Shown here piece after piece: positions 1 through 64,000 of a stretch of 64,000 bases of DNA. The translations under genes and the position numbers were made by a program. The DNA is taken from contig CAZMFO010000002.1 in NCBI GenBank assembly GCA_964565615.1, positions 16,824 to 80,823 on the forward strand. Reading direction: 5' to 3'. The notes under the pieces were generated by a model. That model was not told the origin of the DNA. It searched no databases and saw nothing but the letters and a program-made list of their open reading frames with translations. Position 1 is the stretch's first letter. The number at the start of each line of letters is the position of its first letter. Source of the DNA: an uncultured Candidatus Saccharibacteria bacterium. GTDB taxonomy: Bacteria > Patescibacteriota > Saccharimonadia > Saccharimonadales > JAGQNJ01.

Positions 1-204
1 ATGGCAAAGATTTTTAGAAGAAAAGAAGAAGTCGCTTTTTTTGATCACAAGGACTATAAAACACTACAGCGATACATTAATGTTTATGGTCAAATTGAAG
101 GTCGAAAAAAGACAGGACTAACAGAGAGTCAACAAAGACATTTGGCAAGTGCTATTAAGCGTGCTAGACACCTTGCGCTATTACCATTCGTTGCTAATAA
201 CTAA
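1..204 (+). CDS. rpsR: 30S ribosomal protein bS18 (possibly N-terminally truncated by the window edge)
   Basis: 67-aa ORF with YKTLQRYI...GRKKTGL...QRHLASAIKRARHLALLPF, the typical S18 C-terminal pattern. Confidence 0.85.
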   Translation: MAKIFRRKEEVAFFDHKDYKTLQRYINVYGQIEGRKKTGLTESQQRHLASAIKRARHLALLPFVANN

Positions 205-209
205 GATTT

Positions 210-1460
210 ATGGAAAAATCGGTACCTTTCAATCTGGAGCTCATCAAGCAAGTAGCTAAGAGATATCCTACACCGTTTCATATTTACGATGAGACGCAGA
301 TAATAGCGAATTCAAAAGAATTATACAATGCCATGCAAAATGTTGGCTTTAGTGATTTTAAGAACTATTTCGCCATCAAGGCATTGCCGAATCCATATAT
401 TATGGAGATTTTGGCAGAACTGGGGCACGGTATGGATGCTAGTAGCATCGCAGAGATAGAATTGTGCAAAATGGTGGGTATTCGGGATGTGATTTATTCA
501 TCGAATAACACTACAGATGATGATTTTGCTAGAGCGATAAAAGAAGGTGCTATCATTAACTTTGATGATATATCTCATGTCAGGAGGTTTATCAAAAAGT
601 TTGGTACTCCAAAGATTGCCTGTTGTAGGTATAATCCAGGAAAAATAAAGTTTAAAGGGGGTGAAGAAAGTATTATTGGCTCACCACATGAGGCGAAGTT
701 TGGTATGCCCTATGAACATATTCTTGAAGCTTATGGATTGCTCAAGAAGGCTGGTACAAGAACATTTGGGCTACATACAATGCTCTTAAGTAATAATTTA
801 GATTGGAATAGTCATATAAAAATCGCCGACTTATTATTTGAAATTGCCAATAAGATATCTAAAAAACTGGACATTACCTTTGACTTTATTGATCTAGGTG
901 GAGGTATAGGGGTGGCGTATCATCCCAATGATCATGAGTTTAATATGAAGTTATACTCAGAAAACTTAAGGGCTATTTATGATAAGTATTTTTTTGGAAG
1001 TAATAAGCCTAGGATTGTTATGGAGAATGGGCGATTTATAACCGCTAGTTCGGGATATCTAGTAACAAGAGTTATAAATAGAAAAGATACACACAAAACA
1101 TACATTGGGGTTGATGCAAACATGGCAAATCTAATGCGTCCCGGTATGTACGGAGCGTATCATCCTATTTCGGTTTTGGGTGGCAGTAACCGAGAGTATG
1201 AAATTGTTGATGTTACTGGTTCGTTGTGTGAGAATAATGATAAATTTGCTATTGATAGACGGTTACCAGAGCTCAATATAGGAGATTACTTGGTGATTCA
1301 CACCACTGGTGCACATGGTCATTCAATGGGGTTTCAGTATAATGGGAAATTGCGGTCTGCCGAACTTCTGCTCCGGGTTGATGGAAGTATTGAGCAAATT
1401 AGGCGTGCCGAGACTATAGATGATTATCTTGCTACATTAAATTATAGGAGAAGAAAATAA
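210..1460 (+). CDS. PLP-dependent Orn/DAP/Arg decarboxylase family 2 enzyme (LysA-like)
   Basis: YFAIKALPN (PLP-lysine context), DLGGGIGV glycine loop, CENNDKF near the C-terminus; 416 aa. Confidence 0.7.
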   Translation: MEKSVPFNLELIKQVAKRYPTPFHIYDETQIIANSKELYNAMQNVGFSDFKNYFAIKALPNPYIMEILAELGHGMDASSIAEIELCKMVGIRDVIYSSNNTTDDDFARAIKEGAIINFDDISHVRRFIKKFGTPKIACCRYNPGKIKFKGGEESIIGSPHEAKFGMPYEHILEAYGLLKKAGTRTFGLHTMLLSNNLDWNSHIKIADLLFEIANKISKKLDITFDFIDLGGGIGVAYHPNDHEFNMKLYSENLRAIYDKYFFGSNKPRIVMENGRFITASSGYLVTRVINRKDTHKTYIGVDANMANLMRPGMYGAYHPISVLGGSNREYEIVDVTGSLCENNDKFAIDRRLPELNIGDYLVIHTTGAHGHSMGFQYNGKLRSAELLLRVDGSIEQIRRAETIDDYLATLNYRRRK

Positions 1461-2026
1461 TGGCTTTTGGAATTACAGACTTAAAGAAGGGTACGCTGTT
1501 TCAGTTTAATGGTGAGCCTTTTAGGGTTGTTGATTATTCACAAAAAGTTATGGGTCGGGGAGGCTCAATTGTTAATGTTCGCATAAAAAGTTTGCTTGAT
1601 GGCAAAGTGCTAGAAAAGACTTTTAAGGGTAATGAACAGCTTGAGCCTGCCGAAGTTGTCAACAAAAATGTACAGTATTTATACAACGATGGGTCAACTT
1701 ATTATTTTATGGAGGACGAAACTTACGAGCAGTTTGAGGTGTCGCTTAGTATTATTGGCGAGCAGGCAGGTTACCTAAAAGAGGGCGATAAAGTAATTGT
1801 TCAATTATTTGGTGGCCGAGTAATAAATGTAGAATTGCCCAAAAATGTTTATTTAAAAGTTGTTTATACTGAAGATGTTGTAAAAGGCGATACTACAAGT
1901 AGTGTTTTAAAAGATGCCGAACTAGAAACTGGAGTAAAGGTAAAAGTTCCAGCATTTATTAAAAATGGAGATATTTTGAGTATTGATACTGCGACTGGGG
2001 CATATCGCGAACGCAAGAAGGATTAG
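1460..2026 (+). CDS. efp: elongation factor P
   Basis: 188 aa; N-terminal KKGTLFQFNGEPFRVVDYSQKVMGRGGSIVNVRIKSL and three-domain length typical of EF-P; ATGA overlap with the upstream gene. Confidence 0.9.
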   Translation: MAFGITDLKKGTLFQFNGEPFRVVDYSQKVMGRGGSIVNVRIKSLLDGKVLEKTFKGNEQLEPAEVVNKNVQYLYNDGSTYYFMEDETYEQFEVSLSIIGEQAGYLKEGDKVIVQLFGGRVINVELPKNVYLKVVYTEDVVKGDTTSSVLKDAELETGVKVKVPAFIKNGDILSIDTATGAYRERKKD

Positions 2027-2029
2027 CCT

Positions 2030-2710
2030 ATGACTAACCCAGAAATAGAAGTTATATGGAAGAGCTGTACTTGGCAAAGTAGTCATCGGCGGATTGTACG
2101 GCCATATATTGAAGGAGCTGTGGATTTGGCTCATAAAACGGCCGAGCACATAGGGCTTGAGTATGATCGGCCAAAAATTGCCAAGATTAAGCGTTGTGGT
2201 AATAGTTACCCGGCAATTGGCGAAAATGAAGACGCTACTGGTTTTAGTATTTTTGTCCCAGTTGATGATTATCGTCGGAGAAAAGTGGCCAGGAAGTTTA
2301 GTACATATGTTAGGGCAACTGTTCACGAATTGACTCATTCTGCCCGTTGCGAACGATTTGGCGATTGGAGCTTACTAGAAGAAGTTGCCAGTGAGGGGTT
2401 AGCGTATGTGGCAGAAGATCTAGCTTTAAGAGAATTGGGCGATGATAGAGGAGCTTGCGGGTCTATTTCTGACTTGGGCTATTGTAATAATGCAAGAGTA
2501 AAGGAGGAGCTGGTAGCCGACTCTTTAGAGTCCGAAAGCTCGGAGCGGGCTCTAGATGAGGTTATGGACAAATGGTTTAATTGGGACTTGCCTCGTCTGG
2601 ATCGTGGGTCAACCTTTGGCATTATAGAGGTTAAGAGGCGCCTTAGTGAGGGCAATACATTTAATCAGTTGCTAGATTGGCCTCCAGAGCAGGTGCTGGA
2701 TCTCTTATGA
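2030..2710 (+). CDS. hypothetical protein with an HExxH (HELTH) putative Zn-metalloprotease motif
   Basis: 226-aa ORF, single HELTH motif; no other recognisable domain. Confidence 0.35.
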   Translation: MTNPEIEVIWKSCTWQSSHRRIVRPYIEGAVDLAHKTAEHIGLEYDRPKIAKIKRCGNSYPAIGENEDATGFSIFVPVDDYRRRKVARKFSTYVRATVHELTHSARCERFGDWSLLEEVASEGLAYVAEDLALRELGDDRGACGSISDLGYCNNARVKEELVADSLESESSERALDEVMDKWFNWDLPRLDRGSTFGIIEVKRRLSEGNTFNQLLDWPPEQVLDLL

Positions 2711-3423
2711 TAAAAACAAGGCTTGATCAGGCACTTGTTATTCGTAGTCTTGTTGCTACTCGTAGTCAAGCAGAAAACTTGATAAAGCTAGGTGAGGTTA
2801 AGGTAGACGGTAAAGTCGTGACTAAGCCCGGTTATTTTGTGGGCGAAAATAACGAGATAGTTGTTACTGCTAGTGAGCGATATGTGTCGCGGGCAGGGCT
2901 AAAACTTGCGTCTGTTGCTAAAATTTTTGATGTTAACTTTTGTCAGGCAGTGGTTTTAGATGTTGGATCATCTACAGGTGGATTTACAGATTATGCTCTT
3001 CAGAACAGAGCTAGCAAAGTAATAGCTGTTGATGTTGGGACTAACCAAATGCATCAAAAACTACGATCAGACAAGAGGGTAGAACTTTATGAACAGACGG
3101 ATATTCGTCAGTTTCGCACCAGCCAACAGATTGATATTGTTATTGTTGATGTTAGTTTTATTAGTATTAGAAAGGTCTTGCCTAGTGTCGTTAAGATAGC
3201 TCCACAGGCTAAAATAATCGCTATGGTAAAGCCTCAGTTTGAGGCGGGAGCAGAGTTAAAAAATAAAGGAGTGATAAAAAATGAGCGACTTCGCAGATCA
3301 ATCCTAAAAGATTTTGAACTTTGGGTAAAAGAATTGTTCGTTATAGAAGATAAGTCAGACAGTAAAATTAGTGGATCAACTGGCAATCAAGAACGATTTT
3401 ACTTGTTGTCTTTACCTAAGTAA
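2707..3423 (+). CDS. tlyA: TlyA-type rRNA 2'-O-methyltransferase (S4 domain + FtsJ-like MTase)
   Basis: RLDQALV...SRSQAENLIKLGEVKVDG (S4-like) followed by VLDVGSSTGGFTDYAL SAM motif. Start moved to the ATG at 2707, which overlaps the upstream stop (ATGA). Confidence 0.8.
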   Translation: MIKTRLDQALVIRSLVATRSQAENLIKLGEVKVDGKVVTKPGYFVGENNEIVVTASERYVSRAGLKLASVAKIFDVNFCQAVVLDVGSSTGGFTDYALQNRASKVIAVDVGTNQMHQKLRSDKRVELYEQTDIRQFRTSQQIDIVIVDVSFISIRKVLPSVVKIAPQAKIIAMVKPQFEAGAELKNKGVIKNERLRRSILKDFELWVKELFVIEDKSDSKISGSTGNQERFYLLSLPK

Positions 3424-3476
3424 GCGAGCTAATTGCTTTCACTGTAATTAGCAGAAGAATATCGTATACTAAGTTT

Positions 3477-4379
3477 ATGCCACAAATGTATTTGCGACAG
3501 ACATCACAGTTTAGTAATAAACCAAAACGACACAAACGGCAGAGAACGCTTTTGCTACTGTTTGGAGTAGTGGTTTTCTTGGTGGGGTGGTTAATAATTG
3601 GCAGTAAAACCGCCAACAGCCCAGAGCCACCAGCAAATAAGACCACTTTAAGCGAACCTAGTTCTGCCCCCAATACAACCACCTCCGTCCAAGAAAAGCA
3701 GTTGCCAAATATACAGGTTGATATTGATAAGTTTGTTGCCTCACATCAAGGCACCTATGCGGTTAAAATAACTAGCCAAAGCGGTACAGTTTTAGCCGAG
3801 CATAATGGAGATAAGGGGTTCTTTACAGCAAGCATTTATAAATTATTTGTCGCTTATGCGGGTTATCAAAAAATTGATGACGGGACACACCAGTTATCAG
3901 AATCGTATTTGGCTGGATATACACGAGGGGGTTGCTTGGATGCAATGATTAGAGATTCTTATAGCCCTTGTGCCGAGAAGTTGTGGGAAGAGCTTGGCAA
4001 AGAAAGCTTAACCAAACAAATGCAAAAACTCGGGCTAACAAATACTTCGTTAACTGGCTTGGTTACATCGGCCAATGATTCGGCTATGATTTTACAAAGA
4101 ATTGCTAAGGGTGATGGTTTAAGCGAGGCATCAAAGGGGGCTTATCTAGATTCTATGAAGACACAGGACAGCAAGTATAGAAGGGGCCTGCCAACGGGCT
4201 TTAAGCAGTCAACCGTTTACAATAAAGTAGGCTGGAACGAGGACAAAGAGTGGCACGATACAGCCATAGTTGTGCTACCAAACGGAGAAAAGGTTATAGT
4301 TACGATTTTGACTAGCGGGGCGGGTTACAAAAATGTTGCACAGCTGGGTGCTGTTATTGAGGAGGCATTATTAAAGTAA
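3477..4379 (+). CDS. membrane-anchored class A beta-lactamase / penicillin-binding-like serine hydrolase
   Basis: N-terminal TM segment; SxxK (ASIYK), SxN (SAND) and K-x-G (KVGW) motifs in the expected order. Confidence 0.6.
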   Translation: MPQMYLRQTSQFSNKPKRHKRQRTLLLLFGVVVFLVGWLIIGSKTANSPEPPANKTTLSEPSSAPNTTTSVQEKQLPNIQVDIDKFVASHQGTYAVKITSQSGTVLAEHNGDKGFFTASIYKLFVAYAGYQKIDDGTHQLSESYLAGYTRGGCLDAMIRDSYSPCAEKLWEELGKESLTKQMQKLGLTNTSLTGLVTSANDSAMILQRIAKGDGLSEASKGAYLDSMKTQDSKYRRGLPTGFKQSTVYNKVGWNEDKEWHDTAIVVLPNGEKVIVTILTSGAGYKNVAQLGAVIEEALLK

Positions 4380-5036
4380 TTTTTGCAAGGCTTGTTTGTT
4401 TAGTATTTTTATAAAGCCCTGCGAACTATCTATTAATCCTTTTCGTTCAAGGACTCCTACCTCTCTACTGGTGGTTTCGCGACTGGCATTGATAGAGCTG
4501 GCAATATCCTGTTGTCGCAAGGGAACATCAATAATTACAATGTCGCCTTCTTCTCTTCCGAAACGAGTCCCCATTGTTAGCAAGAAAGACGCTAGTCGTT
4601 CGCGGACAGTACGGTACTCAAGATTAAGGATTCTCTCGGAATGGAACTTGTACTGTTTGATAACTAAGTCAATAAAGGGGTAGAGCGCCTCTGTGTTTTT
4701 TGCTAAAAAGTCCGTAAAGGTGTTTCGCCGAATTCTATAAACAACCGTAGGTGCGACGGTTTGGTAAATAATGCTTCGTCCTTGCCCGGTAACGGCCCAA
4801 ATAAGAGGAAATATCTCCTGTGATTTTCTGATAATCAGTAGATTTTCTTCGCCGTATTTACTGATGTTGTAGGCTTTTACCAAGCCACTCTCTATCAGAT
4901 AAACATACTCTGGTGCTTCTCCGGGCCTTATTATGTATTCGCCTTTTTTGTAAGTCAAAACCGTACCTTGTCTAAAAAGGCTGAAAAAAATCTCTTGCTG
5001 GCTTTCGGTACCCAACATAGATATATTATGGCACAA
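4371..5036 (-). CDS. Crp/Fnr family transcriptional regulator
   Basis: cNMP-binding-like N-terminus (GEYIIRPGE...YLIESGLVK) and C-terminal HTH (RQQDIASSINASRETTSREVGVLERKGLI). Confidence 0.75.
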   Translation of the reverse strand: MCHNISMLGTESQQEIFFSLFRQGTVLTYKKGEYIIRPGEAPEYVYLIESGLVKAYNISKYGEENLLIIRKSQEIFPLIWAVTGQGRSIIYQTVAPTVVYRIRRNTFTDFLAKNTEALYPFIDLVIKQYKFHSERILNLEYRTVRERLASFLLTMGTRFGREEGDIVIIDVPLRQQDIASSINASRETTSREVGVLERKGLIDSSQGFIKILNKQALQKLL

Positions 5037-5144
5037 ATTTATAGATTGTGTAGTTATTGTGATATTTGTCGCAGAACATTAGTCATTTAATTAACTGTGA
5101 ATTATTTGGCGTGGTGAGATGATAGTTATGGAAGGAGGGTTAAG

Positions 5145-5822
5145 ATGGTGGACATCCAAAATATAGACGCTCAACTGTTTAAGGTTGGTATGCGCAATCG
5201 GTTCTTTGCAAGACCAGAGGTTAGGGAGTTGTGTCATATTTTGGTGGCCGGTGAGGTCATCAAACATGCTGTTGTGGGGCAGTATGAGGGTGGTTTTGCT
5301 TTAATAATTGCTACCGATCGAAGGGTTTTGTTAGTTGATAAAAAGCCATGGTTTCTGACAATGGAGGATATTCGTTACGATATGATTTCTGAGGTGGATT
5401 ACTTTTCTAGAATGGTTGACGCGACATTATCGGTGATTACCATTAACAAAAAGTTGACTTTTACTAGTTGGCGAAAGGCGCGCCTACGAGAGCTTGTTAA
5501 GTATATTCAAAATAGAGTCCTAGATTTACGCCGTATTGATAATGGGTGGGTACAGTCTGATCATCCGCAAGTTGTTAAGTCGGTTACGGTACAGCCTACA
5601 AATCAACCACTACAGAGGATGCGACAAATTCCACAAACGGACTTTATAGAAGCCTATCAACGGCAGATACGGCTACATTCCTTGGCACATATAGTTGGAA
5701 AGATGGCGACAGATGACTACATTAGACCAAGACCGGTCATCAAACCACTTTATTTACGCCCATCATTGGTTTCTAAGTATAAGCATAGGGGGTATAATGC
5801 CCACATGCCGGTTACACATTAA
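5145..5822 (+). CDS. hypothetical protein (bacterial PH/YokE-like N-terminal region)
   Basis: 225-aa ORF with an RBS-like ggaagga upstream; weak PH-like pattern only. Confidence 0.35.
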   Translation: MVDIQNIDAQLFKVGMRNRFFARPEVRELCHILVAGEVIKHAVVGQYEGGFALIIATDRRVLLVDKKPWFLTMEDIRYDMISEVDYFSRMVDATLSVITINKKLTFTSWRKARLRELVKYIQNRVLDLRRIDNGWVQSDHPQVVKSVTVQPTNQPLQRMRQIPQTDFIEAYQRQIRLHSLAHIVGKMATDDYIRPRPVIKPLYLRPSLVSKYKHRGYNAHMPVTH

Positions 5823-6891
5823 ATCTAAATTCAACGACATCATCCGGTTGCATTATGTAAGTTTTGCCTTCGGTACGGACTTTTCCTGCCGATTTAGCCT
5901 TAGATTCGCTACCAGCATTAATTAAATCGTGATAATTGATTATTTGAGCGACGATAAAACCTCGTTCAAAATCACCGTGAATAACACCAGCCGCTTGAGG
6001 TGCGGTAGCCCCTTTTTTAATTGTCCACGCACGGACTTCTTTTTCTCCAGCTGTTAGGTAGCTTTGTAGGTTGAGAATATCATAAGCTGTTTGAATAAGT
6101 TGTTCTAGCCCAGAAGTCTTAACTCCATAACTTGTTAAAAGTTCTTGCTTGTCAGCTTGGTTGAGGCTTTTAAGTTCTTCTTCAAGCTTGGCGCAAATAA
6201 AAATTGCTTTAGAATGTGGCACGAGTGTAGCAAGTTGTTCTGTTTTTCGTTTGTTTGTTAGCGTTTCCTCGTCTACATTAAAGACATAAATTACCGGTTT
6301 TGTAGTAAGCAGATGTAGATCACTTAGTTTGTTCATATCTTCTTCAGAAAACTGGCTGTTGATTGGCTTGCCTTCATTAAGGCACTGTTTAGCGTTTTCT
6401 AATAGATGCACTTGGCTATTGAGTTTTGGGTTAGCTCGTGCCTCTTTGGCAAGTTTTGGTAGGCGTTTTTCGATGGTCTGTAAATCGGCAAGGATTAGTT
6501 CTGTATTAATAACATCAATATCTTTTTTCGGCGAGTGGTTGTTATCAATGTGCTGAATGTCGGTGTCTTCAAAAGCACGCACAACATGACAAATGGCATT
6601 ACAATTACGAATGTTGGCTAAAAACTGGTTTCCCAAACCTTCGCCTTGGCTGGCCCCAGCTACTAAGCCCGCTATATCAACAAATGTTACTGTTGCCGGA
6701 ACTATTTTAGACGATTGATACAGCTCGGCAAGTTTGTTTAGCCTTTGGTCGGGTATTGGTACAATGCCGGTATTTGGTTCAATAGTTGCAAAAGGGTAGT
6801 TTGCTATTAGTATGTTGTTGTCTGTCAAGGCATTAAATAATGTACTTTTGCCAACATTGGGCAAGCCCACAATGCCAATAGATAAACTCAT
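5812..6891 (-). CDS. ychF: ribosome-binding ATPase YchF
   Basis: GIVGLPNVGKSTLFNALT P-loop, NYPFATIEPN, VDIAGLV, C-terminal TGS-like IHGDFERGFI. Confidence 0.9.
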   Translation of the reverse strand: MSLSIGIVGLPNVGKSTLFNALTDNNILIANYPFATIEPNTGIVPIPDQRLNKLAELYQSSKIVPATVTFVDIAGLVAGASQGEGLGNQFLANIRNCNAICHVVRAFEDTDIQHIDNNHSPKKDIDVINTELILADLQTIEKRLPKLAKEARANPKLNSQVHLLENAKQCLNEGKPINSQFSEEDMNKLSDLHLLTTKPVIYVFNVDEETLTNKRKTEQLATLVPHSKAIFICAKLEEELKSLNQADKQELLTSYGVKTSGLEQLIQTAYDILNLQSYLTAGEKEVRAWTIKKGATAPQAAGVIHGDFERGFIVAQIINYHDLINAGSESKAKSAGKVRTEGKTYIMQPDDVVEFRFNV

Positions 6892-7035
6892 ATAAGCTAA
6901 TTATAACAAGGGTTGGGGTAAGAAATAAATGGGTCTAGGGCTTTATTAAAAAAATGTTTTTTGTTATGCTTAAATAAATGAAGGTGTCTAAAAATAAATG
7001 TGGATGGTTGGTTAGTCTGACAGAAAGAGTCAAAA

Positions 7036-7896
7036 ATGGCTAGATTGCCTCAACCGGGACAAGATATTGGAACATGGGGAGACATACTTAATGAGTACTT
7101 AAGTGTATCTCATAATACGGACGGGACTATTAAAGCATCTGCTTTGCCGGCTTCGTTAAGAGATGGCTCAACTGGTGCGACAGGACCGGTTGGTCCAGCG
7201 GGTTCTGTGGGTCATCAAGGAGCAACCGGTGCTGGTGCTACAGGTGCCACCGGAGCTCAAGGATTGCAAGGCTCTCAAGGTTCAACTGGTGCAACCGGTG
7301 CAGGTGCTACCGGCGCTACTGGCTCTCAAGGCGTGGTTGGAGCAACTGGTGCCACTGGCCCGGCTGGAGTTACCGGCCCTGGCGTACCAAGTGTGTCTGG
7401 GCATAATGATGATGAGGTATTACAAATTCAAGGTGGCACCTCTGTCTGGGCACCACTAGGGAATGTTGCCTACTTAGATATTGGTACTACTGCGGGTACC
7501 GTAGCGTCTGGTGACGATAGTCGGATAACTGGTGCTTTGCAACGAAGCGGTGGCATAATGACAGGCAGATTTGCGACAACACCTGTCGTACTGACTGATG
7601 CAACCACCATTGCGGTTGACGCGACTCTCGGTAATCATTTTCGAGTGACTTTAACGGGCGCAAATCATACTCTTGGTGCACCTACTGGAGGTGTGGATGG
7701 TCAAAAAATCACCTTTCAGATCATCCAGGATGGTACTGGCGGTAGAAACTTGTATTATAGCGCGGTGTATGACTTTGGCAACATCGGTGTACCAACATTA
7801 TCGATCGACCCAAACAAACACGATTACATTGGCTGTGTTTACGATGCAAACTTAAATAAATGGCATGCAATTGCTATTGCTAAGGGGTATAACTAA
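7036..7896 (+). CDS. collagen-like (Gly-X-Y) repeat protein with a phage-tail-fibre-like N-terminus
   Basis: N-terminal [11 protein letters not shown] motif, then about 24 uninterrupted Gly-X-Y triplets (aa 44-116), then a 170-aa globular C-terminus. Confidence 0.7.
7165..7383 (+). repeat. coding Gly-X-Y triplet repeat tract with an internal ~60-nt duplication
   Basis: [73 protein letters not shown] read directly from the ORF. Confidence 0.85.
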
Positions 7897-7899
7897 TCA

Positions 7900-10218
7900 A
7901 TGCCAAGTTATGTATGGCGAGCAGAACATAATCTGGACGATGCAAACCAAGATGTTCCTGGTTATAACTACGGCCATAGTGGTTCAGAATTAAGGTTACG
8001 CGCAGATAATGATAACAATGTGCGCAAAGTGGTTGGCATAAGGTTTATTGGTGTTATTCCTGCGAACACTAAATCTATACCGCAGGCTACTGTATCAGGG
8101 CTTATTGCAACGGGTACAGAGATTGGCGCAAATTGCGATATATTATTACAGAAGTCGCTTACAACAAATCAATTTAAGAATTCAGCAGGGAGTGGTCCTG
8201 ATGATGTCGTCAGTAGACCATTAACCACTACTAGTATATCGTGGGTGCAAACGATGTCAAATAATGATTCGTTTACAACACCAGACTTAAGACCCTTGTT
8301 TAAGGAACTAATGGAACTTGCTGGTGCTGTTTTTGGTAATCCGGGCGAGCCGTATGTAGCAACTTCTCCTACAGCTCAGGATATACAGAATCCAATAGTA
8401 ATTTTTCGTGGGAAGCTCATAAGTCCACCAGATAATGAGGTAAGGTTCTACTCTTATAATAGTGTGTCTGATCCGTTAACGCGTACCAGAATACCGAAAT
8501 TAACGATAAATATAGTACTAAATGATCCTATCCTGGTTCCATCAGATAGACGAACGCATGTTGCGATTCTGTCGGACTCGATTGGTTGGGCGTTACAGCC
8601 CGGACAACAGTACACAGATTCTTTGATGAGTTTTGCGGCTTTTGGCGCAATCCAAACGACCGGGATGATTAAGCTTGAGCAGCCACCCGGTGGAATAGTA
8701 TCTATTGTGCACAATGGGCAACCGTACACAATTGATGATCCTTACGGTGCTGCTGGGATGGGATCGATTACCCCAGAGGGCAGGCAAGGATATACGCAAT
8801 ATGGGATATTAAAAGACCGCCTAATGCATGCTTTTGGCGTTGCCGAAACGGATATTGTTATTCACGCCTATGGGCTTGGTGGGACGACCGCAGGACCGGC
8901 ATCGCGGACTCAGGGTGTTTGGTCTAGCTCAAAGCCTAAAGAAGAACCTTATGATAGTCTAGCCAATATTGCGAACCCTGGCGGTAATCTAGATGGGATA
9001 CTTACTAATCCGTTATGGAATTATTATGATGCGGGCGGACAGACCTTGATCGATTTGTTACGAGATACCTCTGTCGAGAGGCTACTACTTATTTATATCG
9101 GTGGTGGTAATGATGCGTTTGCCACTAGTTATGACAGTGCTCTTTTACCCATGAATGCCACTCCTGCAGATCAAGCTCTGTGGGATACTACCAAAGCTAC
9201 TATAAAACAAGCCTACAAAGATATCTTTAATTTTTGCAAGGATGTTCGTGATGCTGCTGGGGGGTCAGAGATTGATTTTCTGCTAGTTGGGTACCCGAAT
9301 TTTGCGACAGATGACCCACGAATAGCTCCCAGAGTTGTCCAAGTAGATTCCGCACCGGGTGGAACATACCACCGCGGTAGCTGGCCATCTATTAGCAATC
9401 CAGACTCTTGGTATGGAGGCTCAAACGGAACAGATATGGGAGGGTCAATGGCGCCCTATGGCTCCGGTAATGTTAATGTTATCCCACACATACCTTGGTT
9501 TTTGGCGTACACATATTTTTTTAATGGCGGTAATCATATTGCCGAGACTAATATACCCGGAGTAGATATGAACGCCTACGGTCCTCTACCTCGTCCTATG
9601 CAAAAGGGCGATCTGGGTATGTTCTTGCAAGTTAAGGCCTTTAATTTTGCTTACAAGACCTTCGACGCTGATTATATGGGTACCGAATATGAACGCTGGT
9701 ATTCTCATTGGGCAGCAGATCATTATGGTGCTTCATTTGCAGGCTGGACAAATCAAGATAAGTGGAACACAGCAGAGAATTTCTTTAGGGCAGCATATAA
9801 TGCATACCCCTATTCCTCCGCTGCCAATAATAACCTCCTTGTGTCTGCAACCAACACCAAAATTGCCATATCTTATTGCACGAGAAATATAAGTAATTTA
9901 ACAGTTAATTCTATGTTGCATTACACTACCGGCGAGGCATCAGAAGAGGCTATAGCTGACTTGCAGGCAGGGGGGTTGCAGTGCCAATATGTCAACCTGT
10001 GGGATTGTTTAGGGTCAGAGGTTGGTAGTGGGGTAACGGCATCAGCTGGAACATGGGCCTTTCTGGACGGAGTTCACCTTACCAAGGAAGCTAGCGAATT
10101 ATACGCGGATGAGATAATTGCACGAGCTAGGCTTAGTTCGCCTATCTTGCAAACCTTGACAGACTGGAGTGCGGAGGCAACTTCCAGATTCTTGCAGTTG
10201 TTTGGCGAGGGTGTCTAA
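7900..10218 (+). CDS. large SGNH/GDSL-type hydrolase (esterase/deacetylase-like)
   Basis: SGNH block I (AILSDSIGW), block III (IGGGNDAF) and block V (LDGVHLT) in order; 772 aa; starts 4 nt after the collagen-like gene. Confidence 0.55.
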   Translation: MPSYVWRAEHNLDDANQDVPGYNYGHSGSELRLRADNDNNVRKVVGIRFIGVIPANTKSIPQATVSGLIATGTEIGANCDILLQKSLTTNQFKNSAGSGPDDVVSRPLTTTSISWVQTMSNNDSFTTPDLRPLFKELMELAGAVFGNPGEPYVATSPTAQDIQNPIVIFRGKLISPPDNEVRFYSYNSVSDPLTRTRIPKLTINIVLNDPILVPSDRRTHVAILSDSIGWALQPGQQYTDSLMSFAAFGAIQTTGMIKLEQPPGGIVSIVHNGQPYTIDDPYGAAGMGSITPEGRQGYTQYGILKDRLMHAFGVAETDIVIHAYGLGGTTAGPASRTQGVWSSSKPKEEPYDSLANIANPGGNLDGILTNPLWNYYDAGGQTLIDLLRDTSVERLLLIYIGGGNDAFATSYDSALLPMNATPADQALWDTTKATIKQAYKDIFNFCKDVRDAAGGSEIDFLLVGYPNFATDDPRIAPRVVQVDSAPGGTYHRGSWPSISNPDSWYGGSNGTDMGGSMAPYGSGNVNVIPHIPWFLAYTYFFNGGNHIAETNIPGVDMNAYGPLPRPMQKGDLGMFLQVKAFNFAYKTFDADYMGTEYERWYSHWAADHYGASFAGWTNQDKWNTAENFFRAAYNAYPYSSAANNNLLVSATNTKIAISYCTRNISNLTVNSMLHYTTGEASEEAIADLQAGGLQCQYVNLWDCLGSEVGSGVTASAGTWAFLDGVHLTKEASELYADEIIARARLSSPILQTLTDWSAEATSRFLQLFGEGV

Positions 10219-10304
10219 TCTCCTATTAATGGTATGTTGTGGATAAATAATAAAAAAAGCTTGTTTACTTAAACATAAGCAGTGTAGTACAATACTAGTT
10301 AATC

Positions 10305-10895
10305 ATGGTGTCCGAGAAACAAACTCCCAATGGTAGCAGGTTTAATCGTAAGAAAGAGGCCTTGCCATCCCGTATTTTCCAATCAGTAAAATCAAGCACA
10401 CCAAAGCAGAAGCAGGTTTTTTTTGTATGTATACTAGCTGGGTTGACCGTCATTCTCTTGTCATTTTACCTCTATGGCGTGATGGTATCTAATAGTGATA
10501 CTGACGGTAACGGAAGTGCTAGTACTAATGTTTGTGGCAACAATTCTGAATTGCTGAACAGGGTTAATGATGCAAAGAATAGTAATAATACAGATGCCCT
10601 AAAGGCATTAAAGAACGAAATAAAGAGTAAGCAAGGCTATGAGTATGATCAAAATTGTCTGTATGGATTAATAATTTATGCACTTTATAACGGTGACGCG
10701 AAAGAAGCCAGACACAGTTACAACAAGTACAAGGCAATTTATAATAATGATGACAACAAATACCTAACGCTAGGGTTTAAATCTATAGAATCCGTAGAAA
10801 AGCTTGGTCAAGGAGTAGCCAATCTAGAAGAGACAACTAAAGTAATGGAGGATAATGTTCGTGTATTTACCCCACCAAACATTCCTAAGCAATAG
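10305..10895 (+). CDS. hypothetical single-pass membrane protein
   Basis: 196-aa ORF with one TM segment (VFFVCILAGLTVILLSFYLYGVMV). Confidence 0.4.
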   Translation: MVSEKQTPNGSRFNRKKEALPSRIFQSVKSSTPKQKQVFFVCILAGLTVILLSFYLYGVMVSNSDTDGNGSASTNVCGNNSELLNRVNDAKNSNNTDALKALKNEIKSKQGYEYDQNCLYGLIIYALYNGDAKEARHSYNKYKAIYNNDDNKYLTLGFKSIESVEKLGQGVANLEETTKVMEDNVRVFTPPNIPKQ

Positions 10896-12924
10896 ATTTC
10901 GAACGATACTGTTGATCAGTTGGTTATGTGTCGTAAGTGGGATTTGCTTTGTATTTTCTGGCAAAGCCTACGGAGCTCCAGTACCAACGGTATATGAAGA
11001 CACATCGGGATGGCCGGCAGACGCCTTAAGTGTAGTACAGGGCTATTGTAATAATAATCCCGGACAGCCATTGTCAACTACTATATGGATCTCTGATGCT
11101 TCAAATCAAGGTAGGACATCTGTTACTATTGCATCGGGTCAACCGCTTAATTTGGCTTGGCAGATTGGTACCTATAGATGCGGTAGCACATGGAACCCAC
11201 CCACCCCTAATCCAATATTGGGGGGGCAGTATGGTTACTTCAGACCTACAGGTGGACGCTACAGAGTCTTGGATAGCGCCAATAATGCTGGGCCGTGGAT
11301 TAGCATCCCTTCATTAAGTACTGATATAGCTAATGCTTTGACACAACTCCCTCCGCAGGCAAGTGGCTCTAATAATGCGTCTAGGTCATCATGGGCATTT
11401 CCTATAGATACGAGCGGGTTTACACCTGGATCTACTCTTACTGTTGAAGTTGAAGTACCCTCTAAGCAGTATGCATTTTATCCCGGAACACCAAATATAT
11501 TTGTTTGTATTGAGGATAATACTCCAACCATAATGAATGTCCCACCACATCCGCTTTATACCGGCGATCCAAATAACGACGTTTTGAATATCTGTAGGGA
11601 GCCAAGACCAAGCTTGAGGATTACCGTTAATGTCGCACCCATTAGGCACTTTGATCTAACTCCTCAGACACCTGTAATTAATGGGAAGAACAGCGTTAGT
11701 TTTGATATATCGAATAGTGGGGATGGCAATTCTAGATATGATTCTGGTGGTGTTAAAACTGGGGTAACAGCAACCATTAATATTTGGAAGAATCCTGACC
11801 CCACGTATACTACTGGAAGAATCTATAATGGAACCGTAAATAACATAGATATCGGACCAGGTTCAAGCTGGAGTAGTGTATTGGGTAGTATGTATCCTGT
11901 CCCTCTCCCACCAGGGTTAGTTTTGGGAGATCAAATTTGTGCTCAAATTCAAATACAGCCCGCTACGGGTGTTACAGATGGTGCTTCTGACCCGGGAAGT
12001 CGTAGCGCGAATGGTGGCCAGCCCGTTTGCATTAGCCTGATTGCTCGGCCTTACTTTAGGGTTTACGGGGGCGATGTTATTGCTGGTCGTAAGATCGCAA
12101 ATGGGGTTAATGCTGATTGCACCAAGGATGTTGACAAGAGCGTAAAGGGATACACTAAACAAGTTGGTTCTAAGTGGGTTGGTGCTGGGTCGCAGTTCGC
12201 CGTTAGTGCTACAGGTGCAATCGAAGGATTTATGAGTGCTAGTATGCACAACGATGCTTCGGGTGGTAGTGAGGTCCCCAGGCCTAGCGGTGGACTAAGT
12301 TTTATGAACTCAGGCAATGGCCCTGCTAACCCTCTTGGTTTTGATGGTTCTGCATATATTGGCTGTGCCCCGGATTATGATAGTTATGTAAAGAATAATG
12401 GTGGTTATACTCCCAGTGGCGGAGGACCTGCGACTTTATTAAGTGGCTTGCCTGCTGGAAATAGGCTTTACTTAGATGGAGATTTAACTATAAATGGGAA
12501 TATAGAAGATCTAACAACAGAATGGGACTCTATTGCCGATATTAAGCCAGTAATAGTTATTGTAAAAGGTAACATTAATATAGCTAGCAATGTGACGCGA
12601 CTAGATGGGTTATACGTGGCTTTGCCTAAGAGTGACGATACAGGGGTGATTAATACATGCTTTCCAATGTCAGCGAGTTGTAGCAACAATAAGCTTACTG
12701 TTAACGGTGCTTTTGTAGCAAAGACAGTCAACCTTTATCGAACTAATGGAGATCTTGAGTCTGCTACGTCAAATGAGTTGGGTGATAGCCCTCATATAGC
12801 TGAAGTATTTAACTTTCCGACCTCTTTCTACCTAGGCCTAAAATACAATGTCTTTAATCCTACTAACCCAGACGCCGTACAAAGAAAATACGATACCATT
12901 GTTGGTTTACCGCCAATACTATAA
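10855..12924 (+). CDS. large secreted hypothetical protein
   Basis: 689-aa ORF; N-terminal signal-like segment ending GKAYGAP; no recognisable catalytic motif; start uncertain because it overlaps the upstream ORF. Confidence 0.45.
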   Translation: MFVYLPHQTFLSNRFRTILLISWLCVVSGICFVFSGKAYGAPVPTVYEDTSGWPADALSVVQGYCNNNPGQPLSTTIWISDASNQGRTSVTIASGQPLNLAWQIGTYRCGSTWNPPTPNPILGGQYGYFRPTGGRYRVLDSANNAGPWISIPSLSTDIANALTQLPPQASGSNNASRSSWAFPIDTSGFTPGSTLTVEVEVPSKQYAFYPGTPNIFVCIEDNTPTIMNVPPHPLYTGDPNNDVLNICREPRPSLRITVNVAPIRHFDLTPQTPVINGKNSVSFDISNSGDGNSRYDSGGVKTGVTATINIWKNPDPTYTTGRIYNGTVNNIDIGPGSSWSSVLGSMYPVPLPPGLVLGDQICAQIQIQPATGVTDGASDPGSRSANGGQPVCISLIARPYFRVYGGDVIAGRKIANGVNADCTKDVDKSVKGYTKQVGSKWVGAGSQFAVSATGAIEGFMSASMHNDASGGSEVPRPSGGLSFMNSGNGPANPLGFDGSAYIGCAPDYDSYVKNNGGYTPSGGGPATLLSGLPAGNRLYLDGDLTINGNIEDLTTEWDSIADIKPVIVIVKGNINIASNVTRLDGLYVALPKSDDTGVINTCFPMSASCSNNKLTVNGAFVAKTVNLYRTNGDLESATSNELGDSPHIAEVFNFPTSFYLGLKYNVFNPTNPDAVQRKYDTIVGLPPIL

Positions 12925-12976
12925 AAAGAAAAAGTCGCTTGCCTAACAACATAGTGCTTATGCTATAATTGTACCA

Positions 12977-14014
12977 ATGAGTTTATTAACCGGCGTCTCT
13001 GATTTTTTTGGACTGGACATCGGCACCTCAGCAATTAGATTAGTAGAACTAAGAGGGGGTGGGCCAGTCAAACAGCTTGTTCGATTTGGCTATGTGCCAA
13101 TTGATATTAAGCTTTCGATGAGCGATTCTAAGCCCGATCAGCAAAAAGTTAGTGAGATTATTAGAGATTTGCTGGTTCAGGCAAGGGTAGTTAGCAAAAA
13201 TGTAGTTGTTGGCATTCAATCGCAAAGAGTCTTTACTACTTTAGTTGATGTAGATAGGCTATCGTCTGCAGAGCTCGGTAAGTCAATTAAACTACAGGTT
13301 GATTCAATTATTCCAACGCCCGCTACAGAATCCAAAATTGACTGGGCAATGATAGGTGATTCTCCTAAAGATCCATCCAAGGTTGAAGTTTTACTAACAA
13401 GTGTACCAAACGAGTACATTGAAAGTCGTTTAGATATGCTTGAGTCCATCGGGCTTAATGTAATTGCTCTAGAGCCAGATAACTTGGCTCTAAGTCGGTC
13501 GTTATTGCCCCCTGATTCGGTTAGTCCCCAGATGATTGTAGATGTTGGCGAAAACAGTACCGACATCGTTATTGTGGCTAGTGGGGCACCGCGATTAACT
13601 AGATCAATACCTACTGGGGCAAACTCCATCATCAAAGCTGCGGTGCAGAACCTTAATATAGATGAGCCTCAAGCTCGACAGTTTGTTTCTAAATTTGGTT
13701 TAAGCAAAGATCGTCTAGAAGGGCAAATTTTTAATGCTGTTATTACTACGGTTGATATACTAATGTCGGAGATAGAAAAATCTATAAAGTTCTTTACTAA
13801 TCGTTATCAGGTTGGCGTAGAAAAGATTATTATTGCTGGCGCCGGTGCGGTGATTCCTAGTATGCCAGCCTACATAGCCAATAAATCTGGTCTTAATGTT
13901 GAGATAGGTAACTCTTGGCGTAATGTTAGTGTTGGCTCGGCTAGCGAGTCTGACTTAATGGCTTTGTCGCCTTACTTTGCGGTGGCGACAGGATTGGCAG
14001 AGAGGCAAGAATAA
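12977..14014 (+). CDS. pilM: type IV pilus assembly protein PilM (actin-like ATPase fold)
   Basis: FFGLDIGTSAIRLVEL N-terminus, about 345 aa, first gene of the pil cluster. Confidence 0.85.
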   Translation: MSLLTGVSDFFGLDIGTSAIRLVELRGGGPVKQLVRFGYVPIDIKLSMSDSKPDQQKVSEIIRDLLVQARVVSKNVVVGIQSQRVFTTLVDVDRLSSAELGKSIKLQVDSIIPTPATESKIDWAMIGDSPKDPSKVEVLLTSVPNEYIESRLDMLESIGLNVIALEPDNLALSRSLLPPDSVSPQMIVDVGENSTDIVIVASGAPRLTRSIPTGANSIIKAAVQNLNIDEPQARQFVSKFGLSKDRLEGQIFNAVITTVDILMSEIEKSIKFFTNRYQVGVEKIIIAGAGAVIPSMPAYIANKSGLNVEIGNSWRNVSVGSASESDLMALSPYFAVATGLAERQE

Positions 14015-14706
14015 TGGTCCAATTTAACTTGTTACCAGATGTAAAATTAGAGTATCTTAAGGCACAAAAGACAAAGCGTACTGTACTTCTTGGCGTTATT
14101 TCTGTAACTGCCTTGATGGTGTTTATTTTTGTTTTGCTGTTTTTAATTGTTAATGTTTTTCAGAAACAGCACCTTACTAACCTAAACGAAAACATCGAAA
14201 CCAAAACAAAGGAGCTTAAAGCTGTTCCTGATTTAGATAAAGTATTGACTGTTCAAAACCAATTAAAGGTTTTGCCAAAGCTACACGAAGACAAGCCAGC
14301 TACCAGTCGGTTGGCCGGCTATCTTGTTCAGTTGACGCCTTCTGATGCTAAGATTACAGATGTAACTATTGATTTTAGCGCCTCAACGATTGATTTAAAT
14401 GGTACAGCCGGTAACCTAGAGACAATTAACCGATTTGCTGATATTTTAAAGTTTACTAGCTATAAGGTTGTTAACGAGGAAGAGTCAGATAAAGCCTTTT
14501 CGGAGGTAGTACTAAAGGACTTTGGAGTACAGTCAGCTGACGGTGGGCGACCTTCATATGGCATTCAGTTTAAGTTTAATCCAATTATATTCAATAATAC
14601 GAAAAATGTTCAATTAGCAGTGCCAAACATTATTTCTACTCGTTCTATTACCGAAAAGCCAACCGACTTATTTGAGAAGAAGCAACCAACAGCACCGAGG
14701 CAATAA
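14014..14706 (+). CDS. pilN: PilN-like bitopic pilus assembly protein
   Basis: MVQFNLLP N-terminus, single TM, position after pilM with ATGA-type coupling. Confidence 0.6.
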   Translation: MVQFNLLPDVKLEYLKAQKTKRTVLLGVISVTALMVFIFVLLFLIVNVFQKQHLTNLNENIETKTKELKAVPDLDKVLTVQNQLKVLPKLHEDKPATSRLAGYLVQLTPSDAKITDVTIDFSASTIDLNGTAGNLETINRFADILKFTSYKVVNEEESDKAFSEVVLKDFGVQSADGGRPSYGIQFKFNPIIFNNTKNVQLAVPNIISTRSITEKPTDLFEKKQPTAPRQ

Positions 14707-14716
14707 AGGGGAAGAT

Positions 14717-15382
14717 ATGGACGTATCAAAGGGTAAAAGAGAACTTATTTCTAAAGCAAACTCAACGATGGTTGCCGTGTCGGCAATCGGGGCATTTTTG
14801 ATTGTGTTTTCGCTAGTAGCTAGTAAATCGCTGTGGTCGCAACGAACTTATCAGGCCAAAGTAATTGCCAAAAAAGAAAAGGCAGTCGCCCAACTAGAAG
14901 AAAATAAAAAGTCGGTTGAACAGCTTAAGGTTTCATACTCTGCTTTTACTGGCACGCCAGATAACGCTATAGGCGGTAATCCTAATGGGTCAGGAGATAG
15001 AGATGGAAACAATGCCAAAATTGTTCTGGATGCTCTACCAAGTAAGTATGACTTTCCTGCTTTTGTTACCAGCGTCAAAAAACTACTTACTATGAAGAAC
15101 TTTTCTCCTAGATCTATCGGAGGTAGTGATGATGAAGTCGCCCAAAGCAAAGCTAGTGATATCAAACCTGTTGAGATACCGTTTCAGTTTACGACAGAGG
15201 CGGGCGATTATGCTCGTGCTAAAGAGCTTTTGCTTTCGACCGAGCAATCAATTAGGCCTATCAAGATAAAAAAACTATCAATAACAGGAGGCGATGGCGT
15301 AGCTCTACAGCTAAGTATTGACGCTAACTCATATTATCAGGGAGCTAAAGGGTTGACTATTACAAAAGAGGTGGTTAAGTAA
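14717..15382 (+). CDS. PilO-like bitopic pilus assembly protein
   Basis: Single TM followed by a coiled-coil-like segment; position in the cluster. Start set to the ATG at 14717, preceded by aaggggaag. Confidence 0.5.
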   Translation: MDVSKGKRELISKANSTMVAVSAIGAFLIVFSLVASKSLWSQRTYQAKVIAKKEKAVAQLEENKKSVEQLKVSYSAFTGTPDNAIGGNPNGSGDRDGNNAKIVLDALPSKYDFPAFVTSVKKLLTMKNFSPRSIGGSDDEVAQSKASDIKPVEIPFQFTTEAGDYARAKELLLSTEQSIRPIKIKKLSITGGDGVALQLSIDANSYYQGAKGLTITKEVVK

Positions 15383-15618
15383 TGAAGCAAAAAGATTTTG
15401 TATTGATTGTGGTAATTATGATGGTTGCCGGGATATTTTCGTTTATTGTTTCTGGTATGATTTTCGGTAAGCCAGCTGACAGAAAAACGCAAGTTGAAGT
15501 TGTCGAAAAGATTAGTGCCGATTTTCCTAAAATTGATCAAAGGTACTTCAATAAAGACTCCATAAACTCAACGCAACTTATTCAAATTGGCGATCAAAAT
15601 AATCAAGCGCCTTTTTAA
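15382..15618 (+). CDS. small single-TM protein of the pilus cluster
   Basis: 78-aa ORF, one TM, ATGA-coupled to the upstream gene. Confidence 0.35.
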   Translation: MKQKDFVLIVVIMMVAGIFSFIVSGMIFGKPADRKTQVEVVEKISADFPKIDQRYFNKDSINSTQLIQIGDQNNQAPF

Positions 15619-15644
15619 TGGCAAAAGTTGGGGCACGTTGAGTT

Positions 15645-17471
15645 ATGAGTGTCTTATCGGCAGAAGTTCAACAAAAGGTTGAAGATTCTTTAATAGAGCA
15701 AAAATTGATATTGCGCTCAAAGGTAGATGAGCTTAAACAGCGAGCAAAAAGCGACAGCACACCCTTGTTTAGTTTACTGGTTAGCGACGGAAATATATCT
15801 GATGAAGTCCTAACAAAAACTATTGCCCACGTCAGCAATATTCCTTATGTTAATCTGTCAGAGGCAGTTATTAGCAGTAAAGTTTTAGGATTGTTGCCAA
15901 AAGAAGTTGCCGAGCGTTATATGGCTGTCCCTCTTGGAGAAATGCAACATCGGTTGGTGGTGGGAATGCTTGACCCAGACAATGTTCAGGCCATAGATTA
16001 CCTATCTAACAAAATCGGGCGTCCGGTCAAGGTTTTTGCGGCAAGCGAAACAGGTATTCGTAACGTGCTTAAACAGTACAGAACGGCTTCAAATGCCGAG
16101 ATTACTAATGCTTACCCCAATCAAGCTCCCGGAGGTGGGATTGATCTTCCGAGCGAGATAAAAAACTTTAAGGGTGATATAGAAGTTGCACCAGGGTTGC
16201 TACCTAATTCGGCTATCAAAACAATCTCGCAAGATTCACCAATTAGCAAGGTGCTTTCGGCAATTTTGGAGTATGCCGCCAATAATGGTGCTAGCGATAT
16301 TCATATTGAGCCACTCGAGAAGGAACTTCAGATTCGGTGTCGGATAGATGGTGTATTGCGCGAAGTTATGAAGCTCCCAAAAGCTACCGAGCCACCACTA
16401 ATCTCTAGGGTTAAGATATTATCTAGTCTAAAAATTGACGAGCACCGCTTACCGCAAGATGGGCAGTTTACTGTTAACATTGCAGACCGTGATATTGACC
16501 TTCGTATTGCTATTTCACCAGTAGTGTGGGGCGAACAGGTGGTAATTCGCTTGCTTGATAAAACTGGCACTAGCTTAAAACTAGAGGATATGGGGTATAA
16601 AGGTCGTGCTTTGCGTACCATACGGAGAGCACTAGAGCACCCTAACGGAATGGTTTTGACTTCAGGTCCAACTGGTTCTGGTAAGTCAACGTCTATGTAT
16701 GCACTTTTGCAAGAGATAAAGGACGACTCTATTAATATCGTTACCCTAGAAGACCCTGTAGAGTATAAAATGCAAGGGATCAATCAAATACAGGTAAATA
16801 CCGATGTTGGACTAACCTTTGCCTCTGGCTTAAGATCTATTTTGCGTCAAGATCCTGATGTGGTTATGGTTGGAGAAATTAGAGATAAAGAAACAGCTAC
16901 ATTGGCTGTTCAGGCGGCATTAACGGGGCATTTAGTGTTCTCTACACTGCACACAAACTCGGCAGCGGGCATTTTGCCCCGGTTATTAGATATGGGTATT
17001 GAGCCGTTCTTGATAGCCTCAACAGTGCGGACGGTTATTGGGCAAAGACTGGTGCGTCGTTTAGCCGACGGAGCAGAACCATATACCTCAAATGTTGCCG
17101 AAACAACAGCTATACATCAGACATTAGCTGGGATTTTGCCAAAGAATACAACAGAAGTTAAGAAGTTTGCCGAAGATATTGGATATAAAACCTTGCCACT
17201 TATTACCGAAAACGCTTATACTTTATATAAGGGCAAAGATTCTTCTTCTGCGCCCGGTGGCTACAAAGGAAGAATGGGGTTGTATGAAGTGTTTGATGTA
17301 ACACCAGAAATACAGCAACTTATCCTTAAACGAGCAACTAGCAACGAAATTCAAAAGGTTGCCTTAGCTCAAGGTATGGTTAGTATGCGTCAAGACGGCT
17401 ACTTAAAAGCCTTAAGTGGACTAACTACACTAGATGAAGTCAATCGCGTAGCAGCAGACGATAGTGCTTAA
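15645..17471 (+). CDS. pilB: type IV pilus assembly ATPase PilB (GspE family)
   Basis: Walker A SGPTGSGKSTS, Asp box LEDPVEY, Walker B DPDVVMVGEIRD, His box TGHLVFSTLHTN. Confidence 0.9.
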   Translation: MSVLSAEVQQKVEDSLIEQKLILRSKVDELKQRAKSDSTPLFSLLVSDGNISDEVLTKTIAHVSNIPYVNLSEAVISSKVLGLLPKEVAERYMAVPLGEMQHRLVVGMLDPDNVQAIDYLSNKIGRPVKVFAASETGIRNVLKQYRTASNAEITNAYPNQAPGGGIDLPSEIKNFKGDIEVAPGLLPNSAIKTISQDSPISKVLSAILEYAANNGASDIHIEPLEKELQIRCRIDGVLREVMKLPKATEPPLISRVKILSSLKIDEHRLPQDGQFTVNIADRDIDLRIAISPVVWGEQVVIRLLDKTGTSLKLEDMGYKGRALRTIRRALEHPNGMVLTSGPTGSGKSTSMYALLQEIKDDSINIVTLEDPVEYKMQGINQIQVNTDVGLTFASGLRSILRQDPDVVMVGEIRDKETATLAVQAALTGHLVFSTLHTNSAAGILPRLLDMGIEPFLIASTVRTVIGQRLVRRLADGAEPYTSNVAETTAIHQTLAGILPKNTTEVKKFAEDIGYKTLPLITENAYTLYKGKDSSSAPGGYKGRMGLYEVFDVTPEIQQLILKRATSNEIQKVALAQGMVSMRQDGYLKALSGLTTLDEVNRVAADDSA

Positions 17472-17492
17472 AGAAAGAAGGTGGGATAACAA

Positions 17493-18560
17493 ATGGATAC
17501 ACAACCAAGAATAGAAATACTACTAGAAGAAGTCGTTAAAAAGAAGGCGTCAGATTTGCACTTGCAAGTCGGTATGCCTCCTATGCTTAGAGTTGACGGA
17601 CACTTAACGCCAGTACCCGGCACACAGGCTTTGTCAGAGGAGGTTGTAGAGTCGCTAGTCTTTGCTATGTTGGACGAAGATCAAAAACAAGTTTTGCTTA
17701 AAGATAAAGAGTTTGATTTTAGTTTTGCTTTTGGTGACTTAGGGCGGTTTAGGGTTAACGCCTTTCACGAGCGAGGAAACCTTGCATCGGCATTGCGTCT
17801 TATTCCGAATGAGATTTTAACAGTAGAGCAGTTGGGGTTACCCAATGTAATGAATAAATTTGCTCAATACCCTAGAGGTCTGGTTTTAGTTACTGGCCCA
17901 ACTGGTTCTGGCAAATCAACCTCGCTAGCCGCTCTTGTTGATAAAATCAATACCGAACGAGCGGACCATATTATTACTATCGAAGACCCAATTGAGTTTG
18001 CTCATAAGTCAAAGAAGTCTTTGGTTGTTCAAAGAGAGGTTCATTACGATACTTATTCTTTTTCTGCCGCATTACGTAGTGCCTTGCGAGAAGATCCTGA
18101 TGTTGTGTTAATTGGCGAGATGCGAGATTTAGAAACCATTGCTTCGGCCATTACTATTGCCGAAACGGGGCATTTGGTATTTGCTACTCTGCATACAAAT
18201 TCGGCTTCTCAGAGTATCGACCGAATGATCGATGTTTTTCCGCCACATCAGCAACCTCAAATTAGAGCACAGCTATCAAATATCTTAATGGCGATTTGTT
18301 CGCAACGATTAATACCGTCAATTGGTGGCGGGCGAGTAGCAGCCGCCGAGGTTTTAATAGCCACACCGGCTGTTCGCAACATTATCAGAGAAGGTAAAAC
18401 TCATCAATTAGAGGCAGTTATTCAAACAGGCGCCGAGTTTGGTATGCAATCTATGGATAAAACGCTTGTTGGGTTAATCCATGCTGGCACGATTACTTAT
18501 GACGAGGCACGCAACTACGCTGTTGATCTTGATGAATTAGACAGGTTAATGAGGAGCTAA
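17493..18560 (+). CDS. pilT: twitching-motility retraction ATPase PilT
   Basis: ASDLHL, GPTGSGKSTS, IEDPIEF, DPDVVLIGEMRD, TGHLVFATLHT; 355 aa. Confidence 0.9.
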   Translation: MDTQPRIEILLEEVVKKKASDLHLQVGMPPMLRVDGHLTPVPGTQALSEEVVESLVFAMLDEDQKQVLLKDKEFDFSFAFGDLGRFRVNAFHERGNLASALRLIPNEILTVEQLGLPNVMNKFAQYPRGLVLVTGPTGSGKSTSLAALVDKINTERADHIITIEDPIEFAHKSKKSLVVQREVHYDTYSFSAALRSALREDPDVVLIGEMRDLETIASAITIAETGHLVFATLHTNSASQSIDRMIDVFPPHQQPQIRAQLSNILMAICSQRLIPSIGGGRVAAAEVLIATPAVRNIIREGKTHQLEAVIQTGAEFGMQSMDKTLVGLIHAGTITYDEARNYAVDLDELDRLMRS

Positions 18561-18567
18561 TTAGTTA

Positions 18568-19788
18568 ATGCAATCGTTTAAGTATCAGGCACGAGACCCA
18601 GCAACAGGCAAAAAGGTGTCGTCAGTCATTCAGGCCGAAAGCGTGCAATCGGCTGCTAGGCTTATTAAGCAACAGGGGTTATTGGCCATTGATGTCACGC
18701 CGGTTAGTGTGTCTAACGACAGTATGTTTGGCAGAATCACCAACCGCATAACCACAAAAGATAAAGTGCTGTTTTCTCGCCAGCTTTCTACTTTGATAAG
18801 TGCCGGTTTGCCGTTGGTGCAATCGCTACGCAATGTGTCTGGGCAAACACAAAATAAGGCACTTCAGGTTGTTATAGGTAGTATTACTTCTGATATTGAG
18901 GCTGGTAGCTCTTTCTCGGTAGCACTTTCTAAACATCCAAAGGTCTTTAACGAGGTTTTTGTTAACCTAGTGGCCGCTGGCGAGGCATCGGGTACGCTAG
19001 ACAAGGCACTAGAACGCTTAGCCAATCAGCAAGAAAAAGACGCCGAAATAATTAGTAAAATTCGCGGAGCTATGGTTTATCCAGCAATTGTTATTGTGGT
19101 GATGATTGCCGTTGTTGGTTTTATGATTATGGTAGTAATGCCTCAAGTAGAGAAGATCTATACTGATCTTCCGGGTGCGACTTTGCCTCTAGTAACAAGA
19201 GTACTACTGGCTGTATCGCGGTTTTCTTCTAAGTATTGGTATGTTGTTTTGATTATTCTGGCTCTAACTATATTCTTTACCTCTCGTTGGGCACGGACTT
19301 TAGGGGGCAAAGAGGCAATTGATAAGGCAAAGATGAAGGCTCCGGTTTTTGGCCCTTTGTTTATGAAGGTCTATATGGCTCGTTTTTCACGAACAGGCAC
19401 AACTTTAGTAGCCAGTGGTGTTCCGTTAATTCAAGTACTAGAAATCGTGGCTCGAGCTGTAGATAATGTTCATGTAGAGCGGTCTATCATCAAAGCAATT
19501 GAAAAAATAAAGGGGGGCAAGTCGTTATCTGATTCTTTGCGTGGAGATCCGAACTTTTTAAGCCTAGTACCAGATATGATCCATATTGGCGAAGAATCTG
19601 GCTCGTTAGAAGATATGCTATCTAAAACAGCCGACTATTACGAAAAAGAGGTAGATAATCAAATTAAGACTATCTCTACCATAATAGAGCCTATCTTGAT
19701 GGTCTTGCTAGGAATAATTGCCTTTACCATTGTTGCCGCAGTGTTGTTGCCGGTGTATGGCTTAGTTAATCAAACCAATATCATTTAA
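18568..19788 (+). CDS. pilC: type IV pilus platform protein PilC (GspF family)
   Basis: Two GspF-type repeats (FSRQLSTLISAGLPL / FSRTGTTLVASGVPL) and three TM regions; 406 aa. Confidence 0.9.
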   Translation: MQSFKYQARDPATGKKVSSVIQAESVQSAARLIKQQGLLAIDVTPVSVSNDSMFGRITNRITTKDKVLFSRQLSTLISAGLPLVQSLRNVSGQTQNKALQVVIGSITSDIEAGSSFSVALSKHPKVFNEVFVNLVAAGEASGTLDKALERLANQQEKDAEIISKIRGAMVYPAIVIVVMIAVVGFMIMVVMPQVEKIYTDLPGATLPLVTRVLLAVSRFSSKYWYVVLIILALTIFFTSRWARTLGGKEAIDKAKMKAPVFGPLFMKVYMARFSRTGTTLVASGVPLIQVLEIVARAVDNVHVERSIIKAIEKIKGGKSLSDSLRGDPNFLSLVPDMIHIGEESGSLEDMLSKTADYYEKEVDNQIKTISTIIEPILMVLLGIIAFTIVAAVLLPVYGLVNQTNII

Positions 19789-19883
19789 TTTGTGCAAAAG
19801 TGCTTGCATTTTTGTTGGCAAAAGCTTAATATCTTAAACATAAGCAATTAGCTTTAATTAATATCCGTTAAAAGGGGGCAAAG

Positions 19884-20387
19884 ATGTTACAGAAATATAA
19901 AACTAAAAGAGAAGAAGGCTTTACGATAATTGAGGTCTTGATTGTGCTTGCCATTGCAGGTTTAATACTACTAATAGTGTTCTTGGCAATACCTGCACTA
20001 CAACGGAACTCACGCAACACGCAACGCAAAAACGATGCGTCAGCCTTGGCTAGTGCCTATTCGGAATATGTCAATAATCACGGTGGGTCATCACCCGGAA
20101 AAGCAGAAGATGTTTATAATAACGCTAAGCTAGGATTTTATAAGGATCCCGCTACAAATATTACTCTTCCAACTCCTTTAACGACTACATCTACTGGTCC
20201 CGGTGACGCACCAGCAAATACTGATTCGGTTATTATTTTAGTTAATGCCAAATGTGATCCAGCTCTGGAATATAAAGCTGACAATATGATTAGTATGGTA
20301 TCGTATGCTTCTAGGGGTGGCGTAATCCTCTTTAATACAGAGAATGCAGGTAGCGGACATACTACACAATGCGTAAGTGCTGGCTAA
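19884..20387 (+). CDS. type IV major pilin candidate
   Basis: Prepilin leader ...KREEG|FTIIEVLIVLAIAGL with Gly-1, Phe+1 and Glu+5; 167 aa; followed by a strong terminator. Confidence 0.8.
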   Translation: MLQKYKTKREEGFTIIEVLIVLAIAGLILLIVFLAIPALQRNSRNTQRKNDASALASAYSEYVNNHGGSSPGKAEDVYNNAKLGFYKDPATNITLPTPLTTTSTGPGDAPANTDSVIILVNAKCDPALEYKADNMISMVSYASRGGVILFNTENAGSGHTTQCVSAG

Positions 20388-20410
20388 AGCTCATTGCATT
20401 CTAAAAAAAA

Positions 20411-20430
20411 CGGGGGAAACCCCGTTTTTC
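20411..20430 (+). terminator. rho-independent terminator after the pilin gene
   Basis: cgggg-gaaa-ccccg stem-loop followed by ttttt. Confidence 0.6.
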
Positions 20431-20478
20431 TTTGCCCCAAATTAGCTACACCCTTCACACAAACTCCCCCAATTTTTC

Positions 20479-21209
20479 AGGAGGACGTTCCTCCTAAAAG
20501 TATAAAAGATTGTATAATATATTTTGCAGTGCTATCATAACTGATATGCCAAGTCGTAATGTTATTAAAATCGACATAGCTGACGGTTACTATCATGTCT
20601 ACGCGCGAGGGCACAGCAAATCAGAAATTTTCATTGACGACGCTGATTACAATTATTTTGCAAAACTCCTTGCGCGCTATTTATCAAAAAAGCCAGCCCT
20701 CGATAAATATCAAGTACCATATACACACTTGTATGGTCGTGTAGATTTACTCTGCTATTGCTTGATGCGTAATCATTTTCACTTATTACTTTATCAGCAC
20801 GAAGAAGGCGCAATGCAAAAGCTTATGCGAGGCGTAATGGGTAGCTATTCGCATTACTTTAATAACAAATACAACAGAACTGGATCATTGTTCGAGACTC
20901 GTTATAAAGCTTCTTTAATATCTAGCCAACAATATATAGAACATATCTCGCGTTATATACACCTTAATAGAAAGCAATGGCAGACTACACCCTACAGTAG
21001 CATTGGTTACTATTTATCTGGTCAAAAAGCAGAGTGGATTCATCCAGACTCTGTCTTGGCGATATTTAACAACGATAGGGAAGAATACAAAAAATTTCTA
21101 GCAGATTATGTAGATTACAAGGACAAGCTTGACGAAATAAAGTACGAACTAGCAAACACTATACTATAACATAAAAACCCCTTTCAGGAGGACAGTCCTC
21201 CTGAAAGGG
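20479..21209 (+). mobile_element. REPtron-like unit: RayT-type transposase gene flanked by AGGAGGA-NNN-TCCTCCT palindromes
   Basis: Palindrome aggaggaCGTtcctcct at 20479-20495 and ccctttcaggaggaCAGtcctcctgaaaggg at 21179-21209 bracket the HUH transposase ORF. Confidence 0.6.
20546..21169 (+). CDS. IS200/IS605-like Y1 (HUH) transposase, REP-associated RayT type
   Basis: HUH motif in CYCLMRNHFHLLL and the catalytic-Tyr region SRYIHLN; start set to the ATG at 20546 (MPSRN). Confidence 0.7.
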   Translation: MPSRNVIKIDIADGYYHVYARGHSKSEIFIDDADYNYFAKLLARYLSKKPALDKYQVPYTHLYGRVDLLCYCLMRNHFHLLLYQHEEGAMQKLMRGVMGSYSHYFNNKYNRTGSLFETRYKASLISSQQYIEHISRYIHLNRKQWQTTPYSSIGYYLSGQKAEWIHPDSVLAIFNNDREEYKKFLADYVDYKDKLDEIKYELANTIL

Positions 21210-21223
21210 TAAGTTGGTGTATT

Positions 21224-22027
21224 ATGGTATGGATGATTACGCTTATCTTATTTATTTTTGGTCTTATTTTTGGCAGTTTTGTTAACGCCTATGTTTGGCG
21301 ATTTAAAAAACACAAAAACTGGGTAAGCGAGCGTTCTATTTGCCCTAAATGCAAAAAACAGCTACAAATTATTGATCTTGTGCCAGTACTTAGTTGGCTG
21401 GCTTTAAAGGGCAAGTGTAGATATTGCAAAAAACCTATATCTGTTCAATATCCTGCCGTCGAGCTACTAACGGCATTACTTTTTGCACTATCTTACATTT
21501 ACTGGCCCTATACTTTTACGCTACTAGGCTGGCTGGCTTTTGTCGTCTGGTTAATTTGTGTCGTTTTATTGATATCGTTGCTTGTTTATGATGCTAAATG
21601 GCAGTTATTACCCAATAAAATGGTGTTTGCTTTAACCGTTAGTGCCACTATTTTAGTTATATTGCTTGCTATTCACCAAAATCAACTATGGTTGTTGGTT
21701 GAGTCAATCATTGCCGGTGGAGCCTTTTTTGCATTTTTTTGGGCTATCTTTATTGTATCTAAAGGCAATATGATCGGCGGTGGCGATGTTAAGTTGGCAG
21801 TATCCCTAGGGCTAATAGTCGGATCGTTGGTTAATGTGTTTTTGGTCGTATTTTTGTCGTCCTCACTCGGTACGCTTATAGTTCTACCATTTTTAGTAAC
21901 AAAAAAGCTTAATCAAAAATCAAAAATACCTTTTGGTTCTCTATTAGCTGTGGCAACAATAATTGTCTTTTTGTTTAATAGGCAAATTATTGATTGGTAC
22001 AGCAAAACCTTCCTGTTGATAAATTAG
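21224..22027 (+). CDS. pilD: prepilin peptidase (A24 family) PilD
   Basis: CPKC...CRYC zinc-type motif, multiple TMs, GGGDVKL active-site aspartate context. Confidence 0.85.
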   Translation: MVWMITLILFIFGLIFGSFVNAYVWRFKKHKNWVSERSICPKCKKQLQIIDLVPVLSWLALKGKCRYCKKPISVQYPAVELLTALLFALSYIYWPYTFTLLGWLAFVVWLICVVLLISLLVYDAKWQLLPNKMVFALTVSATILVILLAIHQNQLWLLVESIIAGGAFFAFFWAIFIVSKGNMIGGGDVKLAVSLGLIVGSLVNVFLVVFLSSSLGTLIVLPFLVTKKLNQKSKIPFGSLLAVATIIVFLFNRQIIDWYSKTFLLIN

Positions 22028-22048
22028 TGCTTATGTTATAATTTTTTT

Positions 22049-22885
22049 ATGATTCGTGGTCTTGAACGAAGCTCGGGTGGGTTTACTATACTAGAAACCA
22101 TCATTGTTTTAACTGTTATGTCGGTATTATTAGCCAGTACATTATTACTGTTTCAGCAACGAGTGTCTCGGACGCAATTTACTAAATCGTTAAACGAACT
22201 AACAACACAGATGTCAGACATCAGCAATCAGGTTATTAGCGGGCATTACCCAAAAACTAACCAATACGCATGCGTAAATGGCATTATAGATACATTAAAT
22301 AGTGATGAACAAGGTCAAAATGAGAACTGTCTTTTTCTTGGGCAAGCAATTAAATTTGGTTATTCTGGATGCAAAAATTCTGGCAACGAGTGCGATAAAC
22401 TTAGGGTTTATACGGTTTTTGGTAGGCGCTTAAATGGTGCCAGCATTGCAAAGTCGTTGATAGAGGCAGATGCCAAGATTAGCCCAGATTTTGGTGTGCA
22501 AGATTATACAAATGGTTATGGCTTAAGCGTAGAAAAAGTGTTTGTGGGTGCTGACGAATACGGCGGGGTAGCATATTTGCAGTCTTTTGGGTCAGACATA
22601 GGAGGAGGTCAGCTAAACGGCGCACCACAAATTACAATTGCTCCTATAGGGCCGGGGACGACAGTAAACAGTGCTTATTCTGTCTTTGAAAGTACATCGT
22701 TACCGGCAGGTTTTGCAAGTACCATCGGCTCATTAAACCCTCAAATTGGTATTACGTTGTGTGTAAAAAGCGGAACTACCGATCAGTATGCGCTAGTGAT
22801 ACTTGGTGCTAACGGCAATGCTATGAGTGTAGAGAAGCAGATAGTTAATGAAAGTGAATGGAATGGCAAATGTTTAATTCCATAA
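22049..22885 (+). CDS. minor pilin (prepilin-type N-terminal cleavage/methylation domain)
   Basis: Leader ...RSSGG|FTILETIIVLTVM. Confidence 0.7.
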   Translation: MIRGLERSSGGFTILETIIVLTVMSVLLASTLLLFQQRVSRTQFTKSLNELTTQMSDISNQVISGHYPKTNQYACVNGIIDTLNSDEQGQNENCLFLGQAIKFGYSGCKNSGNECDKLRVYTVFGRRLNGASIAKSLIEADAKISPDFGVQDYTNGYGLSVEKVFVGADEYGGVAYLQSFGSDIGGGQLNGAPQITIAPIGPGTTVNSAYSVFESTSLPAGFASTIGSLNPQIGITLCVKSGTTDQYALVILGANGNAMSVEKQIVNESEWNGKCLIP

Positions 22886-23457
22886 GAAAGTTAAGTAGCC
22901 AAGGCGACACCATAGTAGAGGTAATGATAGCCCTAACCGTGTTAATGGTTGTGTTAGGGGGAGGCTATTCAATTGCCACTCGTAGCTTAAACGGTGTACA
23001 AATTGCAAAAGAGCGTAGCGAAGCAACAAAGATTGCCGAGGGGCAACTAGAGGCTATTAATTGGAAGGTGCAAAATGTAGGTAACGTTGTTGAGCTTTAT
23101 AACGCAGGGTATATTGGCGCAGTAGGTGGGAACTGGGATTCAATTGGCCTATCGACTACCCCTCCGTCTAAAAGTTTTTGTGTAAATACATCTAACCTTG
23201 TAGCAACATCAAATGACGACCTCAACATCCCCCCAACTATCGATCCTGATACTTTCGAGGACGAGTGTAAGCAAGGTACAAACGGAAACGGCAGGTATCA
23301 TATAGCGGTTACTACAGAACTAAAATTACTTGGCTTTAATGCCGATGCTTCGGCAGATAAAAAACAGTTAACTTATAAAGTTCTTGTTTTATGGGAGCGT
23401 TCTGGTGGCGGCCCAACAGAAAAGGTAGAAATACAAGATAGGTACGTAGCAGAATGA
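22870..23457 (+). CDS. minor pilin-like protein
   Basis: ...SSQG|DTIVEVMIALTVL with Glu at +5; start uncertain (22858 or 22870). Confidence 0.6.
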   Translation: MFNSIRKLSSQGDTIVEVMIALTVLMVVLGGGYSIATRSLNGVQIAKERSEATKIAEGQLEAINWKVQNVGNVVELYNAGYIGAVGGNWDSIGLSTTPPSKSFCVNTSNLVATSNDDLNIPPTIDPDTFEDECKQGTNGNGRYHIAVTTELKLLGFNADASADKKQLTYKVLVLWERSGGGPTEKVEIQDRYVAE

Positions 23458-24122
23458 GTATTATAGGCAAGAATCAGATTGGTTTTACGATAATAGAGTT
23501 ATTAATAGCCTCTACTGTATTTTCGTTCGTTGTTTTGGGGGCAAGTATGGTTATTATTCAGATAAGTCGTCTGTACTATAAAGGTATGGTTATATCTAAT
23601 ACCCATGCCTTAGCTAGTAATTTACTTGATACAGTTACTAGGTCTATACAGTACGAAAGCACAACAGTTAATTCTCCTAACTCTCCCGGCTCCATAGATA
23701 TTGATGGCGTACCCAAAGAAGTCAAAGTTGTTTGCATAGGAGATATTAGATATACCTTTGTTGACGGTGTTAAGCAAGGTTCGGGGTCAAAAGATATTAA
23801 ACATACTATGTGGCGAGATAAAATTACAAATAGCAATCAATGTAATGTTTCTTTGCCCGCGTTAAATGATCCTTACTTGTCAGGCGATCAAAATAGCTAT
23901 GATGTCCTTGCAGAAAATATGCGAGTAGTAGATTTTTTGGTAGATCCAATATATTTTGGTTCTGTCCCGACTGGCTTGTATAAGGTAGATCTAAAAATAA
24001 TCTATGGTGATGACGACTTAATAGATCTTGGTGCTGGTGGTAATTGCAAAGGGCAGGTAGCCGGTAGCCAATGGTGTTCTGTAGTAGATTATTCAACAGT
24101 TGTCTTTAAACGAATTAATTAA
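23454..24122 (+). CDS. minor pilin (prepilin-type N-terminal domain)
   Basis: ...KNQIG|FTIIELLIASTVF; ATGA overlap with the upstream gene. Confidence 0.7.
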   Translation: MSIIGKNQIGFTIIELLIASTVFSFVVLGASMVIIQISRLYYKGMVISNTHALASNLLDTVTRSIQYESTTVNSPNSPGSIDIDGVPKEVKVVCIGDIRYTFVDGVKQGSGSKDIKHTMWRDKITNSNQCNVSLPALNDPYLSGDQNSYDVLAENMRVVDFLVDPIYFGSVPTGLYKVDLKIIYGDDDLIDLGAGGNCKGQVAGSQWCSVVDYSTVVFKRIN

Positions 24123-24144
24123 TGGTGTATAGTAATATCTAAGC

Positions 24145-26016
24145 ATGAGCAAAATAACGGCAGGAGAAATACGCAATAATCAACAGGGGTTAGTGTCTGT
24201 TACTGTAACCTTGGTTATTATGATTGTTGTTACTTTGATAGTTAGTAGCTTTGCTTTGATTGTTCGGCGCGAACAGCGCCGTACTTTAGACCGTCAGCTT
24301 AGTGCTCAGGCTTTTTATGCTGCAGAAGCAGGAATAGCGGATGCTAGGTCGGCACTGTTAAAGAATGCTGGTGCTATCGGTGATGTAACCGTATGTGATG
24401 GTAATGATAGTTTTGAAAAAAAGTCACAGGGCCTTGGAAACGATTCGGGTGCCCCGTTTACAAATCCTCCGTACAGCAGTAATCTAGGCGACAACGTTAG
24501 TTACTCGTGCGTTTTAATAAACCAAGTGCTTCCTGACTACGATAAGCAAAATGTTGATCCTAAGGATGGGTCTTTTGTGGCATCCATCAATGGGGGAAGT
24601 GCAAGTTCAATTAATAGCCTACGTATTAGTTGGCATAATAACGACAACGCGCCTATTACTCATTCTGACTCAAGCTATAATTTAAACAATGTAATAGATG
24701 GCCCAATGCTTAGAGTAACGATTTTCCCAGGGTTTAATAATGGAGGTTCTCCTTCGGTTCCTTTGACTAAATCCACAATAGAGAACGGGTCGCACACTAT
24801 GTTCTTGTATCCTAATTTCAAAGCACCGCCTGTTATTCCTGCTAGTATCACCTATTTAGGTGCCAATGGTGGTGTAAACTCAACCGATCCTAGTCAGGGG
24901 CAGTTTGTAGATGGTAATTGCAATAACGACAACATAGGTAATGATGTCGGCGGTAAGTCATCTAAGTACGCTTGCAACATAGACATTACTGGTTTAGGCC
25001 AACAAGAATACTTTGTTGTTGTTCAACCTCTTTATAAGACTGCCAAAGTATCAATATCAGCTTATAATGCCACAGGTGATGCTATAAATCTAGAAGGTGG
25101 TCAGGCAGAGATTGACGTTACTGGTCGTGCATCAGATGTGTTAAGGCGTATTAAGGTTCGTGTTCCGATAGATGGAGGCTTAAGTATTGGTGATTTTGAT
25201 GGTTTGTTCCCAGATGCAGTAATCTCTACGACAGATGCTTTATGTAAAAAACTAGTAGTAGGTAGTACATCTGTTTTGGATGAATGTACAAATACTAATA
25301 TGACGATAAGTGGTCCGCCTCCTCCACCACCTCCTCCATCTCCACCGCCTCCACCACCACCTTGTGTTGCCAATAATTCACAAGGTTACGTTAATTATGG
25401 TAGTGCTCCAAGGGTCAGCAGTTCGAGAAGAGGTAGCTTTAATGCCTCTGGACATAGTTTAGGAACAGTAGCTGTTGGTTACGATATTAGTGCCAATAAT
25501 TTTGAAAGATTTCGTCGGGAACCAAGCGGTGTCTTTACCAGTACTGACTCTGGCTCCTATAGAGCTATGGGTTATAGTGGGGGGACTCCATCTCCACTAT
25601 TCTTGTCCCGAGAGGGGAGCAATGCACAGACAGTTACTCATACCTTTTCTAGCCCTAAATCTAACTTTGACTTAATTTTATATGATATTGATGACGGTAG
25701 CGACCAAATGCAAATTTCTGCAAGAGACGGTAACGGCAATCCTTTAAGTATGTCAAACTTTGAGGTTGCCGGGGACGGCGATGCAACATCTGGTACGGGT
25801 AATACTCCAAGCGGTTCAGTAGCACGAGCTCCGAGTTGGAACGCTGGTAGTGGCGTGCTTCGCACTAGAGATGGCAATAATCAAAACCGAAGCTTCACAT
25901 CTCTTAGACCCCGTGCAGGTGTTAAGGTGTCTTCGATTACTGTGCGATATACCTCAGGCGCAAGTGGGGCACACGCTTACGTAGCTATGTACGCTCGTCG
26001 GCTGACTTGTCCATAA
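24145..26016 (+). CDS. PilX-N-type large pilus-associated protein with a poly-proline linker
   Basis: N-terminal QQGLVSVTVTLVIMIVVTLIV...AFYAAEAGI (PilX_N-like), a PPPPPPPPSPPPPPPP tract, and a distinct ~230-aa C-terminal region. Confidence 0.55.
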   Translation: MSKITAGEIRNNQQGLVSVTVTLVIMIVVTLIVSSFALIVRREQRRTLDRQLSAQAFYAAEAGIADARSALLKNAGAIGDVTVCDGNDSFEKKSQGLGNDSGAPFTNPPYSSNLGDNVSYSCVLINQVLPDYDKQNVDPKDGSFVASINGGSASSINSLRISWHNNDNAPITHSDSSYNLNNVIDGPMLRVTIFPGFNNGGSPSVPLTKSTIENGSHTMFLYPNFKAPPVIPASITYLGANGGVNSTDPSQGQFVDGNCNNDNIGNDVGGKSSKYACNIDITGLGQQEYFVVVQPLYKTAKVSISAYNATGDAINLEGGQAEIDVTGRASDVLRRIKVRVPIDGGLSIGDFDGLFPDAVISTTDALCKKLVVGSTSVLDECTNTNMTISGPPPPPPPPSPPPPPPPCVANNSQGYVNYGSAPRVSSSRRGSFNASGHSLGTVAVGYDISANNFERFRREPSGVFTSTDSGSYRAMGYSGGTPSPLFLSREGSNAQTVTHTFSSPKSNFDLILYDIDDGSDQMQISARDGNGNPLSMSNFEVAGDGDATSGTGNTPSGSVARAPSWNAGSGVLRTRDGNNQNRSFTSLRPRAGVKVSSITVRYTSGASGAHAYVAMYARRLTCP

Positions 26017-26105
26017 AAAAATAGTCTTTCGTGCATCTAAAAAATAGCTAATAAATAAGTGTTACTTATATAGCCCTTAGGTGTGTTTAGCTAGCCGAAC
26101 TAATG

Positions 26106-27041
26106 CTATGTATTATTTGAATGGAATTGTTTATGAACCTCTTTTAGGTGTTTGTCGGTAACATGAGTATAAATCTGAGTTGTAGCAATGTTGCTATGTC
26201 CTAGCATTGCTTGGACACTTCGTAGATCTGCTCCATTACGAAGAAGGTCTGTTGCAAAACTGTGCCGTAGAGTATGAGGAGAGACCTGTTTGGTAATTCC
26301 TGCTAGTCCAGCATAACGAGAAACCATTCTCTGAACACTACGCGACGTTAGGCGCAAGTAGTTGCCAGACCTATCTGCTGGCATTTTTTTGTTACTGTGC
26401 CCGATAAAAAGGGCAGGTATAGTGTCATTTCTTTGTTCGATGTATTGTTCTATCCAAGATGAAGCTTCTGGGCTAATAAAAATCGGTCGGTTTTTTTGAC
26501 CTTTGCCTCTAACCGTAAACTCTCTAGTTTTTAGATTAATATGTTCTTTATTAAGGTTAGTTAATTCGGACACACGAAGCCCACTACTAAACAGTAACTC
26601 TAGTATCGCACGGTCTCTTAACCCCTGTAGAGCAGATGTATTTGGCTGAGCAAATAATTTATGCAACTCTTCGATAGATAAGAACGAAACTTCGTTTCGG
26701 CTATTTTTAGCCAGTTCAATTTTATCAGCCGAAAGAGTTTGTATATCGCGTTTAGTGCACCACTTTAAAAAGCTCCTTAAAGCGATTAAATGATAGTTAA
26801 CAGTGCTTTTCTTTAGCTCGTCATTGACATTAGTGCCAAGTCTATTTAGCCATAGTCTCCATTTACGGATTAATTCTGGTGATATATCCTTAACCGCAAT
26901 GTCTCCAGCATAATCTTCTATTCTAGTTAAGTAATGATCGTAATTGTCTATTGTTTTTAATGATCGACCTTGCTCAATTTCTAGATATTCTAAAAATTCT
27001 TGTTTTGCATCGCTAAACTTCATACTTATATTGTACGACAT
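26106..27041 (-). CDS. tyrosine recombinase XerC/XerD family
   Basis: RHSFATDLLRNGADLRSVQAMLGHSNIATTQIYTHV C-terminal catalytic signature. Confidence 0.85.
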   Translation of the reverse strand: MSYNISMKFSDAKQEFLEYLEIEQGRSLKTIDNYDHYLTRIEDYAGDIAVKDISPELIRKWRLWLNRLGTNVNDELKKSTVNYHLIALRSFLKWCTKRDIQTLSADKIELAKNSRNEVSFLSIEELHKLFAQPNTSALQGLRDRAILELLFSSGLRVSELTNLNKEHINLKTREFTVRGKGQKNRPIFISPEASSWIEQYIEQRNDTIPALFIGHSNKKMPADRSGNYLRLTSRSVQRMVSRYAGLAGITKQVSPHTLRHSFATDLLRNGADLRSVQAMLGHSNIATTQIYTHVTDKHLKEVHKQFHSNNT

Positions 27042-27107
27042 AAAATGATGACAACAGATAGGATTTCTTGTACAATAAAAACATTAATTATCAATGAAAG
27101 GAATTTG

Positions 27108-27665
27108 ATGGAACGTACTTTAGTTATACTCAAGCCCGATACAATCCAGCGAGCTATTTCTGGCGAGATAATCTCTCGATTTGAAAGAGCAGGGCTAAAA
27201 ATTGTTGGAATGAAGATGATGATACCAGAAATGGAATTATTAAAGACCCACTATCCTGACGATCTTATTCCGATTATTGGCAATAAGACCAAAGAAGATT
27301 GGGATGCTTACGGCGTTGAATATAGCGAAACAGTTGAAGAAATTGGTGATATCATTGTTGATGCAACTCGTAAATTTATGCGGAGTGCTCCGGTTGTAGC
27401 TATGGTGCTGGAGGGTGGTCATGCGGTTGAGATTGTACGAAAAATGGTTGGATCGACTGGCCCAAAAGATTCTGCACCCGGTACCATCAGGGGTGATTAT
27501 GCTCATCTGAGCTTAGGTAGGGCATCTCTAAAAAAGAAAGGTGCCGCAAATATTGTTCACGCCTCTGGTACGGTAGAAGAAGCAAAGAATGAAATAAATA
27601 TGTGGTTCGAAAAGAAAGAGCTCTTTAATTATAAGACTGTACACGAAGGACTGACAGAAGCTTAA
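27108..27665 (+). CDS. ndk: nucleoside diphosphate kinase
   Basis: MERTLVILKPD...ISRFERAGLKIVGMK...NIVHASG (active-site His context); start moved to the ATG at 27108. Confidence 0.85.
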   Translation: MERTLVILKPDTIQRAISGEIISRFERAGLKIVGMKMMIPEMELLKTHYPDDLIPIIGNKTKEDWDAYGVEYSETVEEIGDIIVDATRKFMRSAPVVAMVLEGGHAVEIVRKMVGSTGPKDSAPGTIRGDYAHLSLGRASLKKKGAANIVHASGTVEEAKNEINMWFEKKELFNYKTVHEGLTEA

Positions 27666-27713
27666 GTTGATAATTGCTTGCAGGTAGGGGGGACAAATTG
27701 TGTAAAGGTTTAT

Positions 27714-27789
27714 GGCCCGGTAGTTCAACGGATAGAACACCACCGTCCTAAGGTGGGTGTTGGGGGTTCGAGTCCCTCCCGGGTCACCA
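27714..27789 (+). tRNA. tRNA-Arg (anticodon CCU), CCA encoded
   Basis: Hand-folded cloverleaf: acceptor ggcccgg/ccgggtc, anticodon stem ccacc/ggtgg, loop gtCCTaa, T-loop ttcgagt. Confidence 0.85.
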
Positions 27790-27864
27790 GCAGTAAAGGA
27801 AGCACCCCTATCTATCGGTTGACTATAATTAGGTTTATGCTTATTCGGAATGTAAAATATAGTT

Positions 27865-28443
27865 ATGGTAAAGAAGAAGGGCGCTAAGTCTAAGAAGGAC
27901 TTTGCTGATCAGTTTGATGACGAAGAGGTACTATTTTTGTTCAGAAAACACCCAATCGTGATGCGGAAAGGATTGGTTATTTCAATGTTGGCAATTTTGC
28001 TAGGCACCATTCCTGCACTTATCAAACCAGAGATGTCATATTTTTACGGAGGGTTAGCTGGGGGCTTTGTTTTGGCTATCATTTTATTTATACCATCGTG
28101 GATAATCTGGTGGTACAGTGTGTTTATTGTTACAAATCAACGATTAATACAAATCACCCAGAAAGGGTTTTTTAATCGTTCGGTTGTTGATTTAGGGCTT
28201 AAAAAAATACTGGCAACTAGTTACGAAGTTAAGGGTGTGCAAGCAACGATATTAGGATTTGGTACAATAATGATACAAACATATATGGGAGATTTAATTA
28301 TTCACGAGATTCATCATCCAGCAGAAGTTATCAAACGCATTACTGAGGTGCTTCGTTCTGAAGGAATAGAGGCAGAGGAGGTGAACCCACAGGATATTAA
28401 ACAAAATAAGGAGTACGATGAAGAAGATCTCGAAGAAATTTAG
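27865..28443 (+). CDS. membrane protein with a bacterial PH (bPH_2/YdbS-like) domain
   Basis: FLFRKHPIVM..., two TM helices, then a PH-like region and an acidic tail. Confidence 0.45.
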   Translation: MVKKKGAKSKKDFADQFDDEEVLFLFRKHPIVMRKGLVISMLAILLGTIPALIKPEMSYFYGGLAGGFVLAIILFIPSWIIWWYSVFIVTNQRLIQITQKGFFNRSVVDLGLKKILATSYEVKGVQATILGFGTIMIQTYMGDLIIHEIHHPAEVIKRITEVLRSEGIEAEEVNPQDIKQNKEYDEEDLEEI

Positions 28444-29512
28444 AAGATTAAGGCTCAAAAAAAAGTCTGATACTTTGCCACTACAAGAAGTGCCAAAAAT
28501 TACTAACGAAACAGTTGCCGAACACCGAGAAGAGGTCTTGTCTAGTGCTAGAAAATACATATATCCACTCCAACACTCTAAACACAAAATTGTAATTTTA
28601 ACTGTCTCAATCGTCTTAGCAACATTTATTGCCTTTTTTTCTTATTGTGTTCTGGCTCTTTATCGGTTTCAGGCGACTTCAACATTTTTATACAAGGCTA
28701 CACAGGTTATTCCGTTCCCAATTGCTCGTCAAGGTGGGCGATTTATAGCTTACGAAAATTACTTGTTTGAGGTTCGTCGATATAAGCACTATTACGAAAA
28801 TCAACAAAAACTTGATTTTAATACTGACTATGGTCAACAGCAGTTAGCAGAGTATAAAAAGCGTGCATTAGAAAAGGTAATTAACGACGCCTATATTAAA
28901 CAAATTGCCAAAGAGAAGAAGGTTACAGTAAGCGATCGCGAGATAGAAGATCAGATTACATTGCTTCGTAATCAAGAACGCTTGGGTGGGAGTAACGATG
29001 TATTAGAGGATGTATTAGGTGAGTATTTTGGCTGGGATCGGGCAGATTTTAAGCGATACGCTAGAGATAATCTATTACGACAAAAGGTTTTAGCTGTACT
29101 TGACACAGATACGCAGGGTCGTGCTCAAAACGCAAAAGAAGAACTTGATGCTGGTAAAGACTTTGCAGAAGTTGCCAAGAGCTATTCTGACGATGTTACT
29201 ACCAAAGAAAATGGAGGCCTGTTTGGTTTTTTGATAGAGAAGTCAAGCAGAGATATTACTCCTCAAACACTCGAAGCGATTTTTAAGCTTCAGCCTGGAC
29301 AGGTTTCTGGAATAATCAACACGGGCAATTCTCTTGAAATCTATAAACTGATTGAACTTCAAGAATCAAAAAAGGCAAAGGTCGCCCATATCGTCTTTAA
29401 CTTTAAAGATATCAATCAATATCTTAATGATCGTAAAGAACAGACCAAAACGAGGACTTACATTAGCTTGCCAGAGCCACAGGTTGATTCTGTCGCTCCG
29501 CCGAAAAACTAG
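28418..29512 (+). CDS. membrane-anchored parvulin-type peptidyl-prolyl isomerase (PrsA/SurA-like)
   Basis: N-terminal TM; C-terminal PpiC-type pattern SYSDD...NGGLFGF...PGQVSGII. Confidence 0.6.
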   Translation: MKKISKKFRRLRLKKKSDTLPLQEVPKITNETVAEHREEVLSSARKYIYPLQHSKHKIVILTVSIVLATFIAFFSYCVLALYRFQATSTFLYKATQVIPFPIARQGGRFIAYENYLFEVRRYKHYYENQQKLDFNTDYGQQQLAEYKKRALEKVINDAYIKQIAKEKKVTVSDREIEDQITLLRNQERLGGSNDVLEDVLGEYFGWDRADFKRYARDNLLRQKVLAVLDTDTQGRAQNAKEELDAGKDFAEVAKSYSDDVTTKENGGLFGFLIEKSSRDITPQTLEAIFKLQPGQVSGIINTGNSLEIYKLIELQESKKAKVAHIVFNFKDINQYLNDRKEQTKTRTYISLPEPQVDSVAPPKN

Positions 29513-29626
29513 TATTTTACTTTAATTTAGTGTATGATATCGCTACAGGATTCTTAACAAGCCATTAGTTTAGTGAGTGAGTGAAGATGGTCGACCTGAA
29601 GGATTAATAGAAAGGAACTAATCTTA

Positions 29627-29947
29627 ATGGCAAGTAAGTTGTATGTCGGTGGTTTACCATATTCGACAACCGACCAAGAGTTGCAAGAGGTTTTTGCAAG
29701 TTATGGTACGGTAACATATGCTAAGGTGATTACCGATAGAGATACCGGTCGTTCAAAGGGTTTTGGTTTTGTTGAGTTTGAGTCTGAAGAAGAAGCTCAA
29801 TCAGCCACCAAGGCTCTAGACGGTAGCGAACTAGGAGGTCGCAAGATTATCGTAAACGAGGCTAAGCCTCGCGAGGATCGTCCTCGAAACGATAGACCTC
29901 ATTCTGGTGGCGACTTTAATCGAAGTTCGTCATTCCGACAAAGATAA
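29627..29947 (+). CDS. RRM-type RNA-binding protein
   Basis: RNP-2 KLYVGGL and RNP-1 KGFGFVEF motifs. Confidence 0.85.
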   Translation: MASKLYVGGLPYSTTDQELQEVFASYGTVTYAKVITDRDTGRSKGFGFVEFESEEEAQSATKALDGSELGGRKIIVNEAKPREDRPRNDRPHSGGDFNRSSSFRQR

Positions 29948-30021
29948 TTCGGAATATAAGAACCCCAAAGGAGTAATAAACTCAAGAGGGGTTCTTTTTA
30001 TTGGTATGTATAATAATTGAT

Positions 30022-30195
30022 ATGGCCAGCCCTTTAGAGAAAAGCCACTGCAAAAGAAAGGTGCGTTATTCAAATGATGCATCCGCCCAAGAAGCAATAA
30101 AGCGTATTAATCAAAATAAATCTTTGGGTAAGCCCAGACGAGTTTATAAGTGCACAATCTGTAACGGCTGGCATTTATCATCAAAACCTAAATAA
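30022..30195 (+). CDS. small hypothetical protein
   Basis: 57 codons from the ATG at 30022, downstream of a tataat-like box; followed by the hairpin cctac-gctacg-gtagg plus a T-run (30201-30220). Confidence 0.3.
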   Translation: MASPLEKSHCKRKVRYSNDASAQEAIKRINQNKSLGKPRRVYKCTICNGWHLSSKPK

Positions 30196-30229
30196 AAAAA
30201 CCTACGCTACGGTAGGTTTTACTTACACT

Positions 30230-30306
30230 TGGCGGGCTCGACCGGATTCGAACCGGCGATCTCCTCCGTGACAGGGAGGCATGTTAGGCCTCTACACCAC
30301 GAGCCC
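30230..30306 (-). tRNA. tRNA-Asp (anticodon GUC), CCA encoded
   Basis: The reverse complement folds as a cloverleaf: acceptor gggctcg/cgagccc, anticodon stem cctcc/ggagg, loop ctGTCac, T-loop ttcgaat. Confidence 0.9.
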
Positions 30307-30379
30307 AAGGTCATTTAAGACTATCAAATTCTATCAGAATATCTTTACTATTGCAATCTGTTACAATAGTGTAGTTGTT

Positions 30380-30455
30380 GCCACCTTAGCTCAGTTGGTA
30401 GAGCGACGCATTCGTAACGCGTAGGTCAGCAGTTCAATCCTGCTAGGTGGCTCCA
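30380..30455 (+). tRNA. tRNA-Thr (anticodon CGU), CCA encoded; integration target
   Basis: Acceptor gccacct/aggtggc, loop ttCGTaa, T-arm agcag-ttcaatc-ctgct. The 3' GCTCCA is the left junction of the element. Confidence 0.85.
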
Positions 30456-31986
30456 GAATACGACTTTTTTCAAGATTTGACGGCGTTGCCGTCATTTTTT
30501 GTAGGGTTTGGCGAAAGCCAAACCAAATGTTTTCTTGGGGGGAATGAGATTTTGGATCGCTGGAAGCGACCGCATTTTTGTTTTTGAGTTTGAGGTTCAA
30601 CCCGAAAATTTCCAGCAATAGCGACTTTTTGGCGTTTTGGTCGGCGGAATGAGCGATTTTACAGATAGAAACTGCTCTTTCTAGCCAATTACTCAGCGGT
30701 TCAACCCACTCTAAAGTGCCTAAATGTAAATCGCTCATTTGCTCCTCTATGGTTTTCTTTTGGCTCATAATCTCGGCTTTCTTTTGCGTGTATATTTCAC
30801 GCTCCAAAACGCCGTCAAGAAAACCGTCCAAAAGTCTTTGTAATTTCTCGGACAAATGTGTGAGTTCCCTCCGCATGCCGTTAATTTTACCGTCTATTTG
30901 CTCTTTGTCTGCCAGTTCGTCCGCAGTAGCCCACACACGCATTTTGTCCGCATATTCTTTGGGCAAAGCGAAGCCAGCCAACAGGTCAGATAACTGCTGA
31001 TCTAAAAGTTCAGAACGAACGGCAGGTTCAATACACTTCACAGTTTTGTTTTTACGGCTACACCTATAATAGACATAATGGTGCGTGTTGCCGTTCTTCT
31101 GCCGTTTCGTTTTGTTTTCAGCAGTTATCATCATTCCGCAACTGCAACGCAGTAGTCCGCAGTAGGCTTGTGGCTCTATCAAGCCTTTTGTTGGGTGGCT
31201 TCGCTGTTCTATGACGGCTTGCACTTTATCAAACAGTTTCTTGCTAATAATTGGCGTATGTTTACCCTCGTGTACCTCGCCGCCATATATGAAATGACCG
31301 TAATAAAACGGATTTTTCAAGATATATTTAACCTTGTCTTTGCTATACGGCTTACCACCGCTAGTCTTAACGCCACGCTCAAACAAATAATCTGATATAT
31401 CTTGAAAAGTGCTTTGCCCCAAAGAATATAGAACAAAAATCGCTTCAACTAATTCGGCTTGGCGTTTGTCTATATGCACCGTTTTACTTTTGGTGTTGTT
31501 ATAGTAGCCAAATGGGGCAATTCCGGGGAACTCGCCACGCCGAATTTTTTGGCGAAGCCCACGCTTGGTATTCTCGCTCAAATTATCTACATAGTATTTG
31601 CTCTGACCAAAAGCAATGTTCAGCATAAACTTACCCTGACTGGTATTCTCAAACCAAAAAGTCTGAAACTTTAAGTCAGCTAGGTGGTTTTGGTCAAGCA
31701 AATAGATAATTTGTCCACCGTCAATGCTGTTTCTTGCTAGTCTATCGGGGTGCCACGCTAGTATTGCGTTGGCTTCGCCATTTTGTATGCGTTTTAACAC
31801 TTCGGCGAACTTCGGGCGACCTGGTGTTTTAGCAGATTTCTTTTCAATAACGGTATCTATCACGACTAAGCCGTTATCTTTAGCGTACTTCCGAAGTTCT
31901 GCCAGCTGTGCCTCAATAGACAAGACTTGCTTGTCCTCAACGTCTGTACTCTTACGAGCATACAAAATGTAGCGATTTTTGTTCAT
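30391..31986 (-). CDS. large serine recombinase (integrase)
   Basis: Resolvase-type catalytic N-terminus (YILYARKSTDVEDKQVLSIEAQ, HPDRLARN), recombinase domain, Cys-rich zinc ribbon (CGLLRCSCG...YYRCSRK) and a coiled-coil region. The ORF runs through the attachment core into the tRNA-Thr sequence. Confidence 0.9.
   Translation of the reverse strand: MNKNRYILYARKSTDVEDKQVLSIEAQLAELRKYAKDNGLVVIDTVIEKKSAKTPGRPKFAEVLKRIQNGEANAILAWHPDRLARNSIDGGQIIYLLDQNHLADLKFQTFWFENTSQGKFMLNIAFGQSKYYVDNLSENTKRGLRQKIRRGEFPGIAPFGYYNNTKSKTVHIDKRQAELVEAIFVLYSLGQSTFQDISDYLFERGVKTSGGKPYSKDKVKYILKNPFYYGHFIYGGEVHEGKHTPIISKKLFDKVQAVIEQRSHPTKGLIEPQAYCGLLRCSCGMMITAENKTKRQKNGNTHHYVYYRCSRKNKTVKCIEPAVRSELLDQQLSDLLAGFALPKEYADKMRVWATADELADKEQIDGKINGMRRELTHLSEKLQRLLDGFLDGVLEREIYTQKKAEIMSQKKTIEEQMSDLHLGTLEWVEPLSNWLERAVSICKIAHSADQNAKKSLLLEIFGLNLKLKNKNAVASSDPKSHSPQENIWFGFRQTLQKMTATPSNLEKSRILEPPSRIELLTYALRMRRSTN
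30451..30586 (+). repeat. IR arm A (136 bp), left-terminal copy
   Basis: Reverse complement of 32132-32267 with one mismatch by eye (30556 vs 32162). That mismatch is synonymous (GAT/GAC Asp) in the recombinase frame. Confidence 0.9.
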
Positions 31987-32131
31987 AGCAATTACCCCCA
32001 TAATTTTAATGACCGCCCCAGTTGCGTACAATCAAGAGAAATCTTGTTTGTCTGGGACGGTCATTAAAAAAGACCTCTCTGTTAGATTGTACGCACTACC
32101 ATTTTACCAAATAAAAACCGCCTATGGCGGG

Positions 32132-32517
32132 CAAAAACAAAAATGCGGTCGCTTCCAGCGACCCAAAATCTCATTCCCCCCAAGAAAACATTTGGTTTGG
32201 CTTTCGCCAAACCCTACAAAAAATGACGGCAACGCCGTCAAATCTTGAAAAAAGTCGTATTCTGGAGCATTTCTACCGAAACGCTAGAACCTATTTTAGC
32301 AAAAACCAACAGATAAGAACAGATGTGAAGTGGAAAAAAGAGGACAACCTGCGAAACCAGCCCCGCCGTTAGCTTGCGAAAGTCGCAAGCCCGCCCCGCC
32401 AGCCCTGGATTTTGATTGTTTTTGGATTTCCCCCCGCCGAATTTCTTTTTTGTAGTTGAGAAAATCCAGGTCTGTCGGGTCGGCTGCCGAAAACGGCAGA
32501 AACGGCGTGGCTTTGGG
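32132..32517 (+). repeat. internal 386-bp unit (A' + core + B), an inverted copy of the joined element ends
   Basis: 32132-32267 is the reverse complement of 30451-30586; 32268-32517 is the reverse complement of 35372-35621 (250/250 by eye). Confidence 0.9.
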
Positions 32518-32584
32518 GCAAAACGCCTGTGCTTGGTACAGATATAGGTTCCTGTTATACTAAAGAAAAGATTTTGGAGGTTTT

Positions 32585-34762
32585 ATGTCTTTTGAAGTTG
32601 TTAAGCAATATGAAACACCGCCCAATGAGTTTAACCCGCTCGCTGGACACCCTGACCCAGAGCAATTGACACTAGATAGTCTACGTCAAGGTACTTTGCT
32701 TGCAGGGCGGGAAAAGCCGCTCACATGGGAGCTTGATGAAATCACTTCGGAAGGTGCTTTGCACCGTTACCGCGCACAAGCGGAGATTGAAGCACTTATC
32801 AACCTTGCAGAACGCGGGCCAGTCGAAGTTGAAATTGATGAGACACAAAAGGAGACCTTACGCTCACTCTACAGCTCAGAAGTGTTTGACCCAGAGGTTG
32901 TGATACGGCTTGACCACCTCGGCTACAAGGGGCGTCCGCCACTTGAGCATGACGTTAAAGCAGTTGAAGTATACCTCGCAGAGTTGCTTGACGAAGCTGA
33001 TTTGGGACATCTCAAAGAGTGGGTTCACTTCGGTATGACATCGGAAGATACCAACAACCTTGCCTATAATTACATGCTGCGCGACGCGGCAAACAAAGTT
33101 GTTATACCATCAGTGGCGCGAGTTGCCGACAGATTGGCACATCTTGCGGCTATCTATGCTGACACGCCGACACTTGGCACGACCCACGCGCAAAAGGCTT
33201 CGCCAACGACTGTCGGCAAACAGTTTGGCTACCTACTCTCAAACATCACTCAAGTTGTCGGCGAGCTGGACGAACAGCGACTGACGGGCAAATTCAGCGG
33301 CGCAGTCGGCAATCACAATCCAATGTCGGTACTTTTTCCAGATTTTGACTATGACGCATATGCAAGGGATTTTGTTGAGTCACAAGGCTTTGATTATTCG
33401 CCGGTTGAAAATCAGCGCAATAATCATTTAGCAGTAACCGATTTCCTCGATACTGTGCAGCGTCTGGCGGTTGTCGGCAAAGATGGAACCGATAATGTCT
33501 GGCTGCAAATATTGAACGGCACACTCAAGCAAAAACTGGTTGCGGGTGAAAAAGGTTCATCTACCATGTCGCACAAAATCAATCCGTGGCGACTTGAGAA
33601 CAGCGAATCATTGTTTGAACAGGCTATCGCCTTATCAGGGCGAGTAAGCGAGGGGCTTGTGGCTAGTCGCCACGAACGCGATTTATCAGATCACGATTGG
33701 CAGCGTGCCTATGGCGATATTTTAGGTAGACTGGTCGCTGGCTATAACTATTTTGCAATCCAACTTGACCGCTTGGCTGTCGATGAAGCGCAAACCGGAA
33801 AAACACTCGCCGAATCAGCAGAAGTATTAAGCGAACTAATACAAACAGCAGGTCGGGTATCGGGCGACCCCGAAGCATACGATAAGGTTGTTACACTAAC
33901 CCAGGGCAAGAAGCTTGATTATGCGGGTATTCAGGAAGTCATTAAAGCAGCTTTGCCAGACGGTGAACTACGCGACAGAGTGCTTGCTACAACCCCCGAA
34001 AGTTATACCGGTATTGCAGGCGATAAGGCGCGCGAGGCGGTGTTGGGCTGGCATGCAATCAAAGGTGTAGTTTTACGCGGCGTGCTTGATGAGTCAACCA
34101 GTGTAGACGCAGTGCTGTTTGATTTTGACAATACTTTGCACTTTGGCGACAAAGACGAATTGTTCGCGCGCTTGTCGAGTATTGCTTCGCAGCTTGGCTC
34201 TGGCTATACAGAGGAAGAAATCCGCACTTTCGGAAATCGCAGCGATTATCTCGAAATGAAAAAACTCATGGTCGAAGAACATAATCGCCGCTTCCCGAAT
34301 AGCCGCATTTCTGAGGCTGATTTTCAGGAGGCTAACGATTCGGTAACAGGCAGTTTTGACTACTTGCTCACACCAGCGCCGAGAGCAGCAGAGATTTTGG
34401 AACAGCTACGCGATTCTGGCAAAAAAACGGGGCTGGTAACAACGCGCGGCAATAATTCGCGCGATAGATTGCTACAACATCATGGCCTTGCCGATTCATT
34501 TGATGTTATTGTTGGTCGCGGCGATGCCGCGCAGCGCAAACCGCACCCGCAGCCAATCGCCCTCGCGCTTGCAAAGCTAGGCGTCGATAACTACAGGCGC
34601 ACCCTGTATGTTGGCGATTTGCAGATTGACGACGTGGGAGCGGGTAATGCGCTCGGCATGAAAACAGCACTTATAAATGACACGCCGCTTGACCCTCAGG
34701 GTCCTGTGCCGACTTACCATTGGGCATCATTAGAACCGCTAGCGCGTAGGTATACGAGGTAA
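32585..34762 (+). CDS. adenylosuccinate lyase-like (fumarate-lyase superfamily) / HAD phosphatase fusion protein
   Basis: PurB-like motifs HFGMTSEDTNN, TLGTTHAQKASPTTVGKQ, GKFSGAVGNHN and the signature GSSTMSHKINPWRLENSE. C-terminal HAD motifs VLFDFDNTL (DxDxT), LVTTRG, KPHPQP, YVGDLQIDDVGAGNA. RBS ggagg upstream. Confidence 0.75.
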   Translation: MSFEVVKQYETPPNEFNPLAGHPDPEQLTLDSLRQGTLLAGREKPLTWELDEITSEGALHRYRAQAEIEALINLAERGPVEVEIDETQKETLRSLYSSEVFDPEVVIRLDHLGYKGRPPLEHDVKAVEVYLAELLDEADLGHLKEWVHFGMTSEDTNNLAYNYMLRDAANKVVIPSVARVADRLAHLAAIYADTPTLGTTHAQKASPTTVGKQFGYLLSNITQVVGELDEQRLTGKFSGAVGNHNPMSVLFPDFDYDAYARDFVESQGFDYSPVENQRNNHLAVTDFLDTVQRLAVVGKDGTDNVWLQILNGTLKQKLVAGEKGSSTMSHKINPWRLENSESLFEQAIALSGRVSEGLVASRHERDLSDHDWQRAYGDILGRLVAGYNYFAIQLDRLAVDEAQTGKTLAESAEVLSELIQTAGRVSGDPEAYDKVVTLTQGKKLDYAGIQEVIKAALPDGELRDRVLATTPESYTGIAGDKAREAVLGWHAIKGVVLRGVLDESTSVDAVLFDFDNTLHFGDKDELFARLSSIASQLGSGYTEEEIRTFGNRSDYLEMKKLMVEEHNRRFPNSRISEADFQEANDSVTGSFDYLLTPAPRAAEILEQLRDSGKKTGLVTTRGNNSRDRLLQHHGLADSFDVIVGRGDAAQRKPHPQPIALALAKLGVDNYRRTLYVGDLQIDDVGAGNALGMKTALINDTPLDPQGPVPTYHWASLEPLARRYTR

Positions 34763-35331
34763 TGGCCGAGAAAATACCAATTTCCGGCGGGCCACACACT
34801 GGCAAAACAACGCTACTTGAAGCGTTAAGAGTGCAGTTTCCAGACGCTCATTTCGTTCCAGAACCTGCCACGAATGTAATTACAAGAGAGCTTGAAACAG
34901 AGCGAGCAAACCCAAGCCATAAACCGCGTGTACCCTGGGTAGACTATCGACAGTTCGGCCCACTCGTTGCCGAAGAATCAGAAGTGCTTGAATCAGATAT
35001 ACCAGAGGCAGCCACAATCGCTTTTCAGGACAGAAGTCTTATCGACACAATCGCATATAGCCGCCTTAATAACTTTGATGAGTTTGTGCCAGAAGTAAGC
35101 CGTAGAGTTGCAATTGCTCGGTACAGCTTTGCGCTAATTTGCCAGCCAGTCGGCGAGTATACCACTACAACAGTCAGGCGAGAAACGCAGGACGAAGCCC
35201 TACAAACACACCTAGAGATTGAGCGTGCTTATAATGAGTCTGGCATTGAAGTCATATCAATCCCTGCAATCAGTACCAATGAGCGCGTTGCGCTCATTAC
35301 AGAAGTCCTGCAATCTCGTAGCTTGGTTTGA
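34762..35331 (+). CDS. small P-loop NTPase (AAA_28/NadR-like, COG3911-type predicted ATPase or kinase)
   Basis: Walker A ISGGPHTGKTTLLEAL, FVPEPAT, FQDRSLIDTIAY; start overlaps the upstream stop (TAATG). Confidence 0.6.
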   Translation: MAEKIPISGGPHTGKTTLLEALRVQFPDAHFVPEPATNVITRELETERANPSHKPRVPWVDYRQFGPLVAEESEVLESDIPEAATIAFQDRSLIDTIAYSRLNNFDEFVPEVSRRVAIARYSFALICQPVGEYTTTTVRRETQDEALQTHLEIERAYNESGIEVISIPAISTNERVALITEVLQSRSLV

Positions 35332-35371
35332 TTTGTATATGTGTCGCTTGCGACACATGGCGGCTCTGCCG

Positions 35372-35626
35372 CCCAAAGCCACGCCGTTTCTGCCGTTTTC
35401 GGCAGCCGACCCGACAGACCTGGATTTTCTCAACTACAAAAAAGAAATTCGGCGGGGGGAAATCCAAAAACAATCAAAATCCAGGGCTGGCGGGGCGGGC
35501 TTGCGACTTTCGCAAGCTAACGGCGGGGCTGGTTTCGCAGGTTGTCCTCTTTTTTCCACTTCACATCTGTTCTTATCTGTTGGTTTTTGCTAAAATAGGT
35601 TCTAGCGTTTCGGTAGAAATGCTCCA
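35372..35626 (+). repeat. IR arm B' (250 bp + CTCCA core), right-terminal copy
   Basis: Perfect reverse complement of 32268-32517; ends ...cggtagaaatgCTCCA, 3 nt before tRNA-Gly. Confidence 0.9.
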
Positions 35627-35629
35627 TTT

Positions 35630-35703
35630 GCGGGATTAGTATAGTGATAGTACGCTTGCTTCCCAAGCAAGAGGTACGAGTTTGATTCTCGTATCCCGCA
35701 CCA
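35630..35703 (+). tRNA. tRNA-Gly (anticodon CCC), CCA encoded
   Basis: Acceptor gcgggat/atcccgc, anticodon stem cttgc/gcaag, loop ttCCCaa, T-arm acgag-tttgatt-ctcgt. Confidence 0.85.
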
Positions 35704-35752
35704 AAATACCTATGCTTGCTTATGTTACTTTAATGAACTATCATTACATACT

Positions 35753-36214
35753 ATGAAGAAATTATGGAGTAGAGAGAAGGAAACAAACTATTCAATCGAA
35801 CAGTTAAGGCAGAGAGATCTAGAGGTTTTTGATCACATTCAAAAATATGGCAAGTTATTGCTGGATACCATGGGTCTTGATGAAGCTATCAGGTTTGAAG
35901 TCGCCGAAAATCGGCAGACAGGTGAGTTTGGTTTGTCAAGACAAGTGTTCAAACGAGCAGACAAGGACGCATTTACCCTGGAGTGGTATCCTCAAACAAA
36001 AGAACCAAGAGAAGTGTCTACTATAGAAAGACGGCTCGATGAGGTCGAAGGATTGCATATCGTAGAGAGCTACATGACAGACTACACATTTCCGTACGAT
36101 AATAGGATAAGAATTCCCTCACAGATGTTTCTGGATATGATTAAGTCTGTGTTTGGTGATTTACCGCAAGATGCCGAGATCGATACAACTATATATTCTA
36201 GAACCGGGTGCTAA
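35753..36214 (+). CDS. hypothetical protein
   Basis: 153-aa ORF, no recognisable motif. Confidence 0.3.
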   Translation: MKKLWSREKETNYSIEQLRQRDLEVFDHIQKYGKLLLDTMGLDEAIRFEVAENRQTGEFGLSRQVFKRADKDAFTLEWYPQTKEPREVSTIERRLDEVEGLHIVESYMTDYTFPYDNRIRIPSQMFLDMIKSVFGDLPQDAEIDTTIYSRTGC

Positions 36215-36257
36215 AGTATCTATCATTTTTTTATACAAACTACTATAATTCTAGGCA

Positions 36258-36611
36258 ATGGCTGATGTAAAAAAATTCTTTCATGATAGGTGGGTTTTGT
36301 TGTTCTTGAGCTCTAGTTTGTTTGTTTTGGTTCTAAATACCTTATTGACCCTCCTTCGTTTGGATAGCAGTAGGGGGAGTTATATTGTTCAGTATAGGAG
36401 CAATCTGGGCTTAGGAGCTTACAACGGAGGAGATCGTACAACTTTTTTTATGTTTATTATTTTTGGAATAATGGTTTTTGCTTTTCAGATTATATTGGGT
36501 AAACGAGCCTATAAGATACATCGTCGATATAGCATTACAATATCAGCACTCTGCTTTTTGTTGCTGGTCTTAACTTTACTCGTAAGCAATTCATTACTAG
36601 CATTACGATGA
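36258..36611 (+). CDS. hypothetical membrane protein
   Basis: 117 aa, 3 predicted TM segments; ATGA-coupled to the downstream glycosyltransferase. Confidence 0.4.
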   Translation: MADVKKFFHDRWVLLFLSSSLFVLVLNTLLTLLRLDSSRGSYIVQYRSNLGLGAYNGGDRTTFFMFIIFGIMVFAFQIILGKRAYKIHRRYSITISALCFLLLVLTLLVSNSLLALR

Positions 36612-38236
36612 AGAATATTGAGATCCCTCTTCAGTCAGAAAAGAAACGACACTATCTTTTTTTTGAGAAGCTACCGGGTATCATTACTTGGTCTATTATT
36701 ATCTTGCCGTTTGTATTGAGTATTTTTGTGGCACATCTGGTAGCAGTGTTGATAATTGCTTTCTTTTTGATCTGGTTTGTTCGGGCGATAGGCTTGAATG
36801 TTCGGGTTATTCAGGGGTGGCGAACAATGAAAGCTCACGAAAAGCTCAATTGGCCAAAAATGCTTGCTCAAATAGAGGACCCAAATAAGGATTACCAGCA
36901 GACCAAGGATTTACCAAAGTGGCATTTTGATAACCTAAAGCGAATTAACAAGAATAGGTCTGTTAATCCCAAAGATATTTACCATGCAATTATTGTCGCT
37001 ACCTATAACGAAAGTCGAGATGTTTTAGAGCCGACAATAAAGTCGGTTTTAGAATCTCATTATGATATGAATAAGGTTATTTTTGTATTGGCTTTTGAGG
37101 AACGAGGCGGTAAAACGGTAGAAGAACAAGCTAAGGCCTTAGTTTCGGAATATAAAGACAAGTTTGCTTACGCTATGGCAGTCAAGCACCCCGATGGATT
37201 GCCTAACGAAGTTGTTGGCAAAGGTGGTAACATTACATACGCTGGGCGAGAACTACAAAAATACCTACAAAAACAAAACATTGACCCTCTTAATGTAATA
37301 GTTACTACTCTGGACTCGGATAATCGTCCGCACATTAATTATTTATCAGCATTAACATACACCTATGCCGTATCTCCGGAGCCTCAATTTGTTTCTTATC
37401 AGCCTATCCCGATTTTTACAAACAATATCTGGGATGTGCCGGCCCCTATGCGTGTTGTGGCAACAGGCAACTCTTTTTGGAACATCATACTATCGCTTCG
37501 GCCACATGCCTTACGCAACTTTGCTTCTCATGCACAGAATATGCAAGCCCTTATAGATACAGATTTTTGGAGTGTTCGTACAATTGTTGAAGATGGTCAT
37601 CAATTCTGGCGAACCTATTTTAGGTACGATGGCAAGCATGAGGTTTATCCAATATTTTTACCAATTTATCAGGATGCCGTTTTGGATAAAAATTATCGCC
37701 GTACACTCAAAGCTCAATTTATCCAGATGCGAAGGTGGGCATATGGCGCATCAGATATTGCTTATGTTGCCGACAAAGCTTGGTTTACTCCAAATAATAT
37801 CTCAAAAACAGATAAATTGATGAAGTTCTTAAGGCTTCTAGAAGGGCACATAAGTTGGTCAACTGCACCTCTAATTTTATCCTTCGCCGCCTTTATTCCT
37901 GCTTGGTTTAATCCCAATGACTTTGCCTCAAATCAGTTGCCACTGTTAGCAAGCCGTATTCAAACAATTGCAATGGCGGGGATTTTTATCACCTTTTTCC
38001 TTGGTATGCGAGCTTTACCACCAAGACCAAATAGATACAAGAAAAGGCGAAATTTTTGGATGATAATCCAATGGGTTTATTTGCCCTTAACTAGCATTGT
38101 GTATAGCTCATTCTCTGCTATTTATTCTCAAACACGATTATTGTTTGGGCGATATTTAGACAAGTTTGATGTTACCGAAAAAGCTGTCAAAACAGATATG
38201 GGAAAAACCGTCGTCGGCCATTCGTCCGAGAAATAG
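36608..38236 (+). CDS. membrane-embedded family 2 glycosyltransferase (processive, cellulose/chitin-synthase-like)
   Basis: AIIVATYNESRDVL, TLDSDN (DxD), QMRRWAYG (QxxRW), N- and C-terminal TM clusters. Confidence 0.75.
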   Translation: MKNIEIPLQSEKKRHYLFFEKLPGIITWSIIILPFVLSIFVAHLVAVLIIAFFLIWFVRAIGLNVRVIQGWRTMKAHEKLNWPKMLAQIEDPNKDYQQTKDLPKWHFDNLKRINKNRSVNPKDIYHAIIVATYNESRDVLEPTIKSVLESHYDMNKVIFVLAFEERGGKTVEEQAKALVSEYKDKFAYAMAVKHPDGLPNEVVGKGGNITYAGRELQKYLQKQNIDPLNVIVTTLDSDNRPHINYLSALTYTYAVSPEPQFVSYQPIPIFTNNIWDVPAPMRVVATGNSFWNIILSLRPHALRNFASHAQNMQALIDTDFWSVRTIVEDGHQFWRTYFRYDGKHEVYPIFLPIYQDAVLDKNYRRTLKAQFIQMRRWAYGASDIAYVADKAWFTPNNISKTDKLMKFLRLLEGHISWSTAPLILSFAAFIPAWFNPNDFASNQLPLLASRIQTIAMAGIFITFFLGMRALPPRPNRYKKRRNFWMIIQWVYLPLTSIVYSSFSAIYSQTRLLFGRYLDKFDVTEKAVKTDMGKTVVGHSSEK

Positions 38237-38239
38237 TGT

Positions 38240-38641
38240 TTATTTGCCATAAAAAGCGTCGTAGTGAACAAAAGCTACCTTGTCAAAGTTTTCTAGCGTC
38301 AGCTTAGTGTTTTGGGCAATTTCTTGAGTGCTAATAATTGCCTGTGATTTAGCAACAAGTTGACTGATAATTGTTTGGGTGAGTGCCGAAGCATCTTTTA
38401 CTGGGGTGGGGCGGTGTTTTAGAGAGTCATAAACACTAATTAGTAGGACATAAGGGTCAAACACAACCAATTTACCACTTTTGAGCCTCACACGAAGCGC
38501 AGATTCGTAGTTTATGGATTCGGTGGTAGAAACAACATTACCACATTGTAGGCACTTCCTGCGCCTCCATATAGCGTTTGAGCGTTTTTGAGGGCGACTG
38601 TTTGTTACCCGAGTAGTCCCTTTACAATAGAGACATTTCAT
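38240..38641 (-). CDS. nrdR: transcriptional repressor NrdR (short form)
   Basis: MKCLYCKG...TNSR...RRRKCLQCGN zinc ribbon followed by an ATP-cone-like region. Confidence 0.8.
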   Translation of the reverse strand: MKCLYCKGTTRVTNSRPQKRSNAIWRRRKCLQCGNVVSTTESINYESALRVRLKSGKLVVFDPYVLLISVYDSLKHRPTPVKDASALTQTIISQLVAKSQAIISTQEIAQNTKLTLENFDKVAFVHYDAFYGK

Positions 38642-39047
38642 CTTGCCTCGCTCCCTACCATATTTTGTTTAACTAATTGTACATAAGTCCTAACCATAAC
38701 AACATATTGTCATAACGCTTATAAAAAGTCTAGTGGAAAACTATTCAATTTCTGTGGGAAACAAAAAACCCTCTTGTGGGGTCTCTCAAAACTCACAAAA
38801 GGGTTGATTGATAAGCTAACTTCGTTGTTACTTCGAGTCAGCCACTGCTAAACGGGGTCGCTGTATGCGATTAACAGACTTTCGACCTGTTACAAATACG
38901 AGCTCCTCGTAGAACAGCTTAAAGTCCTCTAACGGGGACTTTTGCTTATTGCTACTCAAAATAGAGTGCCTCGTTTAACTCAAACAGTGTATCAAGCTAC
39001 CCACATTATGTCAACTATTGTGGGTAAAAAATGATATAATCAGATTA

Positions 39048-40154
39048 ATGAGACCCACCGCAACAAACAGAGTATTTAATGTAATAAATACCATAAATGG
39101 TATAAGAACTGGCGTTTTATCAACTCATGCTGGAGATATTCTTACTCCAACTTTTATGCCAGACGGAACTCGCGGTGCAGTTAAAAGTTTAACTCCAGAA
39201 ATGGTGCAATCTACCGGTGTTGGTGCGGTGCTTGCAAATACATATCATTTGCATTTACAGCCGGGTGAGGATGTTATTGCAAATCTTGGTGGCTTACATA
39301 AGTTTACAAATCAATCACTACCACTTCTGACCGATTCTGGTGGGTTTCAGGTTTTTTCTTTGGCTCATATCAACAAGATTACAGAGGAGGGCGTAACTTT
39401 TAAAGATCCCAAAACGGGAGACACAATATTTTTGTCGCCAGAAAAGTCTATTCAAATACAGCTTAAATTAGGGGCTGATATGATGGTGGTTTTTGATGAT
39501 GTTACCGCTCTTGATGATAAGGGCAGAGATAGAACCCTAGAAGCTTTTGAGCGTACTCATCGTTGGCTAGAACGAAACATTGCTGAATTTAAAAAACTCA
39601 CTAAAAAAATGAGTCCTCAAGAAAAGCCTTTGTTGTTCGGTGTTGTTCAGGGTGGATTAAATAAAGATTTGCGCAAGAAAAGCCTGGAGCTAATTCAAGC
39701 AAGTGAAGTTGACGGAATTGCCATAGGTGGTTTATCGGTAGGGGAGTCGCGCGAAGAGATGCATAGTATGATTTCATACCTATCAACCCTATATGATAAC
39801 TCACCGAGACCAAGATTTTTACTAGGTGTAGGCGATCCTATTGATGTTAGGTATGGTATTGAGCATGGAATTGATATGTTTGATTGTGTGTTGCCAACCA
39901 GAAATGCTCGTCATGCAACTGTTTGGGTTACGGGCGATCAGCGTATTCATTTAACAAATAAAAAGTTCAACAATGATGATTCAGTCATTGATGATGCCTG
40001 CGATTGTTACACTTGTAAACAGGGGTTTAGTAAGGGCTTTTTAAGGCATCAATTTAAATCTGGCGAGCCTTTAGCCGGCACCTTAGCGTCAATCCATAAT
40101 ATTCGTTATCTCCAACGCATTTGTGAAGAATACCGGGTTACTAGAGGGAATTAA
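39048..40154 (+). CDS. tgt: queuine/preQ1 tRNA-ribosyltransferase
   Basis: TPTFMPDGT, LANTYHL, LLTDSGGFQVFS, VVQGG, IGGLSVGE, CDCYTC zinc motif. Start set to the ATG at 39048 after a tataat-like box (alternative TTG at 39018). Confidence 0.85.
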   Translation: MRPTATNRVFNVINTINGIRTGVLSTHAGDILTPTFMPDGTRGAVKSLTPEMVQSTGVGAVLANTYHLHLQPGEDVIANLGGLHKFTNQSLPLLTDSGGFQVFSLAHINKITEEGVTFKDPKTGDTIFLSPEKSIQIQLKLGADMMVVFDDVTALDDKGRDRTLEAFERTHRWLERNIAEFKKLTKKMSPQEKPLLFGVVQGGLNKDLRKKSLELIQASEVDGIAIGGLSVGESREEMHSMISYLSTLYDNSPRPRFLLGVGDPIDVRYGIEHGIDMFDCVLPTRNARHATVWVTGDQRIHLTNKKFNNDDSVIDDACDCYTCKQGFSKGFLRHQFKSGEPLAGTLASIHNIRYLQRICEEYRVTRGN

Positions 40155-40200
40155 TAAACAAAACTTGTATAAATACCCATAGTATGGTATTATAAAGTTC

Positions 40201-40749
40201 ATGAGTAAATACCCAGATGTGCCTCTTATTACTTGGAGCGATAAAGTTGTTGGAGAGGCACAACTGAGCGTTATTAGAGAACTAGAATTGCCAGCACGAG
40301 TCGCCAGAGTATTCATGCTTAATGACGATGGTGAGATACTGTTACAAAAGCGTAGCGAAAGTGTGAATAATCCCGGATTAACTGATTGTGTGGATGGTTG
40401 GGTTGATATAACTGATAAATCAAAAAAAGGCGAAGTTGGTGACTATTGGGCTGCCGCAGAGCGTGAAACACAAGAAGAGCTCGGTATTGAAGTAGGTGGG
40501 AAGCTACAGGTTATTGGCTACTATCTATTGAGAGGTACTGTTGAAATTCCTGAGTGGACAAAACTCTATGTTGCTCCATATAAAGAAACAGACGGTGAGG
40601 TTAAACCAAACGATGAAGTTCAAGAAGTCTTTTGGGTGAGACCTGAAGATGCTCTAAAATGGAGTGAGAAACAACCGGAGGTATTTGAACCAGGCGCTCG
40701 TTTAGCTATTCAGAAACTCAACATTTTTTTGGAGAGCCAGAATTATTAA
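40201..40749 (+). CDS. NUDIX hydrolase
   Basis: Nudix-box-like G...AAERETQEELGI. Confidence 0.6.
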   Translation: MSKYPDVPLITWSDKVVGEAQLSVIRELELPARVARVFMLNDDGEILLQKRSESVNNPGLTDCVDGWVDITDKSKKGEVGDYWAAAERETQEELGIEVGGKLQVIGYYLLRGTVEIPEWTKLYVAPYKETDGEVKPNDEVQEVFWVRPEDALKWSEKQPEVFEPGARLAIQKLNIFLESQNY

Positions 40750-40815
40750 GATCAATAATTACAATTGAATAACTAGAAGTAATTCTGTAAAATTACATCT
40801 GTTAGTTATTAGTGG

Positions 40816-40892
40816 GGGCGGTTAGCTCATTTGGCTAGAGCGCAACATTGACGTTGTTGAGGTGACAGGTTCGAATCCTGTACCGCCCACCA
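40816..40892 (+). tRNA. tRNA-Val (anticodon GAC), CCA encoded
   Basis: Acceptor gggcggt/accgccc, anticodon stem caaca/tgttg, loop ttGACgt, T-loop ttcgaat. Followed by the hairpin cagtcgcc...ggcgactg plus a T-run. Confidence 0.85.
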
Positions 40893-41268
40893 ATTGCGAA
40901 AATTCATCAACCAGTCGCCGGAGTTGATAGGCGACTGATTTTAATATAACGATGAACATATATCAACTATGTCTGGAATTGCAAAACTGTCTATCAAAAG
41001 CACTACAGGTTACTAAATAAGTATTGATGTTGCGTGCATATTTATCGTCAAACAGTTCAAAAAACAGATATAAACATGGTGTTATTATAACAATAATAAA
41101 GTACTAGCATTTTAATACTAGCTTGTATATACTATCTATTTGTAAGGTGGCTTTTTGCCGAGGTGTGTTATAAAACACACTTATTAGTACCGTTTGAATG
41201 TATTTGCGAGAACATTAAAGCGGTACTTTTTATTTTACCTCTGTTAAATATAGTGTATTATAGAGTTA

Positions 41269-43113
41269 ATGAGTGAGATAAAAGATAATTTGTACGCTAT
41301 GAGGCACTCGTTGGCGCATATTATGGCGACAGCAATTCAGCAAAAGTGGCCAGACGCCAAATTTGGTGTAGGCCCAGTGGTAGAAAATGGGTTTTATTAC
41401 GATGTTGATCTTGGCGAAGTAAAGATTTCGGAAGAAGATTTTGCGACATTAGAAAAAGTGATGCACAAAATAATTAAAGCTAACGATACTTTTGAAAAAT
41501 TTGAATTGCCGATAGATAAAGCAATTGACTGGGCAGAGGAAAATAACCAACCTTATAAGCAAGAATTGTTAAATGACTTAAAGCGCTCCGGAACGACACT
41601 AGCCAAAGATCTTGATAAAGATGAACTTGGAGCAATCGCTGGCGAAGATTCGGCAGTCAAAAAAGTCTCCTTTTATAAAAACGGCGGTTTTACTGATTTA
41701 TGTCGAGGGCCACACATAGAGAGTACTGGCAATGTTGGCGCATTTAAGTTAATGCGTGTCAGTGGTGCGTATTGGCGTGGTAAAGAAGATAATCCGCAAA
41801 TGCAACGCATCTACGGTGTAGCGTTCAAAACAGACAAAGAACTTCGAACATATTTGAATATGCTCGAGGAAGCTAAAAAGCGCGATCATCGTAAGCTTGG
41901 CCAAGAACTAGATTTGTTTACCTTTTCTGATATGGTTGGTGGTGGCTTAACCTTATGGACTCCAAAAGGGACTTATTTAAGAAGAGGGCTGGATAACTTT
42001 ATTCAAGAAATGCGTGATGAATATGGTTATCAGGAAGTAACATCGCCTCATATTACTAAAAAAGAACTGTTCGAAACGAGTGGGCATTGGGCAAAATTTT
42101 CTGAAGAGTTGTTTAAGATAAAGACCAGAGAAGGGCACGAGTTTGCTATGAAGCCAATGAGTTGTCCAATGCACGCACAGATTTACGCTAGTCGTCCACG
42201 CTCGTACCGCGAGCTACCTATTAGATACAGAGAAACGGCTTTTGTATATCGTGATGAGCAAAGTGGCGAGTTGGCTGGTTTGTCTAGAGTTCGGTGTATT
42301 ACGCAAGATGATGCACATGTATTTTGTCGGACCGGTCAAGTAGTAGGGGAGGCTCTTAAAATTTGGGATATTGTTGACCGGTTTTATAAGACGCTGGGCT
42401 TTAGTGATTTGAGGGTTCGATTTTCTACCCATAGCAAAGATGAAATGGCATCGTACGCTGGTAGCGAACAAGATTGGCTAACGGCAGAAAGCCAGCTACT
42501 TGAGATAATTAAAGATAAAGTGGGTGATAATTATGCGTTGGGCGTTGGAGAGGCAGCATTTTATGGTCCAAAAATAGATTTTATGTCGCGTGATGCACTT
42601 GGTAGAGAATGGCAGGTTGCGACCATACAGCTAGATTTTAATCAACCAGAGAGCTTTAATTTAACTTGTGCAAACGAAAAGGGTGATGATGAGCGAATCT
42701 TGATGATTCATGCTGCCATTATGGGTTCGATAGAACGATTTTTGAGCGTTTATATTGAACATACGGCTGGTAGGTTTCCTATTTGGCTTGCATCCGAACA
42801 GCTTAGAATAATTACTGTTAATCAAGAAGAAGAAACGGTGGCTTTTGCTGAAGGTATTGTTAAAAAAGCTAAAGAATTGGGTGTTAGGGTTTATTTGGAT
42901 AACGATAACGAATCCGTTGGCAAGAAAATACGCCAAGCCGAACTCCAAAAAGTGCCACTATCTATTGTGATAGGTCAAAAAGAGATAGATTCAGGCGAAG
43001 TTACGCCGAGGGTACGACAAGATTTGGAAGCCTCAGGCAGTTACGGAAAAACTATTAAAGCAGAGCAGTTGCTAAGCACTGTTGTAGAGGACTCAACAAA
43101 GCGCAAAAAATGA
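41269..43113 (+). CDS. thrS: threonyl-tRNA synthetase (lacks the N-terminal TGS domain)
   Basis: Editing-domain HSLAHIMA, class II motifs (FRDEQSGELAGLSRVRCITQDDAH, GEAAFYGPKIDF), C-terminal anticodon-binding region. Confidence 0.9.
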   Translation: MSEIKDNLYAMRHSLAHIMATAIQQKWPDAKFGVGPVVENGFYYDVDLGEVKISEEDFATLEKVMHKIIKANDTFEKFELPIDKAIDWAEENNQPYKQELLNDLKRSGTTLAKDLDKDELGAIAGEDSAVKKVSFYKNGGFTDLCRGPHIESTGNVGAFKLMRVSGAYWRGKEDNPQMQRIYGVAFKTDKELRTYLNMLEEAKKRDHRKLGQELDLFTFSDMVGGGLTLWTPKGTYLRRGLDNFIQEMRDEYGYQEVTSPHITKKELFETSGHWAKFSEELFKIKTREGHEFAMKPMSCPMHAQIYASRPRSYRELPIRYRETAFVYRDEQSGELAGLSRVRCITQDDAHVFCRTGQVVGEALKIWDIVDRFYKTLGFSDLRVRFSTHSKDEMASYAGSEQDWLTAESQLLEIIKDKVGDNYALGVGEAAFYGPKIDFMSRDALGREWQVATIQLDFNQPESFNLTCANEKGDDERILMIHAAIMGSIERFLSVYIEHTAGRFPIWLASEQLRIITVNQEEETVAFAEGIVKKAKELGVRVYLDNDNESVGKKIRQAELQKVPLSIVIGQKEIDSGEVTPRVRQDLEASGSYGKTIKAEQLLSTVVEDSTKRKK

Positions 43114-43382
43114 ATAAATTTACAAAAATTGGTATTATTTGTTTTATTATTGCGGGTTTGGCAATGGTTATGTTGCCACTAAGCGTTATTCCTGCATATA
43201 ATTTGGCCGATAATACTGTCGTCAGCAAAGAAAGTGCCTTACGGCAGCTCGACCAGATAAAATTAATAACTAATATCTTAATAAGTATGTCGTGGATGTT
43301 GCCAATTTTAGGCACCTCATTGATTATTTTTGGTGTATCAAAAAAGAAGAGCACTAAAAAAAGTACAAAAAAATCTAAATAA
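43110..43382 (+). CDS. small membrane protein
   Basis: 90 aa, two TM segments, Lys-rich tail; ATGA overlap with thrS. Confidence 0.35.
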   Translation: MNKFTKIGIICFIIAGLAMVMLPLSVIPAYNLADNTVVSKESALRQLDQIKLITNILISMSWMLPILGTSLIIFGVSKKKSTKKSTKKSK

Positions 43383-43422
43383 GCTGACTTATAATACTGT
43401 TGTTAATAATAGCGGTGGTATA

Positions 43423-44025
43423 ATGTTCAAGATGAGAAAAGAGGTAATCGCAACAGACATTGATGAGGTGTTGTTTCCATTTGTAGAGACATTCTCTGGG
43501 TGGCACAATCAAGAATACGGGACTAACTTGAGTAGAGATGATTTTAATAGTTATGAGTTTAACGATACTTTAGGTGTTTCGGTTCCAGAGACTGTTCATC
43601 GAGTTCATCAGTTTTTGTCTATGGATCATCATCTTCAAGGTGTTGAGCCACTTGAGCATTCTATGTCGGCCGTTGCTAAACTTAGCGAAGTATATGGTTT
43701 AAAGGCAGTTACTGCCAGGCGTCCTCAATTTGAAGGGACTACCTCCGAATACATTTTGCATTATTTTGAGCGAAATATAGGCGAAGTAACATTAGTAGGC
43801 ACTAAAGCGACAATGGGTGAGGCTAGATCAAAAGCGGAGGTTTGTACTGAACTTGGAGCTATTGCCCTGATAGATGATTCTATCGAACATGTTAGAGGTT
43901 GTGCAGAGGTTGGTGTTAGAGGTATATTATTCGGTGACTATCCATGGAACAGGGGTGATTTATTGCCTGACGGCGTAATACGACATACTAATTGGGTCGG
44001 AGTTTTGAGGCATTTTGGTGTTTGA
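43423..44025 (+). CDS. HAD-superfamily 5'(3')-deoxyribonucleotidase-like protein
   Basis: ATDIDEVL (DxDxV/T nucleophile motif), IDDS motif near the C-terminus; start set after the end of the upstream gene. Confidence 0.5.
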   Translation: MFKMRKEVIATDIDEVLFPFVETFSGWHNQEYGTNLSRDDFNSYEFNDTLGVSVPETVHRVHQFLSMDHHLQGVEPLEHSMSAVAKLSEVYGLKAVTARRPQFEGTTSEYILHYFERNIGEVTLVGTKATMGEARSKAEVCTELGAIALIDDSIEHVRGCAEVGVRGILFGDYPWNRGDLLPDGVIRHTNWVGVLRHFGV

Positions 44026-44329
44026 TAAACAGAATTTTCGGCAAGAAGTAGAAGCTTTGGTGTCTCAAATCCCAAAGGGTAGGGCAATGACTTATGGGCA
44101 GATCGCAGGGCTTTGTGGAAGTCCAAAGTCTGCCAGAATCGTTGGTGGAATTGCACATTTCGGCAACCCGGAGTTACCATGGCATCGGGTAGTTAATAAA
44201 AATGGCGGTTTAGCGTCTGGTTATCCAGGGGGCAAGGAGGGGCATAAGCAAGTGCTTGAACAAGAAGGCTACGAAGTTAATGATTATAAGGTAGATATAA
44301 AAAGGACAATTTGGTGGCCAAAACAATAA
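44015..44329 (+). CDS. alkyltransferase-like (ATL) protein, i.e. an MGMT DNA-binding domain without the acceptor cysteine
   Basis: YGQIAGLCGSPKSARIVGG...PWHRVVN: the canonical PCHRV is replaced by PWHRV. Confidence 0.7.
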   Translation: MVFDKQNFRQEVEALVSQIPKGRAMTYGQIAGLCGSPKSARIVGGIAHFGNPELPWHRVVNKNGGLASGYPGGKEGHKQVLEQEGYEVNDYKVDIKRTIWWPKQ

Positions 44330-45090
44330 GCCCTTTAGTAGTTATTGTTGGCGAGACGGCTAGCGGTAAAAGTGATCTAGCGATGTTGTTGGCACAACAA
44401 TTTAATGGTGAGATTATTTCGGCTGATTCGCGAGCAATCTATCGTGGTATGGATATCGGTACAGCAAAGCCTTCTCGGCTAGACCAAGCAAAAATAAAGC
44501 ATCATTTAATAGATATTATTAATCCAGATGAACGCTATTCGGCTCTTCAATTCAAGGCTGATGCCTTGAAGGCTATTGATGATATTGCAAGTCGTAGGAA
44601 ATTGCCTATTTTGGTAGGAGGAACAGGCTTATATGTCGACTCGGTTATTTTTGATTATCAGTTTGAAGGCGATAAAAATATACGGAGTAAAGTTAATCCA
44701 CGCCACGCATTGCCAAGTAAGCATATTAAGCAGTTAAAAAAGATGCGAGATAATACTTTAGTCATTGGTATTTTAAGAAGTAGAGACGAGTTGGACATCA
44801 GGATAGAACAGCGTATTTCAACAATGATAAACGATGGTTTGATTGATGAGGTATCTAGACTGGCTGATAAATACGGTACAGATATTGAGCCAATGACGGG
44901 TATAGGATACAAAACTTTTGTGAAGTACCTAAGAGGAGGAATCGGTATTAACCAAGCTAAAGAGGAGTTTATTCGAGGTGATAAATTACTCGCAAAGCGC
45001 CAACGAACATGGTTTAAGCGTAATAAAAGTATTCATTGGATTAACGAACAGAGCCAAGCCGTTGAGCTTGTAACAACACTATTGAAATAA
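44311..45090 (+). CDS. miaA: tRNA dimethylallyltransferase
   Basis: VIVGETASGKSDLA P-loop, ISADSRAIYRGMDIGTAKP, HHLID, GGTGLY. Confidence 0.85.
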   Translation: MVAKTISPLVVIVGETASGKSDLAMLLAQQFNGEIISADSRAIYRGMDIGTAKPSRLDQAKIKHHLIDIINPDERYSALQFKADALKAIDDIASRRKLPILVGGTGLYVDSVIFDYQFEGDKNIRSKVNPRHALPSKHIKQLKKMRDNTLVIGILRSRDELDIRIEQRISTMINDGLIDEVSRLADKYGTDIEPMTGIGYKTFVKYLRGGIGINQAKEEFIRGDKLLAKRQRTWFKRNKSIHWINEQSQAVELVTTLLK

Positions 45091-45119
45091 ATTGTATTCT
45101 TTTCTGGTACAATAAAACT

Positions 45120-45725
45120 ATGGTTGAACAACTGTTTGGGTCGAAAACTAGGGTGAAGCTGTTGCAGTTATTTTTATCTAATCCTAATCGGTCCTTTTAT
45201 GTCCGAGAAATAACACGAAAGATTGACGAACAAATTAACTCGGTTCGCAGAGAACTAGCTAATTTGTTGAGTATCGGAATAATATCCTCAGATAATAACA
45301 ATAACAAATTGTATTATGAGGTTAATCAAAAGTATGAACATTACCATGCATTATCTAGCATTTTTGGTAAGGGGTCTGCCACACAGATTGCTAATGATGA
45401 GGGTGTAAGTAGCGAAGGCGACGATGTCGCAGAGCTTAAGAAGACAGGCAATATAGAAGCAGTAGTTTTGACAGGTCAGTTTACTAGAGACGAATCCTCT
45501 GGTATTGATATGTTGGTCATAGGAGATGTTAATCAGTCTAAGTTGAGCAGGTATATTTCTCAACTAGAGAAAAAAGAGGGCAAGGACATTAGATATGCTG
45601 TTTTTCTGCCGAGTGAATTTGAATATCGTCAGCAGATTAATGATAGATTTTTGACTAATTTGTTGGTATCAAAAAAACAAATTTTAATTGATAAGAAAAG
45701 TCGTTTTAGTAAGAAAGGTAGTTAG
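45120..45725 (+). CDS. putative winged-helix transcriptional regulator
   Basis: N-terminal LFGSKTRVKLLQLFLSNPNRSFYVREITRKIDEQINSVRRELANL wHTH-like pattern. Confidence 0.4.
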   Translation: MVEQLFGSKTRVKLLQLFLSNPNRSFYVREITRKIDEQINSVRRELANLLSIGIISSDNNNNKLYYEVNQKYEHYHALSSIFGKGSATQIANDEGVSSEGDDVAELKKTGNIEAVVLTGQFTRDESSGIDMLVIGDVNQSKLSRYISQLEKKEGKDIRYAVFLPSEFEYRQQINDRFLTNLLVSKKQILIDKKSRFSKKGS

Positions 45726-45727
45726 GT

Positions 45728-46357
45728 ATGGAGTTTCAGTATTTTGGTGGAAATTGTGTTCGGATTTTAACAAAAGATGTGTCGGTTGTTGTTGATGATA
45801 ACTTATCCGAGCTAGGTCAAAAGAGTCAAGCTAAAATGGGCGACATATTGATTTATTCAGGAGCACATTCAGAGCCAAGCGTAGAAGCAAAGATGGTTAT
45901 TGATCAACCGGGAGAATACGAAGTTTCAAAAATGTCTATAATTGGTCTTTCTGCTAGAGCTCATATGGATGAGGAGGGACATAAAACAGCAACTGTTTAT
46001 AAGCTCGTTGCCGAAGATATTAAGGTACTTATTGTGGGGCATATTTACCCTGATTTATCAGAAGCCCAGCTTGAGACGATCGGGCTAATTGATATTATGG
46101 TCATACCGGTAGGTGGGAACGGATATACTTTAGATGGTGTCGGGGCATTAAAGATTATCAAGAGCATAGAGCCAAAGGTGATTATTCCCGTACACTATGC
46201 CGATAAACAGTTAAATTATCCTGTTGCACAACAAGAGTTAGGTGTATTTCTGCATAGTTTAGGTATGGAGCCCAAGGAGTCTCTGGCTAAGTTTAAGGTT
46301 AAAAGTGGCGACCTGCTTGATATTGCTACTTATGTTGTAGTTCTGGAGCGACAGTAA
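45728..46357 (+). CDS. MBL-fold (UPF0173-like) hydrolase
   Basis: Size and the pattern FQYFGGNCVRI...VDD...IPVGG...PVHY; the metal-ligand motif is not clear. Confidence 0.4.
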   Translation: MEFQYFGGNCVRILTKDVSVVVDDNLSELGQKSQAKMGDILIYSGAHSEPSVEAKMVIDQPGEYEVSKMSIIGLSARAHMDEEGHKTATVYKLVAEDIKVLIVGHIYPDLSEAQLETIGLIDIMVIPVGGNGYTLDGVGALKIIKSIEPKVIIPVHYADKQLNYPVAQQELGVFLHSLGMEPKESLAKFKVKSGDLLDIATYVVVLERQ

Positions 46358-46436
46358 CCTCTCGAAGCCCATTTGGGTAGTTATTATATTCTAGTATAGC
46401 GTAGAGTGCTTCTCTAAACAGTTTTTTGAGGAGCAT

Positions 46437-46634
46437 CTAATTAATTGTAATAACACCTTTTTTCTTAAGGGTACGAATTGCTTGTGTGCTTAACTTCATT
46501 TTTGCTTTTTTGCCATCAATAACTAAGGTTTTTGTTTGAAGATTGGGCTTCCAGACTTTTTTGGTGTGTCGTTGCGAGAAGCTAATGTTGCTCCCAAATT
46601 GCTTGCCCTTACCAGTTAATTCACATTTTTGCAT
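46437..46634 (-). CDS. rpmB: 50S ribosomal protein bL28
   Basis: MQKCELTGKGKQFGSNISFSQRHTKKVWKPNLQ. Confidence 0.85.
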   Translation of the reverse strand: MQKCELTGKGKQFGSNISFSQRHTKKVWKPNLQTKTLVIDGKKAKMKLSTQAIRTLKKKGVITIN

Positions 46635-46713
46635 AACAGGGGTATATTGTACACACTTAGTTTCTTTAAGTCAACTATAATAAGATAGGAATAACTGATA
46701 TACTAGAATTGTA

Positions 46714-47340
46714 ATGATTGCAGAACTTGGTTTAATAGGGGTGGCGGTTTTTTTACTAATGCTAATAATCTCTTTGAGTTTTCATGAGGCGATGCATGCT
46801 TTTGCTTCTCATTGGCTTGGCGATACAACCGCTAAAGATTTGGGACGGTTAACACTTAATCCATTAAAACATATAGACCCATTTACAACATTCATTTTGC
46901 CTTTGTTCTTATTATTGCTAGGATTGCCTCCGTTTTTGATTGCTAAACCAGTGCCATTTAATCCGTATAGGGTTAAATATGGTGATTATGGAGCGGCATT
47001 GGTAGGCATTGCTGGGCCGTTAAGTAATTTTTTGTTAGCTTTAGTTGGAGTATCCGTAGTACGACTCTTGGGCGTTGCTGTTGGTACAACAATGTATTCA
47101 TTTTGTAGCTTATTCATTCAACTTAACATAGCAGTTTTTGTGTTCAATATGATTCCATTCCCGCCACTTGATGGATCGAGAGTGCTTTATGCCTTTGCTC
47201 CTGATCCACTAAGAAAGATTATGCAACAGATAGAATCATTTGGGTTAATGGGTATTTTTATGTTTATGTTTTTGCTGTTCCCCTTGTTAATCCCAATCGT
47301 CAACTATCTAAACAGTTTTTTCTTCCAAGTATTGTTATAG
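46714..47340 (+). CDS. site-2 protease family (M50) membrane metalloprotease
   Basis: HEAMHA (HExxH) within a TM helix, later PPLDGSRV motif, multiple TMs. Confidence 0.65.
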   Translation: MIAELGLIGVAVFLLMLIISLSFHEAMHAFASHWLGDTTAKDLGRLTLNPLKHIDPFTTFILPLFLLLLGLPPFLIAKPVPFNPYRVKYGDYGAALVGIAGPLSNFLLALVGVSVVRLLGVAVGTTMYSFCSLFIQLNIAVFVFNMIPFPPLDGSRVLYAFAPDPLRKIMQQIESFGLMGIFMFMFLLFPLLIPIVNYLNSFFFQVLL

Positions 47341-47508
47341 AATAATATTGCAAAGAGTTATAATAGAGTGGTCAAGTTATCGTCCGTATATGATTATCTA
47401 ACACAATCTGATAGGGATTTTAATACCATATAAATCGTGGTTTATGTGTGCAAAAACCCACCTAGATAAATCAGATTAATCAAGGGCGATAGCTTGACTT
47501 TAGGTTTT

Positions 47509-47585
47509 CGGGGTGTGGCGCAGTTGGCTAGCGCGTACGGCTGGGGGCCGTGAGGTCGCAGGTTCAAGTCCTGTCACCCCGACCA
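47509..47585 (+). tRNA. tRNA-Pro (anticodon GGG), CCA encoded; left boundary of the second island
   Basis: Acceptor cggggtg/caccccg, anticodon stem tacgg/ccgtg, loop ctGGGgg, T-arm gcagg-ttcaagt-cctgt. Confidence 0.85.
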
Positions 47586-47708
47586 AAAATGGACTAATTT
47601 CAGAATTGCGGCGCAAATGTGCCGTTTTTTCTTTGGCGGCACGGAGTGCCGACCAAAGAAAAAAGAGTGCTTTCGCACTCAATGTCCGAAAAGAGTCCTG
47701 AAATGGTC

Positions 47709-47928
47709 TCCCTCTACAACGAGGCTAGAGCCTATTTTATGGCAAAAAGCTGATTGCGAGAATGGTCGCTTCGCCCCGACCGCCTGTTCCAGCTAAGGCT
47801 GGAACGCCCCCGCCAGAAAGTCGCCCTTTAACTATTTAGATTACCCCGCCAATTCCATATTTTTAATGGAAAAGGCCGGATTTTCTGTCGGTTCGCCTGC
47901 GCTAAAGCGCAGAGACGGACGGGGCTTC
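47709..47928 (-). repeat. B-type repeat arm (copy C), imperfect inverted partner of 49604-49823
   Basis: The reverse complement aligns by eye with 49604-49823, with scattered substitutions and a few small indels; both end in cctcgttgYAtagggaGACCA. Confidence 0.8.
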
Positions 47929-47946
47929 TTTTGTTATTATTAAAGT

Positions 47947-48519
47947 ATGGAAATAAAGGACGAAAGAAATAGAAAAATTCTAACTAATCCTGAATCATCT
48001 TGTCCGCCTGAAATCCTTAACCAACAGGTGGCTATTGAAGTTAAGTTTGTTGGGTTTGATGGTTCACCAGCAAGCGGAATTATTGAAGTTAATGAGTTGG
48101 TTGCTGATGAGGTTAAGGCATTTTTTGAACAAGCACTACGACTTAACTTCCCAATAGAAAAAGTTGCTCCTGCTAGTGAAAGCCCTTATGAATGGAATGA
48201 TGACGTACTTATGGAAGCGAATGTTTCTTCTGGCTTCAATTATCGCTCAATCGCAGGGACTGACACGCCTTCACTACACGGCAGGGGTTTTGCTTTTGAT
48301 ATAAATCCACGACAGAACCCATATATTCGTTATAAAGACGGGCAAGAAATTGTTGCTCCTACTAATTCAATATGGCAACCAGACCAGCCAGGGACTTTAT
48401 CAGCAGAACACCCTTTAGTGCAATTTATGGTTGAGCGTGGCTGGGAGTGGGGCGGAAGCTGGACGGCTGAAAGTGGCAGAATTGACTACCAACACTTTCA
48501 AAAGAATATAGGCGATTAA
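47947..48519 (+). CDS. peptidase M15 family (VanY/D-Ala-D-Ala carboxypeptidase or L-Ala-D-Glu peptidase-like)
   Basis: SLHGRGFAFDINP (H..G.A.D zinc-ligand motif) and GWEWGGSW...DYQHF (C-terminal His ligand). Confidence 0.65.
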   Translation: MEIKDERNRKILTNPESSCPPEILNQQVAIEVKFVGFDGSPASGIIEVNELVADEVKAFFEQALRLNFPIEKVAPASESPYEWNDDVLMEANVSSGFNYRSIAGTDTPSLHGRGFAFDINPRQNPYIRYKDGQEIVAPTNSIWQPDQPGTLSAEHPLVQFMVERGWEWGGSWTAESGRIDYQHFQKNIGD

Positions 48520-49539
48520 CTACTGCTTTTGGTAAGAGTGTGGCATTACAAGATATGCGTCCCGTGCGTCAGGCATTTTGCCGTGTGCGCCAGCGTGGTT
48601 GCTAGCGTGTCCTAACTCTAGGTCAGCGGGGTCAATCATATTTTCTTCGCTAAGCTGTTCAGGCTTAATACCGCTACGCATAATTTGATAGCGAACCATT
48701 TCACGATACTGCGGTTCCCATACATCATCAGGTCTGATTTCATCGCCAGGCTTCCAATCAGGATTGGAGGTATTTACCAGTAAGCCTTGGTCATACCAAC
48801 CAGGAAAGAGGTCTTCTGGGCCTTTGTCTTTGAAGGTGTGCTGGAAGTTTTCAGCCTTAATGGCAGCAATCAAATGGACCTTTACGCTATCAACATCACC
48901 TCCGTAATGTTCTAACGCTTCGTGCATAAAGTATTCAAAACAACCAGCAGGTTCGCCGTCTATTTCAAAGCCAAGTTTTGATTCACCTTGCAGGTTTGGT
49001 CGGGTTAAATGAACAAAACCTTGCACATCTTCACCATCATGGTCTTTGAACTCAATAGCTGCAAAACCACAATCTGCAAGTCGTGCGCCAAGTACTACTT
49101 TTTCGGACGCTTTAGCAAAAAACGCATTGTAGCCAGGTAATTCACGAATACCAACGGAGTTAGTCTTTACGTTATCACCGTAACTTTCTATCTGGTCATA
49201 AAAGCCTACACCGTCAGCCGTAACACCTACCATAAGTAAATCTTCGGCTTTGATATTCAAACGTTCTGTAATGTCCTTTATGTTTAAGTCTGAACAGAGC
49301 TTGTCGTTATTGCTAAAGCCTTCGGGTGCTTGGCAACCGTTTCCTGCACAGGCAGTACCGCCTAGGGCGCAAGTTCGGCGAAGAATATCACCTACGAGCA
49401 ACTCACGTTTTGGCACTTCACCAGGCGCAACTGGTTCACGCATACGAGTAATGTATGCGAGCGTATCTTCACCAACAGCAAAACTGTCAGCGTAAGGCTG
49501 GAACGAGGGTACATTTGCTTCGGCTACTAATTCTGACAT
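48520..49539 (-). CDS. hypothetical protein; weak YfiH/DUF152-like ADC...H pattern
   Basis: 339-aa ORF. LADCGFAAIEF...GFVHLTRPN resembles the ADC...HAGW region of YfiH-type enzymes; the rest is unrecognised. Confidence 0.3.
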   Translation of the reverse strand: MSELVAEANVPSFQPYADSFAVGEDTLAYITRMREPVAPGEVPKRELLVGDILRRTCALGGTACAGNGCQAPEGFSNNDKLCSDLNIKDITERLNIKAEDLLMVGVTADGVGFYDQIESYGDNVKTNSVGIRELPGYNAFFAKASEKVVLGARLADCGFAAIEFKDHDGEDVQGFVHLTRPNLQGESKLGFEIDGEPAGCFEYFMHEALEHYGGDVDSVKVHLIAAIKAENFQHTFKDKGPEDLFPGWYDQGLLVNTSNPDWKPGDEIRPDDVWEPQYREMVRYQIMRSGIKPEQLSEENMIDPADLELGHASNHAGAHGKMPDARDAYLVMPHSYQKQ

Positions 49540-49603
49540 ATCTGTTACATATTACCACTATAAGCGGTTTTTGTCAAACTCGTGTATGATCTGTAATCTA
49601 GCG

Positions 49604-49828
49604 AAGCCCCGTCCGCCTCTGCCATTTATGGCAAGCGAACCGCCAGAAAATCCAGCCTTTTCCATTAAAATTAAGGAATTGGCGGGGTAATCTAAATAGT
49701 TAAAGGGCGACTTTCTGGCGGGGCGCGTTCCGGCCTTAGCTGGAACAGGTGGTCGGGTCTGAACGGCCATTTTCGCAATCAGCTTTTCGTCATAAAATAG
49801 ATTCTAGCCTCGTTGCATAGGGAGACCA
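49604..49828 (+). repeat. B-type repeat arm (copy C') ending in the GACCA core
   Basis: See 47709-47928. Followed by a degenerate A-type arm (49829 to about 49950) that resembles 30456-30500. Confidence 0.8.
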
Positions 49829-50014
49829 TTCGAGATTTTATGGGTTTTGAAGTACATTTTTCGTGGCTTCCTCATCTGATAATCCACAATTTATTCGCAA
49901 CTACCCATAGGGGTAGTTTCTCACGAACGAGTAACTACACAGCAATTGCTGGCCTTAGGTAGGTTAGGGTTGATAGAATAGTCCATAGGTAGGTTCCTTT
50001 CTGTAATTATCTTT

Positions 50015-50031
50015 AGGAGGAACGTCCTCCT
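50015..50031. repeat. third copy of the AGGAGGA-NNN-TCCTCCT palindrome
   Basis: aggaggaACGtcctcct immediately 3' of the minus-strand operon that ends at 50035. Confidence 0.7.
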
Positions 50032-50034
50032 TTT

Positions 50035-50745
50035 TCATATCAATCTGTTCAATAAACCACCATAATTGTAAGGGGTAAATCCATCGTCTATAAAAATGGG
50101 ATAGGCCGGACTTTTCACCTGCATTTGCTTGGCAAGTTTTTGGTCAATCGGCTGGAACGCTTCAAGGCCTTTACTTGACAGTCCAAACTTTTTCTTGTCC
50201 TCAAGTGTCATACGATACACAAAACGGTATTTCTCCAGTTTTGGTGTAGCGCTAAACTTTTCAAGTTTAGCCAGAAGTGCAATACGGTCATACCAGAGTT
50301 CTGGATTATTCAGCCGACTATCTAAGCTAATTTCAACCGATAAGCAGTTATCTGCGTATTTATTGGTGCAGTCGTAGTCTGCAACAACCATCTTGTTTAG
50401 TCCAAGTATCCACGCAATGTCATAAAGGTTTCTATTAGCAGTATCGCCAACAAATCCACAGTCGTTGTCTGGGCAGTATGTATTGTGAAAGTCCAACACT
50501 ACATCGTACTTTTTTGTCTTTTTAAGTATTTGAGCAGCTCGCTTTACCTCATACTCTTGGCTTTTAATGTTGCCAGGAAACGAACGATTTAGATCATGCT
50601 TCACAAAGCGCCAATTACCAGCAATAGCCTGTTCGTTGGCAAACAATGCGTCTACGCTGTCTAAGGGGTTAGCACGAAGTAGCTTAACAACTTCTAGTCC
50701 AAGTGGTTCATTGCCGTGCATACCACCTATTACTAGTACTCTCAT
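50035..50745 (-). CDS. succinylglutamate desuccinylase/aspartoacylase (AstE/AspA, M14-like) family zinc hydrolase
   Basis: MRVLVIGGMHGNEPLG and HDLNRSFPG motifs. Confidence 0.65.
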   Translation of the reverse strand: MRVLVIGGMHGNEPLGLEVVKLLRANPLDSVDALFANEQAIAGNWRFVKHDLNRSFPGNIKSQEYEVKRAAQILKKTKKYDVVLDFHNTYCPDNDCGFVGDTANRNLYDIAWILGLNKMVVADYDCTNKYADNCLSVEISLDSRLNNPELWYDRIALLAKLEKFSATPKLEKYRFVYRMTLEDKKKFGLSSKGLEAFQPIDQKLAKQMQVKSPAYPIFIDDGFTPYNYGGLLNRLI

Positions 50746-51446
50746 CTCTTGTACTCCTGTTCTATGTTTATTATTATGAAGTCTCGTCTGTCTGGTACGA
50801 TGCTCGCCGTCTCTACGCTACCAACCATTGAGCGGTCTCGTTGTCCTGCAAAAATTCGTACATTGCATGGGAAATCCCGCCGAGCCGCGCCAACCATTTG
50901 CGGGCTAATCGTTCTATAGGCAACAGTTTCTGCATCGAGCTGCATAGCGAGCCCTTTTACAAATAAACCGAAGTTTTGCAAATTGCCACTTTGTTTCAAA
51001 GCCTTATTTGCAAAAACTTCATCAAGCCACATTATTTCATTGTTACCCAAAGTTGTATTAAGCCAATCAGACATCTCTGGCACATCAGAGTATTTTTCCT
51101 TTGCAATGATAGAGGGGGTTGCTCGCCAAGCCACTGCTGCCATAGTCAAGTATTCTCCGTTTTGCTCGGCGTACCACGCAGTTGGACGCGAAGCCGCAAC
51201 TGTATCAAAGCGTCCTATCAGTTCGTCCGTTTCATAGGCGGGACGAGATGGACACATTTCACACATTGTACATATTGAGCCGATTGCTACGGCTGATAAT
51301 CCACCTACGCAGCGTTGTCGCTCATCGGCACATTTACTTACTTCGTACCATGGCTCGTCAGCAAAAGCTGCTTGATAAGCTGGTACAATCTCGCCATATA
51401 AAGGTTTTACTTTGTCTGGCGTATAAAAATTCTTTTGTTCACTCAT
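50742..51446 (-). CDS. hypothetical protein (Cys-rich CTMCEMC segment)
   Basis: 234-aa ORF translationally coupled (ATGA) to the downstream gene; no confident domain. Confidence 0.35.
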   Translation of the reverse strand: MSEQKNFYTPDKVKPLYGEIVPAYQAAFADEPWYEVSKCADERQRCVGGLSAVAIGSICTMCEMCPSRPAYETDELIGRFDTVAASRPTAWYAEQNGEYLTMAAVAWRATPSIIAKEKYSDVPEMSDWLNTTLGNNEIMWLDEVFANKALKQSGNLQNFGLFVKGLAMQLDAETVAYRTISPQMVGAARRDFPCNVRIFAGQRDRSMVGSVETASIVPDRRDFIIINIEQEYKR

Positions 51447-51534
51447 TATCTAATTCCTTTAACAATTTACTTAGTAGATAATCTAAAAACGCCAGCCTCA
51501 AGTGCTGGCGTTTACTTTTTACAAAAGTAATTAT

Positions 51535-51867
51535 TTACACAGCACGGGCTGGCGGAATATGTGAGTGGTGTGTATCTACAACTTTTAGTGCTGCCTGATA
51601 GCCGTTACAACCGTTTTGCAACCAATTGCTAATCCGAGCAACAGTACGGCTACTTAGCTTAGTTTTAGCAACAATGTCAGTATATTTTTTACCAGCTTGC
51701 AACATTTTGGCGGCTTCAAACCGTGCGCTGATTTCGGCGATTTCTTTCTTGGTCATAACATCACGCAAGAAGTCCTGCATTGTTTGCTGGTTATCAATAG
51801 CGGTCAACGCCCCAGCGAGCTGCTGTGCGGTTTCAGATTGCCAAATTGTAGTCTTATCTGCAGACAT
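51535..51867 (-). CDS. TrpR-related YerC/YecD-family DNA-binding protein
   Basis: FLRDVMTKKEIAEISARFEAAKMLQAGKKYTDIVAKTKLSSRTVARISNWLQNG matches the YerC/YecD TrpR-like pattern. Confidence 0.7.
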   Translation of the reverse strand: MSADKTTIWQSETAQQLAGALTAIDNQQTMQDFLRDVMTKKEIAEISARFEAAKMLQAGKKYTDIVAKTKLSSRTVARISNWLQNGCNGYQAALKVVDTHHSHIPPARAV

Positions 51868-51940
51868 AGTATTAGTTTACCAAAGTAAAGCATACTTGTC
51901 AATAATGATTTTATATTTCAATATAATCTTTCTGTATTAC

Positions 51941-52207
51941 CGACCGCCAGGCCGTTTCTGCCCTTTTGGGCAGGCGACCCGACTGACTTGATTTTTTCTC
52001 AACTGAAAAAAGAAATTTGGTTGGGGTAAAAATCAAGAAATTGTAAAAATCAGGGCTGGCGGAGCGGGTCAGCCTTTTCACCCCACAAAATTCGCTGCGC
52101 TGGATTATTGAGGGGACCCCGATTTGGCTGGAAACAGTAGGGCTTGGTTTCTCGTTTTCAGCTATTTGCCATAAAATAGGTTCTAGTCTCGTTGTAGAGG
52201 CAAATCA
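51941..52207 (+). repeat. B-type repeat arm (copy D), diverged
   Basis: Shares gccgtttctgcc-hairpin, cgacccgac, ttctcaact.aaaaaagaaatt, cagggctggcgg.gcggg and ccataaaataggttctag.ctcgttgtagagg with 35372-35621 and 49604-49823. Confidence 0.7.
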
Positions 52208-52408
52208 GCATACTTAAGATGGATCGATTGTTGCTCGTTGTTTAAGATGGTGATCTTATTTTTGCTTTGATAAAATAGTTAAATTTTGGTGGGTTTGAAA
52301 CAGGGTAGGGATCTGTATATTTACTGGTTTAACTGGTTGCATAAGGAGTATAGTTGAGATATTATGCTATGTTATAAGTTTAACTACCATAAAACTTAAT
52401 CATAAACA

Positions 52409-53197
52409 ATGACTGATAGTAACAAGCAACATATATACGAAAAAGCAATTACTACCGATAGGCCTGCCGAATTGCTGGCTCGTAAGCATGGATATGATAG
52501 CATCGTCCAGCTTGCAGAAAAGCTCCCAGAGGGCGCAAGAGTACTTGATGTCGGTGCAGGTGCTTCGCCTTTTGGCAAGGAAGTTGCAAAATTACGGCCT
52601 GATATAAGTTGGGTTAATTTCGATTTTAGCTATCAAGATGTAGATATTCTAAAAGAGGCAGAACAGGGTGCGCCAGATAATGTAGAGTGTATTTTTGGAG
52701 ATGCTACTAGACTAGATGAGGTATTCGGGGTAGAGAGTTTTGATGTCGTTTTTTCTTATTGGTTAATGCCACACCTATCATTGGACAGTGTTGAACCTGC
52801 TGAACGAGTAGCAGAGGCTATGGTCATAGTCACAAAACCGGGTGGTCAGATATCAGTAGGTCCAATTGTTGGCAAAAATCATTTTTTGTCAATAAAATCT
52901 GGCAACTCTCTAAGAATCGATAAAGATGAGGATGAAAGCACAGAATCCTATGTAAGAGAGATTGTTGATGCAACAAAACTTTCTGGGCTATCGCGTACTG
53001 TACAAATAAATGCCAACGAAGTTGCAACGCCGTTTTTTGGTACAACTAGATACGGAAAGCGTGAGGGAAAAGTTCCCAAAATATTTGACCCAAAAACTGG
53101 CGAATATGTTTCTGCCATTTCTGGCCAGGGTATTCATACCCTGGGTCGTTTAGCAGTAGCTTTGGCCAAACATTCAACTAAAAGACAAAGAGTATAA
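52409..53197 (+). CDS. class I SAM-dependent methyltransferase
   Basis: VLDVGAGASPFG motif I, FDVVFSYWLMPH. Confidence 0.65.
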   Translation: MTDSNKQHIYEKAITTDRPAELLARKHGYDSIVQLAEKLPEGARVLDVGAGASPFGKEVAKLRPDISWVNFDFSYQDVDILKEAEQGAPDNVECIFGDATRLDEVFGVESFDVVFSYWLMPHLSLDSVEPAERVAEAMVIVTKPGGQISVGPIVGKNHFLSIKSGNSLRIDKDEDESTESYVREIVDATKLSGLSRTVQINANEVATPFFGTTRYGKREGKVPKIFDPKTGEYVSAISGQGIHTLGRLAVALAKHSTKRQRV

Positions 53198-53242
53198 GTT
53201 ACATCAAAATAACAGAGTTGTAGATTGGGTATTATATAATTG

Positions 53243-54265
53243 TCAGATGATTAACATAGAGTCGCCATAGCTCAAAAACCTATAATTGTTATCAATAGCT
53301 ACTTGGTAGGTATGCTGTAGGTTCTCCCATCCTGCGAAGGCTGACGCCATCATAAGAACAGTTGACTTCGGTGCATGAAAATTAGTAAGCATTGCGTCTA
53401 CAACCTTAAATTTGTATCCGGGGTATATAAAGATATCTGCCTCTCCGGAATAATCTTTTTCTTTCGGAGCCTCCGTTTTATACAAGTATTCTAATGTTCT
53501 AGTTACGGTTGTGCCAACAGCAAAAATGCGGTTGCCACGAGTTTTTGCCTTGTTAATCAATTTAATTGTTTTAGCAGGGACTTCAAAGTACTCACTGTGC
53601 ATTTTGTGCTGTTCTATTACCTCTGTTCTGATAGGCAAAAATGTACCTAAACCGACATGTAATGTTATAAATGAGACAACACCGCCTTTGTCTTGAATTT
53701 GTTTAATTAGTTGACTTGTAAAGTTGAGTGAGGCTGTTGGTGCAGCGACTGATCCGAGTGAACTAGCAAATTCGGTTTGATACCTAGAAATGTCTTCTTC
53801 AGTTGATTGTCTGTGCATATAAGGAGGCAAAGGAACGACGCCATATTTACTACATACTTTTAGTAGGTCGTCTGTAGAGCTTATTTCTGCCATCCCATCA
53901 TCTAGTATCTGTTTAATGAGTATCTCGTGACTCTTTATCTTATACACCTCTCCAATGGTGATTTTTCCACGATACAGGACTTTCCACTCATGGTGGTTGA
54001 GTTTTTTGGTGTGTCGCTCAAGGAGTAGGAACTCTCGTGTCTTTGCCTTATTATGGGCGAGGAGACGAGCCTTAATCACTTTTGTATCATTTAATACAAC
54101 AACATCACCTGATGATATGTATTCCGAGAAGTTGCTATACTTATCGTGCTTAATAGATCTAGTTTGTTTATTAAAGACTAGCAATTGGCTATTTCCTCGT
54201 TCTTTGGGAGGGAATAAAGCTATTTTTGATTCAGGGAGTTTGTATGAAAAATCGTTGATATGCAT
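53243..54265 (-). CDS. queA: S-adenosylmethionine:tRNA ribosyltransferase-isomerase
   Basis: DFSYKLPESKIALFP, GDVVVLNDTKV, PLPPYM, VAAPTASLNFT, VGTTVTRTLE, RFLSYGDSMLI. Confidence 0.9.
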   Translation of the reverse strand: MHINDFSYKLPESKIALFPPKERGNSQLLVFNKQTRSIKHDKYSNFSEYISSGDVVVLNDTKVIKARLLAHNKAKTREFLLLERHTKKLNHHEWKVLYRGKITIGEVYKIKSHEILIKQILDDGMAEISSTDDLLKVCSKYGVVPLPPYMHRQSTEEDISRYQTEFASSLGSVAAPTASLNFTSQLIKQIQDKGGVVSFITLHVGLGTFLPIRTEVIEQHKMHSEYFEVPAKTIKLINKAKTRGNRIFAVGTTVTRTLEYLYKTEAPKEKDYSGEADIFIYPGYKFKVVDAMLTNFHAPKSTVLMMASAFAGWENLQHTYQVAIDNNYRFLSYGDSMLII

Positions 54266-54295
54266 AATGTATATTCTAGGGTAGAATAAGGAGTA

Positions 54296-55099
54296 ATGAA
54301 AAGACTAAAGTTTAATCATATAGAAGCAGAGAACATAAAAAAGGGTGTTCAGACTGCCACCTTGCGTATTGACGATGAAAAGTCAATATCTGTGAATGAC
54401 CTGATTGAAGTTATAGATAAGGTAAAAGAAGACGAACCATCCTCTTGGGAAGTGATTGGCGTTGCTAGAGTTGATAAGGTAACGGTTCAACGCATAGGAG
54501 ATTTAGATATAGAGGAAGGCAATTTTGAGAAATTTGGATCAACAACAGAGCTATATGAGCAGATGGCTCTTTTTTATGGTGACTATATCACTGATGAGAC
54601 ATTGGTTAAAGTGGTCGAGTTTTCTTTTAATCCAACTAAAAGGGCGCAAAATAAAAAAAATGCTGATGAAATAAAAACAACAGAAGTAGTCGAAATACAG
54701 CTTTTTGGAGATGGCGGCTCCAGAGGTAATCCGGGACCATCAGCAAGCGGGTATGTACTGATTGGGATGGACGGTAGAGTTATTGAAACTAACGGAGAGT
54801 ACTTAAATATAGCAACCAACAATCAAGCAGAATACCACTCTTTACGCTTGGGCTTGGAGCGAGCTCGTCAACTTGGAGTAGAGATTGTGCATGTGTATAT
54901 GGACAGTATGCTAGTAATTAATCAGATGAAGGGTGTCTTTAAGGTAAAGAATAAAGAGTTGTTGACTGTTTATCTGATTGTAAAAAGAATGTCGCGTGAT
55001 TTTAAAAGCATTGATTTTACACATATTCCGAGGGAGCTAAATAAGTTAGCTGACGCAGAGGTTAACAGGATACTGGATGCTAACCAAGATATGGTATAA
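54296..55099 (+). CDS. ASCH-domain / RNase H fusion protein
   Basis: N-terminal ASCH-like region (KKGVQTATLRI...); C-terminal RNase HI-like region (FGDGGSRGNPGPSASGYVL, NNQAEYHSL, YMDSMLVINQ, NKLADAEVN). Confidence 0.7.
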   Translation: MKRLKFNHIEAENIKKGVQTATLRIDDEKSISVNDLIEVIDKVKEDEPSSWEVIGVARVDKVTVQRIGDLDIEEGNFEKFGSTTELYEQMALFYGDYITDETLVKVVEFSFNPTKRAQNKKNADEIKTTEVVEIQLFGDGGSRGNPGPSASGYVLIGMDGRVIETNGEYLNIATNNQAEYHSLRLGLERARQLGVEIVHVYMDSMLVINQMKGVFKVKNKELLTVYLIVKRMSRDFKSIDFTHIPRELNKLADAEVNRILDANQDMV

Positions 55100-55104
55100 T
55101 AATG

Positions 55105-55533
55105 TTTGCCAGGTTATCGGTTAGTCGCTCTGCACCCACAATTTACTTAAATGAGTAAAATATTGAGTTGTTGTGGGTGCAGAGAGGAAAGTCCGGGCAA
55201 CTTAGGGAAGGGCAGTTGCTAACAGCAACCAGAGGTAACTCTAGGGAAAGTGCCACAGAAACTAAACTGTCTCGTACCCTCTGTAGATGAATAGTATAGT
55301 CTATAGAAGGTACGAGGCAAAGGTGAAAAGAGCGAGGTAAGAGCTCGCAGTTAATTATGGTGACATAATTAAGGGGTAAACCCTGTCCGTTGCAAGGTAG
55401 TGTATTATTTGTGCTTTTGCACAATAGTGTCCCGCTAAATATACGATTTAATCCGCTCGATCTAGGAGGCAACTTCTAGACTAGATAGATGACTAGCTAT
55501 TACAGAACCCGGCTTATAGATAGGCTGGCAAAC
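55105..55533 (+). ncRNA. rnpB: RNase P RNA (bacterial type A)
   Basis: Conserved gaggaaagtccgggc (55183-55197), ggtaagagc, acagaacccggcttat near the 3' end, and P1 pairing tgccag/ctggca. Confidence 0.85.
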
Positions 55534-55536
55534 AAT

Positions 55537-55572
55537 AAACCCACAACTTTAAGAGATGTGGGTTTATTGTTT
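55537..55572. terminator. bidirectional terminator between rnpB and rplT
   Basis: aaacccaca...tgtgggttt stem flanked by T-rich runs on both strands. Confidence 0.55.
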
Positions 55573-55594
55573 TGAGGCGGACTACTTATTTGAT

Positions 55595-55942
55595 CTATTT
55601 CTTGATTGTTGAAGAGACAATATCTTTAAAGGCAGAAGGTTCGTTAACGGCGAGTTCTGCCAGTATCTTTCGATCTAAAACGATGTTTGATGCTTTTAAG
55701 TTAGCAATAAGTTTACTGTAGGTTGTTCCGTTGAGGCGGGCGCCGGCATTAATTCGGGTGTTCCATAGTTGCCTAAATGTACGCTTGCGATTCTTGCGAT
55801 CCCTCGTGGCGTTTTGCAATGATCGAACAATCGCTTGCTTGCCTCGTTTAATGCTGACCCTGTTACCATGCGTCATACCTCGCGTTAATTTGCGAATCTT
55901 ATTATGTTTTTGTCTGGTTGTTACTCCTCTTTTTACTCTCAT
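55595..55942 (-). CDS. rplT: 50S ribosomal protein bL20
   Basis: MRVKRGVTTRQKHNKI...RDRKNRKRTFRQLWNTRINA. Confidence 0.9.
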   Translation of the reverse strand: MRVKRGVTTRQKHNKIRKLTRGMTHGNRVSIKRGKQAIVRSLQNATRDRKNRKRTFRQLWNTRINAGARLNGTTYSKLIANLKASNIVLDRKILAELAVNEPSAFKDIVSSTIKK

Positions 55943-55943
55943 A

Positions 55944-56138
55944 TTAGACTCCTAAATTCTTCTTTATTGATTTTACAGATCTCCCACTAGCTATCTGGGG
56001 CACCGCAAAAGTTCTTTTTCGTGAAGCTCCTTTTTTGGATAGGTTGTGACCCTTAAAAGAGTGTCCATGGATGACCTTACCCGTTTTGGATATCTTAAAA
56101 CGATCTTTTGTACCGCTATGCGTCTTTAATTTTGGCAT
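55944..56138 (-). CDS. rpmI: 50S ribosomal protein bL35
   Basis: MPKLKTHSGTKDRFKISKTGKV... Confidence 0.85.
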   Translation of the reverse strand: MPKLKTHSGTKDRFKISKTGKVIHGHSFKGHNLSKKGASRKRTFAVPQIASGRSVKSIKKNLGV

Positions 56139-56646
56139 TGGTATTACTCCTTATTGTAAATATTAATTGTTTGCCACTAAATTGAGGTTGTTGATCAACG
56201 ATTATTTTATCTCCGAACTCTGTTATTATCTTATCGGCTAATTTAAATCCAATATCTTTGTGTGCAAGCTCGCGACCGCGATAGAATATAACAAATTTGA
56301 CTTTATGTCCTTCATTAAGGAAGGCATTGACTTTCTTGAACTTGACATCTAGGTCGTGTTGTCCTATCTTTAGGCTTAATCTGATCTGCTTTACATCAAC
56401 AGCCTTCGTGTTGCGTTTATTCTTTAATAGTTGCTTGGTTCTTTGATAATTGTACTTTCCCCAGTCAATAATTTTCGCAACAGGCGGATTAGCATTTGGT
56501 GATACCTCTACAAGATCCAGTCCTTCGTCTCTTGCAGTTCTTAGAGCCTCTATCCGACTCATGACGCCAAGTTGTTTGCCATCTTCGGTGATTACCCGAA
56601 GTTGGGGTGCCCGAATCGACTCATTCAGGCGGGTGTCTTTGCTAAT
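56116..56646 (-). CDS. infC: translation initiation factor IF-3, initiating at ATT
   Basis: The frame stays open upstream of the first ATG (…ISKDTRLNESIRAPQLRVITEDGKQLGVMSRIEAL…). The ATT codon at the complement of 56644-56646 is preceded by ggag; the infC-rpmI-rplT order is conserved. Confidence 0.8.
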   Translation of the reverse strand: MSKDTRLNESIRAPQLRVITEDGKQLGVMSRIEALRTARDEGLDLVEVSPNANPPVAKIIDWGKYNYQRTKQLLKNKRNTKAVDVKQIRLSLKIGQHDLDVKFKKVNAFLNEGHKVKFVIFYRGRELAHKDIGFKLADKIITEFGDKIIVDQQPQFSGKQLIFTIRSNTNAKIKDA

Positions 56647-56720
56647 ATTTAAACTCCTTCACTAACATTAATAACTTCTTAGGATTTTATCAGATATCAA
56701 AACAGGGGTCAAGCTTTTGC

Positions 56721-58244
56721 TTAGACTTGGTGTGAGATTTTTGATCTATATTGTAATGCCTCAGCGATATGGGGAGCTTTAATATCTATTGACTGATCTA
56801 AATCAGCGATTGTCCGAGCTACTTTAATAGCTCTCATATAACTTCTCGGCGAGATATTTAGCTTGTTTGAGGCGTTATCAAGTAATTCTTTTGCATTTGG
56901 CGTTAATAACGCAAAGTCCCGGACCTCTTTGCTGGTCATTTGACTATTTGTTTTTATGGTACCAAATCGTTTATATTGAATTTGGCGAGCCCTATGGACT
57001 CGACCTGCTATTATTGAGCTTGATTCGTTATGCTGGGAGACAGAAAGCAGGTTTTTGTGGTCAATATTTTCTACACTAGAGAAGATATCAATTCTATCAA
57101 GGATTGGTCCGGATAGTTTTTGTTGGTATTTAATAATCTGTTGGGTGCTACAACAGCATTCTTTGTGGGTCCCAAAATAGCCACAGGGACAAGGGTTTGA
57201 TGTCGCTACAAACATAAAATCGGCTGGATACGAGGCCGATCCCTTTGTACGAGAAACGGTAATTGTACTATCTTCAAGTGGTTGGCGAAGTGCTTCAAGA
57301 GATGATCGACTAAATTCAGGAAGCTCATCAAAAAACAGTACGCCCTTGTGGCTTAAGCTAATTTCGCCGGGCTTAGGGTCGTTTCCGCCACCGATAATAG
57401 CTGTATCAGAGGCAGTGTGGTGGGGCGACCGGAAGGGCCTTCGGGTAATTATATCCTCAAAGTTGTGATTAACTAAACTGTGGATATGGGTAACTTCTAG
57501 GGATTCATTTATGCTTAGTTTTGGGAGTATCCCGATTATGGCTTTTGCTAGCATACTTTTTCCAGTGCCCGGCGGTCCGTGTAGTAGAATATTATGGCCC
57601 CCAGAGGAGGCGATTTCTAATCCTCGTTTAGCAAACTGTTGGCCAACGATATGTTTAAAGTCATTTGAGCTATCTGTTTGTTGTTTGGGTAGATTGCTTC
57701 GGGGCTTATTGTTTGGTTGGTAGGCGGGTATTTGTTTTTTGCCAGACAAGTGAAGATAGATCTGCTCTAGAGACGATACGGGGTAAATAGTTACACCCTC
57801 GACCAGTTTAGCTTGTTCTAGGTTATCTTTCGGTATAAAAAAGGTAGAGATGTTATTCTTCTTCCCAACTAGTAGCTTCCCGATTATTCCTCGGACACTT
57901 CTTACAGAACCGTCTAGTCCGATTTCGCCAATTATTACAGTTTTGCAGTTAGATGGCTTGATTTGTTCTCCTGCAAGCATTATTGATGACGCTATAGCAA
58001 GATCAAGACCAGAGCCACTTTTTGGAATGTCGGCAGGTGCTATATTAATGGTTATTCTTTTGCGGGGTAGGCGTATAGAACTACTAGCAAATGCACTACG
58101 AATACGCTCTTTTGCTTCATCTATGGCTTTGCCTACATGACCAACAATAATCACTGCGGGGAGGCCATTTGATAGCTGGCACTCGATGTCAACAATTAAT
58201 CCCTCAAAGCCGATGTCTATTATACTGTGTACGGTATTACTCAT
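56721..58244 (-). CDS. YifB/ComM family Mg-chelatase-like ATPase
   Basis: Lon-protease-like N-terminus, Walker A LLHGPPGTGKSMLA, LFFDELPEF, C-terminal ChlI-type region. Confidence 0.85.
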   Translation of the reverse strand: MSNTVHSIIDIGFEGLIVDIECQLSNGLPAVIIVGHVGKAIDEAKERIRSAFASSSIRLPRKRITINIAPADIPKSGSGLDLAIASSIMLAGEQIKPSNCKTVIIGEIGLDGSVRSVRGIIGKLLVGKKNNISTFFIPKDNLEQAKLVEGVTIYPVSSLEQIYLHLSGKKQIPAYQPNNKPRSNLPKQQTDSSNDFKHIVGQQFAKRGLEIASSGGHNILLHGPPGTGKSMLAKAIIGILPKLSINESLEVTHIHSLVNHNFEDIITRRPFRSPHHTASDTAIIGGGNDPKPGEISLSHKGVLFFDELPEFSRSSLEALRQPLEDSTITVSRTKGSASYPADFMFVATSNPCPCGYFGTHKECCCSTQQIIKYQQKLSGPILDRIDIFSSVENIDHKNLLSVSQHNESSSIIAGRVHRARQIQYKRFGTIKTNSQMTSKEVRDFALLTPNAKELLDNASNKLNISPRSYMRAIKVARTIADLDQSIDIKAPHIAEALQYRSKISHQV

Positions 58245-59381
58245 GAGCTTGGATTGTACACCTAGATTTTAAATTAAACAAAAGCAACAACCCGCCGTAA
58301 TGTTAGGGCGGGTTGTGATTGTGTAGAGGTTTATTTGTTAGAGTGGTTTTTTACATTTTTGTTATCTTTGTGGAACAACGGCTTGCGAGAAGCCGTTGTT
58401 GTTAGGTCGTTTTTGTTTTTGAGCACTTTTTTTATTCAAGTGCTAAATACATCTTATAAACTCATAAAATATATGTCAACAAGAATATGCTTAAAATAAA
58501 ATAAACCTGTGGATAACTTTGTTATTTAGTTGTTCGCTTCTATTAAGAAATTTGATTGATTTAAGCTATTTTGGCACTGGCCAGAAGCGAATCTATATGG
58601 GCTTGGTATGCGATATGTGTGAGTAATAATGTTATTTAAGCCGGGGGTTAATTTTCGTATTGCATTTTTGCCAGAAGACACAAAGAAGTATTTGTTTATG
58701 CGTTGGGAGGTTAATGGATGAAGAGCTAGCCATATAATGCTACTTCTACATTAAGCAACTTTATTCTGAATTATTTCAAATTTATATGAGTATGATTACT
58801 TATGTTCCGACAGTTTTTGCCTATCAAGCATAGTTATTCTTGATAGGCATTGTCCGGGTTACGAGTCGTAAAAGAAGTAGGGCTAGAATGGTTAAACGAA
58901 AAGGTTTATTGCGAAATATGGTTGTTAATGCAATCTTTGATAATCGGGGCATTGCTGGTAATCAATAAGTAATTTGGTGGCAAAAATGTGTATGATGTGA
59001 GTGTTGCTTATATGACTTATGTGTTTCCGTAATATTTATGCAGTTTACCTAAGAGTAAATGTATCAAAACTAGAAACAGCACCAAGAAAAATCGATATAT
59101 TATATTACATTTACAACATATTCTATACAACGCATAATCTTAAATATTGATTGTTCTAAGGTGATAAGTGTATCTTACACAACAAAAACTATTGACTTTT
59201 TTTACATTATCCGGTAGTATGATTGGTAGTGGAGAAAAAACAAAAATGTGTGTCAGCGCTCATCATTTGTTAATCACAAATGTGAGCGGTCAGTCATAAG
59301 CAAAGGACGGCAAGCGCTAAATAAGTCATAAAAATAGAGCGGATTTGTCGTCCTGCTTTTTTTGGTAGTACAATTAGTGGA

Positions 59382-59729
59382 GTGACAAAACCGCAGACTA
59401 ATTTACTTTTATTGTTCATTGCGACTCTATTCGTCGTAGTTTTTTTTGTGTTTATTAGTCCAGCGGATCTGACACTAATGTTTGTTTTTGTGCCATTTAT
59501 ATTGATATTTGTCATATTATTCTGGTCGATAAGAACTTTTTTAGATCTGTTTTTTTCTTTGACTACTTTTCGCAAGAGAACTATATCGCTTGTATTGAGT
59601 ATTATGCCAGTAGTTATGTTGGTAATCCAATCTGTTACGCAACTTACGACGAGAGATGTTGTGCTTTGTCTTTTCATTACGCTTATTATTGTTTGGTATG
59701 TATCACGAATAGATAGACCAAGTGCTTAA
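59382..59729 (+). CDS. hypothetical polytopic membrane protein (GTG start)
   Basis: 115 aa, 3-4 hydrophobic helices; preferred over the antisense ORF 59294-59677. Confidence 0.4.
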   Translation: MTKPQTNLLLLFIATLFVVVFFVFISPADLTLMFVFVPFILIFVILFWSIRTFLDLFFSLTTFRKRTISLVLSIMPVVMLVIQSVTQLTTRDVVLCLFITLIIVWYVSRIDRPSA

Positions 59730-59782
59730 AAGGATTATTTAATCTAGAGCAAACGACTAGTTGTTGGTATAATAGTGGTGTA

Positions 59783-60172
59783 ATGGATCAAGACAATACT
59801 ACAAGTTCTAACAGTGCCGAATTGCCAAGTGTGGATGGGGCTGTTAGTGCTGTTCCTTCCTCACAAGCAGAACCATCTAGTAATAATCTTGGATTAAACT
59901 ATACGCCACCATCTCAATCTCCAATATCCACGCCTCAACAACAACCAGTACAGAGCAACTCAACAGATGACTCCACAGTTGTTTCGTCAGTATCTACTCC
60001 GGCGATAGCCGATGATGTGGATTTAATAGAAAAGGAGTGGGTAGAGAAGGCTAAAGAGATCGTTTATAAAACAAAGGACAACCCCTACTTGCAGAGTAAA
60101 GCGCTTAGCGAGGTCAAGGCAGATTACATAAAAAAAAGGTATAACAAAGACATATTAAAGAGTGACGAATGA
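59783..60172 (+). CDS. hypothetical protein with a Ser/Pro/Gln-rich N-terminus
   Basis: 129-aa ORF, ATGA-coupled to the downstream ATPase. Confidence 0.35.
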   Translation: MDQDNTTSSNSAELPSVDGAVSAVPSSQAEPSSNNLGLNYTPPSQSPISTPQQQPVQSNSTDDSTVVSSVSTPAIADDVDLIEKEWVEKAKEIVYKTKDNPYLQSKALSEVKADYIKKRYNKDILKSDE

Positions 60173-63096
60173 GTACAGCTATATTTATACTGGCCATTAT
60201 TCTTAGTATTGTCGTTATTGTCGTTCCGATAGTTTTTATTCATTCTCGGAACTTATTACGCGAACAAAAAAACTATGAACGCGGGCTAAAGATGGTCTCT
60301 CTGCTTATTCATTTACCTCCATCTAGCGACGACAAGGAGTCAAGTGGCCGAGATGATCGCGAAATCGTTGATGAAAACATATCCAAAGCACAGATTATGT
60401 ATGGAATTATTGCTAGTACCATTAAAAAAGGATTTAAATCAAAGTTTTATGGACAGAGGCATTTTGCCTTTGAGATTATAGGGGTTAAAGGGTTTGTCAA
60501 ATTCTATGCAACAGTCCCCGTTGCGTTAGTTGATGTTGTTAAGCAGGCGGTTATTAGTGCTTATCCGTCTGCTAGGCTTGATGAAGTTCAAGAACATAAT
60601 ATATTTAGTCCTGTTGGCAAAATCGCTGCTACAACTGGCGGAGAGCTGACTCTAAAAGAATCATTTGCTTATCCTATAGCTACATATCAGGATATTAAGA
60701 GAGACCCAATACAGTCACTACTAAATGCTCTAGCAGAATTAGATAACGAAGATGGTGTGGGTATTCAGATTCTATTGCGTCCCGCTAATCCAAATTGGAG
60801 AAAACAAGCTTCTGAGGTAGCTAGCTCAAAAAGGAAAGGAGGTGGAGGGAACAAGCCAAAGGAGGAGGCCCTTTGGTGGATAAAACAAATTTTTGCTTCT
60901 CTGTGGAAGCCTCCCGAAGATAAAAGCAATAAGACAGGTGGTTCAGATAAGCCAGAGTTGTCAAATATGGAACAAGGGGTGTTAGATGCGATTGATGAAA
61001 AAACACGACATCCCGGTTATGAAACACTAATTAGAATTGTAACATCTTCTAACATCTCTCAGAAAGCTCAGACAATCCTAAATCATATAGTTGCTTCATT
61101 TTCACTTTACGATGCCCCCGGGAAGAATGGTTTTAAATTTACGCAAGCAAAGGATATAGATAGTTTTGTGACTTCTTATATTATGAGATTTTTCCCTCCG
61201 TCCATCAACAAAAATATCTTAAACTCCGTGGAGTTGGCTGGGATATTTCACTTTCCTGATCAAAAGAATATCCCAACCTCTCAGTTAGAAAGACAGGCAT
61301 CAAAACAGGTTGATGCCCCAAGAAATGTTCCTGAAGACGGCTTGCTGTTGGGGTACAACTTATTTAGGGGTGCCAAAAAACCAATTAGATTAAGTTTGAA
61401 TGATCGACAACGGCATATGTATGTTGTTGGTCAAACTGGTACCGGTAAGTCAACATATCTAGAGAACCTTGCCTTGCAAGATATGTTGAATGGTGATGGT
61501 TTTGCCTTTGTTGATCCTCATGGAGATACAGCCGAAAAGCTACTGTCTATGGTTCCTAAAGAGAGAACCGAAGATGTGATGTATTTTTGCCCATCTGATA
61601 TGGATTATCCAATGGGGCTTAATCTATTTGAGTTTTATACTCCAGAGCAGAAGGACTTTTTGATTCAGGAGACATTGAATATGCTTTATAAGTTGTATGA
61701 TCCTCAACGGCAGGGTATTGTTGGGCCTCGTTTTGAGAGGATTTATACTAATGCGGCATTATTACTGATGGCTGACCCTAAAGGAGGAACTTTTGTAGAT
61801 ATTCCAAAATTGTTGATTGATCCACCATTTATGAAAGAAAAGCTCCAGTATGTAGAAGATCAAAATGTTATTGATTTTTGGACTAAAGAGTGGCCAAATT
61901 CACAGAGGTCAAACGATTCTGGTGAAGTCATAGCTTGGGTGGTTAGTAAGTTCGGGGCATTTTTAAGCAACGAGATGATGCGAAATATCATTGGTCAAAC
62001 CAAAAGCTCATTTAATCTTAGAGATATTATGGACAATAAGAAGATTCTGCTCGTTAATCTTAGTAAGGGCAAGACAGGTGAGTTGAACTCTAGGCTGTTG
62101 GGAATGATTTTTGTGATGAAGTTTCAGGCAGCGGCTATGAGTCGAGCCAATATTCCTGAAGACCAACGACAGGATTTTTGTTTGTATGTGGATGAGTTTC
62201 AGAACTTCTCAACAGACTCGTTTGCTACCATAATGTCAGAAGCTAGAAAGTACCACCTTAACCTTATTGTAGCAAATCAATTTACCACTCAATTGACTGA
62301 TGATATTCGTGAAGCTGTTTTTGGAAACATTGGTACAATTGTTTCGTTCAGAATTGGGCAGAACGATGTTGAGGCCTTGTCGCGTTATTTTCAGCCATTA
62401 TTTGATGGTGACGATTTGTTGCGTGTACCAAACTATCATACTATCGTGAGGACCTTAATTGGGGGTGTGCCAACACAGCCATTTAGTATGGCTACATTGC
62501 CAACTTTAGGCAAACCTAATGAAAAGCTAGCAAGTGCCTTAAAACAGCTTTCTGCGGCTAAGTATGGGCGTCCTAAAGCAAAAGTAGAAGAGGAGATATT
62601 TGCCAGATTATCAACCAAAGAGCCAGTTAAGCCACTTGCCGGGCCTACATATAATCGATCAGCGTTCGGAGTAAGTTCTAATGGTGGAGCGAACGCCTTG
62701 TCTCCACAAGCAAGTCCGATTGCCACTCAGCCCACAGCAACAGCTATTAAACCAAAATCGTTTCTTGACGAATGGTTAGCTAAGAAACAAGTACATAGTC
62801 AAGCACCAGTAAATCAGCTTAAGGCAGTACGAAACCAATCTGCTCAAGCACCACCTGTGCCCACATCCAAGGTTGGTGCAAGTTTTACTCCGGCACAGCC
62901 ACCTCGTGATGTAATAAAGGTTAATAATCCTGCAGTAGGGCCAACAAATGAGTTGGTTACCAAGAATAATCGGCAAGTAGCAGAGGAAAGCAAAAAGCCT
63001 CCTTCAAACGATACAGGTGAGATTGATCTGAAGAAGCTTGGTAATGACGAGATTACCATTGACAACGACGGTAACCTATCGAGACCTAGTCTTTAG
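60169..63096 (+). CDS. membrane-anchored VirD4/TraG/TraD-like (type IV secretion coupling-protein-type) P-loop ATPase
   Basis: N-terminal TM; Walker A VVGQTGTGKST; FVDPHGD; Walker B LYVDEFQNF; ANQF...; long Pro/Gln/Ala-rich C-terminal tail. Confidence 0.55.
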   Translation: MSTAIFILAIILSIVVIVVPIVFIHSRNLLREQKNYERGLKMVSLLIHLPPSSDDKESSGRDDREIVDENISKAQIMYGIIASTIKKGFKSKFYGQRHFAFEIIGVKGFVKFYATVPVALVDVVKQAVISAYPSARLDEVQEHNIFSPVGKIAATTGGELTLKESFAYPIATYQDIKRDPIQSLLNALAELDNEDGVGIQILLRPANPNWRKQASEVASSKRKGGGGNKPKEEALWWIKQIFASLWKPPEDKSNKTGGSDKPELSNMEQGVLDAIDEKTRHPGYETLIRIVTSSNISQKAQTILNHIVASFSLYDAPGKNGFKFTQAKDIDSFVTSYIMRFFPPSINKNILNSVELAGIFHFPDQKNIPTSQLERQASKQVDAPRNVPEDGLLLGYNLFRGAKKPIRLSLNDRQRHMYVVGQTGTGKSTYLENLALQDMLNGDGFAFVDPHGDTAEKLLSMVPKERTEDVMYFCPSDMDYPMGLNLFEFYTPEQKDFLIQETLNMLYKLYDPQRQGIVGPRFERIYTNAALLLMADPKGGTFVDIPKLLIDPPFMKEKLQYVEDQNVIDFWTKEWPNSQRSNDSGEVIAWVVSKFGAFLSNEMMRNIIGQTKSSFNLRDIMDNKKILLVNLSKGKTGELNSRLLGMIFVMKFQAAAMSRANIPEDQRQDFCLYVDEFQNFSTDSFATIMSEARKYHLNLIVANQFTTQLTDDIREAVFGNIGTIVSFRIGQNDVEALSRYFQPLFDGDDLLRVPNYHTIVRTLIGGVPTQPFSMATLPTLGKPNEKLASALKQLSAAKYGRPKAKVEEEIFARLSTKEPVKPLAGPTYNRSAFGVSSNGGANALSPQASPIATQPTATAIKPKSFLDEWLAKKQVHSQAPVNQLKAVRNQSAQAPPVPTSKVGASFTPAQPPRDVIKVNNPAVGPTNELVTKNNRQVAEESKKPPSNDTGEIDLKKLGNDEITIDNDGNLSRPSL

Positions 63097-63658
63097 CTGG
63101 CTTGTTCTTTTGAAGCAATTTATAGGCAAGCTCAAAAAGCAATCCGATAAAGTAGCCACCAACAAATATAAGAATAAATGTAAGGTAGTTATAGGAAAAT
63201 CCACTTTTTTTGCTTACAAAGTAGAAAAAGAGGCTACCTATGAAGGCACTTATACCCCCAAATAGTATACCGTTAGGTCTGGCGATAGTTTTGGCACCTA
63301 CTTCGCTTATCTTATCGACCGCTGGTTGATGAATAATTTTACTAAAGACCCTCTCGGGGGTGTTTAATTGCTTTTGAGTTTTCTTAATGAGGCGTCTATA
63401 GGCATCTTTTTTGAGGTGTCTAGTAGCAGTATGGGTGGGAGCTTTTTTGTCTTCCTTCTCGGCTATATGATAATCCTTACTACTTAAGGCGGTTTGCTCA
63501 ATGCTATGCTTAATGCTATCAATAGAGTCTTTCGATATCTCTTGTGTGTGACTTGGTTTTTCGTGGCGTTCTTTGTGATGTTTGTTTGCAAGATTCTCGT
63601 GATGGCTCTCGGGAGATTTAACCTGTTCGGGTGAATGTTGGTGTAATTTTTCGCTCAT
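63086..63658 (-). CDS. hypothetical protein with a His/Lys-rich N-terminus and two C-terminal TM helices
   Basis: 190-aa ORF. Confidence 0.4.
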   Translation of the reverse strand: MSEKLHQHSPEQVKSPESHHENLANKHHKERHEKPSHTQEISKDSIDSIKHSIEQTALSSKDYHIAEKEDKKAPTHTATRHLKKDAYRRLIKKTQKQLNTPERVFSKIIHQPAVDKISEVGAKTIARPNGILFGGISAFIGSLFFYFVSKKSGFSYNYLTFILIFVGGYFIGLLFELAYKLLQKNKPAKD

Positions 63659-63671
63659 ATTAGTTTACTCC

Positions 63672-64000
63672 TTAAACTCCTGATGCGTATTCTTGCTTAA
63701 CTAGCTCCAACTCTCTGGCCATTAGTCGAGATCGAGCAAAGAAGTACCCAACAAAAGTCGTAAGTATGGCGCCCATAAGGATGGCTTCTCCGGGGCCTGT
63801 ATTGGGTAGGGACTGGCTGACTTTCTCGGTTGTTTTAGTAACAGTTGCAGGTAGTTTAATCTGCACAGTGTTACCATATACATTGGTTAATAACAGGTCA
63901 AACGAACCCGGGTTACCCGGTGGCTGTGGTGTTTGGGGAATGGGGTTTTTGATTTTGACCTTAAATGTTTTCGTGATTGATTGTTTTGGTTTGATGGTTA
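63672..64000 (-). CDS. LPXTG-anchored surface protein, C-terminal fragment (continues beyond the window)
   Basis: LPNTGPGEAILMGAILTTFVGYFFARSR sorting signal. The frame stays open from 63866 to the window edge, read by hand (…TIKPKQSITKTFKVKIKNPIPQTPQPPGNPGSFDLLLTNVYGNTVQIKLPATV…). Confidence 0.6.
   Translation of the reverse strand, partial: TIKPKQSITKTFKVKIKNPIPQTPQPPGNPGSFDLLLTNVYGNTVQIKLPATVTKTTEKVSQSLPNTGPGEAILMGAILTTFVGYFFARSRLMARELELVKQEYASGV

Follow-up and report, generated by a model that had tools for sequence, protein, structure and literature searches.

A small integrative element with a large serine recombinase and a second, inverted attP copy at a tRNA-Thr gene end in a Saccharibacteria genome

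An insert of 5,171 bp separates the CCA end of tRNA-Thr(CGT) from tRNA-Gly(CCC) in the window, the 64,000-nucleotide stretch of DNA analysed in this paper. We conclude with good confidence that it represents, in intact form, a large Patescibacteria family of small integrative elements that carry cargo, a family apparently undescribed as far as literature searches reach; full-text searches returned no description of the element's architecture. We read these elements as integrative elements of a large serine recombinase (LSR) with a new architecture. Two inverted copies of attP are present, one of which is split into attL (site S1) and attR (site S3), while the other is intact inside the element (site S2).

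The 3' end of tRNA-Thr(CGT) (30380-30455, + strand; ARAGORN and Rfam) reads ...GGTGGCTCCA, and its 3' part forms the B half-site of attB. Core copy 1, GCTCCA (30450-30455, + strand), marks S1, where the tRNA meets the X arm and the left junction reads ggtggCTCCAgaatacgac. At the other end, core copy 3 (35621-35626) closes the outer Y arm (35372-35626, + strand), the element side of S3, and the right junction reads cggtagaaatgCTCCAtttgcggg. The B' side of attB follows (35627-35703, + strand), consisting of a 3-nt spacer and then tRNA-Gly(CCC) (35630-35703, + strand; ARAGORN). The 6-nt core is common to S1, S2 and S3. The sequence-only reading had placed an element exactly at this CCA end, parting the tRNA-Thr/tRNA-Gly pair, and had predicted an empty site in other genomes; the placement is borne out, and the empty site was found in L089 (SRR25436094) and L090 (SRR36479851), where flanks 100% identical to those of the window overlap by 6 nt on the core and are joined, matching to the base, as ...GGTGGCTCCATTTGCGGG... 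The attL, attR, attB and attP relations proposed for a large serine integrase hold as well, with GCTCCA shared by the empty attB, attL, attR and the attP copy. Moreover, the predicted attP junction is physically present in inverted orientation inside the element (gtcgtattcTGGAGcatttctaccg, around 32254-32278). Scans of metagenomes with two patterns, one representing the attP junction and the other the P half-site together with the core, gave no match. The GC contrast that had been described is real but was overstated in size (55-63% against 30-37%), the measured values being 0.43 in the recombinase module and 0.495 in the cargo against 0.39-0.40 in the flanks. As a plain attL-cargo-attR insert, the element had been described correctly as far as that went; the intact inverted attP copy (32132-32517) was missed, as were two pairs of long inverted repeats, the inversions associated with them, and the passage of the recombinase ORF over the crossover site. 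These are the unusual features, and the family conserves them. These results support regarding that interpretation as incomplete, not wrong.

The single recombinase gene (30391-31986, - strand) encodes an LSR of 531 aa according to domain, structure and family matches, and Resolvase, Recombinase and Zn_ribbon_recom domains confirm the earlier identification. The N-terminal catalytic domain matches PF00239 (E 9.6e-25), and the C-terminal part matches PF07508 (Recombinase) and PF13408 (Zn_ribbon_recom). In an alignment of 20 family members, R11, S13, D81, R82, L83 and R85 are invariant; the catalytic residues used for comparison are those listed for Bxb1 (PMC12884075). Among solved structures, the SPbeta LSR SprA is nearest (E 1.9e-13, aligned over residues 53-437), and the best NCBIfam match is CcrB, at 142.7 bits against a cut-off of 900. 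Judged from its sequence, with catalytic, Recombinase and zinc-ribbon domains and a shared att core, the recombinase is an intact integrase-type LSR. Its leader is unique DNA (31987-32131, - strand) and holds a pair of 18-bp palindromes (I8; 32004-32021 and 32052-32069), and a further inward-facing terminator-like hairpin lies nearby (32118-32134). An exact look-up of the 531-aa protein returned no record. IMG/VR contained no close relative of the protein, and a search there with the family profile gave only five distant or partial matches; a phage or plasmid origin was rejected on these searches. No candidate for a recombination directionality factor (RDF) was found in the conserved part, and the recombinase module of relatives has no conserved small gene. 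Cargo is unrelated between relatives; a host-encoded or unrecognised factor is possible.

Beyond the X arm and the core, both of which it reads through, the recombinase ORF ends within the antisense strand of tRNA-Thr. Because the reading frame runs over the crossover core, the C-terminus of the enzyme depends on the junction. The X arm encodes the last ~45 aa on the minus strand, and over 32 loci its stop codons number 3 in the recombinase frame versus 34 and 27 in the other frames. Among 120 recombinase protein clusters, a tail read from antisense tRNA is seen in ~82 and a tail encoded by Y' in ~11, the latter with the pattern ...F(Y)..ART(Y/H)F.. followed by a stop.

Site S2 (32132-32517, - strand) was recognised as the overlap of the inverted repeats I1 and I2 on the core, and consists of the X' arm (32132-32262), the core TGGAGC (32263-32268) and the Y' arm (32269-32517). 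The outer X arm (30456-30586; inverted repeat I2) is the P' side of attP. The X/X' repeats (137 nt, 99% identical) bracket the recombinase module, the Y'/Y repeats (255 nt, 100% identical) bracket the cargo module, and the two pairs overlap on the 6-nt core; this bracketing of the modules follows from the two inverted attP copies. Repeats of such length and identity rule out chance as the source of the site structure. Joining the outer ends of the element reproduces the internal site without a difference, as is characteristic of a single element with a duplicated attP. On the + strand, the X arm holds three terminator-like hairpins that point into the element just after tRNA-Thr. The Y arms carry a conserved structured domain (32357-32510, + strand, in Y', model R1, reading inward; 35379-35532, - strand, in the outer Y). 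Over the whole element, Rfam gave no gathering-level matches apart from the tRNAs, and the Y-arm domain obtained only chance-level matches to miRNA hairpins (E about 0.8); assignment to a known RNA was rejected, as the domain has no Rfam family.

Fifty-nine related loci of Patescibacteria were compared. The X repeat pair is present in 47, and a Y pair abuts the X pair in 18, lying on the recombinase 5' side in 17 and on the 3' side in 1; wherever the overlap of the inner arms was read in twin-repeat loci, it amounts to 5-10 nt. In 27 loci a tRNA 3' end lies within 12 nt of an outer arm end, in 26 of them on the 3' side of the recombinase and in 1 on its 5' side. The target tRNAs include Thr, Lys, Leu, Gln, Met, Arg, Ala, Gly and Ser, and arm lengths range from 100 to 435 nt. 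Variants by which elements differ from one another are common to both arms of a given element, and the cargo changes sharply at the inner arm ends, a pattern which indicates that the arms evolve in concert. In a few cases, arm identity was linked with recombinase integrity. An ordinary serine-integrase island, attL-cargo-attR, whose internal inverted copy is an incidental one-off duplication, would account correctly for all attB, attL and attR relations; this is nevertheless extremely unlikely, as the twin-repeat layout recurs with recombinases that are 50-96% identical and at many tRNAs, with arms that change together.

Long repeats also raise the question of whether the layout is an assembly chimera of a metagenome-assembled genome, a concern that had been voiced for the junctions. 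Repeats longer than k break short-read assemblies and can mis-join them; many related contigs end in arms, and L038 looks mis-assembled. However, S2, S3 and the cargo are found again, with 99.9-100% agreement, in independent assemblies from other samples, the twin-repeat layout lies within long contigs (for example L046, 623 kb, and L016, 272 kb), an X pair brackets the recombinase module in the chromosome record of L056, and the junctions fall exactly at the CCA end, with an empty site that agrees. The chance that a chimera explains the layout is next to nil, and the concern about the junctions can be set aside.

Two relics of the family lie in the same window. Relic A (47586-49830, + strand) is a member without recombinase at tRNA-Pro(GGG); it retains remnants of X/X', with the recombinase module reduced to about 115 nt, a core TGGT and an intact cargo module between the arms Y' (47702-47928) and Y (49603-49830, ending ACCA), which are 89.5% alike. 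Downstream, relic B (51946-52200, + strand) is a lone Y-type right arm with a degenerate core, and its position beside relic A is a tandem accretion. Outside the window, L056 has the recombinase module alone between two tRNA 3' ends. Relic A and L056 would fit two neighbouring transposon-like units that are independent and move separately, one a recombinase "IS" and the other a non-autonomous cargo unit, each module having bounding inverted repeats of its own. This arrangement is given very little probability. The twin-repeat modules are adjacent, with inner arms overlapping on one shared core, and since this core has the opposite orientation to both outer cores, target-site duplications are absent. 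The identity of the joined outer ends with the internal site also argues against separate units, as does the nature of serine recombinases, whose usual substrates are short dimer sites and not terminal repeats. The layout of L056 can also be explained by recombination of S2 with a second tRNA.

Judged from assembled contigs, the recombinase module and the cargo module each occur in both orientations, the comparisons being made between samples or lineages on consensus assemblies in which repeats longer than k break or may mis-join. L001 and L006 share a 100% identical flank and have the cargo in opposite orientation; in L008 and L010, the AAA_28 end adjoins Y-core-X. The recombinase module is flipped relative to the tRNA in L047 and L094, and in L093 and L095 the recombinase 3' end is joined to Y' and then to cargo. 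L094 indicates that at least some of the recombinase genes with a Y'-encoded tail are integrated, flipped copies. Flank F of L001 and L006 was considered as a possible B' side of tRNA-Thr(GGT), for which only a tRNA-Trp match, to L033, was obtained. SNP markers could not tell site-specific from homologous inversion, since the arms are too alike. Among the assemblies, no circular form was seen; in-place flips yield every circle junction too, so short contigs have no power to prove a circle.

The cargo genes agree with the two noted earlier, and domain and family annotation confirms that replication, conjugation and phage genes are lacking. A promoter-like site in unique DNA (TTGGTA-17-TATACT with TG; 32533-32561, + strand) precedes an adenylosuccinate lyase/HAD phosphatase fusion of 725 aa (32585-34762, + strand) and an AAA_28 P-loop protein of 189 aa resembling the NadR kinase domain (34762-35331, + strand). 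Apart from adenylosuccinate lyase/HAD proteins, family cargos include additional ThrRS and AspRS-like copies, kinases, NUDIX and HAD enzymes, and a PEP-utilising enzyme. The cargo and arms of the window's element recur at 99.9-100% identity in no fewer than 9 further samples and beside a second flank. Because the cargo module is also found in this second chromosomal context, the element, to judge by these assemblies, is mobile or was so until recently.

A reading to be weighed against mobility is a DNA-inversion switch, resident and domesticated, such as a shufflon or Hin-like phase variation, in which S1-S3 would serve to flip segments and alter expression. Hin/Gin-type invertases are small serine recombinases of about 190 aa with a C-terminal HTH, which act on 26-bp sites with a Fis enhancer at fixed expression-switching loci, and the hin gene lies inside its invertible segment. 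Serine invertase systems (the H segment of Hin, Gin, Cin, PinQ) likewise join a serine recombinase gene to a segment that lies between inverted sites and occurs in two orientations. The occurrence of both modules in both orientations and the location of the recombinase gene within an invertible segment would agree with such a switch. It is nonetheless very unlikely: there are empty sites with identical flanks, the same cargo stands in different chromosomal contexts, the target tRNAs are many and the cargos unrelated, the enzyme is a large and not a small serine recombinase, the arms measure 137 and 255 nt, and the whole unit is an insertion. Additionally, no outside promoter is switched, because the cargo has an internal promoter-like site and terminators to either side insulate the recombinase.

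The half-sites suggest how the target is recognised. Counted back from the final A of CCA, the T-loop motif AGTTC (30431-30435) of tRNA-Thr begins at 25 nt. In the Y arm, the P half-site motif AAAATAGGTTCTAGC contains GGTTC (35598-35602) at 29 nt from the final A of its CCA, so that its distance from the core exceeds that of the tRNA motif by exactly 4 bp. GGT(T/G)C is found at -29 in 17 of 17 relatives and in the window's element, as compared with -25 in tRNA T-loops. Mean information content is 1.01 bits for Y, 0.71 for B, 0.54 for X and 0.23 for B'; the right half-sites are thus little conserved (X) or show no conservation (B'). The B half-site would consist of the tRNA T-loop, acceptor end and CCA, the P half-site would be the Y end of the element with its T-loop-like GGTTC displaced 4 bp outward, and B', downstream of the tRNA, shows no recognisable conservation. 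The dyad-symmetry analysis for crossover placement was dominated by a CTAG palindrome in the P motif, and the crossover is placed to the shared core as a whole rather than to a 2-nt position in it. The conserved AAAATAGGTTC was considered as an outward promoter and rejected, because T, C or G can stand at its first position and no promoter was predicted there by the scan; it is more likely a protein-binding motif.

The LSR is proposed to integrate the element at the final 5-7 nt of a tRNA gene, which in tRNA-Thr read GCTCCA. Integration and excision at the core by the recombinase are considered very likely. Without an RDF, canonical large serine integrases are known to carry out attP x attB recombination only; excision, and any inversion driven by the recombinase, are therefore assumptions, as canonical enzymes need an RDF and no candidate was found. 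Excision by S1 x S3 would give a circle in which two inverted attP copies part two unique segments. For the module inversions, host homologous recombination over the perfect arms is favoured, at somewhat better than even odds, and it would also keep the arms identical. The action of the recombinase on S1 x S2 is a serious alternative, with a little under an even chance. By either route, a flip of the recombinase module would exchange the C-terminal tail of the enzyme, because the crossover core lies within the ORF. A flip of the cargo would direct its transcripts into the downstream tRNA or into the terminators before the recombinase gene. Through their inward-facing terminators, the X arms insulate the recombinase gene and end the transcript of the interrupted tRNA.

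It is also conceivable, though doubtful, that the inverted spare attP is a built-in mobility switch that needs no RDF. Integration would replace the element-encoded C-terminal tail by residues from the antisense tRNA, and S1/S2 inversion would return the recombinase 3' end to the Y' arm, giving a "circle-type" enzyme without excision of the element. Activity or directionality would then distinguish the two isoforms, as with IntP and IntX of Mx8. In a related reading, a single-stranded copy taken up by natural competence may fold, its outer ends rebuilding a duplex attP on S2.

Compared to known systems, the element shares its domain set and catalytic residues with the large serine integrases of phages and islands (SPbeta SprA, phiC31, Bxb1, A118/LI), which also use short att sites with a small shared core. 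Their motif likewise lies further out in attP than in attB, by 4 bp here and reportedly by about 5 bp for the A118/LI integrase. Unlike them, the element targets a tRNA gene 3' end without RDF or phage genes, keeps a second inverted attP, has an ORF that crosses the crossover site, and shows an unconserved B'. SCCmec Ccr, TnpX of Tn4451 and TndX of Tn5397 are LSRs that excise and insert small non-replicating cargo elements and are not known to need a separate RDF. Ccr gave the best NCBIfam match, yet far below the equivalog cut-off; the targets of these enzymes (rlmH, or GA dinucleotides) differ from a tRNA, and their elements have no internal inverted attP. The yeast 2-micron plasmid has FLP/FRT in two inverted repeats, FLP being a tyrosine recombinase, and replicates, using the flip for copy amplification. 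The excised circle of the element would share its geometry, with two inverted target-bearing repeats, two flippable segments and the recombinase gene within one unique segment; genomes with plastid-type inverted repeats can be likened to it as well. Unlike the plasmid, the element is seen integrated and no replication function was found in it.

Islands of the Islander type have a tyrosine integrase and displace a tRNA fragment of tens of nt, which the island restores, and serine integrases aimed at tRNA genes were stated in the Islander paper as not known. The element is of another type, with a serine recombinase and only 5-10 nt duplicated. The passages available on tycheposons of Prochlorococcus describe small cargo elements in genomic islands, beside tRNA genes of streamlined genomes, carrying accessory metabolic genes, as here, and causing rearrangements; 910 of 937 have tyrosine recombinases and many have replication genes. 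The element differs in its serine recombinase, its lack of replication genes and its Patescibacteria-like host, and those passages contain no description of a twin inverted-repeat or internal-attP design. For Mx8 IntP/IntX and SSV-type integrases, an integrase ORF lies over attP and integration creates a new gene 3' end, which in Mx8 alters enzyme behaviour (PMC6070905; PMC4383910). An ORF crossing attP is common to these integrases and to the element's recombinase. The Mx8 and SSV-type integrases are viral tyrosine recombinases and are not known to have an inverted spare attP that could restore the original 3' end by inversion.

Patescibacteria have tiny genomes with few recognised plasmids or conjugative elements, and their route of gene exchange is an open question. 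The element family looks like a widespread vehicle for accessory genes in this group, aimed at the universally conserved end of tRNA genes by a clade of serine integrases whose direction to tRNA genes is testable. The apparent T-loop mimic would explain how attP and attB are discriminated by a 4-bp offset. Should the type of a site be set by its left half-site alone, these enzymes could serve as compact RDF-free tools with tRNA ends as landing sites. Also open to testing is an element that retains an intact attP after integration, inverts its own recombinase gene and varies the C-terminus of the enzyme with the state of the junction. Finally, chromosomal inversions between tRNA genes are expected from the retained attP and seem to be present in some related genomes.

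The element is inserted precisely at the end of a tRNA gene. It lies between tRNA-Thr(CGT) (30380-30455) and tRNA-Gly(CCC) (35630-35703), both located on the plus strand by ARAGORN. The left junction reads ...ggtgGCTCCA/gaatacgac... and the right junction ...cggtagaaatGCTCCA/tttgcggg..., with the 6-nt core GCTCCA common to both and an insert of 5,171 bp. These tRNA positions and junctions agree with the sequence-only reading, in which the element was placed at the CCA end of tRNA-Thr, splitting a Thr/Gly pair. By exact-protein look-ups with the genes flanking the element, contigs from two other samples, L089 (SRR25436094) and L090 (SRR36479851), were retrieved; they match the window's flanks at 100% identity and lack the element precisely. 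As the junction in these contigs, GGTGGCTCCATTTGCGGG, overlaps each window flank by the 6-nt core, the empty attB predicted from the window was correct to the base, and the suggested search for it in related sequences found it in both samples. The flanks have a GC content of 0.39-0.40, the recombinase module one of 0.43 and the cargo one of 0.495; the trend noted earlier stands, while the hand-counted contrast exceeded the real one.

The 531-aa ORF of the element contains Resolvase, Recombinase and Zn_ribbon_recom domains, the SPbeta large serine recombinase SprA is its closest relative of known structure, and its catalytic residues are invariant throughout the family. The enzyme belongs to the large serine recombinases; its top NCBIfam matches are the Ccr and XisF recombinases, with scores far under the cut-offs. 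The cargo consists of a 725-aa adenylosuccinate lyase-HAD phosphatase fusion and a 189-aa AAA_28 protein, and exact identical copies of both were found in at least 9 other samples. The bacterial host genes of the window include RNase P class A, Tgt, ThrRS and an RRM protein. Just 5' of the recombinase ribosome-binding site, at 32004-32069, an 18-bp inverted repeat (TTTTAATGACCGCCCCAG / CTGGGACGGTCATTAAAA) with the inner palindrome gcgtacaatc/gattgtacgc could be an operator or a leader hairpin, and a comparable palindrome is carried by the related loci L094 and L095. Outside the element, a XerC/D-like tyrosine recombinase gene (26106-27041; Phage_integrase and SAM-like N-terminal domains) is located ~670 nt upstream of tRNA-Arg(CCT) at 27714.

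A repeat search revealed two pairs of inverted repeats. The X/X' pair (30450-30586 with 32132-32268; 137 nt, 99% identical) brackets the recombinase module, and the Y'/Y pair (32263-32517 with 35372-35626; 255 nt, 100% identical) brackets the cargo module. The inner arms of both pairs overlap at 32263-32268 (TGGAGC), so that fusing the element's right end to its left end gives exactly the reverse complement of 32132-32517. This stretch is an intact inverted copy of the element's own attP, and the attP junction that had been predicted exists here, inside the element. The order is tRNA-Thr, core, X, recombinase (minus strand), X', core', Y', cargo (plus strand), Y, core and tRNA-Gly, a three-site geometry of attL (S1), inverted internal attP (S2) and attR (S3). 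In the plain attL-cargo-attR picture of the sequence-only reading, the att relations were right; the inverted internal attP and both repeat pairs were overlooked. Several ideas can be offered for why S2 might be kept, namely an isoform switch, a single-strand fold-back, homology handles for cargo exchange, or a decoy site. In a full-text literature search, neither this element family nor an internal inverted attP was found described, and this architecture of serine-recombinase cargo elements is apparently undescribed. The closest concept to this integrative cargo island is that of the tycheposons, which are mostly driven by tyrosine recombinases. Serine integrases that target tRNA genes have been stated as not known (PMC4383910).

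The design is conserved family-wide rather than peculiar to this element. In a genome scan, the recombinase matched 77 loci (43-96% identity), nearly all in Patescibacteria and chiefly in Saccharibacteria; architecture counts were taken over 59 near-full recombinase loci. An X pair surrounds the recombinase gene at 47 of these, and where it is missing the recombinase mostly lies no more than a few hundred nt from the end of its contig. A Y pair abuts the X pair at 18/59 loci (17 at the recombinase 5' side, 1 at the 3' side), measuring 69-435 nt with 99-100% identity in 16 of the 18, and at loci with both pairs the inner arms overlap by 5-10 nt. The 3' end of a tRNA is found within 12 nt of the outer arm end on the recombinase 3' side at 26/59 loci; at 1/59 the tRNA is at the 5' side instead. 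Among the tRNAs targeted are those for Thr, Lys, Leu, Gln, Met, Arg, Ala and Gly, and in every case the core is formed by the last nucleotides of the target tRNA (GCTCCA, CTCCA, AGCCA, CACCA). The far side of attB, B', is often the tRNA's own terminator hairpin, moved to the far side of the element. Twin repeats also occur within contigs as long as 623 kb (L046) and 272 kb (L016), evidence against an assembly artefact.

The cargo modules of relatives are 1-7 kb long and mutually unrelated. They encode a PfkB kinase with an MBL-fold protein; SDR, GNAT and serine hydrolase; DUF218, NUDIX and HAD; RidA with DUF1697; and many proteins without a Pfam match. Extra copies of housekeeping enzymes (a second ThrRS; two AspRS-like genes) or a PPDK_N/PEP-utilizers enzyme were found at L033 6031-7869, L047 12693-14925 and L044 1136-3625. 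The PPDK_N/PEP-utilizers domain pair is also found in rifampin phosphotransferases, and the cargos of these three loci may provide antibiotic resistance to epibionts of organisms that produce antibiotics. No phage, conjugation or replication genes were found among the relatives' cargo modules.

The recombinase ORF spans the junction. Over 32 loci, the X arms contain 3 stop codons in the recombinase frame versus 34 and 27 in the other two frames. Usable sequence was available at 16 twin-repeat loci; at 13 of these, as in the window, the ORF does not end until it is within the antisense tRNA or the host flank, its stop lying 3-86 codons past the core. A flip of the recombinase module therefore swaps the C-terminal tail of the enzyme. 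Joining of the 3' end to Y' is predicted to give a tail ...(R/H)F(Y/F)..ART(Y/H)F... that stops 11-44 codons beyond the core, and exactly this tail is present in the existing recombinase proteins P0002, P0005 and P0013. Among the 120 closest protein clusters, ~82 have the tRNA-antisense tail and ~11 the Y' tail. Between the P half-site and the structured domain (window 32269-32360 and 35530-35620), the window's element and its closest relatives, L012, L013, L016, L033, L092 and L093, have a further conserved, A-rich stretch of ~60 nt (AACAGATAAGAACAGATGTGAAGTGGAAAAAAGAGGACAAC), which is not found in other clades and extends the Y'-encoded tail to 34-39 aa. The integrases of Mx8 and SSV are tyrosine recombinases, and the element shares with them a recombinase ORF crossing the att site, here that of a serine enzyme. 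In Mx8 and SSV the att site lies within the integrase gene and the C-terminus changes upon integration, which in Mx8 alters enzyme behaviour (PMC6070905; PMC4383910). No report of an att site within a serine-integrase gene with such a C-terminus change was found in the literature.

The X arm bears three terminator-like hairpins that point into the recombinase module from both sides, those on the left coming directly after tRNA-Thr, and a fourth precedes the recombinase leader. The X hairpin stems covary between lineages even as the encoded amino acids differ, which indicates selection on the nucleic acid. The Y arms are homologous across elements over their full 245-270 nt; this homology ends at most ~20 nt from the repeat end, and the cargo beyond is unrelated. 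Variants that distinguish one element from another are common to both of its Y arms, which indicates concerted evolution. Each Y arm contains a ~155-nt domain, a hairpin plus a long stem around the invariant loop GATTTCCCCCGCCGAATTTCTTTTTT, with compensatory double changes at 18 of 26 predicted pairs (11 arms). A covariance model matches this domain in the Y arms of Saccharibacteria-type elements, inward wherever both arms are present; elsewhere in 830 kb it matched only relic and partial arms, and comparison with Rfam gave no family match. In 16 of 17 elements whose recombinase is intact, the Y arms are 99-100% identical; identity is 90% in L083, whose recombinase is a pseudogene, and only 89.5% in a recombinase-less relic of the window. 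These few cases are suggestive of a tie between arm identity and recombinase integrity.

This relic (relic A, 47586-49830) is a family member at tRNA-Pro(GGG) (47509-47585), with back-to-back X/X' remnants (~115 nt), the core TGGT, and the arms Y' (47702-47928) and Y (49603-49830). Its cargo is a VanY-like M15 peptidase and a 338-aa protein without a Pfam match. The sequence directly after its core, TTCGAGATTTTATGGG..., resembles the start of an X arm; farther 3' are an AstE/AspA-like gene, a gene without a Pfam match, a small HTH-like ORF and a lone Y-type arm (relic B, 51946-52200) with a degenerate core. The region 49831-52200 looks like tandem accretion of an older element.

As judged from contig sequences, compared in every case between samples or lineages, both modules occur in both orientations. 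The flank (F) that adjoins the lyase end of the cargo in L001 adjoins the AAA_28 end, at 100% identity and inverted, in L006. In L008 and L010 the AAA_28 end is joined to Y-core-X; in the window the lyase end adjoins S2. For the recombinase, the tRNA abuts the 5'-side arm in L047 and L094, with the cargo module or the Y' arm beyond the 3' end, and in L093 and L095 the 3' end leads across X' and the core to Y', with cargo beyond it. In L038 (5467-15738), an inverted repeat of 4,352 nt places a cargo-module copy on each side of the recombinase gene; this is either a real duplicated form or the result of orientation isomers being mis-assembled in a co-assembly. A tRNA-Leu/Cys/Lys cluster differs in order and orientation among L041, L046, L047, L049, L056 and L059.

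In the mechanism proposed, the recombinase would integrate a circle by attP x attB. Such a circle would have to hold two inverted attP copies, the same geometry as that of the yeast 2-micron plasmid; either copy could be used, the unused one would stay as S2, and the resulting repeats would permit inversion. Flips also yield every junction expected from such a circle. The chance that the inversions are made by host homologous recombination is placed a little above even, since this process has to be invoked anyway to account for arm identity over as much as 435 nt, a serine-recombinase site is far shorter than these arms, and canonical large serine integrases are not known to pair attP with attL or attR. 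Inversion driven by the recombinase itself, through S1 x S2, is a real possibility at somewhat under an even chance, kept plausible by the unconserved B', the tandem accretion and L056 (CP060229.1, 8420-11579). There, the recombinase module is bordered by tRNA 3' ends, that of tRNA-Tyr (forward) on one side and that of tRNA-Leu (reverse) on the other, with no cargo module, a layout that would be the expected product of S2 recombining with a second tRNA. An IS3-like transposase pair is inserted upstream of the L056 recombinase gene. If the cargo is flipped, its transcript would run into the X' terminators. In the window orientation, no plus-strand terminator-like site lies between the promoter-like site of the cargo and tRNA-Gly, so cargo read-through could replace the transcription lost by the Thr-Gly split.

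Large serine integrases discriminate attP from attB through the zinc-ribbon-domain motif, which lies ~5 bp further out in attP (A118/LI integrase structures). The Y arm bears AAAATAGGTTCTAGC in 17/17 twin-repeat relatives and in the window's element; in all of them the start of its GGT(T/G)C precedes the last A of CCA by exactly 29 nt, and the T-loop GGTTC begins 25 nt before that A in every tRNA. The constant 4-bp offset fits the attP-outward rule, and the pattern suggests that the family is able to target any tRNA by reading the universal T-loop. The mean information content is 1.01 bits for Y, 0.71 for the tRNA side, 0.54 for X and 0.23 for B', where no position is as high as 1 bit; recognition would thus appear to be dominated by the left half-site. 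The sequence following S3 in L016 and L001/L006 is an X-arm remnant of another element type, suggesting that the attL of an older element serves as the insertion site of a new one. In L016 (6543-6572) the host side opens with the foreign-type remnant GGATACGACTTTT..., and in L001 (1040-1108) and L006 (2070-2140) it comprises a GGAATTGTCGCCC..GGGCG hairpin, a T-run and then the P-motif remnant AAAATAGGTTCT. Dominance of the left half-site would be consistent with these remnants, the tandem relics at tRNA-Pro and the L056 module. If the left half-site dominates, attL would act like attB and attR like attP, which would make possible both S1 x S2 inversion and excision free of a recombination directionality factor (RDF).

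Follow-up and report, generated by a model that had tools for sequence, protein, structure and literature searches.

Known systems comparable to the locus

Prophages and integrative elements that depend on a large serine integrase (phiC31, Bxb1, A118 and SprA of SPbeta, together with TnpX of Tn4451 and CcrAB of SCCmec) integrate site-specifically through a short common core and follow the attB/attP/attL/attR logic. Canonical enzymes of this type do not recombine attL with attP or attP with attR, and attL x attR recombination by them depends on a directionality factor. The locus described here lies in a window of 64,000 nucleotides (the whole stretch of DNA analysed) from an uncultured Candidatus Saccharibacteria bacterium. 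It shares with these systems the integrase domain set, the short core, the site logic and a half-site motif that is placed 4 nt farther out in P than in B, like the zinc-domain motif in attP compared with attB. Unlike them, it has a complete second attP, inverted, inside the element, arms that measure 130–430 nt across the family instead of about 25 nt, and an integrase frame that crosses attP. Also unlike them, its targets are the 3' ends of many tRNAs, picked by a core in the discriminator region, and no directionality factor is evident among the shared genes.

The preliminary description of the locus compared it to the yeast 2-micron circle, in which FLP/FRT sites lie in 599-bp inverted repeats. 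There, too, two long, near-identical repeats with a recombination site separate two unique segments, one of them carrying the recombinase, and isomers are expected by inversion. The likeness holds for the geometry, but FLP is a tyrosine recombinase and the present enzyme is of the serine type, and the 2-micron circle is an autonomously replicating, partitioned and non-integrating plasmid in which inversion amplifies copy number. Neither a replication origin nor amplification is in evidence here, and no rep or par genes occur among the ORFs of the element (ORF list, Pfam). The comparison is geometric only.

The invertible segments of phage Mu (G) and phage P1 (C, where the inverted repeats are 0.6 kb long) and the Hin system of Salmonella likewise rely on a serine recombinase whose crossover sites lie at the edges of inverted repeats. 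Their invertases, however, are small, end in a C-terminal helix-turn-helix, use a Fis-dependent enhancer and switch host-range or flagellin genes, not integration machinery. The present enzyme has 531 aa and integrase domains, which sets it apart from the Hin/Gin/Cin switches, and since the arms are identical, inversion would regenerate the same sites and flanks and change only the disordered tail of the integrase. Integrons, with their tyrosine integrase IntI and folded single-strand attC sites between cassettes in direct order, are distinguished by three features: the enzyme here is of the serine type, the P copies flank the cargo as inverted pairs, and the asymmetric core excludes excision of a single segment.

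Engineered landing pads (phiC31 RMCE, MiMIC) also have two inverted attP sites around a cassette, which is exchanged or inverted by a double attP x attB event. They are man-made, and L053, a locus discussed below, looks like such a double event in nature. Streamlined genomes also have small cargo elements at their tRNA genes in the form of Prochlorococcus tycheposons and, more generally, of tRNA-targeting islands, and these undergo tandem accretion and decay comparable to those of the tRNA-Pro island and the L007 flank reported below. Tycheposons mostly use tyrosine recombinases, and to our knowledge no inverted internal attachment site is described for them. The literature searched, which takes in only a minority of subscription journals, contains no natural element with the present layout, in line with the initial remark that no prokaryotic serine-integrase element described with this geometry was known.

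Organization of the element

The element is 5.17 kb long and adjoins the 3' end of tRNA-Thr on one side and tRNA-Gly on the other. Its attachment sites are arranged in the order attL, inverted internal attP, attR (Table 1). The internal block 32132–32517 is, as the preliminary description had stated, the reverse complement of both element ends joined to each other. They are fused at the 6-bp core GCTCCA, with 255/255 and 136/137 matches. A repeat search identified the two inverted pairs concerned, I1 (32263–32517 and 35372–35626, 255 nt, 100%) and I2 (30450–30586 and 32132–32268, 137 nt, 99%), which overlap on 32263–32268 (TGGAGC, GCTCCA on the other strand). A chance origin of I1 and I2 is excluded, because just one further inverted pair, of 21 nt, occurs in the same 10 kb. 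The sole mismatch between the copies, A versus G at 30556, falls on the third position of an Asp codon (GAT/GAC) of the minus-strand integrase ORF and is therefore synonymous, again as first reported.

The core is present three times: at 30450–30455, where it forms the last 6 nt of tRNA-Thr(cgt), at 32263–32268 as reverse complement, and at 35621–35626. The internal site consists of a P' copy (32132–32262), the core and a P copy (32269–32517). The unique segments between the repeats, one with the integrase (30587–32131) and one with the cargo (32518–35371), have the coordinates originally given for them.

Table 1. Features of the element, its target site and the second element in the window
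Feature	Position	Strand	Evidence and remarks
tRNA-Thr(cgt)	30380–30455	+	ARAGORN, Rfam tRNA, empty-site homologue L086; 3' end is the left half-target (B)
Large serine recombinase, 531 aa	30394–31986	-	Pfam Resolvase, Recombinase and Zn_ribbon_recom; SPbeta structure; AlphaFold model
P' arm at attL (arm3)	30456–30586	+	Inverted repeat I2, terminator scan, ORF translation
Unique segment X	30587–32131	.	Integrase codons 1–467 and 145 nt upstream; inverted P' arms on both sides
Internal site S2, complete inverted attP (P-core-P')	32132–32517	-	Repeat analysis; conserved in 19 loci
P fold domain, internal copy	32361–32513	-	Covariance model R1, 153.9 bits; covariation counts
Sigma-70-like promoter candidate, cargo operon	32533–32561	+	Consensus scan alone: TTGGTA, 17 nt, TATACT, TG before it
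Cargo gene 1, adenylosuccinate-lyase-like/HAD hydrolase fusion, 725 aa	32585–34762	+	Pfam Lyase_1, ASL_C, HAD_2
Cargo gene 2, AAA_28 P-loop protein, 189 aa	34762–35331	+	Pfam
P arm and core at attR	35372–35626	+	Folded domain 35376–35528, linker, TAAAATAGGTTCTAGC motif, core 35621–35626
tRNA-Gly(ccc)	35630–35703	+	ARAGORN; right target flank (B'), directly beside the right end of the element
Decayed family member at tRNA-Pro(ggg) (47509–47585)	47509–52208	.	BLAST, nhmmer, alignment, R1 matches, Pfam

Insertion at tRNA-Thr and predicted excision

In a related genome (L086), tRNA-Thr ends in GCTCCA and is followed by TTAT and tRNA-Gly. Because the two tRNAs are only 4 nt apart there, the 5.17-kb segment is an insertion. 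The same cargo and P arm are fused at the core to another flank in L001. The short identical core at both ends and the empty target in an empty relative are those of a site-specific integrative element, and the empty site confirms the boundaries of the element. The geometry proposed at the outset is upheld: on the circle, two inverted attP copies would part the recombinase segment from the cargo segment.

Three-site alignments narrow the common core to CAC, tRNA positions 72–74, and the GGTTC motif is shifted in them by 4 nt, being farther from the core in P than in real tRNAs. The alignments place the predicted crossover within tRNA positions 72–74 and indicate that it is asymmetric. An asymmetric crossover implies that the internal site is truly inverted and could invert either segment, never excise it. 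This true inversion between the internal site and the outer ones rules out deletion of a single segment. The element would be released only via the two outer sites, and the resulting circle would have two attP copies in inverted orientation. That the integrated form retains an intact inverted attP calls the simple attL/attR picture into question. A cassette model, in which each segment is a circle with a palindromic site, either P-core-P with the second P reversed or P'-core-P' with the first P' reversed, was rejected, as the core at tRNA positions 72–74 has non-palindromic candidate dinucleotides. A single-strand dumbbell, in which a circle of single-stranded DNA folds up to form a duplex attP as in CTX phage or integron attC, was rejected because serine double-strand exchange would leave hairpin-capped chromosome ends.

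In two contigs (L087 and L088) the sequence is permuted as in a circle and contains an arm3-core-P junction, and in L087 an arm-specific base is joined to P inside one k-mer; a flipped integrated copy would look the same, and no contig self-closes. Circle-type junctions, which a flipped integrated copy would equally give, are seen for an element that also occurs integrated. Such junctions are fairly common (13 of 120 database integrase homologues) and, together with the matching geometry and the conserved structured domain held in each repeat, they can be cited for a truly 2-micron-like biology, in which the circle would replicate, the P fold would act as origin or primer, and inversion during replication would amplify copy number. 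It is very improbable that the element lives in this way, since it has no replication or partition gene, the integrase is the sole gene common to the elements of the family while the cargo varies, and the element is missing from the viral and plasmid-like collections searched.

Conservation in Patescibacteria

Patescibacteria (CPR) are ultra-small and have tiny genomes, and their gene exchange is little understood. The integrase family is very large in this group, with 7904 homologues at E <= 1e-20 among 8000 candidates scored. Inverted repeats flank the integrase in at least 48 of 77 related genome loci, with a spacing of 1.5–1.7 kb, so that the inverted-repeat layout, whose survey in related elements had been proposed, is conserved. 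At 19 loci both repeat pairs meet at the core, and the cargo, of 1–7 kb, is unrelated in content; more than 10 different tRNA targets are used among the loci with both pairs abutting at the core. The repeat always contains the exact core and both half-sites, and it always ends at the core. The conserved design is tRNA-core-P' / integrase segment / inverted (P-core-P') / cargo segment / P-core-flank. The locus is probably a small element driven by a large serine recombinase and belonging to a large Patescibacteria family with a conserved inverted internal attP.

It is hardly credible that this layout reflects an assembly artefact (fold-back or graph mis-traversal) or two independent elements that happen to be nested. 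Assemblers do mishandle repeats that exceed k, and a 4352-bp perfect palindrome around the integrase in L037 is probably such an error. However, at least 19 independent assemblies, made in various projects with various assemblers, share the layout; their contigs reach 622 kb, and their cargo and targets differ. In addition, both k, at 141, and the read length exceed the 135–137 nt of such arms, and unitig contigs from other samples stop exactly at the repeat borders. Recurrence in many independent assemblies disposes of the artefact against which the preliminary description had cautioned, and the layout is a real, apparently undescribed design.

The size of the family, its many tRNA targets, the diversity of its cargo and the islands that it leaves make it probably a main route of gene gain in Patescibacteria. 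Its repeats explain assembly breaks at these loci in many Patescibacteria, which is relevant to users of genome bins. IMG/VR contains no relatives, attP motif or P motif, and a phage origin was discarded on these grounds. RNA-guided target choice is an unnecessary assumption, as the choice of target tRNA follows the discriminator base within the core.

Orientation isomers and the internal attachment site

The integrase segment has the same orientation relative to the tRNA at about 43 loci and is flipped at three (L050, L052 and L089); L032, in which just 75 nt separate the tRNA and the integrase start, was left out of the flipped count. Both orientations of the recombinase segment, as flipping of the kind suggested in the preliminary description would produce, exist in nature, but the flipped one is rare, about 3/46, compared with half expected if two equivalent attP copies were used equally. 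This points to a preference for one attP or to selection against one orientation. Cargo orientation counts (10 versus 6 versus 3) are soft, as short-read assemblies cannot phase across 250-nt arms.

In L053, a complete chromosome (CP060229.1), the integrase segment sits between the 3' ends of tRNA-Tyr and tRNA-Leu, and the second tRNA 3' end replaces the P side of the internal site exactly at the core. The arrangement looks as expected if the internal site had recombined with a second target. The internal copy is probably a working attP, which would account for the rare flipped copies as well as for the L053-type derivative. In this element nature offers a counterpart to the engineered pads for cassette exchange; its integrase is compact and apparently excises without a known helper.

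Arm identity is 95–100% within an element and about 91% between elements, which supports the ongoing homogenisation of the copies that was first suggested from this locus alone. Gene conversion or repeated recombination would keep the arms identical. The arms might instead be boundary modules, with an internal copy that the integrase leaves unused and with inversions and arm identity produced by RecA-type recombination between the 137-nt and 255-nt repeats. Such an origin is unlikely, although the arms hold functional-looking content (terminators, or promoter and fold), their mismatches are confined near the distal edges, as conversion between repeats predicts, flipped copies are rare, and canonical integrases are inactive on attL x attP. 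Insulation alone needs neither the exact core nor the two half-sites, which are always in the repeat, and the tRNA swap of L053, exactly at the core, is beyond homologous recombination.

The integrase and its tails

The integrase has the N-terminal resolvase domain of large serine recombinases (PF00239, 9.6e-25), followed by Recombinase (PF07508, 6.9e-20) and zinc-ribbon (PF13408, 4.5e-07) domains (Pfam). Y9, R11 and K12 of the catalytic motif are invariant among 65 homologues and S13 nearly so. Long helices at residues 343–390 and 396–422 in the AlphaFold model correspond to the coiled coil expected within the zinc-ribbon domain, and the closest solved structure is SPbeta integrase, with a match spanning residues 53–437. 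Exact look-up of the sequence returned no match; the cluster representative P0001 is identical to it.

The integrase frame passes through the P' arm, the minus strand of which codes for residues about 468–512, and through the core, and it stops inside tRNA-Thr on the antisense strand. Residues 501–531, across the core and beyond, form a disordered tail (pLDDT 32–38, AlphaFold). The frame crosses the core in all members of the family, the tails running into a tRNA or else into the P arm (13 of 120 homologues), and one identical integrase body occurs with either tail type, as P0130 and P0131. Circle-like contigs have the P-type tail, and so do the rare flipped copies. These features would suit a switch, in which inversion of the integrase segment exchanges a tRNA-encoded tail (integrated, quiescent) for an element-encoded one (circle, active) and replaces a directionality factor; quick excision would keep flipped integrated copies scarce. 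An activity switch of this kind is nonetheless quite improbable, because the tail is disordered and variable in length and stop position, the conserved ARTYF peptide is just the translated DNA motif GCTAGAACCTATTTT, and the spare copy lacks its own start codon. An 82-aa ORF (32124–32372) was considered as a small regulator and rejected, since neither its start nor an upstream frame is conserved in 16 elements.

Content of the attachment arms

The P' arm at attL has three terminator-like hairpins that read from the core into the element (terminator scan). The P' terminators face the integrase segment, and the opposite strand encodes the integrase C-terminus. The P arm combines a mimic of the tRNA T-arm, which is the TAAAATAGGTTCTAGC motif at attR, with a conserved 175-nt fold. 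The fold comprises 36 pairs and is 86.7% paired, compared with 35–48% in slid controls; it has 134 double-change cells (0/500 shuffles), and it is kept in both copies even at positions where the copies differ. Counts bearing on the strand of the fold were G.U 23 versus A.C 12 on 15 sequences, and G.T 30 versus A.C 22 (p = 0.33) on 22 sequences. Rfam 15 gave no family at gathering score in the window, with nothing above chance level in 35330–35640, and the conserved attachment-arm fold is a new structured element. An outward promoter candidate in P was read by eye only.

The arms would give the element a two-fold symmetry: in every isomer the tRNA would meet a terminator, the integrase would be insulated on both sides, and P arms would bracket the cargo. 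The P arms may double as shared homology for cargo swapping. A broader interpretation is that of a widespread Patescibacteria class of serine-integrase elements that dispense with a directionality factor and use the internal attP to invert segments or to bridge tRNA genes, controlling their own activity or reshuffling chromosomes, with the 175-nt fold of every P arm as a new functional partner of the recombinase (RNA or folded DNA, in regulation, priming or synapsis). This interpretation is offered tentatively and is, as a whole, doubtful.

Cargo genes and a second element

The protein encoded by cargo gene 1 has identical copies on 5 other contigs. Gene starts of the cargo always adjoin a P copy in related elements. 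A role of P as a 5' leader or riboswitch of the cargo is weakened by the promoter-like site downstream of P in the unique segment and by the lack of an Rfam match.

A decayed second copy in the window, together with the functional content of the arms and the very large family, is absent from the preliminary description. In this element, at tRNA-Pro(ggg), the integrase segment is gone, and in its place stands what is left of two inverted P' arms (118 nt, 47586–47703). It is followed by three P copies, A (47704–47927, inverted), B (49604–49829) and C (51944–52208). The cargo after copy A encodes a Peptidase_M15_4 protein and has an uncharacterized gene, and that after copy B encodes an AstE/AspA-like protein, the product of a gene of unknown function and a Trp_repressor-like protein. 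An older P'-like flank is also present in L007.

Structure and gene content

A repeat search of 28000-38000 returned two inverted pairs, 32263-32517 with 35372-35626 (255 nt, 100% identity) and 30450-30586 with 32132-32268 (137 nt, 99%). The pairs overlap at 32263-32268 (TGGAGC), so that 32132-32517, the internal block, reads as the reverse complement of the right end, the core and the left end of the element, in line with the preliminary description. That description had also called the sole mismatch between the arms synonymous, and the change, at 30556, is indeed a GAT/GAC exchange at the third base of an Asp codon in the minus-strand ORF. tRNA-Thr(cgt) (30380-30455) ends, CCA included, in the core GCTCCA, and tRNA-Gly(ccc) (35630-35703) lies 3 nt from the right end of the element. 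The arm between core and integrase segment is designated here P', and the arm of about 250 nt bordering the cargo P.

The closest solved relative of the recombinase is the SPbeta integrase (alignment over residues 53-437). Its reading frame crosses P' and the core and stops, in antisense, within the tRNA. Three hairpins resembling terminators lie in P' and are directed from the core to the element interior. The invariant W-x-x-L-R of the integrase tail (residues 488-494) is encoded by a terminator-like hairpin stem on the opposite strand (30505-30524, GGTTTGGCGAAAGCCAAACC); the counterpart of this stem in other lineages, GGCGGCGC...GCGCCGCC, gives WAALCAA in the tail. The spare 3' end of the integrase gene runs into the P arm to form an 82-aa ORF (32124-32372), which is unlikely to be a gene because its start codon is unconserved across 16 related elements. 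The cargo encodes an adenylosuccinate-lyase-like/HAD fusion and an AAA_28 protein, and has G+C of about 0.49-0.51 vs 0.36-0.42 in the flanks.

Features of the element, the related relic and the P-arm fold in the window
Feature	Position	Strand	Remarks
Serine-integrase element	30456-35626		at tRNA-Thr(cgt)
Large serine recombinase ORF	30394-31986	minus	Resolvase, Recombinase, Zn_ribbon_recom domains
Integrase segment	30587-32131
Cargo segment	32518-35371
P fold copies	35376-35528, 32361-32513, 47775-47926, 49605-49757, 51944-52097
Integrase-less relic, same element family	47509-52208		at tRNA-Pro(ggg)
P-like copies of relic	47704-47927, 49604-49829, 51944-52208		first copy inverted

Insertion site

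An empty site was found in metagenome contig L086, which carries in order tRNA-Asp, tRNA-Thr(cgt) ending ...GGTGGCTCCA, TTAT and tRNA-Gly(ccc), followed by homologues of the genes downstream in the window; this order indicates that the element inserted exactly at its predicted ends. Five other contigs encode an identical fusion protein (cargo protein 1), with DNA 99.9-100% identical to the window. Among them, two 2914-bp unitig contigs end exactly 30 nt inside each repeat, and in L001 the same P arm meets a different flank at the core. The strand of tRNA-Asp(gtc) relative to tRNA-Thr is reversed in the window (30230-30306) and in locus L023 with respect to L086 (301-378), a sign of a small local inversion or rearrangement beside the integration hotspot.

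Conservation across Patescibacteria

Of 8000 candidates scored, 7904 proteins reached E <= 1e-20, so that the integrase family is very large. With one genome scanned per species, 77 loci were recovered, almost all from Patescibacteria, including Saccharibacteria, Paceibacteria, Nomura-, Morani-, Zambryskii-, Taylor- and Sungii-bacteria and others. Self-comparison found the integrase bracketed by inverted repeats, 56-185 nt long and 1.5-1.7 kb apart, in at least 48 of the 77, and most of the remainder are cut by a contig end precisely at the repeat position. Both repeat pairs abut, with a 5-6 nt overlap, in the 19 loci with enough flank, and the overlap is always the tRNA discriminator-CCA end (Thr, Lys, Gln, Leu, Arg, and others). 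The cargo of these 19 (1-7 kb) is unrelated between elements, for example unknown proteins, a PPDK-like enzyme, ThrRS, a PGDYG protein and a VirD4/TraG-like ATPase. Locus L007, whose integrase is 85% identical to that of the window, lies at tRNA-Thr(ggt); it has the same repeats (137 nt and 253 nt) and carries a different cargo.

Because it is conserved across related loci, the layout is not an assembly artefact, a possibility raised in the preliminary description. Locus L037 has, at 5467-15738, a 4352-bp perfect inverted repeat flanking the integrase, each arm comprising the entire cargo plus 279 nt of flanking host DNA. Most likely the assembly graph was mis-traversed at the repeats, which calls for caution with genome bins of these bacteria.

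The homogenisation proposed from the near-identity of the copies is supported: arms are 95-100% identical within one element, whereas the window and L007 share about 91% identity in P and 88-92% in P'. The sparse differences sit near the distal edges, a pattern typical of concerted evolution of repeats.

Crossover site and target choice

The three attachment sites were aligned for 15 elements. Their common sequence narrows to CAC in three of them (L045, L049, L065), corresponding to tRNA positions 72-74, which places the crossover dinucleotide at 72-73 or 73-74. None of the elements examined has a palindrome at 72-73 (the dinucleotide is CT, CA or AG), and at 73-74 only L026 would have one, its AGCCA core giving GC. 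Given the known chemistry of serine recombinases, the internal site is therefore truly inverted with respect to both outer sites. On this geometry, recombination of the internal with an outer site can only invert a segment; the whole element can be excised only by the two outer sites, as a circle that bears two attP copies in inverted orientation.

In the tRNA half-site GGTTC lies 25 nt from the CCA end, whereas in the P arm, with its invariant TAAAAT(A/G)GGTTCTAG, it lies at 29 nt. In A118-type integrases the zinc-domain motif is 4 nt further out in attP than in attB, the same outward shift. The target tRNA tracks the discriminator base of the core (U in CTCCA, A in CACCA and G in AGCCA elements), which suffices to account for target choice.

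Flipped and derived copies

The C-terminus of integrase homologues is either translated tRNA or translated P arm. The P-type tail, ...FYNxARTYF..., is the in-frame reading of GCTAGAACCTATTTT and occurs in 13 of the 120 best homologues. One integrase body has both tails, in homologues P0130 (integrated copy L009) and P0131 (3337-bp contig L087). The order in L087 is core-arm-integrase-arm-core-P-cargo-P (first 104 nt), i.e., the whole element in circular permutation. The base distinguishing its 3' arm (position 122) is joined to P within one 141-mer, so that the junction of integrase 3' arm, core and P is genuine, and either a circle or a flipped copy would account for it. The integrase model is confident to about residue 475, moderately confident for a P'-encoded helix at 483-499 (W488, L491 and R492 conserved), and disordered from residue 501 on, lending no structural support to a putative tail-swap switch.

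Flipped integrated copies were found at tRNA-Leu(taa) (L050, a 149-kb contig), where P' is followed by a same-direction integrase with P tail, at tRNA-Val (L052), and in L089, where host genes, tRNA-Ser and a 135-nt arm precede an integrase with P tail, as independent contig L090 confirms. L049, related to L050, has the usual integrase orientation at the same tRNA. Both orientations of the integrase segment, as the flipping or the choice of isomers first proposed would give, are thus found in different integrated copies, but the flipped one is rare: it accounts for about 3 of 46 integrated loci, and in the others the 3' end of the integrase gene faces the tRNA. This bias is strong compared with the one half predicted by equal use of identical attP copies. 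Nascent integrase might load preferentially on the attP its gene runs into, or the flipped state might be selected against.

In the complete Nomurabacteria chromosome CP060229.1 (L053, 8420-11579) the 3' ends of tRNA-Tyr and tRNA-Leu flank an integrase segment of 2.7 kb, whose inverted arms are 167 nt long; P arm and cargo are absent. This segment looks like the product expected from recombination of the internal attP with a second tRNA target, an arrangement that homologous recombination cannot reach. Host flanks beside the outer P arm in L007 (6540-6572) and L001 (1040-1108) resemble P' arms or P motifs of the family, e.g., GGATACGACTTTT. This resemblance suggests that new elements insert into attL of older ones, accumulating at one tRNA.

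Conserved fold of the P arm

Aligned P arms of 15 elements share a fold of several helices over their distal 150-175 nt, with 31 pairs, 23 having compensatory double changes (RNAalifold). Covariation was counted for a 36-pair, 7-helix structure on 22 distinct sequences. Compared with slid partners, paired cells were 86.7% vs 35-48%, double-change cells 134 vs 15-56 and the covariation score 0.449 vs 0.05-0.17. None of 500 shuffles reached any of these three values; 11/500 reached the observed number of pairs with compensatory change, and 85/500 that of further standard pair types. In Saccharibacteria, a covariance model detects the fold in both copies of every element; its hits in Morani-, Zambryskii-, Taylor- and Sungii-bacteria elements are weaker. 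In five loci (L016, L019, L022, L025, L080) the helix-1 sequences differ between the two copies and the hairpin is kept in both. The fold matches no Rfam family, and a strand test (G.T 30 vs A.C 22, p = 0.33) is compatible with either RNA or folded DNA.

P also has an outward-facing TGnTAAAAT about 30 nt from the core (read by eye), which could be a promoter for the downstream gene severed from the tRNA promoter, here tRNA-Gly. In 16 loci with one-way cargo the genes begin beside the distal end of one P copy, running away from the internal site in 10 and towards it in 6. Three loci have mixed cargo: in L031 and L050 the genes clearly converge from the two P copies, and L065 also has internal genes outside this pattern. 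Short reads phase 250-nt arms unreliably.

Proposed working and comparison with known systems

The layout, with its conserved P-arm fold, is widespread. It belongs to an element that a serine integrase inserts at the 3' ends of tRNA genes, with attL, inverted attP and attR in the integrated form, homogenised arms and two modular segments, the cargo being swapped between otherwise similar elements. The internal attP would be functional, and inversion possible but rarely fixed for the integrase segment. By symmetry, every isomer would have a terminator facing the tRNA and both integrase sides, and a P arm on both cargo sides.

Every feature tested places the element among large-serine-integrase elements. 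It is neither a Hin/Gin-type switch nor an integron, nor is it a 2-micron-type plasmid, the likeness drawn in the preliminary description being one of geometry. Engineered cassette-exchange pads also have inverted attP pairs but are man-made; these pads are the only case found in the literature searched, where the layout is undescribed in nature, and the only one known to us.

Relic and neighbouring features

In the relic the integrase segment has shrunk to 118 nt, consisting of two degenerate inverted P' halves. The cargo is retained in two blocks (Peptidase_M15_4, AstE/AspA-like, Trp_repressor-like and two unknown genes), with slightly raised G+C (0.42-0.45). A bacterial class A RNase P RNA at 55109-55532 (253.9 bits) is ordinary and unrelated to the element.

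Follow-up and report, generated by a model that had tools for sequence, protein, structure and literature searches.

Large serine integrases such as SPbeta SprA, Listeria A118/LI, PhiC31 and Bxb1 are prized for genome engineering because they are directional, and this directionality normally needs a separate protein, the recombination directionality factor (RDF). Other large serine recombinases (LSRs), namely CcrAB of SCCmec and TnpX of Tn4451, excise and insert their elements without a known RDF; in Tn4451, recombinase expression changes upon circularisation by way of a joint promoter, and the state of the gene thus follows the state of the element. Targeting of tRNA genes is typical of tyrosine integrases and not of serine ones. 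In the Mu G segment (Gin), the P1 C segment (Cin) and the shufflons, inverted repeats flank a segment whose inversion supplies a constant N-terminal part with alternative C-termini. Gin and Cin are small serine invertases that work with an enhancer and Fis, the shufflon Rci is a tyrosine recombinase, the sites are short (26-34 bp), and it is tail-fibre or pilin proteins that are diversified. The yeast 2-micron plasmid carries FRT sites for its tyrosine recombinase FLP within 599-bp inverted repeats, and inversion there serves copy-number amplification of the replicating plasmid. In the SSV-type 'suicidal' tyrosine integrases of archaeal viruses and plasmids, the recombination site lies in the integrase ORF and the target is a tRNA (PMC7253208).

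The locus described here lies in a window of 64,000 nt (the whole stretch of DNA analysed) from a Saccharibacteria genome of the candidate phyla radiation (CPR), in which positions 30456-35620 are an integrative element that an LSR put at the CCA end of tRNA-Thr(CGT). The element shares with large serine integrases the fold and domain order of the enzyme (resolvase, recombinase domain, zinc ribbon with embedded coiled coil) and a short core without a long duplication. Unlike them, the present family targets the CCA end of many tRNA genes, has its attP crossover inside the integrase ORF, carries an extension of about 60-80 aa with two predicted helices past the canonical fold, keeps a second, inverted attP inside the element, and has no RDF gene that could be found in the element. 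Nor is it phage-borne: the best relatives in IMG/VR are at most 41% identical, and classification as phage integrases was rejected on this ground. Like SCCmec and Tn4451, these are small cargo-carrying non-phage elements moved by an LSR and inserted at the 3' end of a conserved gene; unlike in Tn4451, the state-dependence lies in the protein C-terminus and not in a promoter, and the dual inverted attP architecture is absent from both.

As in the SSV-type integrases, attP lies inside the integrase ORF and integration alters the gene product, here at the 3' end only. The SSV-type gene is split into two pseudogenes, whereas only the last 14-36 residues are swapped here; the enzyme is a serine recombinase of bacterial hosts, not a tyrosine recombinase of archaeal ones, and the element keeps an inverted spare of the part that is lost. 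The family provides a bacterial serine-recombinase counterpart to those integrases. Inverted repeats around a segment and a crossover in coding sequence recall the Gin, Cin and shufflon segments, but the affected gene is that of the recombinase itself, the repeats measure 105-360 nt, and inversion is indicated by two flipped loci only. The predicted circle would resemble the 2-micron plasmid in having two unique segments parted by long inverted repeats that hold the recombinase target, although the element lacks replication genes and uses the sites for chromosomal integration as well. Tycheposons are mostly tyrosine-integrase elements and differ from the present ones. A literature search returned no description of this recombinase or element family, and the elements appear to be an undescribed variant of LSR elements. 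The reading preferred here, with a probability of roughly 0.55, is that of an LSR element at tRNA-Thr whose recombinase ORF runs across attP, which stores a spare inverted copy of the native tail, and whose enzyme would be locked by integration.

The insertion and its boundaries

The insertion is discrete and about 5.2 kb long (5,165 bp between core copies), with a GC content of 45-53% inside as against 38-41% in the flanks. The empty site, in which position 30455 is joined straight to 35621, occurs at 100% identity in two independent Logan assemblies (L122 and L123), which were found via an identical flanking protein and read AGGTGGCTCCA followed directly by TTTGCGGGATTAG, as predicted. An exact-pattern scan of metagenome contigs for the predicted empty site gave no match. 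The difference between occupied and empty site is the element plus one 6-bp copy of the core, without a long duplication. This core, GCTCCA, is common to three sites (30450-55, 32263-68 in inverted orientation, and 35621-26), and the crossover lies within it. The features of the locus are as follows.

30380..30455, plus strand: tRNA-Thr(CGT) (ARAGORN; Rfam tRNA, 62.5 bits; the flank in L122/L123 ends exactly at 30455)
30450-55: site S1 (attL), the last 6 nt of tRNA-Thr, equal to the core GCTCCA; the 3' part of the tRNA is the chromosomal (B-type) half-site
30456..35620: inserted mobile element (empty site in L122 and L123; composition profile)
30391..31986, minus strand: large serine recombinase gene, 531 aa in the integrated state (Pfam; 100% identical to P0001; Foldseek)
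30391..30449, minus strand: tRNA-derived tail of the integrated form, PPSRIELLTYALRMRRSTN, with a TGA stop from the D-loop
30450..30586: inverted repeat A, arm 1 (core plus arm A), encoding recombinase residues ~468-512
31987..32131: region upstream of the recombinase with an 18-nt palindrome, 32004-32021 / 32052-32069 (repeat search; conserved in L004 and L006)
32132..32268: second arm (A') of inverted repeat A, holding the last 45 recombinase codons in inverted orientation and the core
32124..32372, plus strand: 82-codon ORF, reading MAGKNKNAVASSDPKSH...KSRILEHFYRNARTYFSKNQQIRTDVKWKKEDNLRNQPRR and a stop
32263..32268: site S2, the core copy inside the element (TGGAGC), which is exactly the 6-nt overlap between repeats A and B
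32263..32517: inverted repeat B, arm 1 (255 nt, 100%; repeat search)
32269..32372, plus strand: arm-B coding of the native (attP-form) tail, HFYRNARTYFSKNQQIRTDVKWKKEDNLRNQPRR and a stop
32585..35331, plus strand: cargo, an adenylosuccinate-lyase/HAD-phosphatase fusion (725 aa) and an AAA_28 (NadR-like) ATPase (189 aa) (Pfam, NCBIfam)
35372..35626: second arm (B') of inverted repeat B, whose last 6 nt (35621-35626) are the core GCTCCA, site S3 (attR)
35627..35703, plus strand: right chromosomal flank, a TTT spacer and tRNA-Gly(CCC)

PADLOC returned no defence-gene match in the cargo, and Rfam found nothing but the tRNAs. The inverted repeats and odd ORFs could in principle stem from mis-assembly of a metagenome bin, since assemblers can collapse repeats longer than k and many relatives lie on contigs of 1.8-2.5 kb that end inside repeats. 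However, the same architecture is shared by over 100 loci that differ in assembler, study and phylum and lie on contigs of up to 972 kb; some repeat arms are only 85-99% identical and so were not collapsed; and the empty site is exact. An assembly artefact is thus exceedingly improbable and effectively refuted.

A recombinase frame across the core

The minus-strand ORF 30391..32031 ends in KSRILEPPSRIELLTYALRMRRSTN and a stop. The start is likely the ATG at 31986, with GGGGGT in front of it, and the 531-aa product is identical to the database protein P0001. Its assignment to the LSRs draws on Pfam (Resolvase PF00239, E 1.3e-24; Recombinase PF07508; Zn_ribbon_recom PF13408), on Foldseek matches to SPbeta SprA (9dxh, E 1e-18), 4kis, PhiC31 and Bxb1, and also on a PDB sequence match. 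In the catalytic motif Y-A-R-K-S-T-D, R11 and K12 are invariant and S13 nearly so (at least 90%) among 91 homologues, and the AlphaFold model places long helices (343-422) between the zinc-ribbon elements. Other assignments were rejected: a tyrosine recombinase, since Pfam and Foldseek both identify a serine recombinase; a Ccr (CcrA/B/C), since the best NCBIfam match, CcrB, scores 142.7 bits, far under the cut-off of 900; and a small serine invertase of the Hin/Gin/Cin type, in view of a 531-aa LSR and repeats of 137 and 255 nt.

The preliminary description of this DNA had proposed that the recombinase frame crosses the attachment core, such that integrated and excised forms encode different C-terminal tails, and this proved correct. 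The frame has no stop before the 6-bp core and runs antisense into tRNA-Thr; codons 1-512 are element DNA, codons 513-531 are antisense tRNA-Thr, and the last 65 nt of the ORF are antisense to the tRNA. In the attP configuration (an excised circle or a flipped recombinase segment) the ORF instead continues into arm B and ends in a conserved motif, the core then forming codons 511-513 of a 548-codon ORF whose tail here reaches 36 aa. In the integrated element of this window, 19 residues encoded antisense to tRNA-Thr take the place of everything from residue 513 on. The same description had allowed that the tail might be non-coding read-through if homologues ended well upstream of the core. They do not stop there: conserved residues of the protein (W488, L491, R492, K497) are found as near as 14 residues from the core, and the homologue comparison that had been suggested as a check of tail length reveals a family-wide motif and a conserved stop position in the arm-B tail.

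More specifically, the motif [L/F/I]-Y-x-x-A-R-T-Y-F-x-x-N-x-stop is found in 51 non-redundant elements whose proteins are only 49-100% identical. The stop lies 12 codons past the Tyr in 34 of these (TGA in 28, TAA in 5, TAG in 1), with a variable codon in front of it, and within +10..+14 in 45. The tail shows codon periodicity, with NTN at -1, AAN at +10 and both CGN and AGR codons used for Arg, a pattern which suggests translation. The ratio pN/pS is 0.65 in the tail frame as against 0.79-1.05 in the other five frames, and a T-loop variant that would create a TGA stop occurs in none of the 51.

Arm B also appears to have a second function. The first ~29 nt of 32269..32372 double as a P-type half-site with a T-loop mimic (GCTAGAACCTATTTT), and the distance of GTTC from the CCA end is 24 nt in the tRNA but 28 nt in arm B', an offset of +4 that recurs in 38 of 39 pairs and refers to the left half-site only, the right being arm A versus a variable downstream flank. 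A distal motif further from the centre in P-type than in B-type sites is known from LSR systems; the zinc-ribbon-domain (ZD) motif of LI integrase is shifted by 5 bp between attP and attB (PMC3783163), compared with +4 bp for the left half-site here. Arm B would serve both as a half-site, mimicking the tRNA T-arm with its motif 4 bp further from the core, and as coding sequence for the tail, so that coding and DNA-site constraints overlap.

Part of the conservation of the tail is exerted at the DNA level: read on the opposite strand, the codons for A-R-T-Y-F, its most conserved residues, give the conserved attP half-site AAAATAGGTTCGAGC, the T-loop mimic. Much of it could be of this kind, a pN/pS of 0.65 being only modestly low. 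It is accordingly conceivable, at clearly lower probability than the preferred reading, that attP merely overlaps the 3' end of the gene, that the arm-B tail is kept as a recombinase-binding half-site, and that both tails are functionally irrelevant. Third codon positions within the motif are conserved too, and tRNA-derived tails across the family range from 4 to 122 aa with persistence apparently unharmed. Such neutral read-through does not readily account for a stop whose position is conserved even though the stop codon itself is of three kinds and its neighbour varies, for the NTN and AAN periodicity at positions outside the DNA motif, for the absence of the stop-creating T-loop variant, or for the retention of the whole extension as a spare copy in every element.

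Structural models likewise argue against an irrelevant tail, since a helix across the junction is predicted with the native tail only. With AlphaFold confidence moderate (pTM 0.39-0.46), the native form (P0002) has helices at 487-500 and 504-530 with pLDDT of ~80, spanning the junction; in the integrated form (P0001), modelled with the same alignment, helix 2 is lost and residues 501-531 have no secondary structure (pLDDT 32-40). Pro or Gly occurs within the first four residues of 62 of 68 tRNA-derived tails. A few tails, reading ...VRSYRIYLNF... (L031, L032, L051), derive from neither a tRNA nor arm B.

Inverted repeats and the internal site

The arms of repeat A are 137 nt long and identical at 136 of 137 positions, the single mismatch being a synonymous change in an Asp codon. 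In the tRNA sense, arm 1 contains terminator-like hairpins and T-runs at 30478-30494 and 30505-30524. The arrangement A'-core-B is an inverted copy of attP inside the element. This spare site lies where repeats A and B meet, and the element can therefore be divided into two modules, recombinase and cargo, each bounded by long near-perfect inverted repeats that meet at the spare site. Across the family, repeat A measures 105-165 nt and repeat B 100-360 nt, mostly with 98-100% identity, and the two overlap by 5-7 nt at the core in about 30 relatives. Repeat A always begins where the canonical zinc-ribbon domain ends, and it takes in the whole extension.

The two modules may be separately exchangeable (A/A' with the recombinase, B/B' with the cargo), the repeats serving cassette swapping through cointegrates or cargo inversion and having nothing to do with the tail. 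Closely related recombinase modules are found with unrelated cargos (the window, L007, L004 and L006), and in L001 the A' arm is mosaic, with sequence of another lineage. In addition, identical cargo and repeat B sit beside a second chromosomal flank in L126-L133, with alternative pairings across repeat B; these pairings are not proof of inversion, because repeat B (255 nt) exceeds both k and the read length. Exchange of this kind leaves unexplained the constant extent of repeat A, from the zinc-ribbon boundary through the entire extension, as well as the conserved coding features of arm B, and no recombinase-only or cargo-only insertions were seen among the related loci. As the sole account of the repeats it is rather doubtful, somewhat more so than neutral read-through, although it is compatible with the preferred reading and does not exclude it.

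The 82-codon ORF at 32124-32372 exists with its own ATG, as had been reported, but the further suggestion that it is a separate tail peptide was not supported. It consists of the ATG and two unique codons, the A' copy of 45 codons (residues 4-46) and 36 arm-B codons, the ATG lying 6-8 nt outside repeat A. Expression as a small protein, in which a free two-helix extension regulates the recombinase in trans in the manner of an RDF or an inhibitor, would accord with the presence of the entire extension (H1 and H2 with the native tail), with the annotation by gene callers of equivalent ORFs of 56-120 aa in many genomes, and with the native motif at the end of 92 of the 120 top hits. Some start codon lies within 5 codons of the repeat boundary in about half of the loci, yet this frequency is close to chance for a 10-codon window. 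No Shine-Dalgarno sequence precedes the ATG at 32124, start codons are heterogeneous among the 120 annotated equivalents, and in 56 loci the starts are absent or inconsistently placed, many having none upstream of the repeat; neither type nor position is conserved. Moreover, an open frame follows automatically from copied coding DNA and an open arm B. The small-protein interpretation is thus unlikely, and the ORF is better read as a stored inverted attP copy that carries the native tail than as a conserved gene.

Junction states and the proposed lock

The layout recurs in most of ~160 independent related loci from CPR bacteria, which is far beyond chance. A tRNA lies antisense at the 3' end of the recombinase in 68 of 83 loci from a genome scan and look-ups and in 57 of 80 metagenome loci, and 23 tRNA isoacceptors are used as targets across the family. 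The native tail is present in 12 of the 120 top homologues (plus P0013). The recombinase-into-tRNA state was found in assembled chromosomes at 125 loci, as against two flipped loci, L074 and L157, with the order tRNA(+)-core-A'-promoter-recombinase. A third candidate, L080, was rejected as flipped; its tRNA lies upstream of the recombinase gene but without an A' arm.

L001 and L007 are more than 99.7% identical up to the core, beyond which L001 continues into arm B and L007 into the tRNA. The contigs with a native tail (L001-L003, L124, L125, L135) all start inside A' or nearer the gene and fit either a circle or a flipped integrated copy; the junction of an excised circle was not unambiguously recovered among assembled contigs. 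These alternative states come from short-read assemblies, in which repeats longer than k may be mis-paired or their arms collapsed to a false 100% identity; L001 alone has a shortened repeat (64 nt, with k=141), and its junction is therefore clearly robust.

Under the preferred reading, the native tail would complete a two-helix C-terminal extension past the canonical LSR fold. We infer, short of proof, that integration strips this functional helix and leaves an attenuated or 'locked' enzyme, in which case the recombinase-into-tRNA state would accumulate. The spare A'-B site would keep the native tail available, and excision, or inversion across repeat A, could re-join it to the recombinase gene. 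The direction and size of any functional effect of the tail swap are purely a matter of inference, and the strong bias towards the recombinase-into-tRNA state may have other causes too. A more far-reaching version is offered tentatively: a self-locking, self-unlocking serine integrase whose helix for activity or directionality is encoded across attP, so that integration disables or re-programmes the enzyme without an RDF, while inversion or gene conversion keeps the spare cassette identical, and the active form can be restored from it by excision or a rare flip. This would hold across the CPR family with its at least 23 tRNA targets, the T-arm-mimic half-site doubling as coding sequence for the helix.

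If true, this would mean that the state of an integrase is written into its own C-terminus by recombination, a new, compact and directly testable principle of control. Little is known of gene exchange among CPR bacteria, and the elements make up a large class of small elements with cargo in this group, apparently undescribed so far. Since many tRNA CCA ends are targeted via the T-arm-mimicking attP half-site, the family also provides a ready series of related integrases with predictable distinct targets.

The switch might instead act in the opposite sense, the native tail belonging to the integrating enzyme and the tRNA-derived tail acting as a built-in RDF that makes the enzyme competent for excision. 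No conserved accessory (RDF-like) gene was found among the variable cargos, a point in favour of this possibility, although RDFs are diverse and could be encoded by the host or a helper. The extension begins directly after the last hairpin of the zinc-ribbon domain, near where RDFs act in the SPbeta and PhiC31 complexes, and this proximity was counted in its favour as well. On the other hand, the recombinase-into-tRNA state is by far the commonest, which would not be expected of an excision-promoting form, and the tRNA tails, some of only 4-7 aa, are mutually unrelated over 23 isoacceptors, so that they cannot share a specific gain of function. A switch in this sense is therefore improbable. 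A library-wide search with a profile of the C-terminal extension matched 658 representative clusters, mostly fragments.

The element and its three core sites

The segment at window positions 30456-35620 is a mobile insertion: an element of a large serine recombinase (LSR) whose target is the CCA terminus of tRNA genes. Its GC content is 45-53%, higher than the 38-41% of the flanks. A look-up of the protein encoded directly right of tRNA-Gly led to the empty site: two Logan contigs from different runs (L122 and L123) join window position 30455 straight to 35621 at 100% identity, reading ...CTGCTAGGTGGCTCCA followed by TTTGCGGGATTAG..., and this junction is the predicted attB. The element measures 5,165 bp plus one core copy.

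Features of the element (window coordinates)
30380-30455, plus strand: tRNA-Thr(CGT), from tRNA prediction
30391-32031, minus strand: longest open reading frame of the LSR gene, from the ORF listing
31986, minus strand: likely ATG start of the LSR, with GGGGGT upstream; the 531-aa product is identical to database protein P0001
30450-30586 and 32132-32268: inverted repeat A (arms A and A'), 137 nt with one mismatch, from the repeat search
32263-32517 and 35372-35626: inverted repeat B (arms B and B'), 255 nt, 100% identical, from the repeat search
30450-30455: site S1, tRNA-Thr joined to A; attL
32263-32268: site S2, A' joined to B; a complete attP copy (B', core, A) in inverted orientation
35621-35626: site S3, B' joined to TTT-tRNA-Gly; attR
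32124-32372, plus strand: 82-codon ORF reading through S2

Repeats A and B share exactly 6 nt where they meet: TGGAGC, which is the final GCTCCA of tRNA-Thr read on the opposite strand. One core is thus common to S1, S2 and S3. The sole mismatch in repeat A is a synonymous Asp codon. This arrangement shows that the attP crossover lies inside the recombinase ORF and that a spare, inverted attP sits between the recombinase and cargo modules.

By its fold and the logic of its att sites, the enzyme is a member of the LSR superfamily. It carries the Pfam domains Resolvase, Recombinase and Zn_ribbon_recom, and its fold is nearest to SPbeta SprA in Foldseek and PDB sequence searches. No curated NCBIfam subfamily was reached, the best being CcrB at 142.7 bits against a cut-off of 900.

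Immediately 5' of the recombinase start lies an 18-nt palindrome (32004-32021 and 32052-32069; TTTTAATGACCGCCCCAG and CTGGGACGGTCATTAAAA), also present in the matching region of loci L004 and L006, which may serve as an operator or form a hairpin in the transcript. Folding of the arm-B region gives z = -2.6. A solitary copy of about 125 nt, 80% identical to the distal, strongly structured part of arm B (32390-32511 and 35378-35499), occurs at 51946-52068 between a regulator-like small gene and a methyltransferase-like gene, with no core, tail-coding part or tRNA adjoining; it may be what remains of another element, or a structured repeat in its own right.

Exchange of the recombinase tail across the core

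The preliminary description held that the recombinase frame has no stop before the core and continues into the tRNA, and this is confirmed: the C-terminus reads ...KSRILE followed by PPSRIELLTYALRMRRSTN and a stop, the final 65 nt of the ORF being antisense to tRNA-Thr. Its proviso that homologues might end well upstream of the core does not hold, because protein conservation extends to K497, 14 residues short of the core, and a conserved motif follows in arm B. To reveal that motif, the native (attP-form) tails were rebuilt for each locus by splicing, at the core, the sequence past A' onto the recombinase ORF. All 51 non-redundant elements, whose protein identity to one another is only 49-100%, keep the frame open and carry the motif [L/F/I]-Y-x-x-[A/V/I]-R-T-[Y/H]-F-x-x-N-x-stop.

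Several features of arm B are of a coding type. The stop falls 12 codons past the Tyr in 34 of the 51 elements (TGA 28, TAA 5, TAG 1) and within +10 to +14 in 45, and the codon preceding it is highly variable; the window subclade has lost the family stop, and its native tail extends to 36 residues. Periodicity is seen as NTN at -1, AAN at +10 and the use of both CGN and AGR codons for Arg, and pN/pS is lowest in the tail frame (0.65; 0.79-1.05 in the five remaining frames). Alternatively, the conservation may reflect a DNA site. The A-R-T-Y-F codons are AAAATAGGTTCGAGC of arm B' read on the opposite strand, a sequence that mimics the tRNA T-loop, and GTTC lies 28 nt from the CCA end in arm B' versus 24 nt in the tRNAs, a +4 offset found in 38 of 39 pairs. 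A motif of the LI integrase is likewise shifted, by 5 bp (PMC3783163), and an offset of this kind is what LSR B-type and P-type half-sites are expected to show. Because A-R-T-Y-F overlaps the T-loop-mimic half-site, the two constraints overlap and are not fully separable here. The T-loop variant GGTTCAA, common in tRNAs but TGA-creating in arm B, occurs in arm B of none of the 51 elements, a hint in favor of coding.

Both tail forms were modeled with AlphaFold from the same 91-sequence alignment, the native form as P0002, a database protein 96% identical to the window enzyme, and the integrated form as P0001. In P0002, helices 487-500 and 504-530 follow the last zinc-ribbon hairpin with pLDDT of about 80 to residue 520, and the second crosses the core junction at 512/513. 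In P0001 only helix 487-500 is predicted, at lower confidence, and residues 501-531 are without secondary structure (pLDDT 32-40). Pro or Gly is among the first four tRNA-derived tail residues in 62 of 68 loci. The exchange of tails with integration state, as previously proposed, is real and conserved, and it is probably structural, so that the earlier interpretation is supported in part; the functional role then assigned to it is putative.

The 82-codon ORF matches its earlier account in sequence. It consists of an ATG and two codons of unique DNA, 45 codons of the inverted recombinase C-terminus copy and 36 arm-B codons. The idea that it encodes a stand-alone tail peptide is not supported. 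Its ATG, situated 6-8 nt outside the repeat, has no Shine-Dalgarno sequence upstream, and start codons 5' of the repeat are absent or inconsistently placed across 56 loci. Among the many called small ORFs (56-122 aa) recovered with a profile, the native motif ends 92 of the 120 listed, but their N-termini are heterogeneous (TTG, GTG or ATG at varied positions, or translated promoter region). The ORF, which may nonetheless be expressed, is read as an apparent by-product of the inverted attP copy rather than a conserved gene.

Family layout and junction states

Homologues of the recombinase number in the thousands, with names indicating Saccharibacteria and Nomurabacteria. Scanning one genome per species yielded 80 loci, almost all of them from Patescibacteria/CPR, and a metagenome contig scan gave 80 more. 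A tRNA lies antisense at the recombinase 3' end in 68 of 83 genome-scan and look-up loci and in 57 of the 80 metagenome loci, where 21 others have this end off the contig; 23 isoacceptors are targeted. In relatives with enough sequence, one arm of repeat A stops 5-6 nt within the tRNA 3' end and the second lies 50-270 nt 5' of the recombinase start; the repeat is 105-165 nt long, and its arms are mostly 98-100% identical. Repeat B, which is 100-360 nt long with arms mostly 100% identical, adjoins it with 5-7 nt in common and encloses 1-8 kb of variable cargo, although in short-read assemblies repeats longer than k may be mis-paired or collapsed, and some 100% identities are possibly inflated. 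L004 (tRNA-Thr GGT) and L006 (tRNA-Lys) share this layout with unrelated cargos. The outer boundary of repeat A always lies where the last zinc-ribbon hairpin, marked by the conserved ...F-G-x-N-L motif, comes to an end; thus repeat A spans exactly the extension past the canonical fold.

Both junction states occur in nature. As far as TGGAGC, L001 (the locus encoding P0002) matches the L007 recombinase module at >99.7% identity; past this point L001 enters arm B and L007 enters tRNA-Thr(GGT). The L001 junction is robust because repeat A is only 64 nt perfect, versus an assembler k=141. The native tail is present in 12 of the 120 best homologues (including P0013). Two loci, L074 (tRNA-Glu) and L157 (tRNA-Arg), have the flipped integrated order tRNA(+)-core-A'-promoter-recombinase, in which the A' copy, rather than the gene, adjoins the tRNA; in about 125 loci it is the recombinase that runs into the tRNA. 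Alternative pairings over the 255-nt repeat B in L126-L133 are suggestive only, since the repeat may be mis-paired.

In L127, L128 and L131, the window cargo (a 725-aa lyase/HAD fusion and a 189-aa ATPase) and repeat B recur at 99.6-100% nucleotide identity beside a different chromosomal flank (an 89-aa gene, ribosomal protein L33 and tRNA-Trp), with the cargo in both orientations relative to it; this reflects either movement and flipping of the module or mis-pairing of the 255-nt repeat during assembly. A substantial fraction of the family lies on 1.8-2.5-kb contigs or a few hundred bases from a contig end. Homologue contigs break within repeat A or B, and the elements systematically fragment short-read CPR assemblies. 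Left of the distal arm B in L004 (6560-6578), the chromosomal flank GGATACGACTTTT resembles window arm A GAATACGACTTTTTT, suggesting that an earlier or tandem insertion left a scar at this tRNA. In L024 the recombinase enters only about 20 nt of the tRNA-Leu 3' end (11536-11560), and an intact tRNA-Leu(TAA) lies 2.9 kb on (14445-14530), suggesting that something else inserted later at this tRNA. L056 (an 8,880-bp contig) is a decayed or rearranged relative: its recombinase is frameshifted yet has the native tail, with cargo downstream, and a separate 116-aa recombinase C-terminal fragment adjoins tRNA-Ile. The tails of L031, L032 and L051 (...VRSYRIYLNF... or ...VRNYRTYSNF...) are neither tRNA-derived nor of the arm-B motif, and in L032 GGTTC lies about 20 nt from the core, versus 24 or 28.

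Comparison with known systems and a possible cycle

Inversion systems such as the Mu G segment swap gene C-termini, a likeness to the window element. Conceptually closest are the SSV-type 'suicidal' tyrosine integrases of archaea, in which attP lies within the int ORF (PMC7253208). What sets the window element apart from all the systems compared is a combination of features: its integrase is of the serine type and targets tRNA-CCA, the crossover falls in the 3' end of the integrase ORF itself, and a spare attP is conserved in inverted orientation; a description of the family was not found in the literature searched.

If a circle carries two identical attP sites in inverted orientation, it should be able to integrate either way round; despite this expectation, in nearly all chromosomal copies the recombinase runs into the tRNA. 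The simplest account would be that the native-tail enzyme is the active form. Copies keeping that tail (circles and flipped copies) would keep recombining, and the tail-swapped state would be a stable sink. Repeat A may then allow a return, since a crossover at any point along the repeat links the gene to arm B again. Repeat B would be a necessity, because arm B has to serve as the spare tail at S2 and also lie at the far end for attP to be rebuilt on excision. Recurrent inversion or gene conversion would explain why repeat arms are near-identical within an element despite differing by 9-13% between elements.

Arm A also carries terminator-like hairpins with T-runs in the tRNA sense (30478-30494 and 30505-30524, mirrored at 32224-32240 and 32194-32213), whose bases, read on the opposite strand, code for conserved residues of the recombinase; the counterpart of the ...EK-A-x-x-GDNF... 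motif in relatives is GTCGCCC-N4-GGGCGAC followed by a T-run. This looks like overlapping code that would stop tRNA read-through into the element. The hairpins may insulate the module in this way, which would be a second reason for the length of arm A.
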